Source: Squalus acanthias
Lineage: Eukaryota
Direction of reading: 5' to 3'
Assembly: GCA_030390025.1 (NCBI GenBank)
Contig: CM059431.1
Coordinates: 113,462,001 to 113,526,000 of the forward strand
DNA length: 64,000 bases
In this document: in pieces, positions 1 through 64,000 of the stretch
How the letters are laid out: each line of letters starts with the position of its first letter
Position numbering within the stretch: the first letter of the stretch is position 1
Position numbers and translations under genes: made by a program
Notes under the pieces: generated by a model
What the model was told of the DNA's origin: nothing
The model's input: the letters and a program-made list of their open reading frames with translations, nothing else
Database searches by the model: none

Positions 1-1305
1 GTGTAAGCAAGGTGCCTCAGGGTTTGGAAACACATTAAACTATTTACACTTTAATTTTGTAATTGCATCTTGGCTGAATTTAAAGCTGTTAAGGGTTCAA
101 AAATATTGTATAATTAGGAGTTCTAATTTTATGGCAGTCCGACAGACATGAGGGAATCAGCTTTAAGAAATTCGAAAAGTCCTTTGATTCTGTACATTTA
201 ATTTTTTTTTACATAGATACATAGATACATAGAAGATAGGAGCAGGAGTAGGCCATCCGGCCCTTCGAGCCTGCTCCGCCATTTAATGAGATCATGGCTG
301 ATCCTCCAATTCAGTATCCCGTCCCCGCCTTCTCTCCGTAACCCTTAACCCCTTTTGCCTGTAGAAATATATCTAATTCCCTCTTAAATATATTTAATGA
401 GCTGGCGTACACTGCCCTCTGTGGCAATGAGTTCCATAGGTTCACCACCCTCTGAGTGAAGAAATTCCCCCTCATTTCTGTCCTAAATGGTTTAGCCCTT
501 ATCCTTAAATTATGTCCTCTAGTTCTGTTCTCACCCGCCAAGGGAAACATTCCTTCTGCATCTAGTCTGTCTAGACCTGTCAGAATTTTATACACTTCTA
601 TGAGGTCCCCTCTCAATCTTCTAAACTCCAGTGTGTACATCCCTAAACTACATAGTCTCTCCTCATAGGTCAATCCCGCCATTCCTGGTATCAGCCTGGT
701 GAATCGCCGCTGCACCCCCTCCATGGCAAGAACATCTTTCCTCAGATGAGGCGACCAAAACTGTACACAGTACTCGAGGTGTGGTCTCACCAGTGCCCTG
801 TACAGCTGCAGCAAGGTATCCCTGTTCCTGTATTCCAACCCTTTTGCTATGAAGGCCAGCATACCGTTTGCCTTCTTGACCGCCTGTTGCACCTGCATGC
901 TCGCCTTCAGTGACTGGTGTACAAGAACACCCAGGTCTCTCTGTACTTCCCCCTCTCCCAATTTATTGCCATTTAAATAATAATTTGCCCTCCCGTTCCT
1001 GCACCCAAGGTGGATAACTTCGCACTTGTCCACATTATAGTGCATCTGCCATTTATCCGCCCAATCACCCAGTCTGTCCAAATCGCTCTGGAGCTTCCTG
1101 GTCTCCTCCTCTGAGCCCACCCCCCCTCCTAGTTTAGTGTCGTCTGCAAATTTGGAAATGCTGCATCCGACTCCCTGATCCAGGTCATTAATGTAAATTG
1201 TGAACAGCTGGGGACCCAGGACAGATCCCTGCGGTACCCCACTTGTTACTGCCTGCCATTCAGAAAATGAGCCGTTTATTCCAACTCTCTGTTTTCTATC
1301 TGACA

Positions 1306-1856
1306 AAATTGAGAGGTCGCACAACACCAGGTTATAGTCCAACAGTTTTATTTGAAATCACAAGCTTTCGGAGCTATCACTCCTTCCTCAGGTGAAGTAA
1401 ATTGGATACAGAATCGCCAGAGCATATATAGATGGAAAAAAAAGCATGTGTACTTTACAATTGCAGACCAATAAATTAAATCATCCTGACTATCTGCCAA
1501 GGTGTGATAAAGTTAATTAAGTCAGCCAGGAAGGTACCACATCAAAAGACGTAGCAAGATACAACTGAGACAATGAGGTGTAGTCGCAGGGGTTCCAACG
1601 TGTCAAAAGCTGCCGTCTGTATGTAAAACGAAAAGCTTTAAAAAAAATTTACTTTTTTACTGGGAAAATTTTTACTTTTTTACTGGGAATCACATCTGTG
1701 AACAAGCTAACGATGACTCGAGTCCGGATCACGTCATGTATCGTGACATAAACCCAAGATCCCGATTGAGACCGTCTTCATGAGTTCGGAACTTGGCTAT
1801 CAGTTTCTGCTCGATGATTTTGCGTTGTCGTGTGTTTCTAAGGTTGCCTTGGAGAA
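1306..1856 (-). mobile_element. 5'-truncated Penelope-like element (family A): GIY-YIG C-terminus + terminal repeat
   Basis: 10-bp TSD CTATCTGACA (1296-1305, 1857-1866); minus strand encodes LQGNLRNTRQRKIIEQKLIAKFRTHEDGLNRDLGFMSRYM*, typical of a Penelope endonuclease end. Confidence 0.88.
1358..1395 (-). ncRNA. Minimal type I hammerhead ribozyme motif in Penelope terminal repeat
   Basis: Minus strand: TCAC-CTGAGGA-A-GGAGT gata GCTCC-GAAA-GCT-T-GTGA (core CUGANGA/GAAA, stem I TCAC/GTGA, palindromic AGCT stem III). Confidence 0.75.
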
Positions 1857-3813
1857 CTATCTGACAGCCAGTTCTCTATCCACGTCAATACTTTCCCCTT
1901 TATCCCATGAGCTTCAATTTTCCCTGCTAATCTTTTATGTGGGACCTTATCGAAGGCCTTTTGGAAGTCCAGGTACACCACATCTACTGGCTCTCCCCCA
2001 TCTATTTTACCAGTTACTCCCTCAAAAAATTCCAATAGATTAGTCAAGCACGATTTACCCTTTGTAAATCCATGTTGACTCTGTCCTATCCTGTCCCCAT
2101 TTGCTAAGTGCTCCGCTATTTCATCCTTAATGATGGACTCCAGCATTTTGCCCACAACTGATGTAAGGCTTACAGGTCTGTAATTACCTGCTTTTTCCCT
2201 ACCCCCCTTTTTGAATAGTGGGGTAACGTTAGCTACCCTCCAATCCATGGGCACTGTTCCCGAGTCTAATGAATTCTGAAAAATCATACTTAGTGCATCC
2301 GCTATCTCTAGGGCCACCTCCTTCAGCACCCTAGGATGCATGTTATCAGGCCCTGGGGATTTGTCCGCCTTCAATCCCTTTAGCTTCCTTAACACCATAT
2401 CCTTAGAGATATTGATTTGCGTCAGTTTCTCCTTTGCAAATGTTCCTATTTTTCCCGATATCCCAGGGAGGTTTTTTGTGTCTTCCTTCGTAAAGACTGA
2501 CCCAAAGTATGCATTTAGTTGGTCTGCCATTTCCTTATTTCCCGTTATATATTCCCCCGTATCTGACTGCAATGGGCCAACTTTGGTTTTCACCAGTCTT
2601 TTCCTCTTGATATACTTATAAAAGCTTTTGGAGTTAGTTTTTATATTTTCCGCCAGCTTGCTTTCGTAAGCTATTTTGCCCCTCTTGATTAAGCCCTTTG
2701 TCCTCCTTTGCTCTATCTTAAACTGTTCCCAATCTTCCGCTCTGGCGCTTTTTTTGGCTATTTTATACGCCCTATCTTTGGATTTTATGCTGTCCCTAAT
2801 TTCCCCTGTTATCCACGGTTGAGTCACCTTTTTAGATTTCCTTTTATGCCAGATTGGTATAAACAATTTTTGCAATTTTGTCATTCTATCTTTAAATGCT
2901 TGCCATTGTTTATCTACCTCCAGTCCTCCCAGGAACGTTGTCCAATCAGACCTACTCAGTTCCCGTCTAATGGCATCATAATTCCCCTTGTTTAAATTCA
3001 GGACCTGAGTATCTGAGTCAATTTCTTCGCTCTCCATTTCGAGTGAGAAATCGATCATGTTATGATCGCTCTGACCCAAGGGTCCCCGTACAACAAGATT
3101 ACTAATTAGTCCCTTCTCATTGCACAGTACCCAGTCCAATATAGCCTGTTCCCGAGTTGGTTCCTCGACATATTGATCCAGATAACCATCCCTTAAACAC
3201 TCAAGGAATTCCTCCTCCTCATTATTTTTACTGATTAGGCTATTCCAATCTATATGTAAGTTAAAGTCACCTATGATGACAGCTGTGCTCTTATTGCACG
3301 CTTCTCTAATTTCCCTCGTGATGCCCTCCCCAACCTCTATTTTACTATTTGGAGGCCTATATACCACTCCTATTAATGTTTTTCGCCCCTCGTTATTTCT
3401 TAGCTCCACCCATATAGATTCTGTATTAACTGAGTTAATATCCTTCCTTTCAATTGCATTTATCCCTTCTTTTACCAGCAATGCTACCCCTCCTCCCTTT
3501 CTTTTTTGTCGATCCTTCCTAAATACTGAATACCCCTGTATGTTAAGCTCCCAGCCCTGCTCACCCTGCAACCATGTTTCCGTAATCCCAATTAGATCAT
3601 AATTATTAACCTCTATTTCCACAGCTAATTCATCTACCTTGTTCCTGATGCTTCTCGCATTAAGGTATAAAACCCTCAGGCTTTTTTTATGCTCACATTT
3701 TTTATGAATTAGTTTGGCCCTTTGTTTTTTGTTCCTCACCCTTTTACCATTTATTTCTGTCTGCCTTTCACTTTCCTCTATTTCACTACATAGGTTTCTA
3801 GCCCCCTGCCATA

Positions 3814-4761
3814 CTAGTTTAAATGCTCCCGAACTGCTTTATCAAAAATTACCCCGAGAACATCAGTTCCATCTTTGCACAGGTGTAGACCGTCCCTTTT
3901 GTATAGGTCACACCTACCACAAAACTGGTTCCAATGCCTCAAAAATTTAAAACCCTCCCTCTTACACCAATGCTCAAGCCACGTATTTAGCCTAACTATC
4001 CTGTTCTCTGTACTCTTACTAGCACGTGGCACTGGTAGTAATCCAGAGATTACTACCTTCGAGGTCCTACTTTTTAGCTTGGCTCCTAACTCCCTAAATT
4101 CTACTTGTAGGACCTCTTCCCTTTTTTTAGCTACGTCGTTGGTACCAACATGTATCACGACAACTGGCTGTTCCCCCTCCCCCTCCAGAATGTTCTGCAC
4201 CCGCGCCGAGACATCCTTGACCCTTGCACCAGGGAGGCAACATACCATCCTGGAGTCTCGGTCGCGACCACAGAAACCCCTATCTATTCCCCTTACAATC
4301 GAATCCCCTATTACTATAGCCCTGCCACTCTTTTTCCCTCCCTTCTTTGCAACAGAGCCAGTCATGGTGCCATGAGCCTGGCTGCTGGTGCCTTCCCCCG
4401 ATGAGTCATCCCCCCCGACAACAGCACCTAAGGCGGTGAACCTGTTGCTAAGGGAGACAACCCCGGGGGATTTCTGCACTACCTTCCTGCCCTTGCTCTG
4501 CCTTTTGGTCACCCATGTACTATCTACGCTGGCCTTAACCTGCGGTGTGACCAACTCACTAAATGTGTTATCCACAACCCTCTCAGAATCGTGGATGCTC
4601 CAAAGTGAGTCCATCCGCAGCTCAAGGGCCGTCATGCGGTCCCACATGAGCTGCAGCTGGACACACTTCCCGCACACATGGTTGTCAGGGACACAGGAAG
4701 CGTCCCTGATTTCCCACATGTTACAGGAGGAGCATGACACAGGTCCGAGCTCTACTGCCAT
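3814..4761 (-). CDS. CR1 ORF1 protein: N-terminal Cys zinc finger/leucine zipper plus SGNH (GDSL-type) esterase domain
   Basis: Open 315-aa ORF with CSSC...CGKC, VIGDSIVR, PGA, HVGTND and DGLHL motifs typical of the CR1 ORF1 esterase. Confidence 0.92.
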   Translation of the reverse strand: MAVELGPVSCSSCNMWEIRDASCVPDNHVCGKCVQLQLMWDRMTALELRMDSLWSIHDSERVVDNTFSELVTPQVKASVDSTWVTKRQSKGRKVVQKSPGVVSLSNRFTALGAVVGGDDSSGEGTSSQAHGTMTGSVAKKGGKKSGRAIVIGDSIVRGIDRGFCGRDRDSRMVCCLPGARVKDVSARVQNILEGEGEQPVVVIHVGTNDVAKKREEVLQVEFRELGAKLKSRTSKVVISGLLPVPRASKSTENRIVRLNTWLEHWCKREGFKFLRHWNQFCGRCDLYKRDGLHLCKDGTDVLGVIFDKAVREHLN

Positions 4762-5214
4762 GACTTAACCCTTATATTACTTTTTAATTTTCTAGTTTTA
4801 GTTTATTTATTGACTTTTGTTTTCCCGAAGCTTACTTAGACCAATGTATACTGTACTCCTCTTATTCCTTCTTAAACTAACCAAATCCCACTAGTTTTAG
4901 TTTTACTTTCTAGGAAGGTTTGAGGAAAGTACTTACCAGTTAGTCTTACCTCCCTGGTCTTCCGCTGACTTCCTGGTCTTGTGTCCCCTTGGTCCGACGC
5001 CGACTTCCCGCTCCTCCCGGTTCCTGCCCTGCTGAAAAGAAACTGAGACCAAAAAATTTGTGACCTCTGTTTTTAGACTGCTAAAAGACTAGTAGGTTAG
5101 AGGAGGAGGGCGGGTGGGGGTTCCTACTCTGTAGGAACTCGGGTTTAAGCCACCACCCTCCTTAAATGCTGTTCACCTGGGTGCTTCCCAGCTGGTCCGC
5201 TTCCGGTCTCGTCT

Positions 5215-5826
5215 CTCCCGACACTGGCCTCTGCAAAAAAAGCCCGCGAAAGTGAGTTTAAATACTCACTGTGCTGCTGCTCTCTCCGCTCCCGACACTG
5301 GCCTCTGCAAAAAAAGCCCGCGAAAGTGAGTTTAAATACTCACTGTGCTGCTGCTCTCTCCGCTCCCGACACTGGCCTCTGCAAAAAAAGCCCGCGAAAG
5401 TGAGTTTAAATACTCACTGTGCTGCTGCTCTCTCCGCTCCCGACACTGGCCTCTGCAAAAAAAGCCCGCGAAAGTGAGTTTAAATACTCACTGTGCTGCT
5501 GCTCTCTCCGCTCCCGACACTGACCTCTGCAAAAAAAGCCCGCGAAAGTGAGTTTAAATACTCACTGTGCTGCTGCTCTCTCCGCTCCCGACACTGGCCT
5601 CTGCAAAAAAAGCCCGCGAAAGTGAGTTTAAATACTCACTGTGCTGCTGCTCTCTCCGCTCCCGACACTGGCCTCTGCAAAAAAAGCCCGCGAAAGTGAG
5701 TTTAAATACTCACTGTGCTGCTGCTCTCTCCGCTCCCGACACTGGCCTCTGCAAAAAAAGCCCGCGAAAGTGAGTTTAAATACTCACTGTGCTGCTGCTC
5801 TCTCCGCTCCCGACACTGACCTCTGC
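5215..5826 (-). repeat. 74-bp tandem array (8 full units + 20 bp) forming the 5' end of the CR1
   Basis: Units start at 5215, 5289, 5363, 5437, 5511, 5585, 5659, 5733, 5807; nearly identical; each holds an AGTGAGT-ttaaat-ACTCACT inverted repeat. Confidence 0.97.
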
Positions 5827-8779
5827 CATTAGGAATGCACGTTTAATTCATTGGACATTACATAATAAGAAATGTGTGCAGTTTAATTATTGAGGCAAAT
5901 CTTCATCAAATATCTTTTTGTAAAGGAGAATTTATAATATAGGTGTGCTGCCAGAGGCAGTGCCCTGTTTCTCCCTCTATTGGCTGCCCTCCACAGTGGT
6001 AAAGGAGCAACGGAATTGTAGGCCCGTGAAAATATGGGTCTATGAATGTTCTGTTGGATTAAGGGAACTGATTTTTGTGAAGTGAACATGGGGAGATTTT
6101 CACTGCATTTGGACGTGGCCCCGATTTTAACTCCAGGTGGATTCCCCGCTCAGGCCTGAGTTAACAATGCAGTCGGATCTCAATGATGTTGTCATGCATA
6201 TGTAAAGAAGGACCCTGTTGGCTTCGGGCGTGTGTCCTTGCTGCCTGCTCAAGGGAGCAGGTTAAAATTGCAAATGTTGCGATCATGGCGACTTTGGGAC
6301 AGGTAAGAGCCAGGGCGATTTTAACTGCCCACCTGCCAGGATTCTGCTGAGCGAGGAGGGTTAAAATCAGTCACGGTCTCCACATTGCGCAGTGGAACCC
6401 AGCAACTCTACAGAGGCCATTCGCTCTCCTGAAACAGGCTCCCAGAAGAAGAACAAAAGTAAAAGAGCCTTTCTTTAAGATTTAAGCATGCCACCATTTG
6501 TCTTCTCAAGAAAGTTTTTTCCCTTTGTTTTCTGTCCTCATTCCTCTAAATTTTCTCTCAGCACTACTCATCTCACAACACAGGCATGTCTGGTGCTGGT
6601 AGCCCCCAAGCTACAATGCGTCCTTATACATAAGAAGCAGTTTCTCCTTCATAATGGACCTCACCCCTTCAGTCCATCTCTATCCAAGAACACAATACCT
6701 GGAGATTGCGGGAGATGTAGAAGCAAATCCTAGCAAGGAGTTACTATCCCAAGGTTACTTCCAAAACACTGCAATTTAACAATCCTTCCAGGAGCACTGG
6801 AACCGTATGAAATGCTTGTCTCTGCCATGTTAGTAGGACCATCCTAAGTTCTTTATAGTCTCTCTCTCCTACTATGTATTTTCAGGATCTCCTCTGGGCC
6901 TTCCCAGAACTACTCAGACACCAACTCCATAGAAGTAACAAAACACCTAGCACTCTGTTACAGAACTTACTCTACCTACTCATCAGCTTAGATACATCCA
7001 CCCTAGAATGATTAGAAGGACAGAAGGAAGGCAACAGAAATTGTGAGTCATTGAGTGTGGCGGACAGGAGCAGGAACAGATGGAGGAAGAGGAGCAGCGA
7101 CCTTCTCACCAGAGGTTGGGGCCATGTCCCTCCCCAGTTGTAGAGGGCAAATAACCAGATCTCATGGACTAGCTTTTAAGACAAGGGCCTAGAGATTCTG
7201 GGCACACAAAGGCTGCAGTCCCTGCGCCTGAATGGTGAGGTCCGAGATGCATCCAATATTGGTGGTCCCTTTAAGGACTGCCTATTATACCACATGTAGA
7301 CCTTGTTTTCTTGAGTGCAGGCGGCTGCCTAAGGGCAAACCAATCTTGTAGTGGGGCTCAAACAGGTGTTAGACCCTTTATTTGCAAATGCAAAAGGCCA
7401 AACGCCCGATTCAGTCATGGGCACTGCATGGCGATTTTTTTGGCCTTTACCAATATGGCGGGTAGTGCACTTCCAGCTCGTAATGAGTATGCGCTTCCTA
7501 CCAGCCGTACTGGAGGCTTAGGAGACAGTTTAGCACATGTAAAACAGGTGCTGCATGGCCAAGTTTCCAGGCTACTGAGGCTTTCTGAACTTGACAGTTT
7601 GTTGGGGGTCATTGGTGGAGCTGCCCAGAACTTTCTAACAAATAACAGCTGGTATGGTGGAGTCCAGCAGTTGCCTGAGTGGGGTGCACCTTACAGAACC
7701 TGCAGACATCCTTGGATAGAGTGTCAGTTCCAAGACCATCTGTAGCACAGCCACCTACCAGAGACACCACAATGCGGTACTATTGCCACATCACTAGGCA
7801 TGGTTACTGACGAGCTTGCCTAAACGAGACGTGAGATGGGATAGGGGATGGGGTTCTGTGATGTCAAACCATCAGGTCTTTGTACCTGCAGATTCGACAG
7901 CATGGTGGCACGGAGGATCCAAATAAAGTTGGGATGCATGTGATCATGGAAGATGATGTTCTCTCTAGGGATATCAGCACTTCCGTGCTGCTCCTCCGTC
8001 CTCCACCCAGCAGTCAGGAGGCAGACTAGGCCAGGCTATCCCTGTGGAGAGTTCACAGCCTGTAGTGGGTCCATCCGGGGTCCTTGTTCAAGAAGGTCGT
8101 GGGCTACCTCGTTTCCAGCTTCATGTGGCAGAGATGCAGCTTAGCCACTTCTCTCCAGTCTCCTATCAGTGGGAGTTCACTTAGAATGAACACTAGGATA
8201 TTGAGAGTTTTGAGACGTGAATCTACAACACCACCGTAGAAAAGTGGGTAAGAAGGAAGCATCGTAGTGACAGAGAGTAGACACACACACTCGCTGTTTA
8301 TTAATAAATCAATGTTGGAACCTGATCACTCTTCTATTTGAGCTTTTATACTCTAGATAAATTGGGGGAAAAGTGTGTACAATGAAGATTTAAGAAGAAG
8401 AGATTTGACTGTAAGGATTCTCTTTGTATTGATTATGCAATGGAGCTATTGTATGGATAGGTGGAATGAGAATTCCTCCTTTACCAGTGAAATAGGTAAC
8501 AGTGGCTCTGGAGAGGGCCGGTGAACATCTTCAGCAACTGTCAAAGGTTCTTCTGGTTGTCGCTCCTCTTCTGGTCCACATGAGCCATCTTGTAAAAAAG
8601 CGGAAGGGTGTGTGGGGAGTGTGGGTGGGGGGTGGGGGGGGGGTGCGTGGACACATAGTGCCAAACATGGCATCTGTCAGTGAGTAATTCTGCAACTATT
8701 TATGAAGTGTAAAATCTTTTTTTTAATGCAAAATGTCAAAAATAAAGACCTTTCATGACAAGACAGATTTTAAGACATT

Positions 8780-9735
8780 TTGGGCGAGAAATTGGTGTCT
8801 GCTGTGGAGAGACGGAGGGCGGTGCTCTACCCAGCAAGTGGCAGGAGGCCCTCACCGCAAGTCTTCCATGCCATGTGGCAGGAGGTTGCCCATCAGGTCT
8901 CGGGCAGCACTGTGGTCCCCAGGACCCACACACAGTGCAGGAAGAAATTTAACAACCTCACTCGGGTGGTCAGGGTGAGTCAATGCCTCAACAAGTGCTT
9001 CATACCACTGTCTGAACCACAGTCTGCACACACTGGCCAAAGCACCACACCCCCAGCACTCACCCACCAACAAGCTCTACCTACCAACACTCACACCCAC
9101 ATCTCACACCTTGCACACAATGACAGCTGTTCAACTGTGGCAGGCACATCACCAAAACACATCGCTCCACATTTACTCACACACTTTCATTTCTCTTGCA
9201 GGCCAAGGTGGCTCACAATAGGAGGGAGCAGCAGCACACAGGCGGGGGACAAGCCGACACCCAACCACTGTCTGCGCTGGAAAATAGAGTGCTGCAGATT
9301 ATTGGGCGCCAGGTGGTGGGTGCCATGGCCACCGGTGACGTTGACCTCCTTGAGGACAACAACGGGATGTTCATCCCGACTCCTTCTCACATCCCACTTA
9401 CCGCTCACGCAACAAGCCTTTCGCACTTTCCAGCTAATCATGCTGTATGCATGCATTTCTCCCTTCCTGCCCCCCTCCCCTCACCTTAACCCATCTCTTG
9501 TGCCTTTATGCTTTCAGATAATGAGCAAGCACCGGAGCAGCCTGTCCCTGAGGTCACCGTTAAGAGCGAGGCAGGAGAAGAGGAGGAGGAATAACACACT
9601 GCGTCACTGCATGTCTCACCCACAGGCACCAGCTCAGATACTGGCACTATGCGTTCTTTAGAAGCTAGTATAGCAGTGGGATCTGCACAGAGTGATGCAC
9701 CGGGAATGAGTGGGCTGCAGCAAGGCCAGGGGGAA
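8780..9735 (+). pseudogene. Harbinger Myb/SANT-like DNA-binding protein, spliced, 5'-truncated
   Basis: MWQEVAHQVS...RTHTQCRKKFNNL exon ends at GTGAGT donor (8975); TTGCAG acceptor (9201) then AKVAHNRRE...TGGG; further acceptor at 9517. Confidence 0.8.
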
Positions 9736-9855
9736 TTTATTAATTCACTTCGGATAATTTTGTGGTGTCTCTCATTTCAGCTGTGCGCTGTGATATGGCC
9801 TGCGACAGGAATGGAATGATGGGGATATGGTGAGCAATGGGGATCGGGGGGTGAT

Positions 9856-11170
9856 TTACTGGAACCACAGTCTGATGAGGCGGTCATGGACCACCCTTCC
9901 GGAAGGCCGATTGAGTGGCTGCCTCATCCCTCGCTCCTCCTCCTCGTCTTCCTCGTCCTCCTCATCATCCTCCTTCTCCTCCCCCTCCCTCTTCCTCCTC
10001 CTGAGGTCATGATGCGGAGATGCCGGTGTTGGACTGGGGTGGACAAAAATGAGAAGTCGCACAACACCAGGTTATAGTCCAACAGTTTTATTTAAAATTA
10101 CGAGCTTTCAGAGCTGCTGCCCCTTCGTCAGGTAAAGGTACCTCCTCCTGAGGTGGTCGCGCAATCCCTGCTGGCAAGGGCTGGGCCCTCATGATGGCCA
10201 GATTGTGGAGCAGACCACGACGAAATGGGACACCCGCTCTGGCGGGTACTGGAGAGCTCCTCCCGAGTGGTCAAGGCAGCGGAACCATTGCTTGAGCACC
10301 TCGATGGTCTGCTCAGTGATGTTCCTGGTGGCGGCATGGCTGTCATTATATGAGTGCTGTGCAGGAGTGTTGGGGTTGCAGAAGGGAGGCATGAGCCAGG
10401 TGGAGAGCGGATAGTCCTTATCTCCAATCAGCCAGAGCCAGTGGCTGGAAGAGTGCTGGAACACTGGTCTGGTGCAGGATGAAGGCATCGTGGCTGCTGC
10501 CAGGATAACAGGCATTCACATTGAGGATTCACTGTCTGTGGTCGCACATCAACTGCACATTAAGTGAGTGGTAGCCTTTGTGGTTACGGAAGTTCTCAGG
10601 ATTGTTATGCGGTGCCTGCAAAGTCACGTGGGTGCAGTCAATGGCGCCCTGCACCATGGGGAATCCCGCTAGCCTGGCAGAGCCACAAGCATGCTGGTCC
10701 TACTTCTCTCTGGTGATGGGGAAGGAAATGTAGTCCCTTCTCCTACTGTAGAGAGCCTCTGTGACCTCCCGGATGCAGCGATAGACGGCGAACTGCGAGA
10801 TGTTCGCTATATCTCCTGTTGCAGACTGGAAGGATCCACTGGCAAAGAAATTGAGGGCGATGGTGACCTTGATTGTCACTGAGAGAGCCGTAGTTGCTCT
10901 GATCTAAGGCTGGAGATCTGGTTGCAGGAGGTGGCAGGGTTCTGTGACCACCTCCTTGCTGAAGCGGAGCCTTCTAAGACACTGCTCCTGTCTTAATTGG
11001 AGGTGGGAGAATTGCTGTCAGAATACCCTCGGAGGGTAAGGCCTCCTGTTGAGAGCCCTGATGGCCCTCCTCCTCCCTCTGGCCACACGTTCCAGTCTTT
11101 CTCGCTGCCTGTGCTCCCTCCGCCGTAGATCCTGGCGGGTGAGGTTAACTGCCAGTACAGCCCCCACTAA
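9856..11170 (-). pseudogene. Harbinger (HARBI1-like) DDE transposase, frameshifted and interrupted
   Basis: Minus-strand GFPMVQGAIDCTHV, NHKGYHSLNVQLMCD, WLIGDKDYPL, TRNITEQTIEVLKQWFRCLD and an acidic tail. Confidence 0.88.
10008..10140 (-). mobile_element. Penelope family A terminal-repeat fragment with hammerhead motif (10098-10135)
   Basis: 14-bp TSD CCTCCTCCTGAGGT (9994-10007, 10141-10154); same sequence family as 1306-1400. Confidence 0.88.
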
Positions 11171-13282
11171 TGTAAGGAAGTGCAGTACTTTGATATTTTG
11201 TGAGAATAAATGTAACTAATTTTTAGTAGCCACAACAGTCCGGAGACAAATCAACCTTTAAATAACTGGTTTAAACTGTTGCACAATGTCAAACTGACAA
11301 GAAAGCAGTGAACAGCACTAACCTAAGAGCTGCGACTCATTACTCATGATCCCTTTAAGTAGAGCCCCTGGAGCCGGCTACCAACTGCTTCACGCCTCCT
11401 CTCTCTGTCACTGTCGGGGTGAGGCACTAAGGCAAGGGGTGATACTCAATTTGGCAGATCGGGCGCCCAGTGAGCGTTGCACAGTCACTGATGTCACGAT
11501 CTGCCTGCCGTTGAAGTCCCTGGCGCTAACTCGTAGCGGCGGCACTATGGGGGTGGGGGGCCGAATTTGGCGTGCGGCGCTGGATTCACCTTGCCGCGCG
11601 CTACTGCCTCAGCACCCCATTAGCGACCCCGGCAGGTGTTAACTGGAGACGCTAATGGTACTGAATTTCTCCCCCCTAGCCCCTAAATGGCTGCTGTGGA
11701 AGGTGCAGCATCATGTTATTTTTGGAACAGTTTGCCACTGAACTGCATCCACCACTAGAGCAGGAGATCTGAGTGTACAGATCTCTGCCACTCATTTGCA
11801 TGCATTTTACATTGGCACATCCTTTCAGGTGTAGTCAGGTTCAACCACCTGAAAAATATAGGGGTAGACCTTTGTCTTTACAGCATGGGCATTAAGTATT
11901 GCTTGGGTGGGGCGCAGAAAGGAAAGTCTGTCTGGGAGGTAACAAAAACCCACTGGATTTTCCTTGCACTAAAAATCCGACGGGTCCTGTAAGGGGCATG
12001 CGATTCCCTCCTCCAGATTTTCCTATCTGTATTCTACCCAGGCAATGCTTAATGCCCGTAAATAAAATAAGCATTATAAACAAAAATCTACCTCCTCCAA
12101 GAAAATCCAGAGGCAGTGCTATTCAGGCACAAAATGGAGCATGGGATTATCCATTTTTCCCGTGCACTGCGCAGCGCATATTTTTCAGATGCTGTTTGGG
12201 TGCTAAAGCCAGGAAAATGGCCTCTAGTGTTTTGGTGGCACTAAACCAGTTTCCTTGTGGTATTATCTGTCCCAGTGAGGAATGAAAACTGCTCGTTACT
12301 TGGAGACTGGACAAAATCAGCCGAAATAGCCATAGGCTATGTCCACAAAAAAGTCACCTCACTGGGAATGATTGTGGCACATCTAGCTACTGCCAATTAA
12401 AAAAAAATCCGCAGAGACACATGTACTAAGTAAAGAATAAAAAATAGACGAGATAATGCAATAGCTTGAAGTAAATTCAACAGATGCGCAGTAAGTAATA
12501 ATGGATCTTAGTGACAAGTGTGAATTTGCATGTGTTTATAAACATACACAGTTGAACAATCAATGCCACTTAAAGAACAAAGAACCTTGTGAAACTTACG
12601 CTTTCTTTTAAGGTGGTCTAATAAATGAATCATATTGTACTTACTGCCAATATTACGATAGCCATTATATTCCCGGTTATTATTCTCCTCTTAGTTGGAT
12701 TTTTACAACTATATTTTGATATTCCTGTCTTAGTAATAATAAATAAATAAATTGAAGGCAGCAATAAATAATGAGAAAAAATGGAAAGATATTTCTGCTG
12801 GATACAAATATCGCTTTTGGTAGATTTCTGAAATAGCAACAAGTTATGTTACTGATCTACAATGTTAGTTTGTAGCAGTAGTCTACACGTTATCCAAAAC
12901 AGCCCCCTTCCCTGTGAGATCTGCACGTTGCTTTTTGTCTTGTACTTATTCTGTACACAAACACTCACAGTTGTGGTTTCCCTAGCCTTTTGAAAACAGC
13001 TTGTGATGCTGTACTCGATGTACTATTCAGGCAAAAGAATAAAGTTCACATTATTTAAGCAGCACATTGCAACTGCTCTGCAACTCAGAATTCTCAAGGC
13101 TAAAGATCTTTGTGACTGTCAACAAGCCTGATTACCGGAAGATGGATTGTGTGAAGTAAAGTTAAACACTGGAACAAACCCTGTTCAAACAATAGATCTG
13201 CATCCACAATCCTGCAGATAGCAGTTTTGCAATACACAAGCCTTGGCACTGTACCAGTGTCCACAGCGACCACTTGCATTTA

Positions 13283-13614
13283 CAGGAAACTTTCGTTTAT
13301 CCGGCACCGACGGGACCGGCGTGGTGCCGGTTGATCGAAAGTGCCGGATTACAGAGAGGTATACTTACCAAGGTACGAGAGCCCCGTACACGGCCACAGG
13401 CTTAACAATTGGGACCCGGAGAGGGAAAGTAAACGAGACTCCGGCTTTTTCCTCCGTGGCGGCGACAGGTCCGAGTCGGAAGAACGTTGACCCCCCTTTC
13501 GTGGGGGCGAAAGGTCAGAATCGGGGTCTTGTCTGTATAATAAAACTTACCTGATTTTTGCCGGTTAAGCGAGAATTCCGGATATTTGGGTGCCGGATAA
13601 ACGAAAGTTTCCTG
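13283..13614. mobile_element. Tc1/mariner (pogo/Tigger-like) MITE
   Basis: Perfect 26-bp TIR CAGGAAACTTTCGTTTATCCGGCACC, TA duplication on both sides; inserted in an L2 3' tail. Confidence 0.92.
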
Positions 13615-14147
13615 TATATAGAACCTTTAGTGTAGAAAAAAATATTACAAGGCACTTCACAACCAGGCCAAAAAAAATTGCATGTCAAACCAAAGAAGGA
13701 GATATTAGGAGGGGTGACCAAAAGCTGAGTCAAAGAGGTGGGTTTTAAGGAGGGGCTTAAAGAGGCAGAGAGGTTCAGGGAAAGAATTCCAGAGCGTAGA
13801 CAGCTGAAGGCATGGCAGCCAGTGGTGGGGCAAAGAGAGGTGGCAGATGCAGAAGAGGCCAGAGTCAGAGTCAGTTCTGGGGGCAGGGGTGGGGGTTGGG
13901 GGGGGGGGGGGAGGATTATAAGGCTGGAGGAGGTTACAGAGGTAGGGAGGAGCAAAGCCATGAAGTGATTTAAACACAATGATCAGTTTAAATTGGGGGA
14001 GTTGGGGGACTGGAAGCCAGTGTAAATCAGCAAGGACAGGAGTGATTGGTGAGTGGGATAGGATACAGGCAGCACAATTTTTGGATGAGCTGGAATTTAT
14101 GGAAAGTAAATAAAGGAGACCAGCCAGGAGAGCAATAGAATAGTCAA

Positions 14148-14578
14148 AATTAACAACAGAAAACGCTGGAAAAACTCAGCAGGCCAGGCAGCATCCGTGG
14201 AGAGAGAAACAGAGCTAACGTTTCAGGTCGAAGACCTTTCATCAGAACTGGAAAAAAGCAGGAAATGAAATAGATTTAAAGCAAGTATAAAGCTGGGAAA
14301 AGGGGGAGGGGATGAAAGAACAAAAGGAGAGATTAAGAGACCTAGAGAGACATTAAGAGATAATCACGGCGAGAGGAGGTGTTGATGTGACAGGTTGAGG
14401 CTAAATGAAGTGTGAAATGCACTGGCAGAATGAAGGACAGCTGCCAGATTCTGGGAGGGAAAAAAAAGGGGGGGGGGCAAACAAAAGGGTGGATGAAAAA
14501 ATAAAATATAAATGTGATAGGGGCCCAGGTTATGATCTAAAATTGTTGAACTCGATGTTGAGTCCAGAGGGCTGTAGG
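14148..14578 (-). mobile_element. 5'-truncated Penelope-like element (family B)
   Basis: 10-bp TSD GAATAGTCAA (14138-14147, 14579-14588); minus strand encodes LQPSGLNIEFNNFRS* (GIY-YIG end). Confidence 0.85.
14213..14249 (-). ncRNA. Minimal hammerhead ribozyme motif (Penelope family B)
   Basis: Minus strand: AGTT-CTGATGA-A-AGGTC ttc GACCT-GAAA-CGT-T-AGCT; palindromic ACGT stem III. Confidence 0.78.
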
Positions 14579-16099
14579 GAATAGTCAAGTCCGGGGGTGA
14601 TAAAGGCATGTCTCAGTAATGAATTTGGGAAACTTCAGATCCTTATACTGTATAGGTTACACTTAAAGATTTCACATTTCACTGGGTGGAATTCCAGACG
14701 ACAATAGAATTACGAATGTTTAGATTTATTCTGCTTTACTGTGCTTTTCATTTGAGCTCACTTTTGCAATAAAGGCTGTCCATCTAATTATATTCGTCAG
14801 TGGCTATATGATCAAAAAAGACAGCAGTAACTCAGGAAGTGCACTTTGTTTTCTGCTGAAGGGACTAAAACATTTTAGAGTCTGTGGTCAAATACGCTTC
14901 AAAAAAAGCCGAAACCAGATGCAGCGTCAGTCACCTGCTTCACTTGGTCTTTTGATTCTCAAGTCATGAGGTCATTCCACCAGATCAGTTCGAGGCTCCA
15001 TTCAGTCAACTCTGTCAAAATGCACGCCTTCTATTTATTTATAGCTTTGAAGCATTTTTTAAGTTTAGTTCGATTACACACTGATTGCCTTTTGAATTCC
15101 TTACTGTGGAACATGTGCACCTTCTGTCCAAATAAATAACAATTTGATCCCGGTGGTAATGCACTAGATGACCTTTGGTTGTTTAAATGGCACAGGCAGG
15201 GCAATATACCGCTGGGAGGTCCACACATCCCTGGTGGTGCCACAGGATAGGTGGGACCTTCCTGTAAGTAATATAGACAAGAAGGTGGCGTACAAACTAA
15301 ATAAATCTGTAACAAAAGAGCCTTGGACGTTGAAGCCTTTCACATGATCAGTAAGACCCTGTTGAGTCATTTAAAAATGCAGATTTGACAGTTTTATTTA
15401 AGAACAAAGTTCAGGGCATTTAGATGGTAACGTATAGATTCAAATCCGATTTTGTTGCTTACTGAATAAAATATTATAATCCCTGCAGTAGTATTTCTTC
15501 CCCATAGTATCATAAATTAAATGCATGGCTACGATGTACGTCCGCCCATCTGAAAGCACCAAAACAGAGTCCTAATCAAAGTTACGAAGATGTCCTCTGT
15601 GACTGTGACTGCAGTGCATCATCCACCCACCCCCCTCAACCTCTTCACAGCTTCTGCCACAATTTACATTCCGAGCAGCTGGCGAGGGTGGTGCATGAGG
15701 TCATTAACAGGCCTGATTATCTTTTCGTAACTTTCTTCTCACATGTTCCCAAGATTGAGGCTAAAACAATGGAAGACAAAGAAAGACAGGAGGAAGAAGG
15801 CAGCATTAATTGTAGCACGGGAGATGTATATGAGAGAGAGAGAGGGGGTGATTTTCTGCGGAGGTTCTCCCAGCACGTTTACGCATTTTTTTGGGGGGGT
15901 TTCCATGGCTGTTCCGCCAAAGTTACAGCGAGTGAGTGGGAGAAGCTCCATGGAAATTCACCTCCATCGTTACAAGGTAACGACCCGGGACTCTCCCATA
16001 TCGGGTTGACTCAGATTCAAAAACTCATCACAAATTGATCAAGTTTGCAGAAAGTACGTAACTAAAAGAGGCAGCAAATTCGGAGGAGGCACTTTAGAA

Positions 16100-16410
16100 A
16101 TTATACAATGAGTTGGTCAGTATGTGTAAGTGAGTGGAATAAAAGATTGGAGAAACCAGAGCTCTTCATCCTTGGAAGGAAACGTTTATAGGAATAAATG
16201 AGATAGTAGATGGTATAGGAAAAGGTAAATCCAGAAAACCATTTAAAATTAAATGGTGAGAGTAGAGTAAGTTGGCACAAGTTCAAATGAGTAAAAGGAA
16301 AATTTAGGGCTGATATCACAAAGCTGTTCACACAATGAGTGATCAATACATGCAATGGAGTCCCAGATAGAGGAGTGGAAGTTAAAAACCCTAGGATCAA
16401 TTTAGAAAGA
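16100..16410 (+). mobile_element. Old, highly decayed CR1 3' fragment
   Basis: Residual similarity to the CR1 ORF2 C-terminus (GHKFK..KGKFR.D...FTQ.VI..WN.P). Confidence 0.55.
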
Positions 16411-16639
16411 AATATATATAATATATATAAAACCCAGAACCTTATTTGACCTTTTCATGTATTTTCCACCTAGAATTTGACTTTTAATGAAGTGTATATA
16501 TGTATCTCCCACTCTCTTTGTTCCTCCACTGCATTGAAAACTTTCCAATTTATTTGCATTTTCTGTTCTTTTTCCCAAAATATCCTAATTCACCTTTATT
16601 TAAGTTTTCCACCCATTCCTCTAACTTTTTTTATTTATT

Positions 16640-16890
16640 TGTTTATGGGATGTGGGCATCGCTGGCAAGGCCAACGTTTATTTCCCGTCCCTAATTGCCC
16701 TTGAGAAGGTGGTGGTGAGCCGCCTTCTTGAACCGCTGCAGTCCGTGTGGTGCAGGTACTCCCACAGTGCTGTTAGGTAGGGAATTCCAGGATTTTGACC
16801 CAGCGACGATGAAGGAACGGCGATATTTTTCCAAGTCAGGATGGTGTGTGACTTGGAGAAGGACTTGGAGCTGGTGGTGTTCCCACTTCT
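16640..16890 (-). mobile_element. 3' fragment of the tRNA-headed LINE family
   Basis: Reverse complement matches 46245-46490. Confidence 0.85.
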
Positions 16891-16897
16891 TCCTGCA

Positions 16898-17372
16898 GTA
16901 GTGTCAGCCGTGGCTCAGTGGGCAGCATTTTCGCCTGTGAGTCAGAAGGTTGTGGGTTCAAGTCCCCCTCCAGAGACTTGAGCTCAATAAATCTACACTG
17001 ACACTCCAGTGCAGTACTGAGGGAGTGCTGCACTGTCGCATGTACTGTCTTTCAGATGAGATGTTAAACTGAGGCCCTGTCTGCTCTCTCTCTCAGGTGG
17101 ACATAAAAGATCCCATAGCACTATCTTGAAGAAGAGCAGGGGAATTATTCCCAGTGTCCTGGCCAATATTTATCCCTCAATCAACATAACAAAAACAGAT
17201 TATCTGGTCGTTATCACATTGCTGTTTGTGGGAGATTGCTGTGCACAGATTGGCTGCTGCGTTTCCTACATTACGACAGTGACTACACTTCAAAATTACT
17301 TCATTGGCTGTAAAGCGCTTTGGGATGTCTGGTGGTCATGAAAGGTGCTATATAAATGCAAGTCTTTCTTTT
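16898..17372 (+). mobile_element. tRNA-derived SINE with Deu-like core and L2-like tail (full length)
   Basis: A box TGGCTCAGTGG, B box GGTTCAAGTCC, tail GCTATATAAATGCAAGTCTTTCTTT shared with L2 ends; several copies in window. Confidence 0.85.
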
Positions 17373-19509
17373 GCAGGCTTCTGCTTGCAACGCCCCTAAT
17401 TTGGTATCATTGAGAAATTTTGATCTAATCCCTCTATGACCGTGTCCAAATCATTTACATAAATAGAGAACAAGAGAGATCCCAACATAGGTTAGGACTC
17501 ACCGTGAACTAAATCTCATCAGCCTGAGAAACACCCATTTACACCTACTCTCTGCTCTCTCTCCTTTAGCTATCCCTCTATCCATCACTTTACCTTTATA
17601 TAACTGCAGCCTTACTTTTTGTACAGATGCTTAGAAACATTTATAAAATGTATTTATAAAGCGAAGCAAAGAACAATCATTAGAGTATTGTATTATGATT
17701 GAAGAGGGTTTCATTTCTGTCCATATAGCAGCACAATGTATGATCTATTTTACCTTTGAAATGCTACCAGCACAAAAATACCACCACAATCTGCTAGCGA
17801 ATCAAAGTGATCAAAGTATATGTGATTACGAGAGCACTTTAAAAAAACTATAGACAGCCCTGACGACTCTATAGTCATAATGTGGTAATCTACTGGGCAT
17901 GGCAGCATTGTTGTATCAATCATGAGTATCCACACAATCATAGTGCAAAGCAAGGGTATTCAGCGAATTCAAAACCATGAGTACTTTAATGTTTTGATTT
18001 TTTTAAATTTACTAAGGAACTGACTACTGTACCCCAATCTAACTAGAAAATAGTTTTGTATATTTTTTAAAAGTCCTTTTCAGCAATTTAAAATGGGGTT
18101 ACTCACAGGTGGTGGATTGACACTGTGGTTTAAAATGTGTATTTTTTGTGTTAAACCCATTTTCAGCTGTATTAATCAATCTTTACCAACCACTCTTAAA
18201 TATACCGAGGAATATTTTTTAAAGCAATTTTTTTTAAATTACATTTTAAAACGCTGCCCAATTGCACTGGTTCAGCAATATGCAAATGAATTTAAGCGGA
18301 AACTTGGGGGGAAAACACTTTTCAAAATGGGCGCCATTTTGGAATCGCCAATTGCACCCAAAGCAGCAACTCTATCGTGTCATTTTTAATCTATTTAAAT
18401 ATCTGTTTAACAGCTTTAACATAGCAATGCCAAGTTGTAATTAACATGAGACATGATTCTTTGTTATAGACTACAAATAATGTAGCACCAAAAGAGACAA
18501 GTCTATCAACTGAACCAGTTATTTTTTCCACAGGTCCCATTACTTCTTTGATCTCTAATGGTTAATTCAATTTGCAACATTCTCTTCAGATAGAAAAGAA
18601 TAGCTGATTTGAGCCTGCTCAGACTACAGTTTCCTCCTCCACAGCCCTTCATTCCTGCCCTGCTCTGGCTGCTGGCTTGTACCGCATCCCAAACTGGCAT
18701 CTGATGTCTTGATGAGGCGTCTGTATCACGGATTCTCCCTTTCCTGTTGCCTGCACCATCCCAGCTGAAGATAACTCTCAATATCATCAGGTACTCCTGT
18801 GGGAAAAAGTCTAAGGGTTCTTGACACAGATGCACATAAAACAATGTGATTTTGCATAGATTTCAATATTTTTAGACTAAATCTATGTCACAAACATCTC
18901 AGCTTCTTTTGTTCTGAATTTGGTGTTCTTCTGCAAATATTTAACTCATTCAGAAGCGTCAGTGAATGAACAATATATTCATTGGATTATAAGGATAATC
19001 CAAACAGTTAACCCTAATTTGACCAGACTATGATATCTCCAGATACTCAGCCTTCATATCTAGATCTGAACTCCGCTTCCTTCTCATACTAATACCTCCC
19101 TCTCTAAGGCTATCCCCACCTCCCTCACATGATTACTGCCATTGTTGAGGTCACTGCTACTTCTGTAGCCCAGTTACACTTATTTACTTTGCAAAGGTGT
19201 CCATCCTGCTGTCCTCTTTAAAGGGAAGTCTAAGGGCAGTACTTTCTATTCTTGAAGAGAAAAAAGATAAGAAACATAACCATAAAAGGAAAACTTTTAA
19301 TTGCAAGTCTCCTCCAGAGTTGCTGCAGTGACATCCCTGACAGGTAGGAGGCACTGCCTCCCAGAGTGGCTACATTCATTTCAATGGCTGTTACAGTTTC
19401 AGACTGGTCCGCAAGCTAATGCAGAGTTGCTTATCGTGGAAAAAAAACCAAGCTACCTAGAAAAGTACATAGCACATCCAACAGATAGCATATTTTCCAG
19501 GGTTTGGCA

Positions 19510-20090
19510 GATCTGGTTATACAAAGCCGTGGTTAGACCACATCTGGAGTACGGTGTATAATTTTGGGCACCGCATCTTAGAAAGGATGTACTGGCCTTG
19601 TAAGTAATGCAGCGCAGATTCACCAGAATGTTACCAGGGCTCCAAGGGTTAGATTATGAGGAGCGATTACATAAACTAAGCTTGTATTCCCTGGAATATA
19701 GAAGGTTAAGCGGTGATTTGACTGAGGTTTTTAGGATTTTGAAGGGAATTGATAGGGTAGATGGAGAGAAACCTTTTCCACTGATGGGGGAGTCTAGGAC
19801 AAGGGGGCATAACCTTAAAATTAGAGCCAGGCCATTCAGGAGAGAAGTTAGGAAACACCTCTTCACGCAAAGAAGTGTGGAACTCTCTCCCTGAAAAAGC
19901 AGTAGATGCTAGCTCAATTAATAATTTAAATTCTGAGATCGCTAGACCTTTGCTAGCAAAGGGTATTAAGGGATATGGAGCCAAGGCGGGTGGATGGAGT
20001 TAGGATACAGATTAGCCATGATCTCATTGAATGGTGCAATAGGCTCGAGGGGCTGTATGGCCTACTCCTGTAGTTATGTTCCTATGTCCC
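19510..20090 (+). mobile_element. CR1 3' fragment
   Basis: LYKAVVRPHLEY...QRRFTRMLPG...RTRGHNLKI with stops; CR1 3' UTR. Confidence 0.9.
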
Positions 20091-20477
20091 TATCTGAATT
20101 AGCTCCCAGGCTGGTTCAAAGTTGTGACCTCCAGTAAAAGATATGGTGCTCCTCCAGGACATAGGCGGCTCCTCGTTATCAGCAATAAGTCTGTGCTGGG
20201 GCAAGCAATTTGACGTTTCCTTCCCCTTTAGAGCTGTTGTTGCTTCCCTCCAACAACTCAGCCTCTCCCTTTCCTTTTACTCACTGGCACCCTCCTATAT
20301 GGCCAGCATTATGTCAAAAATCTCAAAAAACCATCAGAAACTGCTGGGGAACGGCTGCTAATTTTGCAGACAGTCACACACCCAGCAATTGTGACTTGTT
20401 AGTTCAACATGCATTTAACTAAATGTTTTCAAATTTGGGGAGCCATTCTGAAATCTTACTTTGCTCCCTAATAAAGG

Positions 20478-20768
20478 ACAAACTTGCACCTTATCATGTC
20501 CTTAGATATCCAAAGTGCTTTACAACCAATGAATTACTTTTGAAGTGCAGTCACTGCTGGTTATATAGCAAAAACACAACTTTTGTGCATAGCAAATTCT
20601 TGCAAACATGCATGGCCAGTTAATCTGTTTTTGGTTGATATCTGGATATCGGGAGAATTTTCTACACTTCTTCATGCAGCATTAGCTTAATGTCTCATTT
20701 GAAAGACGGCACCTCCAACAAAGAAGTGGGGCTTAAACCCACGGCCTTCTGACTCAGAGCCAAGCTGA
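20478..20768 (-). mobile_element. Decayed, internally deleted copy of the tRNA/Deu SINE
   Basis: Reverse complement matches parts of 16898-17372. Confidence 0.7.
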
Positions 20769-20988
20769 CAGTTAAACACAAATCTTGTATATGCACTAAA
20801 ATGTACAGCAACACAATCAGTTGATAATATCCACAAGGGTTGTGAGTGACCTTTACTCTTGTCCTTCATGCCAATTAATGCAAACAGCAACTGTTTGATC
20901 TTAAGCCGCTAAAACAAAAGACGACCATGGGGCAAGACAGAGGTTCCAAATGTCAGCTTCAACTAGGTCCCTCCCACAAAAACAAAGC

Positions 20989-21103
20989 TATTGCCCACCC
21001 CTAGTTGCCCTAAAAAGTGGTGGTGGGCCTTCTTCTTGAACTGCTGTAGATACAACTGAGTGGCTTGCTAGGCCACTTCAGATAGCAGTTAAGAGTCAAC
21101 CAC
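20989..21103 (-). mobile_element. SINE-like deletion derivative of the tRNA-headed LINE (leader fused to 3' tail)
   Basis: Minus-strand GTGGTTGACTCTTAACTG...CAGTTGTA (cf. 38642-38686) joined directly to CAGCAGTTCAAGAAG...GGGCAATA (cf. 46390-46449). Confidence 0.8.
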
Positions 21104-21835
21104 TTCCTCGACTAGGACCTCCAGAAAGGCATCAGAAAAGCGGGGGGCAGCCCTGAGATTCATCAGTCTGGCCAAAACGTCTTGAGGAATTGTTCAATGA
21201 ATAATGCAAGCATGGGATGAAACCTCACTTTAAGAGGTGCATCCCTGCTTTAAGTCAGCCTTGGGAGTCACGATGGGGCACCGTGGCTGCAGTGTCTACC
21301 CACTACAGGATGCACTGCAGCAGTGTGCCAAGGCTTCTTTGGCAGCACCTCCCAAATCCGTAATCTCCACCACCTATAAGGACTAAGGCAGCAGATGCAT
21401 GGGAACACCGCCACCTCCAAGTTTTCCTCAAAGTCACACACCATCCTGACTTGGACATATATTGCCATTCCTTCATCGTTGCTGGGTCAAAATCCTGGAG
21501 CTCCTTATCTAACGGCATTGCGGGAGTACCTTCAGCACACGGACTGTAGCTGTTCAAGAAGAAGGGCCAACGCCACCTTCTCAGGGCAATTACAGATGGC
21601 AATAAAGGCCGACATCGCCAGCGACGCCCACATCCCAAGAATAAATTTTTAAAATTGCATGCGTCATGTGGGTGAGCTGCCCAATTCTGCACACTATTGA
21701 GAGGGCAGCCCATCCGTCAAATTTAAATGAGGCACGAGACTTAAAATTGCATGGGTCTTGCCAGAAACACCATGGGAGTTTGCCACCCATCCTGCCCTCC
21801 ATACACTCGATTCCCGCCCTGGGTTAAAATCAGGA
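21100..21835 (-). mobile_element. Harbinger fragment with start of the Myb gene; hosts a LINE 3' fragment at about 21280-21645 (+)
   Basis: Minus-strand RAAPRFSDAFLEVLVEEV at about 21100-21155; 21280-21645 matches 46120-46495. Confidence 0.65.
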
Positions 21836-21984
21836 CACTCAGGTCAATCAGAGGACCATCGCTACTGCTTGTAAATTTCAGGCTCCAGTCAATGACCTTT
21901 ATTTCTATTTTTTGATGATGTGACACAGTGCCATGTCTTGAATGTGACTGATGCATTCTATACAAAATGGTCCCGATATTTACT

Positions 21985-22540
21985 CAGGTGGGATTTCCAA
22001 GCTGGGGGTGGGGGCGGAGTTCTGGCTTCCCTGAAAGCCATGGAGTTTTAACTCCACAGCGTGCGTGGTGTTTTTATAACAGGTTCCCTGCCTCAACAGG
22101 CTTGGCTTCCTGTCAAGTGGGGAGCGCTCCAGAAGAGGCCACAGCCCAGGAGTAGGAAGGTTGCCTGCCGCTTGGGTTGGGCTGGGGGGATGCACTCCTG
22201 CTCCTCCTGGCCCACAAGCAGTGCTGGAAAAGCACTTAACTGTTCCATGCAGCAGTCCTCGCCTTCTTTTATCTGTCGGATTTCCCGAGGCTGGGAAACC
22301 CGGCCGGCCAGCGTTAACACTGGAAGAGTGATCAAATTTGAGGCACACGGCCTCATTAAAATATTGAAATGAGTGACCCACCTCCTGGGAGCGGGTTTGT
22401 TATTCGCCTTCTGTCTCGCCTCCGTTAAAACCGGAAGTGACGGGTTTGAGGCCGGTTGGATTTGGGTTTGAGATTTTTTACATTTTAGCATCCCACCCGA
22501 CCCAAACCCACTTGTTTGTGGGGGTTAAAATGACCCCCAA
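21985..22540. mobile_element. Harbinger-type non-autonomous element (MITE)
   Basis: GG..GGATTT / AAAATGACCCCC ends; internal similarity to 62680-63412. Confidence 0.6.
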
Positions 22541-23326
22541 GACTTCTACATGAAGTTTTGTTTCTTTACACAAATTGAGATTGAGAAAGGGAAGCTGTAA
22601 TTACTTGTATTAGCCCTTCTTTACGTGTCCATTCACGGAGTGTGTTGGAAGATTCTGATGAGAAAAAATGTTTTGAAAATCTTTTTACATCTCACTGGTG
22701 TAAAAAGCAATCAGCCTGATAAAGAAGACAAATATTTTCTATTCAACCTTCACTTGTTTAGGGCCACAATCTGCAATGTATTTGAAGACGCACACCAAGC
22801 GTTAAGGGACGCTAATCGTAGTGTTTCATTTAGAGATTTTGTGGCGATTTTCAACTTCCGCTGTGTGCTTATTGCTTGATAAATGGATGGCCAACAGTGG
22901 ACAATTGTGGAAGAGCCTTGGCCGCCCCATAGTTGCCCAAGGCAAGCCTGTAAATGGGCACAAAGCAGGCCCACCTGTTTTGGGCAGGAGGCTGTTTTTA
23001 AATATGCAAATCGGGGTCCTCTGTTCTCGGATCCCAATTGCGATTTTGAAGTACGAATAGGTGGAGCGTGCACCAAGCCAGTGGTCCTTAAAGGGACCTT
23101 TCCACAAAAGGGAACCAAACCTCTGATTCTTTTATTTCTGTGGGGCCAGGAGGAGCAGGATAACTGCAGCCCCCATGGCGATATGTGCTCTCCACCCACC
23201 CCCCCACCACCTCTCTGGATTATCTAACCCCCTCCCCACACCACCCCAGTCCAACCCGATAGCTGGTTCAGTGCAGGAGCCAGCCGATTTCCTACCTTCC
23301 TATGATCAATGAGCTATGGCTGAGTA

Positions 23327-24462
23327 TGTGAAGGAATAAGCCATACAACCTATTCAGAAAAATACACTATCTTATGAAAGAATTCTGGCCTTATTAAAAC
23401 ATGATAAACTGGGTTTGGAAATTTAGCAACCTAACTATGAAATAGCTATGAAAGCATTCTAGCTATTGAGATAAGACAGTTGTTGACCCTGAATAAATAA
23501 CCTTATTGAAACAGAAGGTGAAGGGCTCCGACAGGCTGAACTTCTGGGAACAAAACAATGGTTCACCCTGGATAAGGTGTTCTAATTTACACTTCGTAAA
23601 GAAGCACATAAGATAAGGAACATCTGCCCTTGTAAAGATGAAATAAAGTAAGGAACACCTGCCATCACACCATTTTTATATGGTAAACTTAGAACACCTA
23701 AAGATGAGACATGATTTTGGCTGAGGTGGCTGTAAGAGTTGCAGAGGTTGGCAGAAAAATGACTAGAGATAATTAGCTTGCATCAGCAGAAAACCTTAAA
23801 TGAGATACCACTGGAAAAGGGTATAAATATTGAACTCTCAAATGGGATAACAGACTCGCTTTAATCGGGCAAAGCGATTCTCAGCTTCAGAGGCGGCTCT
23901 GTAGTCTTCAACTCTTTGTACCTCGGGGATCAAAGGTATTTGATATTGGTGAATATCCTGAATAGAACTTTAAGAACTGTAATACTGTAGCGAAGTTAGA
24001 TTTAAAAGTAAGATTATCTGTTAATAATAAGATAGCATTTTTTCTCTTTTTGGAACTGTTAATGTTGCAATTGACTCACCAACTCTAAATTGCATGTTGG
24101 TTCTTTAATAAATCTATATATTTTTAGAATTGTCTCACTTAAGACTTCTGTATCAAAAACTCGTGAACTCAATCTCTGTACACTCTTTGGTGAGGAGTTG
24201 CAGAATTCTGAGGGAGTTTTCCGGACCCTCATAATATCCGGAACGTTACAGTCTAGCTAAACTTATTAAAAGCGCTATCTGGAGGATGGTAACATTCTCG
24301 GGTTGTTCCTTTCCTTTAGGGAGAGATAGTCCGGACCTTTAGACCCAATTAAGCATCTTTAGGATTCGGCTACCTCAAACTTTAGTTGAAAGTGAACGTC
24401 TTGAGAAATACGCCTGATCCGGGGTAGCCCTAAAGGGGCTAGGACTAGTAATTATCCCTTCA
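23327..24462 (+). mobile_element. Probable solo LTR inside a MITE
   Basis: TG...CA ends, imperfect inverted ends TGAAGGAATAA / TTATCCCTTCA, 4-bp TSD AGTA, TATAAAT at 23822, AATAAA near 24107. Confidence 0.6.
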
Positions 24463-25134
24463 AGTATCCCTTTGGCTTGCCAGCTGGATTCAAACAAGGC
24501 CCGGACCTTGAAATGGTTTGGGGCCTCCTGATTGCTCCACCGACTTCACGCCCATTCTGGGCGGTTGAAAATTCACCGATGGTTTAAGTACTCCCAATAA
24601 ATGAAACGTCCAATTAAACTAATCTCAGGAGTATGCTTCAGTTCAGTTTTGGTATACTATAGTTAAAAACTGATGCCAAAATGACAGGAAACTGGTTCAA
24701 AGTGAGTAAGCAGCACCAAAGATGACCAGATTGTGAACTGTATTCCTTCCCATCAGGAAGGCAATGAGCATATGGGAAATGCAGTGACAATGCTCTTTCA
24801 CATTACATAGTATTTGTTAGTACCCCGCACCGTGGACCACATTTTATGAGTGCTACTGTTTGTTCTTCCTAATCTGCTTCTTGCATTTTATTCACAGTCA
24901 ATACAGGAAACTGCTTACTCATTATTTTACATGGGAAGTGATTTTACTGCTCACTTAAAAGATGAGAAGTCTGGAGATGCATCTCCGCATCATGGCCACT
25001 TAAAAGATGTACTGACTGTCATTCTTTCAAATCTACTGGCTTCTGCAAAGGAAAAAAATGATTAAAGCTTGAAACAAAATTAAAAGCACTGATACTGATA
25101 TAATAATAATTTATTCTGAGACATTCAAATTTGG

Positions 25135-25655
25135 TTCCATTCACCCATCACCCCTGTGCTCGCTGACCTACATTGGCTCCCGGTCTGGCAACGCCTCAAT
25201 TTTAAAATTCCCATCCTTGTTTTCAAATCCCTCCATGGCCTCGCCCCCTCCCTATCTTTGTAACCTCCTCCAGCCCTACAACCCTCCGAGATCTCTGCGC
25301 TCCTCCAATTCTGGTCCCTTGTGCATCCCGAATTTTCATCGCTCCACCATTGGTGGCCGTTCCTTCAGCTGTCTCGGCCCTAAACTCTGGAATTCCCTCC
25401 CTACACCTCTCTACCTCTCTCTTCTCCTTTAAAATGCGTCTTAAAACCTACCTCTTTGACTAAGCTTTTGGTCACCTGTCCAAATATCTTCTTATGTGGC
25501 TCGGTGTCATAGTTTGTTTGATAGCACTCCTGTGAAGCACCTTGGGACGTTTTACTACGTTAAAGACGCTCTATAAATACAAGTTGTTGTTGTTGTTGTT
25601 GGGTTGCTTTACTACGTTAAAGGCACTATATAAATGCAAGTTGTTGTTATTATTG
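25135..25655 (+). mobile_element. L2 3' fragment with a duplicated (GTT)n tail
   Basis: Matches 59660-60135; the terminal ~45 bp occurs twice. Confidence 0.88.
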
Positions 25656-27469
25656 AGACTGGGGATATTTAGATAACAGTTATTTTAATGCATTGATCGA
25701 TGGAGTATTTTAGAGATATAAGTCAAATTTCATTAAAAAAGGAAGCAAAATCTTTAGAAATAGAACTATGCTGGGATGTTCCAAGGAAAATGTGGCCTGT
25801 TCGCAAGTAATGTTAAACTAAAGTTATTCGACTCAGCCCAGATTGTACTATCTGGTGACTTGTAACACTATTAGAACTTGATAAGTCAAAAGCATGAACA
25901 GTTAATTATCAGACACAGATCCCACAATACTAAGAGACTACACAGCTTCTGAGGAGTTGCTGATATATTTGTGGAAGAATGCCAGCTGATAATCTCCCAG
26001 AACTGTTTTTTCCATCAAATGATTCATATTATTAACTGACTAAAAAACGTGAAAAATCAATTTATTACCGATTTCAATCTGTTTATCACTGTGTAATGTA
26101 GCTTGCGTAAACGACACATCAAATTCTATATATATATATCTATTTCTTAATTTAATAAAAATTAAAAGGAACTTATTGTTGGTTGCATTTTGCTGGCTTG
26201 GAATGTTGTTTTTGCTGCTTGCTCGACTGAAAATTTCAAAGACAAAATAGTTATGAATCAATTTTGCCAAATATTTGTTGAAATGCCAAAAAAGATATCT
26301 GTATAACCCCTTTCTGTAAGCTCGTCGAATCCTTCTCATGAACTCAGCATCGCACAGAGTGCAATGCCTGCTCTTTTAAAATATTTTCTTTAATGGTATT
26401 CTCGTCAGTCTAGTGTGCATACTTCTATTAGTTATTTTGGCTTCTCCTTACGTACATTGCTGGTCTGTGACTGAAAATCAAGGCACTCTGTCCTTCTGTT
26501 TACCTTACAATAGATTTGTTTACTGAGCTTCCACATCTAATTGGGTCATTCACCTTTAACCAGACCACTAAGGAATGTGCATTATGTTAACCAAGAATCC
26601 AAAGATGACTTATATTCTCAAATACTTATAATGAACCTAGTTAACCAACACATTGAACCAAAAAGCTGATTAATGACGTGAGTCCCTTTAACGACTATAT
26701 TATTACACATGCAACAATACTCTACATTAATCAGATACTGCCAAAAGATGAATCGGATTAAGATGTCTCGGGCTGTTTGATTGTTAGAACAATATTTGTC
26801 TTAAACCCATCTCACTCAAGTATCTCTACATACAAAGAAACTGAACAGTAGTGTGGAATTCTATTCTGGAGGCAAGTGAAAGTGGCTTCATACTGAGGTG
26901 GTGAGGGTTTTAGTTGCTATGGTTAGCGCAAGTGATTTATTATGAATTATGTCAATTCAGGAAGCAGCATTGTTGCTACCTCTGGAATGTTTTAATGTGA
27001 CATTGCAGTACTTGGGCAGAACATCATGCTGCATATGACAAATGTATACACTTGTGGCAGGATAGCGTGCTGCATCAGATCATTTGTCCGAGCTATGGGA
27101 TGGCGTAGCTATTACCCAAGAATTCTGTAAAAACTACAGATTGCTCAACAACTCCCCAGGAGACAAAACTTGAAACCACTGGAATATTTTTGTTGTGTTT
27201 AATTCCTGTCTGTGGTGAGAATTCCCATGGCTCTTAGATTATTTCAGGGAAGAAATCAGATACAGTTCATTTACGATTATCAGGCTTGCAGTCATCTGCT
27301 CTTCTGGATCAATTTTGAACTGTCCTTGTGCCCTCCAGTTGGGTAACATTCTTATTATCATTTCCCAGTAATCTAGATTCTGTTACTTGAACTGAATTTT
27401 TGGGGGGATATTTCATATATTCAGTTTAAATAAACACAGTAAATTGCTTGGAATGTGATACATAATTGA

Positions 27470-28132
27470 TCCAAGACCAGAGAGACCTAGGGGTTCACAT
27501 ACACAAATCTTTGCAGGTGGCAGGACGAGTTAATAAAACTGTTAAAAGAAACCATATGGGATCCTTGGCTTTGTAAATAGAATCACTGGTTAGACCTCAA
27601 CTAGAGTATTGCGTCCAATTCCGGGTACCACACTTTAGGAAGGATGTCAAGACCTTGGAGAAGATGCAGCGGAGATTCACTAGAATGGTGCCAGGGAAGA
27701 AGGACTTCAGTTGTGTGAAAAGACTAGAGGAGTTGGAATTGTTCTCAGAGCAGGGAAGGTTAAGGGGAGAATTAATAGAGATGTTCAAAATTATGAGGGG
27801 TTTTGATAGAGTAGATAGGGAGATGCTGTTTCCACTGGCAGGAGGGTTGGTAACCAGAGGACACAGATTTAAGATAATTGGCAAAAAAAGCCAGGGCGGG
27901 GGGGAGATGAGGAGTTTTTTTTAATGTTATGATCTGAAATGCACTGCCTAAAAGGCTTGTTGAAGCAGATTCAATAATAACTTTCAAAAGAGAATTGGAT
28001 GTGTACTTAAAAGGAAAAATTTGCAGGGCTATGTGGAAAGAGCATGGGAGTGGGACTAATTGGAAAGGTCTTTCAAAGAGCTGGCACAGGCACGATGGGC
28101 CAAATGGCCTCCTTCTGTGCTGTATGAGTCTA
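27470..28132 (+). mobile_element. CR1 3' fragment
   Basis: EKMQRRFTRMVPG...LRGELIEMFKIMRGFDRV...TRGHRFKI. Confidence 0.88.
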
Positions 28133-28954
28133 TAAACGTACTTAAAGGGGAAGCAAGTGGGTAATGAGTGGGGTGTTTATCTGGGGTCAGGTGACTACAG
28201 ATTGGGTCCTAGGTTGGATCAAGGTGCGGCTCCAATTGAAATGAGTTGCTCCGGAATTGAGGCACGCTTCCCCAGAGGTAACGTCACAGAGCAGGTCTGG
28301 TCGGTTTCTGTAAAGGCTACAAATTTGAGGAAATTTTGATAATGGTAAAACACATATTTCTAATGATGTTTCCCACATAAATATGGGTGGAGTACTTTGA
28401 ATAGAAAGTGCTCTCCCTACAGCTTCCTTCCCTTTCTTCAGGCTGCTGCTGTTAAATATGCGCACATAGTTAGTAGCAACATTGGATTTTTAAACGTCAA
28501 TAGATTGACACAAAAAGTTTTGAGAAGTTTGGTTTAGCTTCCATTTATATGCTTGTGGTTGCTTGACTCAGTTTGACAGTTCCACTGTGTATGCTGTAAC
28601 ACCTTTCTCATTTTAAGGAAAAAGCAGTACTTGCTGTTTTGTGTGCATTTATTCAATAATATCTTGCTCTTAATCTGAGGACTGTTTAAAAGACGATGTG
28701 AATGAAATTTGCCTATTGTATTATTCACATATGAAGAAAATGATTTTAAAGAGCCAAAGGAAGAATTCAATTTTAATTGTTGCCTTAAAAAAATCATAAA
28801 TTAGCATCTGACTCACTGATAGATATAGGATACTTGTTAATGACCAGTAGTTTCAATAAACTATCTTAAGCTGAACTGCACAACTCGTGGGTGCTGTAGG
28901 CTACCATATATACATCACCATACTTCACAATCTGAATATAATCTCATTATTAAT

Positions 28955-30255
28955 GGTCGGAGGCTTGCCACCTGCGTACGCCTCTGAACCGCAAGAAAAC
29001 TACGTACTTACCTTGTGTCTCCGGAGCTTCGGACTATTGCGGTCCTGGGCCTGCAGGTGTACGCCTGCAAGCGTCCCGGGGATCACGTGGGCCAGGCCAG
29101 CCAATGACAAATGGGGATTCCTATTATGCTTATGGGGATTCCATTTACGTACGGAATCTCCATGAGCATAATAGAAATCACCTAATAAATAAAATTTCAC
29201 AACACTGAAACAAAAATAAATGATCGCAGGTTCAAAATTAATTAAAATACCCTGGGCTAGAAATTGGGTAGCTGAGCACCTCCCGTTAGCGCCCGGCTGG
29301 CGCTAGCAGTTAGAGCCTCAGAACCCTGCGCCCCAGAGATCGTGACGTCATCCAGGGTGCACAGCCTTTCGTTAGTGCCCCATTAGCACCCCACCAGGAA
29401 ATTGAGTAGCACTCCCTCCACCTTTGCTGAGCGGGGGAGGGCGCTAATTAAAGGCATCGGCTGTCAGGTAGGCCGACCTTTAATTAGCGCCTCGGGTACG
29501 GCCTTTTGCCACTTTTGGCGCCACCGATGGGGCAGCCCTGCACTCTATTGGGTGCTTGGGGCTGCTCCTCGGGGCCTACGGGTGCCATTGCCCACCCATC
29601 CCCAGCCTTACCTGATGCTAGAGTAAGCGTTGGGCCCTTCCCTTTAATCTAGGGAAGGAGCCTCTGAGGCTGGTACTTCATTAGCGGCCTGGCGCTACTG
29701 GTCCGTTAGCGCCCTAAGTGAAGTGGTAGCGCTTGATTTAGAGCGCTAAAGCCAATATCGCAGTATGGGGCGTTAGTTAGCGCTGGGCACTAAACTTACT
29801 GCCCTGGCGATGGTGGCACTACCGAATTCCCCCCCCCCCCCTATAATTAAACTTTTAAAATAAAAATTAAATTTTTTGAAAAATACATTTAAACATTTTT
29901 AAACGGGACAAAAATAACCTAAACAAATCTTAAATGTAAGTGAATGTTTAAATCATTTAAAAAATGTTATTTTAACATTTTATTTTAACCCTTACGCTGG
30001 TAAAAGAAGAACTTACGCCTGCTTTTACCAGGCGTAAGGGTTTGATGGGTATTCGCTGGGCAGTAGTTGGCAAATAGCATAACTCTGCACCAGCCAAAGT
30101 GAATTTACAGCGGATACTTATGATCTGACAAGGAGAAACTTGACAGATCGCAAGTTCCTGATTTTCGCGCATGTGCATCGCACACGGAAACCCGGAACTT
30201 GCGGGGCCATTCACAGCACTCACGATGGCATCATAGGCCCTGTAAAACCTGGGCC
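28955..30255. mobile_element. Harbinger-type MITE containing a nested GC-rich MITE at 29254-29841
   Basis: Outer AAT duplication with imperfect TIRs; inner element GGGCTAGAAATTGG ... CCGAATTCCCC, similar to 53793-54565. Confidence 0.6.
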
Positions 30256-30274
30256 AATATCTTTATATAAGGCA

Positions 30275-30725
30275 GACCATAGAAATAAGAGTAGGCCATT
30301 CAGCTCCTCGAACCTGCTCCCCCATTCAATTAGATAATGGCTGATCAGTACCTCAACTCCATTTACCCGCCTGAGCTCCACATCCTTTGATACTCTGACC
30401 TAACCAAAATCTATCGATCTCAGTCTTGAAAGCTCCAATTATCCCAGCAGCCACAGCTTTTTGGGGGTGAAAATTCTAGATTTCTACAACCCTTTGTGTG
30501 AAAAAGTGCTTCCTGATTTCCCTCCAGAATGTCCGAGCTCGAATTTTAAGATTATGTCCCCTTGTTCTTGATTCCACCCGCCAGAGGAAATGGTTTCTCT
30601 GTATCTACCTTATCGAATCCTTTTAATATTTTAAACACCTCGATCAGATCAGATCCTGCTTACATAAGAAATAGAAATAGGAGCAGGAGTAGGCCAATCG
30701 GCCCCTCGAGCCTGCTCCGCCATGT
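30275..30725 (-). mobile_element. Two adjacent CR1 3' ends
   Basis: Two CR1 3' UTR motifs (at about 30275 and 30660) in reverse orientation, similar to 230-600. Confidence 0.8.
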
Positions 30726-31449
30726 CTCAATATAATTTCAAAACAACATCAGTTACCCAAAGCTAAAGTTTCCCTGACAAGAAGAGGTCACGGAAATGTT
30801 TCAATAGTTTATACCCTGAAGCTATTGACAGTCTTCATGCCTCTGAACTATCCGGAGAATGCTTGTGACAAGATTAACATTTTTGTATGTATCAGTTGAG
30901 CTTTAATTACTTTTTGATAATTGATTTTCTTCTAAAGGGTACATGTCAAAATTACAATAGAGCTAACATTTATAATCAGAGTGAGAAAATGCATTTTCTT
31001 ATCAGTCAGGAACTCATTCGGAGCTCCCACCAGGAAGAGATAGGCGTTGCTCCGAAATGGCTGTCACCCTACAGTGAGCTATGGAATCTGTACAAACAAC
31101 TGATTCCAAATTTATTGCGATTTTTTTTTTAAAAGACAAAAAAAATCTGAAAAACATACAATTACAAAATATTGCATATAACCAAATCGTCACATTTAAC
31201 AATAATTAAATTCCAAATTTTTTTGTATCAGCTCAAGAAAAAAAAAATATCGTTGCTTCTTTCTGGATTGCTTGCCTGCCTGGATTGCAATAATCTATTC
31301 ATTCTTGTGATGATAACCTACAATGCACACTGGGAATTCAGTTGTTCATTGTAACTGGTTCTTGATGAAAAGCTTTCAAAATTCATTTATGAGGTTGCAC
31401 TCCCAGTCCTTTTGAATCTCCTTGCCTTTATAGTCTGAACAGAGACTTC

Positions 31450-33100
31450 ATTGTTAGTTATATTTACCAATGTCATCAAAAAGAGGTTTATCTTGTGACT
31501 ACTTGACATCTCTTGTCCTCAACAAGGTTCTTGTCCTGGACATTCAATTGCAAATTGTTGCTTGGAGAGCAATTAAGGCCTCATTTGATTTGTCACTCAG
31601 TAGGATGACAAGGGTTCCAACTGTCTGAGGTCAAGGGGCAGCTGTTAACCCATGGAGAGCAACCACGATCCTTTAATAATTACAAGACAGATGAACAAAT
31701 GAAGATTTACAGTTTTCTATAATTGTTACTTGAGGCATTTGTGTTTTAGTCATGGACTCTTGCATGAAAAAAAATATAATATAGTCCCTTTGTTTAATTG
31801 TCATAACTCAAAGTGTGTGAATTTTGCTGTATCCTTGACAGTGAAAGTTACAATAGGTTAATAGCAGTTAACTTTTTCAAATCAAATACACAAACATGAA
31901 GGAATTAGGCTTTAAGTGCTGTAAGCCTTTAAGAACTTCTCCAAAGATTGCAGCTGATATTTTTTTCAGTACTGGCTAAGTGATGTCAGTCCAATAGCTC
32001 TTTAACCTAATATACATGTACAGATGTATATATATAAATATGATGCATTAATTAAAAAAAACTTAAAAATGGATTTCAGTCAGTGACGGATTGATTTAGA
32101 CTTTGAATTATGGAATTATTTATTTACATGAAGGCATCATTCTTATAGTTTTTTACTAGCTGCTACGTGTCTTCCAGCATGATCCTCAGGCAGCCTTGTA
32201 AAAGCCAAGAAAGCTTCCGTTGGGCCATCTATGAATCGCAACCAAGGTTACCAAATCCCTTCCAAACAGGATAAATGCTCGTTTGTCACCAGTGCTGGCA
32301 TGAGATGCAGTTCTGATCGCAAAACCCAGTGATGCCATATGTTTGTTTTACTCATTGTGGTTCTGGCCTACATAGGCTCTTACCAATTCACCCTTTCAGT
32401 TTGTTTCAACTGGCGATAATAAAATATTGAACTCCCAGTGGCTTTCCCATCTCTTTGAACACTGTCAATGGTAGGTATACCCTGGGTTAGCCCCAAAACA
32501 CAGAAAAGGTTTCCGTGCTAACTCCTCAGCAGCTACGTCAGCTGTTGTGCATCTAGTGGGGAATATCTCTAGCTATTTGGAGAAGTCACCGATTTCCAAT
32601 AAGTGCCTTTTGAATCAGAAAAGGGTCTAACAAATTTCAACCTCAGGTACACCCATGCAGCTATGCAAATTTCCACAAGCATTTAACTCTGTTGGAGCTT
32701 GCTGCAATTGTTTTGAAACTTGGAATACATGACAAGGCTTTACATAACTAGTGAGATCTTTTTTCTCATAGCCAGCCAGGAAGCTCCTTGGCAGAGTGGT
32801 AGCATTGTTTTGTGATTTCCAAGTGTGCATTCATGAGATGGCGATGGAATTCTCTGAGAGAAATGATTTGTAACTTCTCTGGCACATGTAACTGCAGGGC
32901 TGCCTTCAGATTCATAATTTTGCCTGTTCTGCTCAGCATGGTAGTACACAATGTCCTCCTTGAACATCACAACTGTGCTTCCCCTTTTCTCCAGTTGCCA
33001 TGCCAACAGTGCTCACCTGGCTGATCGGCTCATTTTGACCAGGATGAAACACTGCCAGTACTAGTTTCTCAAGTACAGCTTATAGTTGCTCCTTTGTGCC
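31450..33100 (-). pseudogene. Heavily decayed Gypsy/Ty3 integrase
   Basis: Minus-strand fragments LHVPEKLQIISLREFHRHLMNAHL and KKDLTSYVKPCHVFQVSK (HHCC zinc domain), EIFPTRCTTA, RAYVGQNH...LGFAIRTASHASTG...ILFGRD (core); many frameshifts; extent below 32150 is tentative. Confidence 0.75.
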
Positions 33101-33229
33101 GACCACACAATGGCTGGGATTGTCCTCCACGATCTTGCCCAAAATCAGGCAGGATTGTAGCGGAGAACGAGGGAACGTTAGGATGGTTAGACCTACCGCC
33201 ACCTCACTGACCTGACTGGGATTTCTTTC

Positions 33230-34140
33230 TGGCTGCAGCTGCCAGGACTGCCACTGACCCCTCCTCAAAATACCTACACTCGACCCCTCTGTCCTTGGAA
33301 ACTACCACCCCATGTCCAATTTCCCTTTCTTCTCCAAAGTGCTTATGTTGTTGCCTCCCAAATCCATGCCCATCTTTCCTGTGATTTCATGTTTGAATCT
33401 TTCCAATCCAGTTTCCACCCCTGCCACAGCACTGAAATGATCCGAATCAAAGTCACAAATGGAAATCCTCTGTGTCTGTGACCATGATACAGTATCCCTC
33501 CTCATCCTTCTTGACCTCTCTGCAGCCTTTGACAGAATCGACCACCCCATCATCCTCCAACTCCTCTCCTTTGCCGCGACTTGAATCTATTTTTATCCAT
33601 CCAGGCCTAGCCGTATCATCTTCTGTGAATAAATGTGAGAAGTCGCACAACACCAGGTTATAGTCCAACAGCTTTATTTGAAAGCACAAGATTTCGGAGC
33701 GCTGCTGACGAAGGAGCAGCGCTCCGAAATCTTGTGCTTTCAAATAAAGCTGTTGGACTATAACCTGGTGTTGTGCGACTTCTCACATTTGTCCACCCCA
33801 GTCCAACACCGGCATCTCCACATCACATCTTCAGTTATGGCTTCTCTTGTCCTCCCACATCATTACATCTGGAGTCTCCCAAGGATCTATTCTGGACCCC
33901 ACCCTCTTCCTGATCTACATGCTGCCTCTCCACCTCTCTACCTCTCTTTCCTCCTTTAAGAAGCTCCTTAAAACCTACCCCTCATCTGCCCTAATAGCTC
34001 CTTATGTGGCACGGTGTCAAATTTTGTTTTATAACGCTCCTATGAAGCGCCTTGGGACCCTTTACTATGTTAAAGGTGCTATATAAATACATGTTGTTGT
34101 TTTTGTTGTTGTTGCCCCTCGGTGACATCATCCAAAGACA
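33230..34140 (+). mobile_element. Decayed L2 RT fragments hosting a Penelope palindrome
   Basis: NYHPMSNFPF, HST, LDLSAAFD, SGVSQGSILDP remnants and a (GTT)n tail. Confidence 0.75.
33631..33825 (+). mobile_element. Penelope family A terminal repeat with inverted copy (76-bp palindrome)
   Basis: 33631-33706 is the exact reverse complement of 33715-33790. Confidence 0.9.
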
Positions 34141-36115
34141 TAGGATTGAATTTTGCCGGCGCTCAGAGGGCGGGTTTGGAGGCGGGTCCCCTGTCAAAAT
34201 CGAAATGATTGACAGCGGGTTGGGAACCCACTCCGAACCCGCCTCCATGTAAGTTTCCAAAATGTCGGGTCTGCGATTTCAGAACAGACCCGACACCAAG
34301 CGGCGGGGGTGGCATTTAAGATAGTCAAATGCTTGTCAAACGTTTGTTAACTACTATTTTTGATGCGGAGATGCCGGTGTTGGACTGGGGTGGACAAAAG
34401 TGAGAAGTCGCACAACACCAGGTTATAGTCCAACAGCTTTATTTGAAATCACAAGCTTTCGGAGCGCTGCTCCTTCGTCAGGTGAAGTCCTGACGAAGGA
34501 GCAGCGCTCCGAAAGCTTGTGATTTCAAATAAAGCTGTTGGACTATAACCTGGTGTTGTGCGACAACTACTATTTTGCCAGCCTTTTTCTATTTTCCCAC
34601 TTTTTTAACGAGGTTCCCGACATTCGGAGATCCCGTCAGGTAAGTAGGTCGGGTTCTCTATGTCTCCCCATTGCTGTGAATAGATGACAGCTGCAAAAAG
34701 TGGTATGAAAGATACCATTTCACAGCTGGTCACTTTCCAATGTCAGGAGCTTGAGCCTTCAGGACTTGGAAGACACTTTTGAGCTGTATGCAGTTTGAAA
34801 GTGTTTGGAGTAAACTCTCCATCCACTGTCACCTCCTTGGAGCAAGCTCTCTCACCATTGACAGATCGCTTCTGTCATCTCAACTGCAGCTGCCATCTAT
34901 TCCGGCAACATCGGTGCCCCTGAAAAAATCTCACCTTGGTCCTCTGAATCCCTCCACGATCGGCCCCAACACCAACACCACCAGGCACAGCAACATCACC
35001 AACAACATAACCAACCTTCTCCGCAATCACCTGATGCTGCACAGGACACAGGGCATCAGCATGGCCAGATTTACTTCACTTGACGGTGTACACCCTGGCT
35101 GCCACATGATGCGCCAGATTGACACCACCCCACAGCAGCACAATAAAGCATCCCTACAATGTCCAAGCCATTCCTTTCACACTCATCACAATTGTGGAGG
35201 GGAGTGGGGGGGGAAGTTATGTCTCAACATTCACTGGAACTCATGAAGACACTTCCAAAGGTGAGCACAGATCCTTTCAATAAGGTAAAGTGTTGAAAAT
35301 ATAGATTTCCATGCTTGACAACACATTACCAGAAAATTTACATAAACATTGCATAAAACATCCAAGTGCCTACCCTTGTGTGTTGTTAGTTGGTATGATT
35401 GCACTAGGATGAGGGGGAGTGTGAGGGCTGGCTAGTGAGATGGGGAAGTGATAATGTAGACAGAGAGGAATGGGTGGAGGTGCAAAGTAAGTTGATGTGA
35501 GTAAGGATGGGCAGGGGTAGGGTAGGGAAGGCAGAGTGATGGGGATGTGATGTGTGGCACAGCAGGATGAGGTTGGGTGTGGATTTGCAGTAACATTTCA
35601 TGATCCACTGAGATCATTGAAAGGTTTGCGCCACTGCAGCCAGGTCCTCCTGACCACATCCCTGCTTGTGTCCTCCTGTGCAATGTGCAACAAGCTGCGT
35701 TGGTCTCCTGGGGAGGTCTTCTCCGCCCTTGGAAGGGAAGAGAACCTCACTGCGTGCTGTGACTCTCTCCATAAGCATATGGAGGGAGTCATGCGGGAGC
35801 CTGGGTGCAGCCGTGCACCTTTGTACAGTGCTTGTCAGTGTTTGCAGCACCTCAATGCTGTAGAACACTGACAGCACAACTGTCAAAATGAATGTGGCCA
35901 TGGTCCCTTTAAGGAAACTGGCTGATGACGCGTCATCAAATGACGTCATCAGACCCACTTCCTTCTAATTGGCCGGCAAACGCGCAGGGCGGGCTTAACA
36001 AGCCCAATCAAGGGAAAATCCTTTTCACAGAGCGGCTGGAGCCGGGAGCGGGACCGGGACCCGCCAATGAACTCTCCCACTGCGATCCCGCCTCCGATGG
36101 CGAAATCGCGGCCAT
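34141..36115 (-). mobile_element. Non-autonomous Harbinger retaining a decayed Myb/SANT exon (about 35595-35850)
   Basis: Minus-strand APRLPHDSLHMLMERVTARSEVLFP...HIAQEDTSRDVVRRTWLQWRKPFNDLS; GC-rich termini. Confidence 0.7.
34361..34564 (-). mobile_element. Penelope family A terminal repeat with inverted copy; intact hammerhead motif at 34449-34485
   Basis: 12-bp TSD AACTACTATTTT (34349-34360, 34565-34576); arms 34407-34482 and 34489-34564 are exact reverse complements. Confidence 0.92.
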
Positions 36116-36635
36116 AGCATCTGTTTCCACATGCATGCTGACGACACTCAGCTATACCTCTCCATTACATTTCTCAACCCTTTCACTGCCTGCTTGTCCA
36201 ACATATAGTTCTGGATGAGTCGCAATTTCCTCCAATTAAACATTGGGGAGACCGAAGCCGTTGCCTTGAACTGGATTTATTTTTCATAATAATGGTAGGT
36301 ATAAGTATTAATTGCTCACTGATCCCTAAATCATGTTGAAAATCTAAGAGATGGTTGTCATCTACTGTTTATATGCAACTTTATGTAATGACACTGGGGT
36401 TGAAATTCCACTTAGCACTGTTAACGATTTTATTAAAAAAATGCATGTAGAAATTTTACCTTAACACATTAATAAATGTGCTATAAATAATGCTCCTCAG
36501 GAGTTCAATATCCTGGCTTTTTACAGTGTTGTAAATTTGATTTGTAACACATTTGCTTCTGCAGAAGCAATGTCACTCAATAACCTATTAAAAAATTCTG
36601 AAATTTCGTCACCCTATTAAAAATAAAATAATGTA

Positions 36636-36920
36636 AAGAAAGACTTGCATTTCGATAGCACGTTTCACGACCTCAGGACATCCCAAAGCGCTTTACAGCC
36701 AATGAAGTAGTTTTGAAGTGTAGTCACTGTTGTAATGTAGGAAACACGGCAGCCAATTTGTACACAGCAAGCTCCCACAAACAGCAATGTGATAATGACC
36801 AACAGCAACAATAACTTGTATTTATAATCTGTTTTTGTGATGTTGATTGAGGGATAAATATTGGCCAGGATATCGGGGATAACTCCCCTGCTCTTCAAAA
36901 TAGTGCCGTGGGATCTTTTA
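36636..36920 (-). mobile_element. tRNA/Deu SINE 3' half
   Basis: Reverse complement matches 17105-17372. Confidence 0.85.
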
Positions 36921-37379
36921 TGTATTGCATACACGTATTGTTTCATGGCAAGATAATTGCAATTGTAAGATAAAAACGTATGGTTAAAAGGTCAATGCTG
37001 TTGTATATTGAGCTTCATCTAGGCTCAGTCTCTGGTGCAGCTGGAATACTTGTGTTGTGAGAAACATTGATAAAACTTCACTGTGGTGGATAGTGGGCCA
37101 AGTCAGTGCAACAACTAACACTTGTCGGCTTCAACACAACCTTTGGCAATGTCTGTTTTTTAACTTAGTTTTAACTTCAGTTAAGCTTACAAGTCTGGGA
37201 ACATTATTCAGAACATTTTATCGGTAACAAAATACCTTTAGAAAGTATTCCTTAGGCTTTTTGCTCTAACAATTACAAAAAAAAGATGTAAAATTTGAGG
37301 ATATAGTAGATGACAGCAACACGAAGCTTTACTATAAATAGTTTCCTCCATTTATGGGAATGTAAAGTGGGGAATATCA

Positions 37380-38363
37380 CTATCCTTGGCTCCCTCCTAT
37401 TCCTCATCTGCACGCGGGCGACATCATCCGAAAACACATCAGGTTCCACATGTACACTGACAACACCCAGCTCTACCTCACCACCACATCTCTCGACTCC
37501 ACAACTGCCTCTGATTTCTCACACTACTTGTCCGACATCCAGTATTGGATGAGCAGAAATTTCCTCCAATTAAATATTGGAAAGACTGAAGCCATTGTCT
37601 TCGGTCCCTGCCACAAACTCTGTTCCCTAGCCATCGACACCATCCCTCTCCCTGGCTACTGGCTGAGGTTGAACCAGACTGTTTGCAACCTTGACATCCT
37701 ATTTGACCCTGAGTTGAGCTTCCAAACCCATATCCTCTCCATCACCAAGACCGCCTACGTCCACCTCTGTAACATCACCCATCTCCGCCCCTGCTTCAGC
37801 TCATCTGCTGCTGAAACCCTCATCCATGCCTTTGTTACCTCGAGACTCAACTATTCGAATGCTCTCCTGGCTGGCCTCCCACCTTGCACCCTTCGTAAAC
37901 TTCAGCTCATCCAAAACTCTGCTGCCCGTATCCTAACTTGCACTCGGTCCCATTCACACATCACACCTGTGCTCGCCAACCTACACTGGATCCCAGTCTG
38001 GCAATGCCTCATTTTCAAATCGTTCCATGGCCTCAATCCTCCCTATCTCTGTAACCTCCTCCAGCCCTACAACCCTCCGAGATCTCTGCGCTCCTCCAAT
38101 TCTGGCTTCTTGCACATCCCCGATTTTAATTGCTCCATCATTGGTGGCCGTGCTTTAATCTGCCTAGGACCTATGCTCTGGAATTCCCTCCCAAAACCTC
38201 TCTGCCTCTCTACTTCTCTCTCCTCCTTGAACACGCTCCTTAAAACCTATCTCTTTGACCAAGCTCTTGGTCACCTGTCCTAATATCTCCTTATGTGGCT
38301 CGGTGTCAAATTTTGTTTAATAATCATTCCTGTGAAGCACCTTGGGATGTTTTACTATGTTAA
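37380..38363 (+). mobile_element. L2 LINE 3' portion (RT C-terminus); tail resumes at 46501-46535
   Basis: 277-aa ORF YTDNTQLY...LQLNIGKTE...SRLNYSNALLAG...LLKTYLF; the L2 tail is split by the LINE at 38364-46500. Confidence 0.9.
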
Positions 38364-38375
38364 TGAGGGTATGGT

Positions 38376-38449
38376 AGCAGAGTGATTATGCTACTAGACT
38401 AGCAATCCAGAGGCCTGGACGAATGATCCAAAGACGTGAGTTCAAATCC
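38376..38449 (+). promoter_or_regulatory. Pol III internal promoter (A and B boxes) in the tRNA-like head
   Basis: A-box-like TAGCAGAGTGA (38376-38386) and B-box-like GTTCAAATCC (38440-38449). Confidence 0.65.
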
Positions 38450-41378
38450 CACCACGGCAGCTGTGGAATTTGAATTCAGTTAATTAAATAAATCTGGAAT
38501 AAGAAGCTAGTATCAGTAATGGTGATCATTAAACTACCGGATTGTCGTAAAAACCCATCTGGTTCACTAATGTCCTTTAGGGAAGGAAATATGCCGTCCT
38601 TACCTGGTCTGGCCTTTATTTGACTCCAGACCCACAGCAATGTGGTTGACGCTTAACGGCCCTCTGAAATGGCCTATTCAGTTGTAACAAATGTCTACGA
38701 AAAACAATAATAAAAATAAAACCGGACGGACCACCCAGCATCGAACTAGGCACAGACAATGACTCACCCAGCCCAGTCGACCCTGCAAAGTCCTCCTCAC
38801 TAACATCTGGGGACTTGTGCCAAAATTGGGAGAGCTGTCCCACAGACTAGTCAAGCAACAGCCTGACATAGTCATACTCACAGAATCATATCTTTCAGCC
38901 AATGTCCCAGACTCCTCCATCACCATCCCTGGGTATGTCCTGTCCCACCCACAGGACAGACCCACCAGAGGTGGTGGCACAGTGGTATACAGTCGGGAGG
39001 GAGTTGCCCTGGGAGTCCTCAACATTGACTCCGGACTCTATGAAGTCTCATGGCTTGAGGTCAAGCATGGGCAAGGAAACCTCCTACTGATTACCACCTA
39101 CCCCCATTCCTCAGCTGATGAATCAGTACTCCTCCATGTTGAACACCACTCAGAAGAAGCACTGAGGGTACTAAGGGCACAAATATACTCTGGCTGGGGG
39201 ACTTCAATGTCCATCACTAAGAGTGGCTCGGTAGCACCACTACTAACCTAGCTGACCGAGTCCTGAAGGACATAACTGCCAGACTGGGTGTGTGGCAGGT
39301 GGTGAGAGAACCAACACAAAGGAAAACCTACTTGACCTCATCCTCACCAATCTACCTGTCGCAGATGCATCTGTCCATGACAGTATTGGTAGCAGTGACC
39401 ATCGCACAGTCCTTGTGGAGATGAAGTCCTGTTTTCACACTGAGGACACCCTCCATCGTGTTGTGTGACACTTCCACTGTGCCAAATGGGATAGATTCAG
39501 AACAGATCTAGCAGCTCAAAACTGGGAATCCATGAGGCTCTGTGGGCCATTAGAAGCAGCAGAATTGCATTCCACCACAATCTGTAACCTCATGGCCCAG
39601 AAAATCCCTCACTCTGCCATTACCATCAAGCCAGGGGACCAACCCTGGTTCAATGAGGAGTGCAGAAGAGCATGTCAGGAGCAGCACCAGGAGTACCTAA
39701 AAATGAGGTGCCAACCTGGGGAAGCTGCAACACAGGACTACATGCATGCTAAACAGCAGAAGCAGCATGATATAGACAGGGCTAAGCGATCCCACAACCA
39801 ACGGATCAGATCAAAGTTCTGCAGTCCTGCCACACCCAGTCATGAATGGTGGTGGACAATTAAACAACTAACAGGAGAAGGAGACTCCATGAATAGCCCC
39901 ATCCTCAATGATGGCGGAGCCCAGCACACAAGTGCAAAAGACAAGGCTGAAGCGTTTGCAACCATCTTCAGCCAGAAGTGCCATGTGGATGAACCAACTC
40001 AGCCTCCTCCTGAGGTCCACACCATCACAGAAGCCAGTCTTCAGCCAATTCGATTCACTCAACGTGATATCAAGAAACGGCTTAGTGCACTGGATACATC
40101 AAAGGCTTTGGGCCCCAACAACATCCAGCTGTCGTGCTGAAGACTTGTGCTCCAAAACTAGCCGCGCCTCCAGCCAAGCTGTTGCAGTACAGCTACAACA
40201 CTGGCATCTACCCGACAATGTGGAAAACTGCCCATGTATGTCCTATCTACAAAAAGCAGGACAAATCAAATCCAGCCAATTACCGCCCCATCAGTCTACT
40301 CTCAATCATCAGCAAAGTGTTGGAAGGTGTCATCAACAGTGCTATCAAGCGGCACTTACTCACCAATAACCTGCTCACTGATGCTTAGTTTGGGTTCCGC
40401 CAGAACCACTTGGCTCCAGACCTCATTACAGCCTCGCCTCAAACGTGGACAAAAGATCTGAATTCCAGAGGTGAGGTGAGAGTGACTGCCTTAGACATCA
40501 AGGTGGCACCAAGGAGCCCTAGTAAAACTGAAGTCAATGGGAATCAGGGGGAAAATTCTCCACTGGCTGCAGTCATACCTAGCATAAAGGAAGATGGCTG
40601 TGGTTGTTGGAGGCTAATCATCTCCAGCTGCTTCATCAATGACCTTCCCTCCATCAGAAGGTCAGAAGTGGGGATGTTTGCTGATGATTGCACAGTGTTC
40701 AGTTCCATTCACAACTCCTCAGATAATGAAGCAGTCCATGCCTGCATGCAACAAGACCTGGACGACATTCAGATTTGGGCTGATAAGTGGTGTAAGATTC
40801 GAATCACAAGTCACACACAGATTACCCAAAGGGTCTTAGGAGTTGTAAGGCTTTTTATTAGAGAGCTACAGTTTAAGCATAATCAGATATTACTACATGC
40901 GATTGAAATAGATACAGTAGACATACAACCCGTGACAGATGAGGGCGATCTACGGTACTGGAATGGAACAAAACAACCGGACGGACGGTGAGGCAGTACG
41001 GTGGTCTCGGATTGGGTGGATTCCTACAGTCTGTGGCAGCGGTCACTTCCGTTGGGTCGTCCCGCGAGCTGTTGGAGGTGTTAGGCCATCAGCCAGCATT
41101 GATCCACCTCAGAGGCTAAACTTGACCAAGGTGTTAGGCCGTAGCCACCTCGGGGAAGCCTTCGCCCCTAACTGCCTGTTTTCCTCTCTCGGTCGCCTGT
41201 TTTTATACCTTATTTCGATGGGCTGGTGGATACCTGGTGTCAATCATTTTTACCCATCCCACTGTCCAATTACTAGGGAGAGGCTACCTCTGACAGCCCC
41301 CTCCCAGCCTCATGAGGTAATTTTCCTCCTTATCTCTGTTGTAAAGATCTTGTTGCCCTCTCGTAGACAGCTTGTTTA

Positions 41379-41932
41379 GAGTACTGTGTGCAGTTCTGGT
41401 CACCACATTACAGGAAAGATGTGATTGCACTAGGGAGGGTACAGACGAGATTTACAAGGATGTTGCCGGGAGTAGAGAATCTTAGCTATGAGGAAAGACT
41501 GGATAGGCTGGCTTTGTTTTCCTTGGAACAGAGGAGGCTGAGGGGAGACCTTATTGAGGTGTATAAAATTATGAGGGGCCTAGATAAAGTGGATAGAAAG
41601 GACCTATTTCCCTTAGCAGAGGGGTCAAAAACCAGGGGGCACAGATTTAAAGTAATTGGGGGAAGGTTTAGAGGGGATTTGAGGGGAAATTTCTTCACCC
41701 AGAGGGTTGTGGGGGTCTGGAACTCACTGCCTGAAAGGGTGGTAGAGGCAGAAACCTTAATCACATTTAAAAAGTACTTGGATGTGCACTTGGGATGCTG
41801 TAACCTGCAGGGCTATGGATCAAGAGCTGGGAAGTGGGATTAGGCTGGATAGCTCTTTGTTGGCCGGCGCGGACATGTTGGGCCGAAATGGCCTCCTTCC
41901 GTGCTGTAACTTTCTATGATTCTATGATTCTA
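41379..41932 (+). mobile_element. CR1 3' fragment inserted in the 3' LTR
   Basis: 151-aa ORF2 C-terminus, (ATTCTATG)n tail, 6-bp TSD TGTTTA; absent from the other LTR. Confidence 0.93.
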
Positions 41933-42519
41933 TGTTTATCCTACAGCTCCTTGCTGCATCACTTATCAGGCCTAGCTATGCCCAATCGAAGGCCTGTTTT
42001 TGTGTTCTGACCTCGTAATTCAGCTCTCTGTACAACTCTTTTTCTGACATGACTGGAATCTTTCTGTGTCATCAACTTAGGCAAACTGCTGATCTAGGGA
42101 ACCCGTAACAGACTATTATTTCTTTCGATCCACGATTTCTTACATCTCCCCACCTTGAGAACGAAATATCCTTATTGACTTCTCACAATCGGCTCTTGAC
42201 TATTCTAGCTAGTTCTTATTGCTCTCTCAACTTGGGCTTTAGTTAGTAGGGAGACTCGAAAATGAAGAAACCCCCTTCCTTAAAGTCCATTCCTTTGAGG
42301 GGGAGGAGCAACCTCTGACCCCTTACTCAAATTCAATTCACTGTTCCGATGTTCCAATTCTGCCCTGCCTGGGGTCTCCTCTGTTTGTTCTATCTTTCCT
42401 GATCTTAGCCCGCCTGGGGTCTCCTCTACATTGCTTCGGATCTTCTCTTTCAGTGTGCTCAATTAATTTGTTAGTGCTGGTTAGTCATAGACATGAGTAC
42501 ACAATTGGCTTATGCATCA

Positions 42520-43610
42520 AAGTCTTACTACATGGGTTACATATATCAAATACACTATCATTACAATTTCAGAACTACCAGAGCGTGTGAAATAATACGA
42601 AACTAAGAGTATGCTGATATATTAAGCCCAATATCCCACCAGTGTGAATCGTCCCCTATGCTGTCAATTTCAATATCTATTCTTGAGTTGTCTTGTTCTA
42701 AAACATAAAAATGGTTTAGGGAGGAGTTCAGTCCCATCACGAGCTCACTGAAACCCTCAGACAACAGGGGAATGTTGTACCCAATTGTGCCACATAATTG
42801 TGCAGCTCATACTTAAGTATCTCATTTACTGTCAGTTTCACTTGAGCATAGGTTTTGATATTGAGTAAAACGTGTTGGTTGATGGGACAGGTCTTGTTAG
42901 ACCCGTAAAGCATGGTAGTTACGGTAGTAGTGACACAGGAGGCACCACCAAAATCACCTCATACTGGATTCGTACTGGTTTTTCCCACGTTCTGTTATCT
43001 ACAAAACACAATTATTACAGTCACAGTTAAATTCAGTCTTACAATCATTTCAAGCGACATTACAGTTTAACATCAAATCAACAAGTCATGGACTTAAAAG
43101 ATTCTCCAAATCTCTCTTTTACTCGTATCCATCTTGTGGATAATTCTTACTAAACATGATTTCTCCTTAGCCCTGAATTGTCCCAATCCAGATTCCATGT
43201 AACTCTTCAGTTCTACTACGATTTAATTCCCTCTAACAGGTACCAGTGTGTTTAACTCTATTCTGATTATTTCATTAATTAGATAGTTTCTTGATGGAGT
43301 ATATGTCACTGCTTTAAAAGTTGTCTCACTCTCCTGAGCCACATTAACCATTTCATGTCGTACTGTTGTCAAGTAACTGAGCATGTCTGAGCCCCGTTCT
43401 TCAGTGCAAATTCACCATGCATTTCCGGATGGTAATTGCTTCATACGTGACAAATCACATTTGCACACTCACACCGGTATCTCAATATCGTGCCACATGT
43501 GCCATCCGATACAAGCCATTCTCGGGCTTTCAGGTGATCTTATCAAAAGATTGTCTGGCGATCTTTGCTCATCTTCCACCACATGGTCCCGATGTCTCGG
43601 GTAGTGGCCA
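42520..43610 (-). pseudogene. Decayed envelope/class I fusion-like membrane protein remnant
   Basis: Manual translation across frameshifts: SCVTTTVTTMLYGSNKTCPI, heptad-like LSEGFSELVMGLNSSLNHFYVLEQDNSRIDIEIDSI, HWWDIG, hydrophobic RIISHALVVL/EIVMIVYLIYV. Confidence 0.55.
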
Positions 43611-44903
43611 GACTATCAAATTCAGTTTTCTTAAAAAGTTCATTATAGGCAGGGATTCAAATGTCTCCAAGAGAAAGCTATTAATTTACTATTCGAAACT
43701 ACACTTTCCTGACTTTCACTAGAATAAAAATTCCCATTAATACCAGATTCTATCTCATTCATGAGTGTCTGGAGAAACTTTACTGTCCAATACAGTATTA
43801 AAGATAGAAAACATAGATCAAAGTTGTTTGGTGAACCAATTTAAAAAAAAACAGCTGCCAGCGGAAAGGGTTAACTCCTTTGCAAGTTTATAAGGTGGCG
43901 GGGCAAGTATTCTTATTAACTAAGCACGATACAGAACAGAAAATAAAACAAAAAAAAACAGTAAGTTACGTAATATTTCTCTTTGTTCTTTCTTCAGATG
44001 CGTTTTCAAATGACTGTGAAAATATTGAATACAACTGGAAAAAAATTAGTTTTCACATTTAAACTAAAGAAAACAAATTGCTTTGGAAAATTCACGATAG
44101 CAACCGCAACTCCAAGGTTAAATCTTAGATTGAAACTTAATCTTTTGTGAAACAAACTTTTTGTTTTTCTCAGTTTTTCCACACTAGCTTAACTTAAATT
44201 GTAGTTCAAAGTTTTATTTTCAATTCTGGGTGCACAATCTTATTCGCACATTCTTAAAACTTCCAAAATCCAAGACAAGTCTACAAAGGGTTAAACGGCT
44301 TTTAGCACAGAGAAGTGGGTGGAGCTAAAACAAACATAACAGACACTTTCTTTTAAAGACAGACTTTCAGACAGAAGGAATACTGCAGCTTCTTCAACAT
44401 TCATAGTCAGGAAAACTTTCACACTTTAACACACACTTTCACACAAACTGAAATTCCAGCATCCTTTAAGGTTCCTTTCATTCAGCAAATCTTGCGTTTT
44501 ATTTGTTTTGGCACAGATGCTGATAGCTTCCATGTCAGTAAAACTTTAAGTTTCACTTTTTTCTTCTTCTCTTAAATTGTCGTCTAAGCAGCTTTTCCTG
44601 GCTCTCCAAATCCCTGTTTTTTTCCTTCCTTTGCTGAGTTTTCAGATTGGTTAGCCTGCAACTTAGATTTTCTTCCCCTTCTCTATCTCCCCCTCTGTCC
44701 TGCACTTTATACTTCACCTCCTTCAGGCTATCTATCAACTGTTCCCAGTGATATGCCAATGCCATTGTATTTCTGGTTTTACCTTTAACTCACTCTCTCT
44801 CTCCCCTCTTTCAGGGAGTTCCCGACCCAGTCTTAAGCGATGATCACACGCGACCAAGCCCCTCCGGTCCCCACAACTGGAATCTTACAACTCCCAACTC
44901 TGT

Positions 44904-44922
44904 AATCCCACTTCTGACACCA
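44904..44922 (-). promoter_or_regulatory. Primer-binding site complementary to the tRNA-Leu(CAA) 3' end
   Basis: Minus-strand TGGTGTCAGAAGTGGGATT, 1 nt inside the 5' LTR. Confidence 0.85.
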
Positions 44923-47402
44923 CTGTAACATTTGAATCACACACAGATTACCCAAAGGGTCTTAGGAGTTGTAAGGCTTTTTATTAGAGAGCTATAGTTT
45001 AAGCATTATCAGATACTACTACATGCGATTGAAATAGATACAGAAGACATACAACCCGTGACAGATGAGTGCGATCTACGGCCTTGGAATGGAATGAAAT
45101 GACTGGACAAAAGGTGAGGCAGTACGGTGGTCTTGGATTGGGTGGATTCCTGCAGTCTATGGCAGCGGTCACTTCTGTTGGGTCATCCCTCGATCTGTTG
45201 GAGGTGTTAGGCCGTCAGCCAGCATTGATCCACCTCAGAGGTTAAAATTGACCAAAATTGGCCGTAGCCACCTTGGGGAAGCTTTCGCCCCTAACTGCCT
45301 GTTTCCCTCTCTCGATCGCCTGTTTTTATAACTTATTTCGATGGGCTGGTGGATACCTGGTGTCAATTATTTTTCCCCATCCTATTGTCCAATTACAAGG
45401 GAGAGGGTACCTCTGACAGCCCCCTCCCAGCCTCATGATGTCATTTTCCTCCTTATCTCTGTTCTAAAGGTCTTGTTGCCCTCTTGTAGACAGCTTGTTT
45501 ATCCTACAGCTCCTTGCTGCATCCCTTATCAGGCCTAGATATGCCTACTCGAAGGCCTGTTTTTGTGTTCTGACCTCGTAATTCAGCTCTCTGTACAACT
45601 CTTTTTCTGACATGACTGGAATCTTTCTGTGTCATTAGCTTAGGCAAACTGCTGATCTAGGGAACCCGTAACAGACTATTATTTCTTTCAATCCACGATT
45701 TCTTACAGTGGCAAGTAACATTCGCGCCACACAAGTGCCAGGCAATGACTATCTCCAACAAGAGAGAGTCTAACCACCATCCCTTGATATTCAACTTCAT
45801 TACCATCGCTGAATCCCCCACCATCAACATCCTGGGGGTCACCATTGATCAGAAACTTAACTGGACCAGCCACATAAACACAGTGGCTACAAGAGCAGGT
45901 CACAGGTTGGGTATTCTGCGGCGAGTGTCTCACCTCCTGTCTCCCCAAAGCTTTCCACCATCTACAAGGCACAAGTCAGGAGTGTGATGGAATACTTACC
46001 ACTGCCTGGATAAGTGCAGCTCCAACAACACTCAAGAAGTTCGACAACATCCAGGACAAAGTAGCCCACTTGATTGGCACCCCATCTACCACCTTAAACA
46101 TTCACTCCCTCCACCACTGGCGTACTGTGGCAACTGTGTGTACCATCTACAAGATGTACTGCAGCAACTCGTCAAGGCTTCTTCAGCAGCACCTCCCAAA
46201 ACCGTGACCTCTTCCACCTAGAAGGATAAGGGCAGCAGGCACATGGGAACACCAGCACCTCCAAGTATCCCTCCAAGTCACACACCAGCCTGACTTGGAA
46301 GTATATCGCCGATCCTTCATCATCATTGGGTCAAAATCCTAGAACTCCCCATCAACAGTACTGTGGCAGTACCTTCACCACACGGAATGCAGCAGTTCAA
46401 GAAGGCAGCTCACCACCACCTTCTCAAGGGCAATTAGGGATGGGCAATAAATGTTGGCCTTGCCAGCAAAGCTCACACCCCAGAAACAAATAAAAAGAAA
46501 TAAAGGCACTATATAAATGCAAGTTGTTGTTGTTGTATCAGTTTATGTGTTTGCTTAAACTAGTGAACAGAGAAAAATATAACCCTAATGCTGTTGGTAC
46601 CTCACCTTATAATTGTGTCATTGCATTTTGCATAGAAATATTTGAGTAACTTCACGTTTTTATTTTTTTACCAGTACAGTAATAAAACACTCTCCAGAGT
46701 ATAATTAAATGGTGGCAGGTCACCAATGTTTTAGCAAAAGGCAGGTCCTATTAATTTTGCCGTCAGACGAGTTTGCATTGCTGATATTATAAACAGTAAT
46801 GTTTTGTGAGGTAAGCATGTAATTATTTGTCTAGACCAGACAAGATTTGACATGCATTTGAATCAAAACAAACCTTCTATAACAGACAAGGAGAAAATAT
46901 ATCCTTTTAGTTTGTGCCATGTTTCTCAACAATTCCATTCTCTGTCCAACTAATGAAGTTATCAGAGAAGTCTGCCGTTGTTTATACGTGGTGTTAATAT
47001 AGGTTATTTAGACATAGTGGGGGAGGGGGATTATAAATGCCAGCGGGTGTCTGGCAGGAAACTATTGGTTTCAGTTAGTTTTCTGCTTGCCCGCAGGAGT
47101 ATCAGGCCATGGCTTTTAACCACAGGGCCTCACTAACATACCGCCATCCACCTCCCGCCTGTTCCAGAAAATCAGGCAGCCCTTGGCCGTCTACCAGCAC
47201 TCTGATAAGTGTGGGGAAGGGGGTTCCGGGAGTTGGGAACTGAGGGGAATATGGGGCAGGGGAGGACAAAACTTTCCTTGTAGGACCGACAGGAGCACGC
47301 CTGCTCCTCCTGGCCCCACAGTGGAAAGTAAAAAAACTTACCTGGAGGGCCTCTTCAGTTTTCCGATCCTTTTCGTGCTGATGTTTAAAGAAAAAACTTG
47401 CG

Positions 47403-47442
<40 letters not shown>

Positions 47443-47444
<2 letters not shown>

Positions 47445-47580
47445 AAAGCAAAATACTGCAGATGCTGGAAATCTGAAATAAAAACAGAAAATGCTGGAAA
47501 TACTCAGCAGATCAGGCAGCATCTGTAGAGAGAGAAACAAAGTTAATGTTTCAGGTCGATGACCCTTCGTCAGAACGATC
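47443..47580 (-). mobile_element. Penelope family B terminal repeat with hammerhead motif (47542-47576), next to a (TA)n microsatellite
   Basis: Matches 14155-14249; TSD-like ATATATGTA (47434-47442, 47581-47589). Confidence 0.82.
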
Positions 47581-47591
47581 ATATATGTATG

Positions 47592-47812
47592 TACCTTTCA
47601 CAACCTCAAGATGTCCCAAAGCGCTTTACTTGCCAATAAAGTCCTTTTGAAGTGTAGTCACTGTGCTAATGTAGGGAACCACAGCAGCCAATTTTCACAC
47701 AGCAATGTCCCACAAATAGCAATGAGATACATGACCCAATAATCTATTTTAGTGATGTTGGTTGAGGGATAAATATTGGCCAGGACACACCGTGGAGAAC
47801 TCCCTTGCTCCC
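47592..47812 (-). mobile_element. tRNA/Deu SINE 3' fragment
   Basis: Reverse complement matches 17135-17350. Confidence 0.8.
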
Positions 47813-48850
47813 AATTAGCATATGTTATTTAGGACCCCGCTGGCTTTGGGTGGACAGCTTAGCCTGTCCGGAAGTGTCAATTGAAATTGGAAATGGCAGG
47901 ATCTGGCATTTTCTGGCGCTTAAGTAACCCAGGGCATTTTAACTGCCCACCTGCCCAGTTTCCGCTGGACGGGCAGGGTTAAAATTCCTCCCTCAGTTTA
48001 AGTTTGTAATATTTTAAACCTTCCTCTACTGAAAGCAATGCTTTAGGTTAAATGCAATCACCATTGAGTACATTTTGCTTTTGCACATTTACTGTTCTCT
48101 GTATCTTTTCCAATGTACGTATATTGATTTTGCAATTTTCAGTTTGTCCATCTGTTGGTTAAGGTTCTTCACTGGCCTAATAGATATCTGTGGTCCAAAA
48201 TGTAGAACTGTATTGTTTTTGAGTTTTATTTGTGTGATATTTTTAAAAGATTTTGCTATTTCAAGTATTCAAAGGAGGGAATTTTATCTTGCATATCAAC
48301 GGTTAGCTTTCGACAGTTTGCAGTGAGTAAGGGATGCTGAGAGTTTTAAATCTTTATGCAGGATGGTTCATAGGTCTCACTATTAGAAAATAATCCCACC
48401 AGAAAATGCCATAGATGTTTTTAAGAGAGCATATATTCAGTTCTATATTCATAGTGACTTGTGGTCATGGGGTCAAAGTTTGGTAAAATTTCCCACTTTC
48501 GACCCACATCGAATTGTGTAGTTGCCAAGAGTTTCACTAAAATAGCAATGGACTGTTTTGACAGGAGTTGCTAAACAAGGACACACAATAGTTATTTTGG
48601 CATCGTTTTAACTAGTACTTGTTGTATGAATTATTTCAGCTCCTATTGGTGAAGATCTTAGTGATGCACATTCCCCTCTCCTAAGAAAATATGGAACGGG
48701 AACAAGCCATTGGGCTATGTATAACTATTATTATGAACCCTTCCTATAATTTATTTAATTCCCTGAGGGAGGCAAATAGCCATAAGTACGACTTTAAAGA
48801 ACAAGAAAAATCCTCCTTTACCTAAAAGGCAACTAAATTAAAAATTCTAG

Positions 48851-49605
48851 GGGCTGGATTTTGAATGACCCATGGAGTCGGGTTTGGAGGCGTGTGGGGG
48901 GTTAAATTTGTGGGGTCGGGGGTCCCGACCCCATCCCGACTCCATTCCGCCTCCACGCAATTTTGACAAAATCAGTCACGGGGTTCCCGACTCCGTCCCG
49001 CCTCTAAGAGGCGGGAGAGGCCATTAAAGCCCTTAACAAGCCCTAAATTGGGTCTGTAATGCCATTTTGAAACGTTTTAGCTAGTTTAACCCTTTTCCGA
49101 CGTGAAGTACGCCTGATGTGAAACACTCCAGTGAAACCTGGCGGGAGCACAAGTGGATAGCTGACTATCAGCTGCAGGTGCACTATTACAACGGAGATGT
49201 GATGAAGGTAGTATTAGATCTGAAAATCGCCTCTGATGCTGCTGCATTGAATGTCTTCAGAGACTGCATGGCTTTCTCTCTCTCTCTCTCTCTTTCTCTC
49301 TACATTTTGCATCCAGGTCCACTCACAGCAATAGCCAGGCAGGTCCTCTCTCACCAACAGCCAGACAGTCTCTGAGACCAGGCAGGCAGTCTCTGACCTG
49401 CAATGCAACAGCAATGATGACATCATCAGAGGTGACTTTCAGACTGAAACCACTAATTAGTTCATGGGTTCCCACATGCTGGAACTCAATTGCCCAATTA
49501 AGTGAAAATTGCATCATTCATCCACATTAATCTGGAGTCGGGGGGCGGGGAACACGAAATGCGGATGACACGACCCCAACCCGACCCCAAGACAAAATCC
49601 AGCCC
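48851..49605. mobile_element. PIF/Harbinger MITE
   Basis: Perfect 13-bp TIR GGGCTGGATTTTG, 3-bp TSD TAG. Confidence 0.88.
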
Positions 49606-52205
49606 TAGGACTCTGTGTGGTGGTATAATGCATTGGAGTCCCAATGTGCCATTCTGTGGTGTATCAGCCATGGCTCAGTGGGTACCACTCTTGCCTCTGA
49701 GTCAGAAGGTTGAGGGTTCATAGTCCCACTCTAGAGACTTGAACACAAAATCTAGGCTGACACTCCCAGTGCTGTACTTGAGGGAGTGCTGCACTATCGG
49801 AGGTACCGTCTTTTGGACGAGACGTTAAATCGAGGCTCCGTCTGTCATCTCAGGTGTACGTAAAAGATCCCATGGCACTAACTCCAAAAAGAGCAGGGCA
49901 GTTCTCCCTAGCCAATATTTATCCCTCAACCAACATCACTAAAAATAGATTCTCTGGTCATTATCACATTTCTGTTTGTGCGATCTTGCTGCGTGCAATT
50001 TAGCTGCCGCGTTTCCCAGATTACAATAATGAGTACACTTCAAAAGAGAGGGCTTTAAACTAAATAGTGGGGGGGAGGATCCAGGTGAGCGGGAATTTAA
50101 AAAGTGAATGATAAATGAGAAAGCAATAGAGCAGGACAGAGATGGGGGAAATAATAACCAGTGTGTGACAGGAAGGTACAGAATGTTTAAAAATAAGAGT
50201 GCAAGAGAAAATGGGGCCAAAACAAGGACAAATGGTAAAAAGACAAAGTTAAAAGCTTTATATCTGAATGCACGCAGCATTCGTAACAAGATAGATGAGT
50301 TGACTGCACAAATAGATACAAATGGGTATGATCTGATCGCCATTACAGAGACGTGGTTGCAAGGTGATCAGGGCTGGGAACTGAATATTCCAGGTTATTT
50401 GACAATTCGGAAGGATAGACAGAAAGGAAAGGGAGGTGGGGTAGCTTTGTTGGTAAAGGATGGGATCAGTGCAGTGGTGAGAAGTGATATTGGCTCAGAA
50501 GATCAAGATGTAGAATCGGTTTGGGTGGAGATAAAAATTAATAAAGGGAAAAAGTCTCTGGTGGGCGTAGTCTACAGGCCCCCAAACAGTAGCAATACTA
50601 TTGGACAGAGTATAAATCAACAAATAATAGAGGCCTGTAAAAAAGGTACGGTAATAATCATGGGTGATTTTAATCTCCATATTGATTGGAGAAATCAAAT
50701 TGGCCATGGTAGCCTTGAGGAGGAGTTCATAGAGTGCATCAGGGATGGTTTCTTAGAACAGTATGTAATGGAACTGACCAGGGAGCAGGCTATCTTGGAT
50801 CTGGTACTGTGTAATGAGACAGAATTAATAAATGATCTCATAGTAAAGGATCCTCTAGGAAAGAGTGATCATAGCATGGTTGAATTTCAAATTCAGTTGG
50901 AGGGTGAGAAAGTTGTATCTCAAACCAGTGTCCTGATCTTAAACAAAGGCAATTACAATGGCATGAGGGCAGAACTGGCTAAAGTGGACTGGAAAAATAA
51001 ATTAAAGGGTAAGACAGTTGAAATGCAGTGGCGGACATTTAAGGAGATATTTCATAACTCCCAACAAAAATATATTCCAGTGAGAAAGAAAGATTTTAAG
51101 AGAAGGGAGCACCATCCGTGGCTAACTAAGGAAGTAAAGGATGGTATCAAATTGAAAATGAAGGCATACAATGTTGCCAAGATTGGTGGGAGACCAGAGG
51201 ATTGGGAAATTTAAAAAAACCAGCAAAGGATGACTAAAAAAATAATAACGAGAGAGAAGATGAATTATGAGAGTAATCTGGCAAGAAACATTAAAACAGA
51301 TAGTAAGAGCTTCTACAGGTATATAAAAAGGAAGAGGGTAGCTAAAATAAACGTTGGTCCCTTAGAGGATGAGACTGGGGAATTAATAATGGGGAACGGG
51401 GAAATGGCAGAGACTCTGAACAAATATTTTGTATCTGTCTTCACAGTAGAAGACACTAACACATCCCAATAATGGATAATCAAGGGGCCACAGGGAGCGG
51501 GGAACTAAAGACAATCACTATCACTAGGGAAATAGTACTTGGTAAAATAATGGGACTAAAAGATGACAAGTCCCCTGGACCAGATGGCCTGCATCCCAGG
51601 GTCTTAAAAGAAGTGGCTGCAGAGATAGTGGATGCATTGGTTGCAATATACCAAAATTCCCTGGACTCTGGAGAGGTCCCAGCAGATTGGAAAACCGCAA
51701 ATATAACACCCCTATTTAAGGAAGGAGGGAGACAGAAAGCAGGAAACTATTGACCAGTTAGCCTAACACTTGTCATTGGGAAAATGCTGGAGTCCTTCAT
51801 TAAGGAAGCAGTAGCAGGGCATTTGGAAAATCATAATGCAGTCAAGCAGAGTCAGCATGGTTTTATGAAAGGGAAATTATGTTTAACAAATTTGCTGGAG
51901 TTCTTTGAGGAGGTAACGAGCAGGGTGGACAAATGTGAATCAGTGGATGTGGTGTATTTGGATTTCCAGAAGGCATTCGATAAGGTGCCACATAAAAGGT
52001 TACTGCATAAGATAAGAGCTCACGGAATTGGGGGTAATATATTAGCATTGATAGAGAATTGGCTAACTAACAGAAAGCAGAGAGTCGGGATAAATGGGTC
52101 ATTTTCCGGTTGGCAAAAGGTAACTAGTGGGGTGCCACAGGGATCGGTGCTCGGGCCTCAACTATTTACAATCTACATTAATGACATGGATGAAGGGACC
52201 GAGTG

Positions 52206-54669
52206 TGTAGGGGGTGGTGGTTTGTGTCAGCTTTACCTCTGACTTCTGAGCGGTTTGAATCGCTCCCACTCCCTTGGTTCTAGGCCTTGGACTTATTTGG
52301 GGGTTGTGATACAAAGGTTCAGCAGACAACTGAGTTTGATGAAAGAACTTCAATCTTTATTAAAAAGGTAAGACACAAATAATAACACTCTTAACACTCT
52401 AAAGGTGGGGAACACTTCGGTACAAGCGAGGGAAATGACAGTAGAACAATACTTCACCCCTCCCAACCCCACTTTACTAGCTAAGTTAGGTTTTGAAGGA
52501 CCAGGGATAATGCTCACCAATCCTTTGACAGTTGGGCTAAATCGCAGTTTTGGGGTTCGCTGTTTATGGCGGTTAGTGTCAGTCATACCCCGTACTTCAC
52601 CTGGGTCTATGGTCAGTCTTCGCGAGTCCGCTGATGCGGTAGGATGTTGTTTTGGATTTATCTGGTGAGTACCCAATTTCTTTTGGTTAGCAGTAGGGTT
52701 TAGAGTCTTTGGGGAAAATCTTACCCAGGGGTAAGTCAGGAGTAGTTTGTAGTGTGGAAACTTTGCGGTTCTTTGGGTTTTCTTCCCTGGAGTTGGTCTT
52801 TGTTGATCGCGGTGGCCTGCTATTAACCGATCAGTTGGGGGTAATGCACGGTTGTTGGTTTCGTGAGGCCTTTGGATTCCGCAATGGCTTTAGGCCTTGT
52901 TTAGTGTGTCGGTCGACCTCATGGAGCCGTCAGTGACTTGTTGCTGCTTGTTGCTCCGGGTGACTGTGTTGGGGCCGTTGTTGGAGGTCCGTCGAGGTGG
53001 TATCTTTGCGAGCTGGACTCAGGCGTGTCTGAGTGGTGAGCGATGCCGACTCGCTTCCAGCTCGGGTCTTCTTCTTCCTGGTTTCTTCTTCTTCTGATGA
53101 CCACCGGTTGTGACTGATTGCTCGACTCCAACTTTGAACTGTTGTGTGTCTTGAACTGCTTGATGGGCCTTCAATTATACTAAATTGAAGTGGCCTTATC
53201 TACCCACCAAATCTACTCAGTTCATTGTCTGGTTTTTGGCGGGCTCGTAAATCGGTAACGACTTACTAGCACGTTAACTGGGTTTTTAACAGGCCTTCAA
53301 TCTCATACATTGAACATGGCCTTATCTACCCGCCAAATCTACTCAGTTCATTGTCTGAATTTTGGCGGGCCTGTTACCAGTAACTGCTCTGTAAGTGTCA
53401 AATGGGTTTTGGGGTGGTTTGCATCCTGTCGATCTCCTTGGCTGATCACTGGTGATTGGTTTCGTGTTTTGGGTTTCTAGGCTGGACTCAGTCTTTTCTA
53501 TAGCCTGGTCCTGAGTGATTTGCATTATGCATGTTTTCTGATGGGCCCTGTAATCGGTTTGATGGGGCCTGTTATTTTGGGTGGGACTGTCTTCTCCCAG
53601 GGTCTATTGTCAAAATGTTAATGCTTGCTGCGGCTTGAGTAGGGTCATCCCGGTTCCCCAGACAGTGCAATTAACTGCAATAACCAAAAACTGCTTTTAC
53701 AGAGGTTGAGCCCACCTTCCTTCACAGCCTTTTCTCCCTTTACAGGCCCAGACATAGTTTTAAAAAGCCAAAACTTGGTTTTTGGTCTTATGGGGGTAAA
53801 AATTGAGTCGCGCCCCATTTGGGGCGCTAACCTCGCCGGGGCGCTAAAAGTAGCGCCCCGAAAAAATTAGCGGCCCCGCGCCGGAACTTCAGTGGTTGCG
53901 CCCCAAGAGGGAAGCGGGGCGCCACTGGAAGCACCCCGCATCCCTCTTGGGGCGCTGCGAGGGAATATCCTGGCGCTACGTGCCGCAGCGCCAGGCGCTG
54001 CGGCACGTCGCACCGCGGTATTGCAGGCCTTCCTCCCCTTCTTAAAGGGGAGGGACCCTGCGCAGCGCGAACCGGGGCCCAGCTGGGCCCCCAGGGATCG
54101 GGAGTGCCGGCAAAAGAGCCCGGCACTCAAGAGAAGTGCCGGGCTCTTGGAGCGCAGCCGGCACTTCACGGTGCGGGGGCTTCACGGGGGCCGGGGACAG
54201 CAACGGGGGCAGGTGCTGGCAGGCGGCCAGCAACAAAAATGGCCGCCTGCCACCTCCCCTTTAAATATCGCCGCCCCGGCCGCACGTACGCCTCCCTGAA
54301 CCCGTCGGACATAGCGTCTGGCGGTAAATCAGGGGGCGCGACTGAAGATCGCGGCTGGAGCGCGAGCGGGGTGCTGCGCACGGCGATGACGTCATCGCCG
54401 GCGGCGCAGCGCCACAGGGCGCTACCGGCTGGCGCCGCCGCTAACCTCCCGCTGAATTTTTCGGGAGGCGTGGGCGGCGCTGCGCCCGGGCGTTAGCTGC
54501 TTTACGCCCCATTAGCGCCCTCTTAAGGCGCTAACGGGAGGCGCAAGCAGCTGAATTTTTCCCCCATAGTCTCTTAGGTTAGGCCCAAATGCAATATTAT
54601 CACTCTGAGGTAGTTCCAAAGTCCTTTTTCCTTAGGTTTTGGGGATCTGCAAATTTTGGAAACCTTACA
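52206..54669 (-). mobile_element. Probable large solo LTR (~1.7 kb without the nested MITE)
   Basis: TGTAGGG...CCTTACA ends, short target duplication (GTG), minus-strand AATAAA near 52356, no coding similarity; CR1 RT sequence resumes exactly after it. Confidence 0.7.
53793..54565. mobile_element. Young GC/CpG-rich Harbinger MITE
   Basis: Ends GGGGTAAAAATTGAG / CTGAATTTTTCCCCC; abrupt GC shift; similarity to 11500-11676 and 29254-29841. Confidence 0.8.
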
Positions 54670-56299
54670 GTGTAATGTAGCCAAGTTTGCGGATGATACA
54701 AAGATGGGTGGGAAAGCAAGTTGTGCAGAGGACTCAAAGAACCTGCAAAGGGATATAGACAGGCTAAGTGAGTGGGCAAACATTTGGCAGATGGAGTATA
54801 ATGTGGGAAAGTGAGAGGTTATACACTTTGGCAGGAAATATAAAAAAGCAAATTATTATTTAAATGGAGAGAGATTACAAAATGCTACAGTTCAGAGGGA
54901 CCTGGGGGTCCTTGTGCATGAAACACAAAAAGTTAGCATGAAGGTACAGCAAGTAATCAAAAAGGCAAATGGAATGTTGGCCTTTATTTCAAAGGGGTTG
55001 GAGTATAAAAGCAGGGAAGTCCTGCTACAACTGTACAGGGTATTGGTGAGACCACACCTCGAGTACCGCGCACAGTTTTGGTCTCCTTATTTAAGGAAGG
55101 ATATACTTGCATTGGAGGCAGTTCAGAGATGATTCACTAGGTTAATTCCAGAGATGAGGGGGGTTGACTTATGAGGAAAGGTTGAGCAGGTTGGGCCTAT
55201 ACTCATTGGAATTTAGTAGAATGAGAGGTGATCTTATTGAAACATATAAGATACTGAGGGGGCTCGACAGGGTAGATGCAGAGAGGATCTTTCCCCTCGT
55301 GGGGGAATCTAGAATGCGGGGGCACAGTTTTAGAATAAAGGGTCGCCCTTTTAAAACTGGGATGAGGAGGAATTTCTTCTCTCAGAGGGTCGTATATCTG
55401 TGGAATTCTCTGCCCCAGAGAGCTGTGGAGGCTGGGTCATTAAATACATTTAAGGTGGAGATAGACAGATTTTTGCAAGATAAGGGAGTGAAGGGTTATG
55501 GGGAGTGGGCGGGCAAGTGGCTTTGAGCCCTAGATCAGCCATGATCTTATTGAATGGCGGAGCAGGCTCGAGGGGCCAAGTGGCCTATTCCTGCTCCTAT
55601 TTCTTATGTTCTTATGTTCTTAATTGGCTGTAAAGCGTTTTACATGTCCTAAGGTCGTGAAAGACGCTATATAAATGCAAGTTCTTTCTTTCATTATGGA
55701 TGTAGGTTAGCACATAAAATCTTCCATGGTAAGTTAATGATCTCAGCTGTGCCATCATGGGAAGGTGCCAAGTTCAGGCATTTAGCCACTAGGAAGGAAA
55801 TAAAATTAAGAGGAGAATCACTCTACTCTAAGTATGAATTCAATTCAAGCATTCAAATGGGAACTAGATGAATTCCTGATTCATCAAAGATTGAAAGAAT
55901 ATAAGTTTGGAATAGTGAATGATTTTAAAATAAAGATATGTTGAGCCCCCAATCAGGAACTGGATTCATAAGTCTTCAGTCTTGAGTCTCATCCTTCCAG
56001 AATACCAACACTGAAGTCTTTCCTTTCCAGCTTTTAAGGGTAGATTTAATGAATTCAAATTCCTGGCACAGAGGGTCATCTGTCAGGAGCGCATATCGGA
56101 ATTCAGATGAGGAAATCAGTGGACCCCGCAGGATTTTCCAACCATTTAAAGTGAAAGGGGGTGAATTTCCGCAAGGGGTTCACCCATTCATCTGCCATGA
56201 TTGCAGCGAAAGAGCTGTGGAAAGCCCAGAAAAATGGCATAGATGTTCATGCCATTTTCCCAGGTTTCCACACCTCTTCTGCCAAAATTGCAACATTCA

Positions 56300-56585
56300 A
56301 CTGAGGCCCTGTCTGCCCATTGAGCTGGATGTAACGATCCCTTGGCACTTTTTAATGAAGAGCAGGGGAGTTGTCTTGGCCAACCTTTATCCCTCAACCA
56401 ACAGCACCCAAACAAATTAACTGGTTATTTATCTTATTGCTGTTTGTGGGACTTTGCTGTGTGCAAATTGGCTGCTGCGTTAACATAACAACAGTGACTA
56501 TACTTAAACAAAAAGTAATTGGCTCTGAAGTGCTTTGAAACAATTTGAGGACATTAAAAGCACGATATAAATGGAAGTTCTTTTT
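56300..56585 (+). mobile_element. tRNA/Deu SINE 3' part (older)
   Basis: Matches 17067-17372. Confidence 0.75.
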
Positions 56586-57269
56586 AATCTGTGCTTTTTC
56601 ACCTGACTTTATTTGTTCTCAAGACACTGTTCTTGGACATGAAAACAGTGGAGGGCAACGTACCACCTAGCAATAGAAAAATAAATAAAGCAGGGACATA
56701 AAGTACATCCTTGAAGCTTCCAGTTCTAACAGATGTTCTAAGCATGATATCTTTATTCTGAACTATGCTTTACTGGTTAGTTAGAAATTTGAGTTACAAT
56801 TCAAGTTGACCACACAAGTAGTTTAGTGGCTGTGATATCTACGGTAGTGTTGGGAAAGCATATGAGAGTTTGTGCCGATGGTGTGACCCTACTGGGAAAC
56901 CAGTAAGATTACGATTCACTTCGTTATCTGTACCGCGGAGATTTAAAGATTAACATTTTTGCCGTAACAGTCAAGGCATTGCTGGAGTTATTTTTTTCTA
57001 TCAAAATAATTGTAAAATTAACTGCTGTTCTATTGGCATGCGATCCAATAATCTCATCGCACTGAAGTGTATTAACGATGTTGCTGTGACATGCCATACT
57101 TGTTAGCTTATACAACACAGGGTCTGTGCATTTTAGGAATTTAAAAGAAATACATGCTTGAAAATTGCAGGTTGACTGGATTCCAGTTTGAAAGAAACCT
57201 TGTTGAAGATTACACAAGAATTAAGTATTACTAGTTGATCCCTTCTGGCGATGCTCATGGGTAAGAAAA

Positions 57270-57583
57270 ATAGAAAGAAAGAACTTGCATTTATATAGCA
57301 CCTTTCACAACCTCAGGATGCCCCAAAGCGCTTTACCACCAATGAAATACTTTTGAAATGTAATTACTGTTGTAATGTAGGGAATTTGCAAACAGCAAGA
57401 TCCCACAAACAGCAATGTGATAATGTGATAATGACTAGATAATCTGTTTTAGTAATGTTGGTTGAGGGATAAATATTGGCCAGGACATCGAAGAGAACTC
57501 CCCTGCTCTTCTTCGAAATAGTGCCATGGGATTTTTTGCATTTACCTGAGAGGGCAGACGGGGCCTCGGTTTAACGTCTCCTC
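57270..57583 (-). mobile_element. tRNA/Deu SINE 3' part
   Basis: Reverse complement matches 17057-17372. Confidence 0.82.
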
Positions 57584-57699
57584 AGCCTGGATGGGCAAGG
57601 TTATAATAAGAGATGTGATGAAGTTATAAATTAATAAATTGAAGCAAAAATAATATTAGGGAGGAAATGATTGATATATAAAACATATTCCATATGCTT

Positions 57700-58765
57700 A
57701 TAAGAACATAAGAACATAAGAAATAGGAGCAGGAATAGGCCACTTGGCCCCTCGAGCCTGCTCCGCCATTCAATAAGATCATGGCTGATCTAGGGCTCAA
57801 AGCCACTTCCCAGCCCGCTCCCCATAACCCTTCATTCCCTTATCTTGCAAAAATTTGTCTATCTCCACCTTAAACGTATTTAATGAACCAGCCTCCACAG
57901 CTCTCTAGGGCAGAGAATTCCACAAATTTACGACCCTCTGAGAGAAGAAGTTCCTCCTCATCTCAGTTCTAAAAGGGCGACCCTTTATTCTGAGACTGTG
58001 CCCCCGAGTTCTAGATTTCCCCATGAGGGGAAACATCTTCTCTGCATCTACCCTGTCAAGCCCCCTCAGTATCTTATATGTTTCAATAAGATCACCTCTC
58101 ATTCTTCTAAATTCCAATGAGTATAGGCCCAGCCTGCTCAAACTTTCCTCATAAGTCAAACCCCTCATCTCTGAAATTAACCTAGTGAATCGTCTCTGAA
58201 CTGCCTCCAATGCAAGTAAGGAGACCAAAACTGTACGCTGTACTCAAGGTGTGGTCTCACCAATACCTTGTACAGTTGTAGTAGTACTTCCCTGCTTTTA
58301 TACTCTAACCCCCTTGAAATAAAGGCCAACATTCCATTTGCCTTTTTCATTACTTGCTGTACCTGCATGATAACTTTTTGTGTTTCTTGCACAAGGACTC
58401 CCAGGTCCCTCTGAACTGTAGCATTTTGTAATCTCTCTCCATTTAAATAATAGTTAGCTTTTTTATTTTTCCTGCCAAAGTGTATAACCTCGCACTTTCC
58501 CACATTATACTCCATCTGCCAAATTTTTGCCCACTCACCTAGCCTGTCTATATCCCTTTGCAGATTCTTTGAGTCCTCTGCACAACTTGCTTTCCCACCC
58601 ATCTTTGTATCATCCGCAAACTTGGCTACATTACACTCGGTCCCTTCATCCAAGTCATTAATGTAGATTGTAAATAGTTGAGACCCCAGTACCGATCCTT
58701 GTGGCACCCCACTAGTTACCATTTACCAACCTGAAAATGACCCATTTATCCCGACTCTCTGTTTT
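57700..58765 (-). mobile_element. CR1 3' fragment (RT core to tail)
   Basis: GVPQGSVLG...FADDTK ORF pieces; (TTCTTATG)n tail at 57700. Confidence 0.93.
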
Positions 58766-59380
58766 ATAAAAATACATTAATTAAAAATAGAGTAAATCAA
58801 TGCTGAAATATAAGTTAAATCTAGTGACTATTTTAGGGAGTAACTTACTGAATTAGAAAAGTTAGCAAGGTAGGAACTAATAAAATGGAGTAAATGAAAT
58901 AATGTGATTGGAAAATTCCTCAATGCTTTGTGTGAATAGTTTAAAGATGGCGGGTTTTGAAAGTGATGTATGTGAGTGGCAAGTACATACTGATAATTGG
59001 GAGAGAGAAGCCACACTCACATAGCAGTCATGCTGGAGCATTTATCTTCACTTCAGCAAATGCATCAGTTTGAATCTGAAAGATGAGCTGGAGATAAAAC
59101 AGAAGCGTGCCCAGAGAAGGCTGAATGTATCCTGACTACCATGCAAGTAACAAGATTGATAGCGCTGATTCTGGAGCTGTTGAGAGGTGCAATTTTTGGG
59201 GGAATATATGAAATATGTGGGAGTGACAAGTGGTAGTGAAGGAAATGGCAGTGGCAGTGGTTGGTAGGGAGGTCAATTGCATTGACTAAGGCTGAAGTGG
59301 GCTCATGATAGCAATCGGGGTGAGGAATAGACGCAGATTAAAAGTCGGGAGTGGGGCAGAACGAAGCACTGAAGGCTGAA

Positions 59381-60135
59381 ATGAACCACACGGTTCGCAA
59401 CCTTGGTGCCATATTTGACCCTGAAATGAGCTTCCGACCACATATCCGCGGCATAGCTAAGACCGCCTATTTCCACCTCTGTAACATCACCTGTCTCCGC
59501 CCTTGCCTCAGCTTATCTGCTGCTGAAACCCTCATCCATGCTTTTGTTACCTCTAGACTTGACTATTCCAACGCACTCCTGGCTGGTCTCCCACGTTCTA
59601 CCCTGTGTAAACCTGAGGTCTTCCAAGCCTCAGCTGCCCGTGTCCTAACTCGCACCAAGTCCCATTCACCCATCACCCCTGCGCTCGCTGATCTACATTG
59701 GCTCCCGGTTAAGCAACGCCTCGATTTCAAAATTCTCATCCTTGTTTTCAAATCCCTCCATGGCCTCGCCCCTCCCTATCTCTGTAATCTCCTCCAGCCC
59801 CACAACCTCCCGAGATATCTGCGCTCCTCTAATTCTGCCCTCTTGAGCATCCCTGATTATAATCGCTCAACCATCGGTGGCCGTGCCTTCTGTTGCCTAG
59901 GCCCTAAGCTCTGGAATTCCCTGCCTAAACCTCTCCACCTCTCTACCTCTCTTTCCTCCTTTAAGATGCTCCTTAAAACCTACCTCTTTGATCAAGCTTT
60001 TGGTCATCTGCCCTAATTTCTCCTTATGTGGCTCGGTGTCAACTTTTTTGTCTTATAATGCTCCTGTGAAGCACCTTGGGACGTTTTATTATGTTAAAGG
60101 CGCTATATAAATACAAGTTGTTGTTGTTGTTGTTG
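59381..60135 (+). mobile_element. L2 3' fragment
   Basis: Open 221-aa ORF2 C-terminus (VRNLGAIFD...SRLDYSNALLAG...LLKTYLFD) and (GTT)n tail. Confidence 0.92.
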
Positions 60136-60989
60136 AAATGGGCCAAAGGTTGTATTTTCCTCTTGCGGGTGTAGAGTGCCAGTCATAGGCTGCCATATGG
60201 TCAGGACCATAAAATGGTAATTCTTGGACACGGCGAGTGATCTGGCCAAGATTGTAGGTTTGCTTTAGGATACTGGATTGCAGAACGAGATTGGACTGAA
60301 ATTGGCAGATGGCAAGTCTGAGAAGAGATCCTGGCAGGGCTGCAGGCCAGATTATGGGTTGTGGATGGGTGGGGGGGGAATCCGCTCAGCACTGCAGGCA
60401 CAGTTTGCAGGTGGGGGCCAGGATCTGGCCAAGGTTCAGGGTGGCAGACAAAACGAATGAGATGGGAGCCGCAGCAGAAAGGAACGTGAATGAGATGACA
60501 ATGGAAAGGAACACAAATGAGGTGGAGCTTCAGACCCTTGGCTGACATTTGCTCCCACAGCCTCACGTCTCGTTTTCTGACCTACTTCTTCCTCTTTCTA
60601 CCATCCAATCTTTGCCATTGCCTGCCCTATGTCTTTTCACCATCCTTTCACCCCCTCAGCCCCTGTATCATCTCCTGCTCATCACTTCTTATCTCCTCCC
60701 TTCCCCTCACGCCATCTTGTACCCCATCACCTTCCTATCCCCTCCCCTATTCCACATCCATACCTTACCTGCTCCCCACTCCTTCCCACTCAAATAGAAG
60801 TGTGGGTTTCCCAGCTTAATGTTTGAAAACAGGCGAAGAAAAAGGACCAGAACGGGTAAGGGGTGCTCTGATGGTGGGTGCCAGGAGCATTGATAAAGTG
60901 GAAGGTTTGCAGGCAGCCAAGGTCTGAGTAGGACTGGATTGGGGGCAGGACAGGACAGTGGGCAAATTTCACTAATGGAATGGTGATTG

Positions 60990-62290
60990 GTCATGGTTTT
61001 AGGAAAGGTAAATCATGTTTAACAAATTTGCTGGAGTTCTTTGAGGATGTAACGAGCAGGGTGGACAAGGGTGAGCCAGTGGATATGGTGTATTTGGATT
61101 TCCAGAAGGCATTCGATAAGGCGCCACATAAAAGGTTACTGAATAAGCTAAGAGCTCACGGAGTTGGGGATAATATATTAGCATGGATAGAGAATTGGCT
61201 AACTAACAGAAAACAGAGAGTCAGGATAAATGGGTCATTTTCTGGTTGGCAAATGGTAACTAGTGGGGTGCCATAGGGATCGGTGCTGGGGCCTCAACTA
61301 TTTAAAATCTACATTAATGACTTGGATGAAGGAATCGAGTGTAATGTAGCCAAGTTTGCGGATGATACAAAGATGGGTGGGAAAGCAAGTTGTGCAGAGG
61401 ACTCAAAGAATCTGCAAAGGGATATAGACAGGCTAGGTGAGTGGGCAAACATTTGGCAGATGGATTATAATGTGGGAAAGTGTGAGGTTATACACTTTGG
61501 CTGGAAAAATAAAAAAGCAAACTATTATTTAAATGGAGAGAGATTACAAAATGCTACAGTTCAGAGGGACCTGGGAGTCCTTGTGCATGAAACACAAAAA
61601 GTTATCATGCAGGTACAGCAAGTAATCAAAATGGCAAATGGAATGTTGGCCTTTATTTCAAGGGGGTTGGAGTATAAAAGCAGGGAAGTCCTGCTACAAC
61701 TGTACAAGGTATTGGCGAGACCACACCTTGTGTACTGCGTACAGTTTTGGTCTCCTTATTTAAGGAAGGATATACTTGCATTGGAGGCAGTTCAGCAATG
61801 ATTCACTAGGTTAATTCCAGAGATGAGGGGGTTGACTTAAGAGGAAAGATTGAGCAGGCTGGGCCTATACTCATTGGAATTTAGAAGAATGAAAGGTGAT
61901 CTTATCGAAACATATAAGATACTGAGAGGGCTTGACAGGGTAGATGCAGAGAGGATGTTTCCCCTCATGGGGAAATCTAGAACTCGGGGGCACAGTCTCA
62001 GAATAAAGGGTCGCCCTTTTAAAACCGAGATGAGGAGGAACTTCTTCTCTCAGAGGGTCGTAAATTTGTGGAATTCTCTGCCCCAGAGAGCTGTGGAGGC
62101 TGGTTCATTAAATACATTTAAAGTGGAGATAGATACATTTTTGCAAGATAAGGGAGTGAAGGGTTATGGGGAGTGGGCTGGGAAGTGGCTTTGAGCCCAA
62201 GATCAGCCATGATCTTATTGAATGGCAGAGCAGGCTTGAGGGGCCAACTGGCCTATTCCTGCTCCTATTTCTTATGTCCTTATGTTCTTA
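60990..62290 (+). mobile_element. CR1 3' fragment (RT to tail)
   Basis: [18 protein letters not shown]...FADD...WNSLP with stops; tail at 62270-62290. Confidence 0.93.
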
Positions 62291-62679
62291 GGTGGCCTGA
62301 GGCCTGATGCCTGGAGTCTGAGGCCAGAGCAGGACAGTGGAGCATTGGGGTTGGGGTAGGTAAGCATCTAGAAGGTGCTCAGGTGGGAAAGGAAAAACCC
62401 CAATGCTCGTAGAGGTGGTAGCAGGAAAGAAAATTGACATAAATTAAAATTAAAAAGAAGTGAAAATAAATAAAAATGTAAACACACCTGCAATACCACC
62501 TAGAGGAATCGACCAGGCAGACTGAGCTTGAAGGAGCAGCAACATCATTTGCATTTTATGTTGTTTCCAGCAAGAGTTCACAGACCGAGAAATAAATGAG
62601 AGCCTATGGAATTGGAGGCAACTTATTGACATGTTTAGGGAATTGATTAAGAGGCAGGAGACAGAGAGTAGGGATAATG

Positions 62680-63412
62680 GGGGGAATTTTAACTTTTTGG
62701 CCCACTGGGAGCGGTGGGGGTGTGTGGGGGGGAGGGGAGGAGAGGGTGAGGGGGGTGGGGTGTGAGTGCAGGGGCGGTAACGCGTGGGAAGGAGTCCCCG
62801 CACGCTGTGCAGTTCTAACTCCACAGCGTGTGTCTGACGTCACTGACAGGTTCCCCGCCCAGAAGTCAACCTGATTATCAGGCTTGGCTTCTAGTTGGGC
62901 AGGGAATGCTGGTGAAGAGGCCACAGAACCTGGTAGGTCCGATCCCCGACCCGGGGGGTGTCCAATCCCTGACCACAGGGGATCCAATCCTGGCGGGTCC
63001 AATCCCTGACCCTAGGGGGGGGGGGTGGTTCTGATCCCAAGGGAGGTCCGATCCCGGGGGGGCGGAGGTCTGATGGGGGAGGAGCTTGGGGGGCTGAGAA
63101 GAGCAGGAGGAGTGCTCCCCAAGGCTGTCCTTGCCTCACTGTAGCTGCTGGGATTCCTGAGGCCCGGTAAACCCGGCCAACTGCAGTAAAACCTGCAAAG
63201 CAGGTTAAACCCGAGGCTTCCAGATTCATTATCATATTTAAAATGCCAACCGGCCTCTTGGAAGCTGGTTGGCTGCCCGCCCCTTGTCCTGCCTGAGTAA
63301 AAGCTGGAGGTCGGCGAGTTGGAGCCGGCTTCCAGACACGCTCCCAATTTTTCCCCATTTAACCCCCCACCCGCACCCACTCCCACCCGCCCACCTATGT
63401 TAAAATTCCCCC
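62680..63412. mobile_element. Harbinger-type MITE
   Basis: 14-bp TIR GGGGGAATTTTAAC / GTTAAAATTCCCCC. Confidence 0.78.
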
Positions 63413-63414
63413 AC

Positions 63415-64000
63415 TCCAATTGGTAGGATGTGACTAGTGGTGTCCCCCCGGGATCTGTACTGGGGCTTCAGTTTTTAGCTATATTTAGAAATGATTTAGA
63501 TGAAGGAATAGAGAGCTGTATATCCAAGTGTGCTGATGACACCAAGTTAGATGGCACAGTAAGTAGTGTAGATGGGGTCAGAAAGTTGCAAAGGGACATT
63601 GATAGATTCAGTGAGTGGGCTAAACTGTGGCAGATTGAACTCAGTGTGGGGAACCATGAGGTCAGCAACTTTGGACTTAAGAGAGATAGATCAGAGTATT
63701 TTCTAAATGGTGAGTAGATAGGAATTGTAGAGGAGCAGAGAGATTTAGGGGTCGAAGTACAGAAATCACTAAAAGCTAGTGGACAGGTACAAAATTAATT
63801 AAAAAGGTGAATGGAATGTTGGCCTTTATTTCAAGGGGGAAGGAATACAAAGGGGTGGAAGTTATGCTACAGTTAAATAAAGCTCTGATTTGACCCCATT
63901 TAGAGAACTGCGTTCAGTTCTGGGCCCCGCACCTCAGGAGGGGGTGCAGTACAGAGTTACCAGAATGCTATCAGTGCTGAAAGGGTTAAATTACGAGGGC
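63415..64000 (+). mobile_element. Older CR1 RT fragment running off the window
   Basis: SGVPPGSVLG...CADDTKL...LQRDID with stops. Confidence 0.88.

What the first reader, a model, noticed from the sequence alone, without database searches (positions are those of the whole stretch)
5215..5826. CR1 5' array of 74-bp monomers, each with a TATA box 30 nt upstream of the next monomer's start
Seen: on the element's sense strand every unit contains TATTTAAA, and counting from its first T the 31st base is the G of GCAGAGG. That is the same register at which the element's 5' end (5826) lies. Established: TATA boxes sit about 30 nt upstream of Pol II starts, and mouse L1 uses tandem monomer promoters. 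Inference: each monomer fires the next one, so the element spends at least one monomer per retrotransposition and must regenerate them by tandem expansion. The TATA sits in the loop of an AGTGAGT/ACTCACT inverted repeat.
Basis: partly seen in the sequence, partly recalled or inferred. Interest (0 to 1): 0.72.

Follow-up and report, generated by a model that had tools for sequence, protein, structure and literature searches.

The report
Jumping gene with eight TATA cassettes
A CR1-type jumping gene, likely from a shark or ray, begins with eight near-identical 74-base units that each hold a TATA box 30 bases ahead of the next unit, so each unit likely switches on the one behind it and every new copy would lose its front unit and have to regrow the stack, a logic known from mouse LINE-1 but built here from what looks like an ordinary TATA promoter.

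Summary
Observation confirmed. A full-length CR1-type LINE (minus strand, 5826 to 211, esterase ORF1, ORF2 broken by a later insertion) starts with 8 full 74-bp units plus a 20-bp partial one. In 8 of 8 units the G of GCAGAGG is base 31 from the first T of TATTTAAA, and the element's 5' end lies on that G, with no TATA in the flank. Contigs of two other studies show the same 74-bp tandem; variant units keep the TATA core and a pyrimidine/purine step at base 31-32. One further contig breaks off at the same G. Promoter activity, the start site and the clustering of 5' ends are not shown. New here: the array is an exact doubling of a four-unit block that begins at the 5' end, as a template jump at the RNA's end would give, and each unit carries a splice-donor motif predicted to be hidden in the hairpin; no spliced form was seen. 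Loss and regrowth of promoter monomers is known from mouse L1; I found no TATA-based CR1 version in print. This scan has noted the same layout before on other DNA (11 notes, at least 7 genomes). New variant of a known kind; interest 0.5.

The parts
5215..5826 (-). 5' array: 8 full 74-bp units and a 20-bp partial unit; CpG-rich (observed/expected 0.82 against 0.42 for the window)
5531..5826 (-). first four-unit block (position-8 pattern T,C,C,C); repeated exactly at 5235-5530
5775..5782 (-). TATTTAAA of unit 1 (repeated every 74 bp down to 5257-5264); first T is 30 nt before the next unit's G
5769..5788 (-). 7-bp inverted repeat around the TATA; its 5' arm holds the splice-donor motif GTGAGT (unit position 40), predicted paired in RNA
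5749..5759 (-). T7 run and GCAG at each unit junction: predicted start site (G, or the A two bases on); also reads as a splice acceptor
5826..5827 (-). 5' junction of the element; the extra G at 5827 is either flank, part of a 4-nt duplication (AATG, also at 195-198) or a non-templated cap G
   Evidence: not resolved
4762..5214 (-). unique 5' UTR (tether); its first letters match the middle of another unit type seen in other copies; donor motifs at 4949, 4936, 4835, acceptor motifs at 5032/5029; no ATG before 4761
3814..4761 (-). ORF1, 315 aa, SGNH/GDSL esterase domain; closest named relatives in sawshark (69%), rays, skates and sharks
1857..3838 (-). ORF2, first part: AP endonuclease and start of reverse transcriptase
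1306..1856 (-). 551-bp insertion in the reverse transcriptase, flanked by a 10-bp duplication (1857-1866 and 1296-1305); this copy cannot move on its own
311..1305 (-). ORF2, second part: rest of reverse transcriptase to the stop codon
211..310 (-). 3' UTR ending in about 2.6 copies of an 8-bp tail repeat, followed by A9

Best explanation
The array is the 5' end of a CR1-type LINE and likely its RNA polymerase II promoter: the TATTTAAA of unit n is predicted to start transcription at the first bases of unit n+1, so the front unit would never be copied, each daughter would be at least one unit shorter, and the stack must be regrown, here likely by a doubling of a four-unit block. Shown: the array, the fixed 30-nt spacing, the 5' end in that register, no TATA in the flank, the same tandem in other copies, the conserved core, the block doubling. 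Inferred: TBP binding, the start site (G at base 31 or A at base 33), loss per round. For regrowth I favour (about 45%) a jump of reverse transcriptase from the RNA's 5' end back onto the tether-side partial unit, because the doubled block begins exactly at the 5' end; unequal exchange or slippage in an ancestor that had one more unit in front gives the same pattern (about 40%). The donor motif 40 nt after each start may help initiation or protect the RNA from early cleavage rather than splice (recalled U1 biology; untested).
For: Spacing of 30 nt in 8 of 8 units and 5' end on the same G; optimum TATA positions -31 and -30 in mouse CAGE data (PMC1779604); TATTTAAA gave over 75% of wild-type transcription with purified yeast factors (PMC2396422); no TATA-like word at -26 to -39 in the flank; TATA plus initiator spacing in 2 of 5000 shuffles and 55 of 3000 window 74-mers; one contig in each of X4 and X5 (two studies, two organism codes) goes back 74 at 5288 to 5215, so other copies have at least two units; of the 40 difference rows shown (15 hidden) 8 fall in the unit, all at 5270-5278, none at 5235-5269 (donor, TATA, hairpin, T run); in three variant unit types a pyrimidine/purine step has its purine at base 31, 31 and 32 from the TATA while the AG of CAG moves between bases 32 and 36 (my count on rows of tables 5c and 7); X5 record 15 fits 5236-5308 and runs on for 30 unlike letters exactly at the G. 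Array CpG ratio 0.82. Mouse L1 precedent for clustered 5' ends, matching CAGE peaks and loss per round.
Against: No transcription data: X21 gave 0 reads on the stretch out of 10,085,944 read, and X4 and X5 are contigs whose RNA origin is a guess. Only two 5' ends bear on the register; the second has its upstream letters hidden and could be another insertion into the unit or a variant unit. 106 of 124 loose-end rows and 1351 of 1375 pieces were not shown. Conservation of the core is partly built in, since contigs are laid only where they fit. Donor and acceptor motifs together are as rare by chance (8 of 5000; 1 of 3000) as the TATA-initiator pair, so the same letters have a second reading. Unit-length variants of the T run exist (+1 in 5 contigs of X7, +4 in 1 low-depth contig of X5). 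The TATA function data are from yeast.
Confidence: 0.62

Rival explanations
1. Each unit is a self-contained internal promoter (initiator plus downstream sites, the palindrome binding an activator), as in mouse or human L1; starts fall at the unit's G without needing the TATA of the unit in front, so the first unit also fires and loss is frequent but not obligatory.
For: Internal, TATA-less promoters are the rule for LINEs (PMC2377424 passages); the array is CpG-rich; a 5' end at the G fits this too; TATTTAAA has one mismatch to consensus.
Against: It leaves the exact 30-nt spacing and its retention in variant units unexplained; the middle of the unit, which would hold downstream sites, is the part that varies among unit types.
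Confidence: 0.17
2. The unit is mainly a splicing cassette: donor GTGAGT, a branch-like CTCAC and a T7-GCAG acceptor would let host transcripts splice into the element, or remove an intron from a unit's donor to the acceptors at 5032/5029.
For: Donor at position 40 and acceptor at each junction in 8 of 8 units; both together in 8 of 5000 shuffles and 1 of 3000 window 74-mers; variant units keep both; mouse L1 monomers carry cryptic splice sites (PMC9022269 passage).
Against: Donor to acceptor within one junction is 39 nt, below the usual vertebrate intron minimum (recalled); the donor is predicted paired (unpaired probability 0.00-0.06 in 3 of 3 folds); the only joint listed is the 74-bp step back, and contigs run unspliced over 4684-5203 (X5), 4690-5043 and 5022-5256 (X4); the 5' end includes the GCAG that splicing would remove. 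Contigs drop rare forms, so absence is not shown.
Confidence: 0.09
3. The array is a neutral minisatellite that grew in the 5' UTR; the 5' end is an ordinary truncation that happens to lie 30 nt behind an AT-rich word.
For: Most LINE copies are truncated (PMC4245944 passages: 2 of 33 ZfL2-1 inserts full length); TATA-like 8-mers occur in 463 of 3000 window 74-mers; only one 5' end is certain.
Against: Chance of the register is 4/74; the core is kept across unit types while the middle changes; the array is shared by copies in other samples; CpG is retained.
Confidence: 0.08
4. Each unit is a polymerase III gene (upstream TATA at -30, start at G, stop at the T7 run) that makes a 70-nt RNA; the LINE mRNA starts elsewhere.
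For: The unit begins with G and ends in T7; upstream TATA at about -30 also marks U6-type genes (recalled).
Against: No Rfam family matches the array (2 chance-level hits, both in the tether); the unit in this phase folds no better than shuffles (z -0.94 and -1.54); variant units shorten or break the T run; such a promoter could not copy the 5.6-kb element.
Confidence: 0.04

Closest known systems
Mouse L1Md monomer promoters (A, Gf, Tf) with tether (PMC6454616 passages and Discussion; PMC10620060 passages; PMC9022269 passages; PMC5381506 passages)
   Same: Tandem units at the 5' end ahead of a unique tether; CpG-rich; 5' ends at a preferred place in the unit; loss per round measured (0.6-1.8 units); regrowth proposed by unequal crossing-over or during cDNA second-strand priming, mechanism open; unit types differ by place in the array; cryptic splice sites present.
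   Different: L1 clade and about 200-bp units against CR1 and 74 bp; mouse starts lie near YY1 or AP-1 sites over 30-40 nt and the word TATA occurs 0 times in the three monomer papers, whereas here one TATA sits at a fixed 30 nt in the unit in front, which would make loss strict.
HeT-A and Penelope tandem promoters (PMC2377424 passages; HeT-A seen only as cited there)
   Same: Sequence upstream of the start, belonging to a copy in front, helps drive the copy behind; regrowth depends on forming tandems.
   Different: There the upstream part is the 3' UTR of a whole neighbouring element and the promoter is described as TATA-less; here it is a dedicated 74-bp unit.
Vertebrate canonical CR1 (PMC13343379 section 15 and passages; chicken CR1 5' UTRs, PMC2734521 passages)
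   Same: Esterase ORF1, APE-RT ORF2, no poly-A-type tail; repeats near the 5' UTR have been remarked in the group (1-5 subunits of 100-500 bp in some ORF1-less elements; a 32-bp direct repeat in turtle and pufferfish elements).
   Different: Those repeats were not read as promoters (promoter and TATA occur 0 times in PMC13343379), are reported for ORF1-less elements, and chicken CR1 promoters are described by E boxes or Oct-1/AP-1 sites, with TATA occurring 0 times.

Membership tests
Canonical CR1 LINE | ORF2 with AP endonuclease and reverse transcriptase | tested here: met
   Pfam Exo_endo_phos and RVT_1 above cut-off; interrupted by an insertion in this copy
Canonical CR1 LINE | Esterase-type ORF1 | tested here: met
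   Lipase_GDSL_2, E 1.2e-10; per PMC13343379 chondrichthyan L2 lack ORF1 while CR1 have the esterase
Canonical CR1 LINE | 3' tail of short tandem repeats | tested here: met
   about 2.6 copies of an 8-bp unit ending at 211; an A9 follows, tail or flank unknown
Canonical CR1 LINE | Reverse transcriptase groups with CR1 rather than L2 in a tree | not tested
   no reference set of clade-labelled RT sequences was fetched
L1Md-type monomer promoter | Tandem units ahead of a unique tether, shared by family members | tested here: met
   74-bp step-back contigs in X4 and X5
L1Md-type monomer promoter | 5' ends of copies cluster at one place in the unit | tested here: inconclusive
   this copy plus X5 record 15 at the same G; two further breaks at 5313 and 5315 are ambiguous
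L1Md-type monomer promoter | Promoter activity that rises with unit number; starts mapped in the unit | not testable with these tools
   needs CAGE, RACE or reporters; X21 gave 0 reads
L1Md-type monomer promoter | Host element of the L1 clade | tested here: not met
   esterase ORF1 and microsatellite tail: works alike, is not a member
TATA-initiator Pol II core promoter | TATA-like 8-mer with first T at -29 to -32 from a pyrimidine/purine start | tested here: met
   -30 from T/G and -32 from C/A in 8 of 8 units; window from PMC1779604; the start is predicted, not mapped
TATA-initiator Pol II core promoter | TBP binding and TATA-dependent initiation | not testable with these tools
   only the yeast result for the same 8-mer
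Spliceosomal intron cassette | Spliced junction at the donor and acceptor motifs | tested here: inconclusive
   no such joint among contigs of X4, X5, X7; contigs show presence, not absence
Pol III small RNA gene | Match to a known structured RNA family | tested here: not met
   no Rfam match in the array at E up to 5

The most novel reading that the evidence does not exclude
Cartilaginous-fish CR1 elements have given up the internal promoter: they use a strictly external TATA cassette (TATA, initiator, masked U1 site in 74 bp), lose exactly the front unit or more at every round, and rebuild the stack during reverse transcription, when the enzyme runs off the RNA's 5' end and re-primes on an inner unit. 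The T,C,C,C,T,C,C,C pattern would be a direct fossil of one such doubling, and unit number would count retrotransposition rounds.
Probability: 0.25. Interest if true: 0.75.

Novelty: new variant of a known kind. Interest (0 to 1): 0.5.

Why it matters
How a LINE keeps a promoter that lies partly outside its own transcript is an old question; for mouse L1 the regrowth mechanism is stated to be unclear (PMC6454616). A short unit with one sharp, predictable start site, in a family that covers a large part of shark and ray genomes (CR1-group elements 22-34%, PMC13343379), would make both loss and regrowth countable from assemblies alone: the register of 5' ends, the unit numbers, and whether the front unit's variant recurs inside the array. 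It would also show that monomer promoters arose independently in CR1 and from a different core-promoter type.

Tried and rejected
No host assembly was available for a census of 5' ends. No second array in the window: 8 exact core matches, all in this array, plus 1 two-mismatch hit; the other CR1 pieces lack ORF1 and 5' UTR. A pattern scan of metagenome contigs gave 19 loci, all matching only 18-22 letters, so chance. ORF1 found no relative in genome contigs (300 stretches tested) or viral contigs (19). The raw RNA run X21 held no read of the stretch: no test. Depth was not used as copy number. No target-site duplication of 5 nt or more touches both ends. No decayed units were found in the tether by blastn-short (best 7 letters). 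A look-up of earlier notes by sequence found nothing. RNA structure of the unit is unremarkable in its own phase; the rotated phase gave z -2.46, one of three folds tried.

Full report
1. Observation. The array is real: 5215-5826, period 74, 8.3 copies, 99% matches, no indels. Read on the minus strand it is 8 full units and a 20-bp partial unit; the only difference among them is position 8, T in units 1 and 5 and C elsewhere. In 8 of 8 units the next unit's G is base 31 from the first T of TATTTAAA. Likeness to the unit ends at 5826, and the flank offers no TATA-like word at -26 to -39. TATTTAAA covers the 6-nt loop and closing pair of a 7-bp inverted repeat. A TATA-like word with an initiator match 28-34 nt later occurs in 2 of 5000 dinucleotide shuffles of the unit and in 55 of 3000 random 74-mers of the window; the consensus words are recalled and were picked after seeing the sequence, and the window background is the fairer control. 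A random 5' end would fall in the -29 to -32 window with probability 4/74.

2. The element. Behind the array lie a 453-bp unique leader without ATG, ORF1 (315 aa, SGNH esterase), ORF2 (AP endonuclease, reverse transcriptase) and a tail of 8-bp repeats ending at 211. ORF1's closest named relatives are from sawshark (69%), rays, skates and sharks, so the host is likely a cartilaginous fish. Esterase ORF1 points to canonical CR1, since chondrichthyan L2 are reported to lack ORF1 (PMC13343379); no RT tree was made. A 551-bp insertion with a 10-bp duplication breaks the reverse transcriptase, so this copy is dead on its own. No duplication of 5 nt or more flanks the element; the G at 5827 may be flank, part of a 4-nt duplication, or a copied cap (unresolved).

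3. Other copies. No assembly was held. Twenty of 23 listed runs hold the ORF1-leader stretch or part of it, 18 with half its words or more, from 10 studies. Four were laid on 4600-5320. The raw RNA run gave 0 reads (no test). X4 and X5, from two studies and guessed to be RNA, each have one contig that steps back 74 bases from 5288 to 5215: other copies have at least two units. Of 40 difference rows shown (15 hidden), 8 lie in the unit, all at 5270-5278; none lies at 5235-5269, the donor-TATA-hairpin-T-run core. Loose ends at 5269 (X5, X7), 5272 (X4, X7), 5238 (X5), 5207 (X7) and two rows of table 5c show other unit types that keep this core and change the middle; two are 72 bp long by my count. 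Counting from the TATA, three of these variants have a pyrimidine/purine step with the purine at base 31, 31 and 32, while the G of the following CAG lies at 36, 32 and 35 (34 here). That is what a spacing-bound start site predicts, but the variants are related, such steps are common, and the laying is anchored on the core. T-run variants of +1 (5 contigs, X7) and +4 (1 contig at depth 3.3, X5) exist. Six of the 24 listed pieces touch the unit. X5 record 15 (4 differences in 73 letters) stops fitting exactly at the G at 5308 and runs on for 30 letters: compatible with a second 5' end in register, but its letters were not shown, and earlier notes of this scan report another LINE landing in such units (e1-9147077, not checked). 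Two more pieces break off at 5313 and 5315, in the T run, too near the end of the stretch to judge. 106 of 124 loose-end rows were hidden. Clustering of 5' ends therefore remains open. In X4 the tether-side partial unit differs at 5224-5226 in the way of one of the other unit types, and the tether's first letters match that type's middle: an older unit type seems to survive at the tether while newer units stand in front.

4. A second reading of the same letters. Each unit has GTGAGT at position 40, a branch-like CTCAC and a T7-GCAG junction; donor and acceptor together occur in 8 of 5000 shuffles and 1 of 3000 window 74-mers, as rare as the promoter pair. Against splicing as the main role: 39 nt between them in one junction; the donor is predicted fully paired with the hairpin's other arm (unpaired probability 0.00-0.06 in 3 of 3 folds); the only joint is the 74-bp step back, and contigs cross the leader unspliced; the 5' end keeps the GCAG.

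5. Mechanism. Most likely (0.62) each TATTTAAA directs polymerase II to the start of the next unit. The spacing equals the optimum in mouse CAGE data (-31, -30; PMC1779604 abstract), and this very 8-mer gave over 75% of wild-type signal with purified yeast factors (PMC2396422 passages). The longest RNA would then lack the front unit, and daughters would be shorter by one or more units. Regrowth has left a trace: the array is T,C,C,C twice plus the partial unit, an exact doubling of 296 bp that begins at the 5' end. A switch just inside unit 1 onto the 20-bp partial unit, copying towards the 5' end, gives this pattern. Reverse transcriptase has a reason to switch there, because its template ends; a DNA-level slip in this copy would have to fall within 7 letters. 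But an unequal exchange in an ancestor with one more unit in front, followed by loss of that unit, gives the same result, and a start on a T unit has a 1 in 4 chance in a longer periodic array, so the pattern favours the jump only mildly. An assembly error in unit number cannot be excluded. Shown: anatomy, register, sharing, core conservation, doubling. Inferred: everything about transcription, loss and the route of regrowth.

6. What is known. Mouse L1 has the same logic: tandem CpG-rich monomers plus tether (PMC5381506 passages), 5' ends and CAGE peaks at preferred places, regrowth by second-strand priming or unequal crossing-over with the mechanism unclear (PMC6454616 passages and Discussion), daughters 0.6-1.8 monomers shorter in 5 pairs (PMC10620060 passages), cryptic splice sites in monomers (PMC9022269 passages). 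TATA occurs 0 times in those three monomer papers. HeT-A and Penelope use sequence of an upstream copy (PMC2377424 passages). For CR1, the 2026 survey mentions repeats of 100-500 bp near the 5' UTR of some ORF1-less elements without a promoter reading (PMC13343379 section 15 and passages), and chicken CR1 promoters are described by E boxes and AP-1-type sites (PMC2734521 passages). Searches (listings only) showed no paper on TATA-bearing monomer arrays in CR1 or in sharks; the library lacks most subscription papers and Repbase reports, and no supplements were read, so a brief earlier mention is quite possible. PMC4245944 was seen as passages.

7. Earlier notes of this scan. A word look-up gave 11 findings in at least 7 genomes with the same layout (8 shown), and this genome has others, among them a 118-unit array of 74-bp units. 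They are unchecked leads and were not counted as evidence.

8. Verdict. Observation confirmed; interpretation plausible and partly supported; new variant of a known kind. Interest 0.5; 0.75 if strict loss with regrowth during reverse transcription holds (probability 0.25).

Noticed in passing
window 1306-1856 (minus): 551-bp insertion with a 10-bp duplication inside the reverse transcriptase; its last 70-93 bp recur at 5 other places in the window, some as inverted pairs (33631-33790, 34397-34564, 10046-10137). Resembles the end of a Penelope-like repeat (recalled, not tested).
   Followed up: partly
window 8774-9661 (+) and 10189-10515 (-): Myb/SANT-like ORF and a DDE_Tnp_4 fragment facing each other: a decayed PIF/Harbinger-type DNA transposon upstream of the LINE (family label recalled from the domain pair).
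   Followed up: partly
window 4835-4949 and 5029-5032 (minus): Three more splice-donor motifs and a strong acceptor motif in the unique leader; the donor at 4949 lies 40 nt before an acceptor-like AG at 4910, the same too-short spacing as in the units. No spliced contig seen.
   Followed up: partly
window 4600-5214: This copy differs from the bulk of laid contigs at 7 listed places in 615 letters, yet its 8 units carry no single-unit mutation; either the differences are subfamily or species differences and the copy is very young, or the array was homogenised late.
   Followed up: no
window 50189-52191 (+), 54728-55617, 57706-58768, 60968-62285, 19530-20093, 41379-41739: Older 5'-truncated CR1 pieces at 66-72% DNA identity; none has ORF1 or an array.
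   Followed up: yes
protein P0009: A 58%-identical CR1 ORF1 relative is filed as a Pseudomonas aeruginosa hydrolase on a 4.2-kb contig, likely host contamination; others are annotated as isoforms of host genes (RPS24, TMEM204, ABHD14A) in rays.
   Followed up: no

Follow-up and report, generated by a model that had tools for sequence, protein, structure and literature searches.

Textbooks separate LINEs, which are coding and transcribed by RNA polymerase II, from SINEs, which are non-coding and transcribed by polymerase III. Here we describe a LINE of Squalus acanthias with a tRNA-derived head, the headed LINE, and begin with the described systems to which it is closest. Like members of SINE2, tRNA-derived SINEs with tails taken from LINEs (for example the CORE-SINEs with L2-type partners), it opens exactly at its 5' end with a tRNA-like head that bears both an A and a B box, continues with a conserved body and shares its 3' end with a LINE. 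SINEs are characterized by Kojima (2018, PMC5786205) as unable to encode protein. In contrast to SINE2 members, the headed element of ~3.3 kb holds a 973-codon endonuclease-reverse transcriptase (RT) frame between body and tail; the SINE2 description "short, non-coding" does not fit this coding element and applies only to its short deletion derivatives, which are ordinary SINE2-type members. ZfL2-2 (zebrafish L2-2), Vingi-1 and RTE, given as single-ORF elements in PMC13708176, resemble the headed LINE in their length of ~3-3.5 kb and in lacking an ORF1, their only ORF encoding an RT behind an N-terminal endonuclease; unlike the headed LINE, they have 5' UTRs that are not reported to be tRNA-derived.

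Three further groups of elements invite comparison. Bipartite non-autonomous LINEs, and SINEs with a body from a LINE 5' UTR, are short elements that retain both termini of a LINE, 5' and 3', but have lost its interior by deletion (Kojima 2018), an architecture that fits 11 of 16 derivatives sampled here. As modelled in that account (PMC5786205), a tRNA head joins a LINE that is already deleted, and the RTE and Vingi clades are the only contributors named, whereas in our family the head is already present on the autonomous LINE itself. In U6/L1, tRNA/L1 and Alu/LINE-1 chimeras, as presumably at the origin of the headed LINE, a polymerase III transcript lies in sense at the 5' side of a LINE as the outcome of a single retrotransposition event, for which the preprint of Law and Burns (10.1101/2025.02.02.635956) proposes RNA ligation or template switching. 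Those chimeras are single, 5'-truncated insertions, whereas the headed LINE retained its whole ORF and gave rise to thousands of copies. Cassandra, Helenus and Ajax, listed as LTR retrotransposons with 5S or tRNA promoters in PMC10886601, likewise combine a polymerase III-type promoter with a retroelement other than a SINE, but they are short and non-coding, whereas the headed LINE encodes its own enzyme. We found no published description of a tRNA-headed LINE; Repbase and Dfam lay outside this search, and a curated consensus may exist there.

Results

The window, a stretch of 64,000 nt from contig CM059431.1 (GCA_030390025.1, positions 113,462,001 to 113,526,000, forward strand), contains one copy of the headed LINE as a single plus-strand insertion (38367-46500) within the tail of an older L2-like LINE. 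The 3' part of this host, including the upstream half of its tail, lies at 37366-38363 (+) and has a 305-aa open frame, which is 23% identical (E 9e-9) to the C-terminal 280 aa of the headed LINE protein. The tail stops at 38363 (...ACTATGTTAA) and picks up again at 46504 (AGGCACTATATAAATG...), its downstream half (46504-46540, +) being defined by the sequence and by contigs of other organisms. Because contigs from four other organisms pass from 38363 directly into AGGCGCTATATAAATGCAAG (with loose ends in 4/4), the host tail is cleanly split, as a sequence-only reading of the window had proposed. Relatives of the host tail in these four organisms go on past 38363 as AGGCGCTATATAAATG; the contigs, which are of uncertain kind and span the whole stretch, have no starts or ends in common.

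The same reading had placed the element at 38364-46500. Its 3' end stands, but its 5' start has to be shifted, the first base of the headed LINE proper being 38367 (GGGTATGG...). Three extra bases, TGA, occupy 38364-38366 (+) at the 5' junction and lie outside the family sequence; when 17 copies are aligned, the three positions that precede GGGAAYGG vary from copy to copy. The trinucleotide TAA, present at both 38361-38363 and 46501-46503, may represent a 3-bp target-site duplication of the window copy. Over the 17 copies, duplications were not above chance, the longest words shared between flanks averaging 4.35 as against 4.43 in mismatched pairs; target-site duplications are short or absent in some LINE clades.

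The window copy was itself split by a later insertion, an LTR element at 40795-45707 (+) that the earlier reading had not mentioned; it was recognized by its direct repeats and TG...CA ends and lies between duplicated GTGG motifs (40791-40794 and 45708-45711). Its LTRs, 40795-41378 continued at 41933-42144 and ~44921-45707, are direct repeats with 92-97% identity, and no ORF longer than 115 aa was found within it. The 5' LTR is interrupted by a CR1-like 3' fragment (41379-41932, +) with a 158-aa frame, a CR1-type C-terminus and a ATTCTATG-like repeat tail, which has a short C-terminal motif in common with the headed LINE protein and nothing more.

The tRNA-derived head of the window copy extends from 38367 to 38455 (+), as delimited by the Rfam tRNA model, the conserved boxes and the 5' ends of copies. 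Its A box (38375-38385, +; family majority TAGCATAGTGG) and B box (38439-38449, +; family majority AGTTCAAATCC) were called with the consensus motifs of these boxes, and their columns are 92% and 97% conserved, respectively, among the 17 copies. A stretch of ~21 nt occupies the position of the variable arm. The Rfam tRNA model matches 38374-38453 with 18.6 bits (E 0.53), below its gathering score of 29. Of eight further copies, four gave 17.9-23.3 bits at the corresponding position, so that, with the window copy, five of nine have sub-threshold matches. ARAGORN reported zero tRNAs in the window and, with default settings, detected one of 16 family heads; with relaxed thresholds it no longer told heads and LINE bodies apart, and therefore the Rfam model and the box motifs were used. 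The minimum-energy fold of the head is not a cloverleaf, and the head presumably resembles those of MIR and CORE elements. The conserved boxes, together with the Rfam matches, sustain the earlier claim of a tRNA-like start carrying A and B boxes.

Downstream of the head lies the leader, or body (38456-38698, +, from the family alignment), which also occurs in the SINE-like deletion derivatives. It measures ~240 nt, with a mean pairwise identity of 94.5%, and contains three shared non-CpG variants in 237 nt, compared with 36 at synonymous sites whose number we estimate at ~700. The leader therefore appears to be under constraint, more strongly so than the head. An A-rich stretch (38700-38721) is situated between the leader and the remainder of the element. 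Within the leader, 16 of 17 copies have an ATG at 38640 (alignment column 277), which is in a frame other than the main one. No canonical slippery site was seen by eye between this upstream ATG frame and the main frame, and no in-frame ATG after the stop at alignment column 330 is conserved in the 17 copies.

The endonuclease-RT frame begins at 38688, immediately 3' of a stop at 38685-38687. In the window copy its first part (38688-40794, +), with the endonuclease at ~38802-39412 and the RT from ~40257, is disrupted by stops and frameshifts; its second part (45712-46437, +) closes with TAG at 46435-46437. Other copies bridge 40794 and 45712 without interruption, and a stop at alignment column 3252 is found in 16/17 copies. 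The majority frame is open over alignment columns 333-3251 and comprises 973 codons with no stops. Better-preserved copies give clear matches to the Pfam domains Exo_endo_phos, Exo_endo_phos_2 and RVT_1, and the pieces in the window give weak ones. In copy L044, a 340-aa frame matched PF14529 (3.5e-13) and PF03372 (3.3e-7), corresponding to an N-terminal apurinic-type endonuclease, and copy L045 matched PF00078 (2.7e-31), the RT, downstream in the endonuclease's frame. With its endonuclease, downstream RT and variable 5' truncation, the headed element is an APE-type non-LTR retrotransposon, that is, a LINE. Frame analysis of the window and of the 17-copy alignment revealed no ORF1, in agreement with the initial observation that a leader runs straight into endonuclease-RT sequence. 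The element ends with a 3' UTR (46438-46500, +) that contains a two-step hairpin and finishes in A-rich sequence (family majority ...GAACGAATAAAAAAA); in a well-kept copy the hairpin folds at -25.4 kcal/mol (z -2.69), and 3 of 200 shuffles fold equally well.

The head is the genuine 5' terminus of full-length copies throughout the family. Besides the window, all 29 head-matched loci run into the endonuclease region, 27 of them to at least 39900. All 16 full-length copies begin at GGGAAYGGTAGCATAGTGG adjoining unrelated flank; they span 3,060-4,299 nt, the longer ones carrying later insertions. When copies were picked by their endonuclease, 8 of 20 reached the 5' end of the head, and the other 12 were truncated at differing points into unique flank while sharing the 3' end; an alternative shared 5' sequence occurred in 0/20. 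A 25-mer across the leader-ORF junction has 3,884 occurrences in the genome (≤2 mismatches), and its reversed control has none. Since all 29 loci enter the LINE and neither another 5' UTR nor an ORF1 appears among the 20 endonuclease-picked copies, the head is a family trait, as proposed from the single copy, and no one-off chimera.

Head, leader and the 973-codon frame were inherited as a unit through at least two subfamilies, with the protein under purifying selection. Head variants are linked to ORF variants in the subfamily structure, and among shared non-CpG coding variants 36 are synonymous and 18 non-synonymous; at CpG sites the numbers are 13 and 38, as later decay predicts. Given this 36:18 synonymous excess and the stop-free majority frame, the headed lineage was a functional gene during its evolution. 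Every full-length copy that we examined has decayed, and none of the 91 scored places held an intact 973-codon frame. The longest open frames (815-874 aa) all belong to 5'-truncated copies, and the four copies with the best-kept ORFs begin at LINE positions 192-821.

The abundant short SINEs with the family head are internal deletions of the headed LINE. A 25-mer of the head occurs 17,804 times in the genome, and 16 sampled places with the exact head comprised 11 deletion derivatives, whose junctions fall into six or more types, and two to three LINEs. What looks like the SINE "tail" of these derivatives belongs to the C-terminal coding region of the LINE itself, a sequence that distant relatives also conserve. 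The window holds a fragment of one such derivative (20989-21103, -), in which the leader is joined to the last ~110 nt of the LINE; all 39 other genome matches span the same junction.

The note that first drew attention to this copy counted one TTTT (T4) run on the sense strand, and the exact count is indeed one in 3,223 nt of LINE sequence, at 39432-39435 (+), compared with 19 A4 runs. This run is private, being absent at that column in the other copies. T4 runs number four in the 998 nt of the host L2-like piece and one in the 569 nt of the nested CR1-like fragment. In the majority, or ancestral, sequence there are 0 T4 versus 14 A4 runs, and none of the T4 runs across the 17 copies is common to more than three, the sole three-copy site lying in the extreme tail. 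Synonymous-codon shuffles of the coding part gave 1.85 expected T4 runs (P(0)=0.11), position-specific base shuffles 2.86 (P(0)=0.056), and for the leader alone P(0) was 0.31. Overall, ~2-3 runs are expected in the ancestral element, with P roughly 0.03-0.1, and values for individual copies range from 0.02 to 0.63. Phenylalanine codons show a trend and no more (TTT 3 versus TTC 15; T-ending codons overall 36%). Much of the depletion is due to low T content (20-21%); its direction appears real, its statistical weight is weak. Thus, of the proposal that the family captured a polymerase III promoter and became depleted of terminators, the first half gains from a family-wide head with boxes, and the second holds for the T4-free consensus but is weak against codon-shuffled controls.

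The nearest proteins to that of the headed LINE have 935-1,054 aa and come from contigs of 3.2-3.8 kb. Among 53 related ORFs compared, that of the headed LINE is the sole one free of T4, all 52 distant relatives having 5-41 runs in their ORFs. Upstream of relatives with 27-43% identity (49 regions, 80 metagenome loci), no A/B-box head was found above background: the 49 upstream regions contained one box-pair match, with ~2 expected from a background of 12 in 287 kb.

Discussion

These data suggest an origin in which the RNA of an ancestral LINE that had lost its own 5' end was fused to a polymerase III-type head, either through template switching or through transcription that ran on from a SINE upstream; the A-rich stretch behind the leader would then mark the junction. 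The internal A/B-box promoter of the head would free the element from dependence on its insertion site, and would also drive the SINE derivatives.

Other ways of bringing head and LINE together fare worse. A chance meeting in the window of an independent SINE insertion with a 5'-truncated LINE might be read from the A-rich separation between the leader and the rest, yet the same junction recurs 3,884 times genome-wide and at 29/29 other head-matched loci, and we give this explanation practically no credence. Nor do the copies look like landings of a site-specific LINE inside SINEs, to which the head merely seems attached: their flanks are unrelated, a second tail is missing after the 3' end of the LINE, unique flank instead of a SINE 5' part lies upstream of the 5'-truncated copies, leader and LINE are progressively truncated together, head variants are tied to ORF variants, and the supposed SINE tail is coding sequence of the LINE, all of which makes such an arrangement very improbable. 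It is less far-fetched, if still unlikely, that the headed 3.3-kb copies are non-autonomous passengers moved in trans by a related headless LINE, their frame reflecting recent descent. Such passengers could do without an intact copy among the scored places or a conserved in-frame ATG behind the column 330 stop; but the 36:18 excess stems from variants that are common to headed copies and define all-headed subfamilies, and none of the 20 endonuclease-picked copies has a headless 5' end.

Which polymerase makes the full-length RNA is a closer question. Because the head would drive the SINE derivatives and the ancestral LINE is T4-free from base one to the tail, polymerase III could start at the head and cross the whole element, the resulting RNA being the template for retrotransposition. 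Polymerase III transcription of the headed LINE is plausible on these grounds, and we consider the whole account, from the fusion of the head to this transcript, nearly an even call. The fuller proposition, an autonomous retrotransposon whose entire 3.3 kb is a T4-free polymerase III transcript, translated uncapped from an unconventional start and directly parental to SINEs, we put forward tentatively, leaning against it. Natural polymerase III transcripts are much shorter than 3.3 kb and, being uncapped, are expected to be poorly translated. In a serious alternative, which we judge somewhat short of even, polymerase II would make the full-length RNA from an internal promoter situated in the head or leader, and polymerase III would serve the short derivatives alone. 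The tRNA part would then persist as a relic or for some other use, such as stabilizing the RNA, exporting it or associating with ribosomes. The sharp 5' end is equally expected from such a promoter, the T4 deficit is statistically weak, selection on the ORF at the protein level requires efficient translation, and the stronger constraint on the leader than on the head fits a function in regulation or at the RNA level for which polymerase III is not required; LINEs are treated as polymerase II-transcribed in PMC5786205 (Kojima 2018) and PMC10886601 (Kojima 2024). On the other side, thousands of short derivatives carry this very head with both boxes intact and presumably depend on it, a type-2 internal promoter ought to recruit polymerase III to the LINE copies as well, and no other ORF of the 53 related ones is free of T4.

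In conclusion, a coding LINE that owns its head, has kept it through subfamily turnover and repeatedly loses its ORF offers a simple route to the birth of SINEs. It also provides a concrete case of a LINE that exchanged its 5' UTR for a foreign RNA, as has been speculated for LINE-1. Compact single-ORF retrotransposons of this kind may be of interest for gene-writing tools. If polymerase III does produce its full-length RNA, the element would yield a naturally occurring polymerase III transcript that exceeds 3 kb and codes for protein, which would inform the limits within which polymerase III elongates and terminates as well as translation without a cap, and the family would represent a still living intermediate between LINEs and SINEs.

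A headed LINE inserted in an older L2-like element

The headed LINE is a single insertion (38367-46500) into an older L2-like LINE, whose tail it interrupts. In the window this host tail (...ACTATGTTAA) ends at 38363 and resumes with AGGCACTATATAAATG at 46504. The same tail runs uninterrupted from 38363 into AGGCGCTATATAAATGCAAG in contigs of four other organisms, and the clean split of the host that had been proposed from the sequence alone is therefore borne out. No target-site duplications were detectable for copies of the headed LINE family. Nested in the RT region of the LINE is a ~4.9-kb LTR element (40795-45707) with TG...CA ends, a flanking GTGG duplication, and LTRs that are 92-97% alike. 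Because it has no ORF longer than 115 aa, this element is probably an LTR retrotransposon that is decayed or non-autonomous. A CR1-like 3' fragment (41379-41932) has in turn inserted into its 5' LTR. The order of events is thus the L2-like host, the headed LINE, the LTR element, and finally the CR1-like fragment. Further 3' fragments of the headed LINE family or its derivatives lie at 16628-16885 (minus strand) and 21274-21646 (plus strand), 87% and 78% identical, respectively, to the tail region of the window copy. In general character the repeats of the window seem to be of a cartilaginous-fish type.

The tRNA-derived head is the 5' end of the whole family

We searched the 3.7-Gb animal genome with the 362-nt head and leader and obtained 6,129 first-look candidates; among 40 that were scored, all 39 non-self matches were nearly full length and 87-90% identical. 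Alignments of 27 of the 29 loci fetched with their flanks extended to at least 39900, near the limit of the fetched flank, and the remaining two ended at 38880 and 39507. Twenty head-matched loci were taken in full, of which the 16 with both ends were used; loci L032, L035, L044, and L046, with the 3' part missing, interrupted or deleted, were excluded. These full-length copies measure 3,060-4,299 nt, the longer ones containing later insertions. All 16 open with GGGAAYGGTAGCATAGTGG right after unrelated flank, and 15 close with ...GAAYGAAT (with minor variants) and an A/T-rich run, the 3' end of the copy at L037 being disrupted.

Since this sample had been selected by the head, we made the reverse test with 20 copies selected by the endonuclease region. 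Eight of them extended to the 5' end of the head, 12 were truncated into unique flank, and none of the 20 carried any other common upstream sequence. The tRNA-derived head is a property of the whole LINE family, and the expectation that full-length copies consistently begin with it was confirmed. Two other explanations of the arrangement are refuted. Against a one-off SINE-LINE chimera, the alignment passes from head into endonuclease region at 29 of 29 loci, and a 25-mer spanning leader and ORF is present 3,884 times genome-wide with up to two mismatches (reversed control, 0). The notion that LINEs had landed inside SINEs is contradicted by the flanks, by the truncation pattern, and by the linkage of head and ORF variants.

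ARAGORN reported no tRNA anywhere in the window, and the Rfam tRNA model matches 38374-38453 at a sub-threshold 18.6 bits (gathering score 29). Four of eight further copies matched at the corresponding place with 17.9-23.3 bits. The match covers the D, anticodon, and T arms, and the position of the variable arm holds ~21 extra bases; the minimum-energy structure of the head is not a cloverleaf. Across the 17 aligned copies, the A-box site has the majority sequence TAGCATAGTGG and the B-box site AGTTCAAATCC, which we take to resemble the canonical motifs. The extra ~21 nt (about 38411-38431) look like a local duplication, CCAGAG...CCAGAG; locus L051 is devoid of them and has the best tRNA score, 23.3 bits. 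Four of the 20 endonuclease-chosen copies (L057, L058, L061, and L064) start ~70-100 nt in, at or just past the B-box/T-arm part, which may reflect either a second start site or a tRNA-like structure at which reverse transcription preferentially stops. Recurrent weak Rfam matches to the archaeal snoRNA model sR23, at 38775-38815 and the equivalent place in other copies, score 11.7-20.7 bits against a gathering score of 45; we take these matches for a chance likeness that recurs because the underlying sequence is repeated.

A single ORF evolving together with the head

Consistent with the sequence-only reading, the headed LINE has no ORF1: the leader contains only short frames, followed by a single frame that most copies keep open at alignment columns 333-3251 (973 codons, no majority stops), with clear Pfam endonuclease and RT matches in the better-kept copies. 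Its nearest full-length proteins are 37-42% identical and 935-1,054 aa long, on contigs of 3.2-3.8 kb. These sizes fit the compact single-ORF LINEs, a kind that PMC13708176 exemplifies by zebrafish L2-2, Vingi-1, and RTE. Every full-length copy examined is decayed; the longest open frames among 91 scored places reach 815-874 aa, and the four of these that were fetched are 5'-truncated copies. No conserved in-frame ATG occurs past the column-330 stop in the 17 aligned copies. The leader has a conserved ATG at 38640 (16/17 copies), whose frame of ~84 codons (alignment columns 277-529) lies in +1 phase, overlaps the main ORF start, and has no stop in most copies; as an upstream ORF it may have a role in translation initiation on the main frame. 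The 3' UTR is predicted to form a hairpin of two steps (-25.4 kcal/mol, z -2.69), probably an RT recognition element common to the LINE and its SINEs.

We scored as shared variants those alignment columns having a second allele in at least 4 of the 17 copies. Non-CpG shared variants in the coding part comprised 36 synonymous versus 18 non-synonymous changes; the corresponding numbers for CpG sites, which are subject to recurrent decay after insertion, were 13 and 38. Shared variants define at least two subfamilies, in which head variants travel together with ORF variants. From this linkage and the synonymous excess it follows that head, leader, and ORF evolved as a unit, subject to protein-level selection across a succession of source copies. 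Conservation is highest in the leader, which has a mean pairwise identity of 94.5% versus 91% for the coding part and 3 shared non-CpG variants in 237 nt, well under the synonymous rate.

Terminators and the source of full-length RNA

The 17 aligned copies each contain 0-8 sense-strand runs of four T (T4), or 0-3 without the later insertions in L031, L034, and L037, and 14-21 runs of four A (A4). T4 runs that lie inside the LINE itself are each confined to a single copy, except for two places in two copies each and the extreme tail, where T4 (GAATTTTTAAAAA and variants) is common to three copies. The coding part of the majority sequence has no T4, five runs of three T, and 14 A4; its leader and 3' UTR have no T4 either. 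The supposed depletion of polymerase III terminators is thereby upheld as a count but not as a clear statistical deficit. At a T content of only 20-21%, synonymous shuffles of the coding part expect just 1.85 T4 (P(0)=0.11) and position-specific base shuffles 2.86 (P(0)=0.056). Leader shuffles expect 1.09 (P(0)=0.31), and a simple product of the coding and leader P(0) values is about 0.03. All 52 ORFs of relatives have 5-41 T4 (median 24.5) at a T content of 0.235-0.35. The headed LINE possesses what polymerase III read-through necessarily requires and stands out among its relatives. The T4 statistics by themselves are no proof of selection against terminators.

Tails at LINE loci L033, L036, and L039 and SINE loci L072 and L080 read ...GAAT, four or five T, and an A-run; others read GAATAAAAAAA. 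The variant tails have their T run at the very 3' end; the common tail form creates an AATAAA. Such tails are reminiscent of mammalian SINEs whose tails combine a polymerase III terminator with a polyadenylation signal, as outlined in PMC8466645.

The RNA copied into new insertions started at the head and contained the ORF. The head would act as an internal promoter, also driving thousands of short derivatives. A type-2 promoter acts regardless of downstream sequence; given the same head on the derivatives, polymerase III should also initiate on LINE copies, where it would encounter no T4 across 3.3 kb. We give a nearly even chance to polymerase III from the head being the productive route of full-length RNA. 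Polymerase II, the enzyme that LINEs use according to parts of PMC5786205 and PMC10886601, might instead transcribe from the head or leader while the tRNA part serves another role; this main rival reading we regard as only slightly less likely.

Short derivatives of the headed LINE

In the SINE-like fragment at 20989-21103 (minus strand), the leader abuts the last ~110 nt of the LINE, and 39 of 39 other genome matches span this junction. Its junction 25-mer occurs 433 times and the head 25-mer 17,804 times. In all 12 derivative copies that were fetched, LINE positions ~4-335 are fused to ~3166-3275. Sixteen exact-head places, sampled in listed order, comprised two LINEs, 11 short derivatives, two copies interrupted early, and one that is LINE-like to position 383 and then broken by another repeat. 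The 5' part of the 11 derivatives ends at ~302-375 and the 3' part begins at ~3132-3181 (LINE positions), with at least six junction types, one of them in three copies. Heads at loci L167, L170, and L171 are broken by another repeat starting ...ATAGAAACATAGAA / ATAGAATCATAGAATGG, apparently a distinct family that occurs often. The derivative 3' parts start within the LINE C-terminal coding sequence, a motif common to distant relatives. Given this origin and the several deletion junctions, the SINEs of the family arose from the headed LINE by recurrent internal deletion.

No description of a LINE with a tRNA-derived head was found in the literature covered, and the consensus may already be catalogued in Repbase or Dfam without the point about the head having been made. 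In humans, individual Alu/LINE-1 and tRNA/LINE-1 chimeras have been documented (10.1101/2025.02.02.635956), and that preprint speculates that recombination of this kind supplies LINE-1 with new 5' UTRs. SINEs cannot encode protein according to PMC5786205, and in the model published there the head is joined to a LINE that is already deleted. In contrast, the short SINEs of this family derive from a LINE that already carried the head.

What the first reader, a model, noticed from the sequence alone, without database searches (positions are those of the whole stretch)
42520..43610. LTR element with no recognisable gag/pol but a remnant envelope/fusion-like gene
Seen: between the PBS and PPT I find no gag, protease, RT or integrase motifs, but the 3' part translates across frameshifts into a Cys-containing beta-like segment, a heptad-like helix, a WWD membrane-proximal motif and a ~20-residue hydrophobic stretch just upstream of the PPT, where env lies. 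Established: this order is typical of class I viral fusion proteins, and lokiretroviruses of fish and other vertebrates carry Env related to paramyxo/pneumovirus F. Inference: an env-bearing non-autonomous derivative of an enveloped retroelement primed by tRNA-Leu, possibly an undescribed lineage.
Basis: partly seen in the sequence, partly recalled or inferred. Interest (0 to 1): 0.7.

Follow-up and report, generated by a model that had tools for sequence, protein, structure and literature searches.

The report
Dead F-type envelope in shark retroelement
This is one of hundreds of copies of a gene-less retroviral element, in what is likely a shark genome, carrying the broken tail of an envelope gene whose intact relatives are predicted to fold like measles/RSV-type fusion proteins, and it was likely spread as a passenger by snakehead-retrovirus-like helpers.

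Summary
On the minus strand lies a 4.9-kb LTR element with a 4-bp target duplication, a perfect tRNA-Leu primer site, a polypurine tract and no pol.
- **Env remnant:** only 42958-42520 is shown to be env. It is the last ~150 residues of an Env family whose named members are all from cartilaginous fish. The upstream 600 bp matched nothing. A gag start survives.
- **Fold:** intact relatives are F-type (paramyxo/pneumovirus F, foamy Env) by profile, language-model and fold searches, though the model is low-confidence.
- **Dead passenger:** dN/dS is 0.95, flanking stops are shared across copies, and at least 725 genome matches carry the same internal deletion.
- **Mosaic:** the cassette rides three LTR types, and relatives with full pol carry a different env.
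- **Classification:** their RT is closer to snakehead retrovirus (45%) than to lokiretroviruses (34%), while the Env is closer to Loki Env. The tree does not settle placement.

This is a new variant of a known kind. The scan reported the same F-type shark lineage twice before on other DNA of this genome; the mosaic non-autonomous family is what this report adds.

The parts
44924..45707 (-). 5' LTR (type A here), TGT...ACA, 784 bp
44905..44922 (-). primer-binding site, 18/18 complementary to the 3' end of host tRNA-Leu
44556..44789 (-). gag-start remnant: 24 codons like the gag start of lineage B, then 54 codons like the first frame of type-C elements
42960..44555 (-). upstream part of the shared cassette, including a 105-codon frame open in most copies (43411-43097); origin not identified
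42520..42958 (-). env remnant: Cys-rich strand region, heptad helix, WWD, transmembrane stretch; internal deletion of about 15 residues; frameshifts near 42780 and 42570 and a stop near 42603
42145..42156 (-). polypurine tract
40791..42144 (-). 3' LTR, interrupted by a later insert
41373..41932 (+). 3' end of a LINE inserted in the 3' LTR; ends in short tandem terminal repeats (CR1-like label from recall)
40787..40790 (.). left copy of the 4-bp target-site duplication
45708..45711 (.). right copy of the 4-bp target-site duplication

Best explanation
The element is a non-autonomous endogenous retrovirus that carries a dead fragment of an envelope gene predicted to be F-type, and it was likely copied in trans by coding-competent, snakehead-retrovirus-like helpers in the same genome. 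Shown: the cis signals (LTRs, PBS, PPT, TSD), the absence of pol, the Env homology of the last ~150 codons, neutral change among copies, and the same cassette under three LTR types. Inferred: an old provirus lost pol and most of env; its RNA was co-packaged with helper RNA; template switching repeatedly moved the dead cassette between the LTR/gag backbones of different helper lineages; helper RT and integrase then made and inserted the copies, primed by tRNA-Leu in types A and B. The env remnant would make no functional protein.
For: Env identity: all 5 named phmmer hits (of 6) are shark or ray proteins. F-type fold of intact relatives: ESM Atlas Baculo_F 0.93 and Fusion_gly 0.91; the top 6 of 9 PDB profile hits are F0, E 0.012-0.031; Foldseek top hits are RSV and hPIV3 F, E 6e-8 and 2e-7, with foamy Env further down; the 10 best VIA rows are all F-type, Z 6.5-7.8. 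Neutrality: pooled dN/dS 0.95 over 39 rows; flanking stops shared by 30-39 rows; one internal stop in 26 of 39. Copy number: 725 matches to a 21-mer across the deletion, control 0. Mosaic: sister copy L037 shares LTR (86-92%) and gag-pro-5'RT (81-89%) with pol-bearing L085, L086, L090, L094, L098, L099, but its 2.2-kb cassette has no DNA match to their env. Type C LTR is unrelated to A and B. 7 of 9 less-deleted copies keep an extra env-end piece, 87% identical to another env clade in the one copy compared. RT of L086: 45%/221 bits to SnRV, 34%/157 to Loki, 35-38% to foamy-like rows (P0020 identified as SnRV).
Against: No pol-bearing element with the window's own LTR type was found; the nearest was 69% (L097). 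No parent with a full, DNA-similar env was found among 69 fetched flanks of family-related hits. The fold model has mean pLDDT 44.6, TM-scores are 0.2 or less and Z is under 8. Direct Pfam and PDB searches with the remnant found nothing significant, and the remnant alone does not beat shuffles against Loki or SnRV Env, so the F-type call is transitive. The RT tree leaves shark rows and SnRV in an open polytomy, and the AU test does not reject grouping with Loki (p 0.37). The 105-codon frame is stop-free in 29 of 37 rows, and dN/dS in its shifted frames ranges 0.55-1.6.
Confidence: 0.78

Rival explanations
1. The lineage is a lokiretrovirus or its sister group, the first in cartilaginous fish, and the element is its deletion derivative.
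For: The Env profile hits Loki Env at E 1e-10 to 6e-10 against 0.045 for SnRV Env. P0008 beats 200 of 200 shuffles against Loki Env. Relatives have a dual RNase H. AU p 0.37.
Against: RT is 34% to Loki against 45% to SnRV. The three Loki rows form their own clade (SH-aLRT 99, stem 0.93) without shark rows. The Loki RT motif pattern has 0 exact matches in this genome (a strict pattern). Loki Pol has a long spacer between protease and RT that the shark Pol and SnRV lack (by eye). The Loki paper lists Orectolobiformes with 3 genomes screened and 0 positive.
Confidence: 0.1
2. The cassette is kept because it holds an RNA signal (packaging, dimerisation or export) or encodes a short product, so it works as a functional module rather than a passenger.
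For: It recurs under three LTR types and several 5' ends, and the 105-codon frame is open in most copies.
Against: dN/dS 0.85-0.95. Several copies lack large parts of the cassette (L116, L117, L124). Pol-bearing relatives without env lack it altogether (L086, L087, L092, L095, L096).
Confidence: 0.1
3. The mixed LTR types arose after insertion, by ectopic recombination or gene conversion between proviruses, not during reverse transcription.
For: L123 has a type C LTR at its 5' end and a type A LTR at its 3' end.
Against: The window, L028, L037 and L042 have matched LTR pairs (93-98%) with 4-bp TSDs, so each hybrid form was itself reverse-transcribed and inserted.
Confidence: 0.07

Closest known systems
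Snakehead retrovirus (SnRV) and clade Huo / class III ERVs, including elephant-shark CmiERV lineage I (PMC4422223, part 1 of 2 read; PMC6001957, passages)
   Same: Nearest named virus by RT (44-45%). gag and pol in one frame split by one stop in SnRV and in relative L061. Same letters at the LTR-PBS junction. Env colinear over 287 columns, hhalign probability 93%, E 3e-7.
   Different: Different PBS sequence. SnRV's env frame is much longer and there is a 3' ORF. The shark Env scores higher against Loki Env. Monophyly with SnRV is unresolved. The window element codes for nothing.
Lokiretroviruses (PMC7947760; text parts 1-2 of 4, supplement part 11 and term searches)
   Same: F0-related Env with basic cleavage site, coiled coil and TM; dual RNase H.
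   Different: RT more distant and outside the Loki clade in the free tree; no long protease-RT spacer; hosts named in the paper do not include cartilaginous fish.
BHIKHARI (Bik-1/Bik-2) non-autonomous lokiretroviruses of zebrafish (10.1101/2024.03.25.586437, passages)
   Same: LTR elements without pol.
   Different: Bik keeps an intact, functional gag and has no env; this element keeps only dead gag and env scraps.
Foamy virus Env and paramyxo/pneumovirus F (PMC11468914, passages)
   Same: Predicted shared fusion-protein core.
   Different: RT lies outside the foamy-like clade (SH-aLRT 100); identity to these structures only 8-15%.

Membership tests
non-autonomous LTR retroelement | paired LTRs, TSD, PBS, PPT | tested here: met
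non-autonomous LTR retroelement | no pol, yet many dispersed copies | tested here: met
Lokiretrovirus | RT falls in the Loki clade | tested here: inconclusive
   free tree excludes shark rows and identity favours SnRV, but AU p 0.37; only 3 Loki rows, assigned by motif and by eye
Lokiretrovirus | Loki-type Pol traits (RT motif, long protease-RT spacer); taken from my reading of one consensus and two contigs, not the paper's definition | tested here: not met
Lokiretrovirus | Env related to Fusion_gly F0 | tested here: met
   intact relatives only:
Lokiretrovirus | dual RNase H (tether plus RH) | tested here: met
   relatives L061, L062, L068, L079; shared with all retroviruses, so not diagnostic
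Lokiretrovirus | integrase sister to CGIN1; optional smc gene | not tested
   nearest Pol hits are only named NYNRIN-like
SnRV-like / clade Huo ERV | RT or Pol groups with SnRV | tested here: inconclusive
   nearest named virus by score, but open polytomy; no ERV-L row
SnRV-like / clade Huo ERV | Env homologous to SnRV Env | tested here: met
   hhalign 93%, E 3e-7; weak pairwise, 3 of 200 shuffles reach it
Spumaretrovirinae | RT in the foamy clade | tested here: not met
gamma-type Env ERV | CX6CC and immunosuppressive domain in TM | tested here: not met
   not seen in alignment A1 by eye; no such Pfam family among 26 members

The most novel reading that the evidence does not exclude
Sharks and rays host a large, undescribed radiation of retroviruses that join a snakehead-retrovirus-like polymerase to a Loki-like F-type Env, in at least one member with an N-terminal Ig-like domain. 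SnRV's own Env belongs to the same fold. This would make the F-type fusogen the ancestral retroviral envelope, kept in Loki, foamy and Huo lineages and replaced later by gamma/beta-type Env.
Probability: 0.4. Interest if true: 0.7.

Novelty: new variant of a known kind. Interest (0 to 1): 0.45.

Why it matters
The window copy is an ordinary dead insertion. Its value is as a pointer. It ties a high-copy non-autonomous family to a chondrichthyan Env family that Pfam barely sees, links that family to both Loki Env and SnRV Env, and records env and LTR swapping between helper lineages. If F-type Env extends to SnRV-like retroviruses, the question of which fusogen the first retroviruses had becomes testable with natural open-frame genes. 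Nine literature searches showed no paper describing this family or an F-type SnRV Env. The library lacks most subscription papers, I did not check Dfam or Repbase, and the Loki supplement was cut.

Tried and rejected
- Pfam and PDB with window or sister fragments: nothing significant.
- Word-index search with the 147-codon frame: 0 of 433 candidates.
- PF00523 in the own genome: 0, with a silent control, so uninformative.
- Single-sequence fold of P0006: pLDDT 34, not used.
- ESM Atlas on the 105-codon frame: no usable hit.
- Upstream cassette as env or pol: no profile hit; a by-eye resemblance near 43530 is unsupported.
- L085-type, L121 and L040 env as the direct parent: rejected (27-33% protein identity, no DNA match).
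- Twenty type-C flanks gave no autonomous parent. Nine less-deleted copies are still non-autonomous.
- Shared Ig-like domain between P0008 and SnRV: not significant (9 of 500 shuffles); Pfam Ig_3 only E 0.038 on 1 of 4 N-termini.
- First RT tree lacked Loki rows and was superseded. The long-branch row L063_1757 was left out of the AU test.
- No RNA holder listed.
- Earlier-findings search by sequence: nothing.
- No absolute age is given, because the host substitution rate is an assumption in the one paper that offers it.

Full report
Anatomy. The element lies on the minus strand from 45707 to 40791. Its LTRs differ at 54 of 782 aligned bases (K2P 0.073), and the 3' LTR holds a ~560-bp insert. 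A 4-bp duplication flanks it inside a LINE reverse transcriptase; three other copies whose ends could be read also have 4-bp duplications, and a fourth was mis-bounded in my script. The PBS matches 18 of 18 bases expected from a host tRNA. The matching 22-mer occurs 238 times, and ARAGORN called tRNA-Leu(CAG) at 2 of 4 loci examined. The internal region is 2.8 kb with no pol. It begins with a gag-start remnant of mixed origin.

The env remnant. The window copy is broken by frameshifts near 42780 and 42570, where it differs from 18 and 19 of the 19 other copies examined. Several sister copies keep a natural 147-codon frame over 42958-42520. That frame found 6 proteins among 1.84 billion representatives; the 5 named ones come from Heptranchias, Pristiophorus, Heterodontus, Rhinoraja and Chiloscyllium. 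A later profile search gave 11 hits, the 7 named ones again sharks or rays. The host is therefore inferred to be a cartilaginous fish. The longest hit, P0006, has 83 matches in this genome. In alignment A1 the intact members show a basic cleavage site, a long helical region, a Cys-rich strand region, a second heptad, WW and a TM segment. The window's family covers only the last ~150 positions and lacks about 15 residues internally. The upstream 600 bp of the finding matched no Env or Pol profile better than controls.

Fold. The remnant alone matched nothing significant in Pfam or PDB, so the assignment runs through intact relatives. The P0006 ectodomain scored 0.93 with a Baculo_F cluster and 0.91 with Fusion_gly clusters. 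The A1 profile ranked six F0 chains first in PDB, weakly, and 3 of 26 members hit Fusion_gly at E 0.026 at best. An AlphaFold model of P0008 (mean pLDDT 44.6) returned RSV, hPIV3, Langya, Nipah, NDV and foamy fusion proteins in PDB, mononegaviral, baculoviral, foamy and walleye retroviral glycoproteins in BFVD, and ten F-type chains first by VIA, Z 6.5-7.8. Each result is modest; they agree.

Selection and spread. Over 39 rows (chosen by similarity, with at least one duplicate) mean identity was 93.6%. Pooled dN/dS was 0.95 in the env frame and 0.85 in the upstream frame. Stops around the frames are shared by 30-39 rows and one internal stop by 26 of 39. The gene was thus already dead when the family amplified. 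A 21-mer across the internal deletion has 725 matches with up to one mismatch, control 0; the DNA search had 2238 candidates, of which 40 were scored. Fifteen public runs from 7 coded organisms and 6 studies hold a quarter or more of the words, and all 4 runs laid had depth in 30 of 30 bins.

Mosaic origin. Sister copy L037 is 93% identical over the env region and keeps gag, protease and the start of RT. Of 20 loci fetched from the best hits to its RT start, six carry pol plus env matches reaching the C-terminal part, five carry pol without env, and four carry the cassette. L037's LTR and gag-pro are 81-92% identical to six of these pol-bearing loci, but its cassette has no DNA match to their env. 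The remnant is 27% identical to that env and 30-33% to other clades. A third, unrelated LTR type with another PBS carries the same cassette. Nine copies lack the internal deletion. They are still non-autonomous, and 7 of 9 keep an extra env-end piece at the junction, 87% identical to L049 env in the copy compared. Template switching in co-packaged RNA, established for retroviruses (own knowledge), is the simplest reading. No autonomous parent of the cassette was found.

Placement. A related provirus has gag, one stop, then protease, RT, tether, RNase H and integrase. An RT search returned frog and coelacanth Pol proteins at 54-55% and a protein that matches the SnRV row of the Loki paper's alignment; the 10,688-nt genome encoding it was fetched. 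Three Loki-type contigs were found by motif. L086 RT scores 221 bits to SnRV, 139-157 to Loki and 146-161 to foamy-like rows. The tree keeps Loki apart but leaves shark, frog, coelacanth and SnRV rows in a polytomy, and shark+Loki is not rejected. The Env profile prefers Loki Env yet also aligns with SnRV Env. So the lineage works like a lokiretrovirus at the envelope and looks like an SnRV-type retrovirus at the polymerase.

Literature. PMC7947760 (text parts 1-2 of 4, a term search, supplement part 11 and three supplement searches; the file was cut) defines Loki and shows no Orectolobiformes positives. PMC4422223 (part 1 of 2) places elephant-shark lineage I with SnRV. PMC6001957 and PMC8922424 (passages) define clade Huo. 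PMC11468914 (passages) links foamy Env to F. 10.1101/2021.11.23.469661 (parts 1-2 of 6) covers gamma- and beta-type Env in anamniotes and reports frequent Env-Pol recombination. Term searches in 10.1101/2023.10.26.564294, 10.1101/2024.03.17.585361, PMC12193657, PMC8672886, PMC10699275 and PMC13709493 showed no description of this family. Two earlier notes of this scan on other parts of this genome reached the same reading of the lineage; I saw them, after my notes, and they are not independent support.

Verdict. A real feature: a dead F-type env tail in a high-copy, mosaic, non-autonomous ERV. New variant of a known kind; interest 0.45.

Noticed in passing
L040:6582-9026 and L061:1225-7569 (G000:C3, about 136.03-136.04 Mb): A provirus of another family, with long open gag, pol and env frames, sits nested in a type-C copy; its Env N-terminus has a weak Ig_3 match (E 0.038).
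   Followed up: partly
L101:6131-9535: SnRV Env aligns with the shark Env profile over 287 columns, suggesting SnRV itself has an F-type fusogen; it had no Fusion_gly hit in Pfam.
   Followed up: partly
BFVD hits of model ma54d96b22844: Walleye dermal sarcoma virus and WEHV-1 Env rank 3rd and 9th (low TM-scores), hinting that epsilonretroviral Env may be F-type too; the sequence profile gave only E 0.18 on L130.
   Followed up: no
L123:5807-9901: A copy with a type C LTR at the 5' end and a type A LTR at the 3' end.
   Followed up: no
L121:5168-9294 and L116:745-4583: The same 5' module is followed by RNase H and a different env (L121) or by RNase H-integrase (L116): further mosaics or nested insertions.
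   Followed up: partly
G000:C1:142.59-142.85 Mb: About 14 closely spaced copies of the family, probably a tandem segmental array.
   Followed up: no
P0003, P0004, P0032: Annotated shark gene models (cadherin-related 5-like, fbxo15 isoform, Niban 1-like) include pieces of this Env family, either mis-annotation or exonisation.
   Followed up: no
window 5215-5826: Tandem array of 8.3 copies of a 74-bp unit, 99% alike.
   Followed up: no
G000:C13:49.37-49.40 Mb and C575: Matches to the tRNA-Leu 3' end recur every ~1154 bp, suggesting a tandem tRNA gene array.
   Followed up: no
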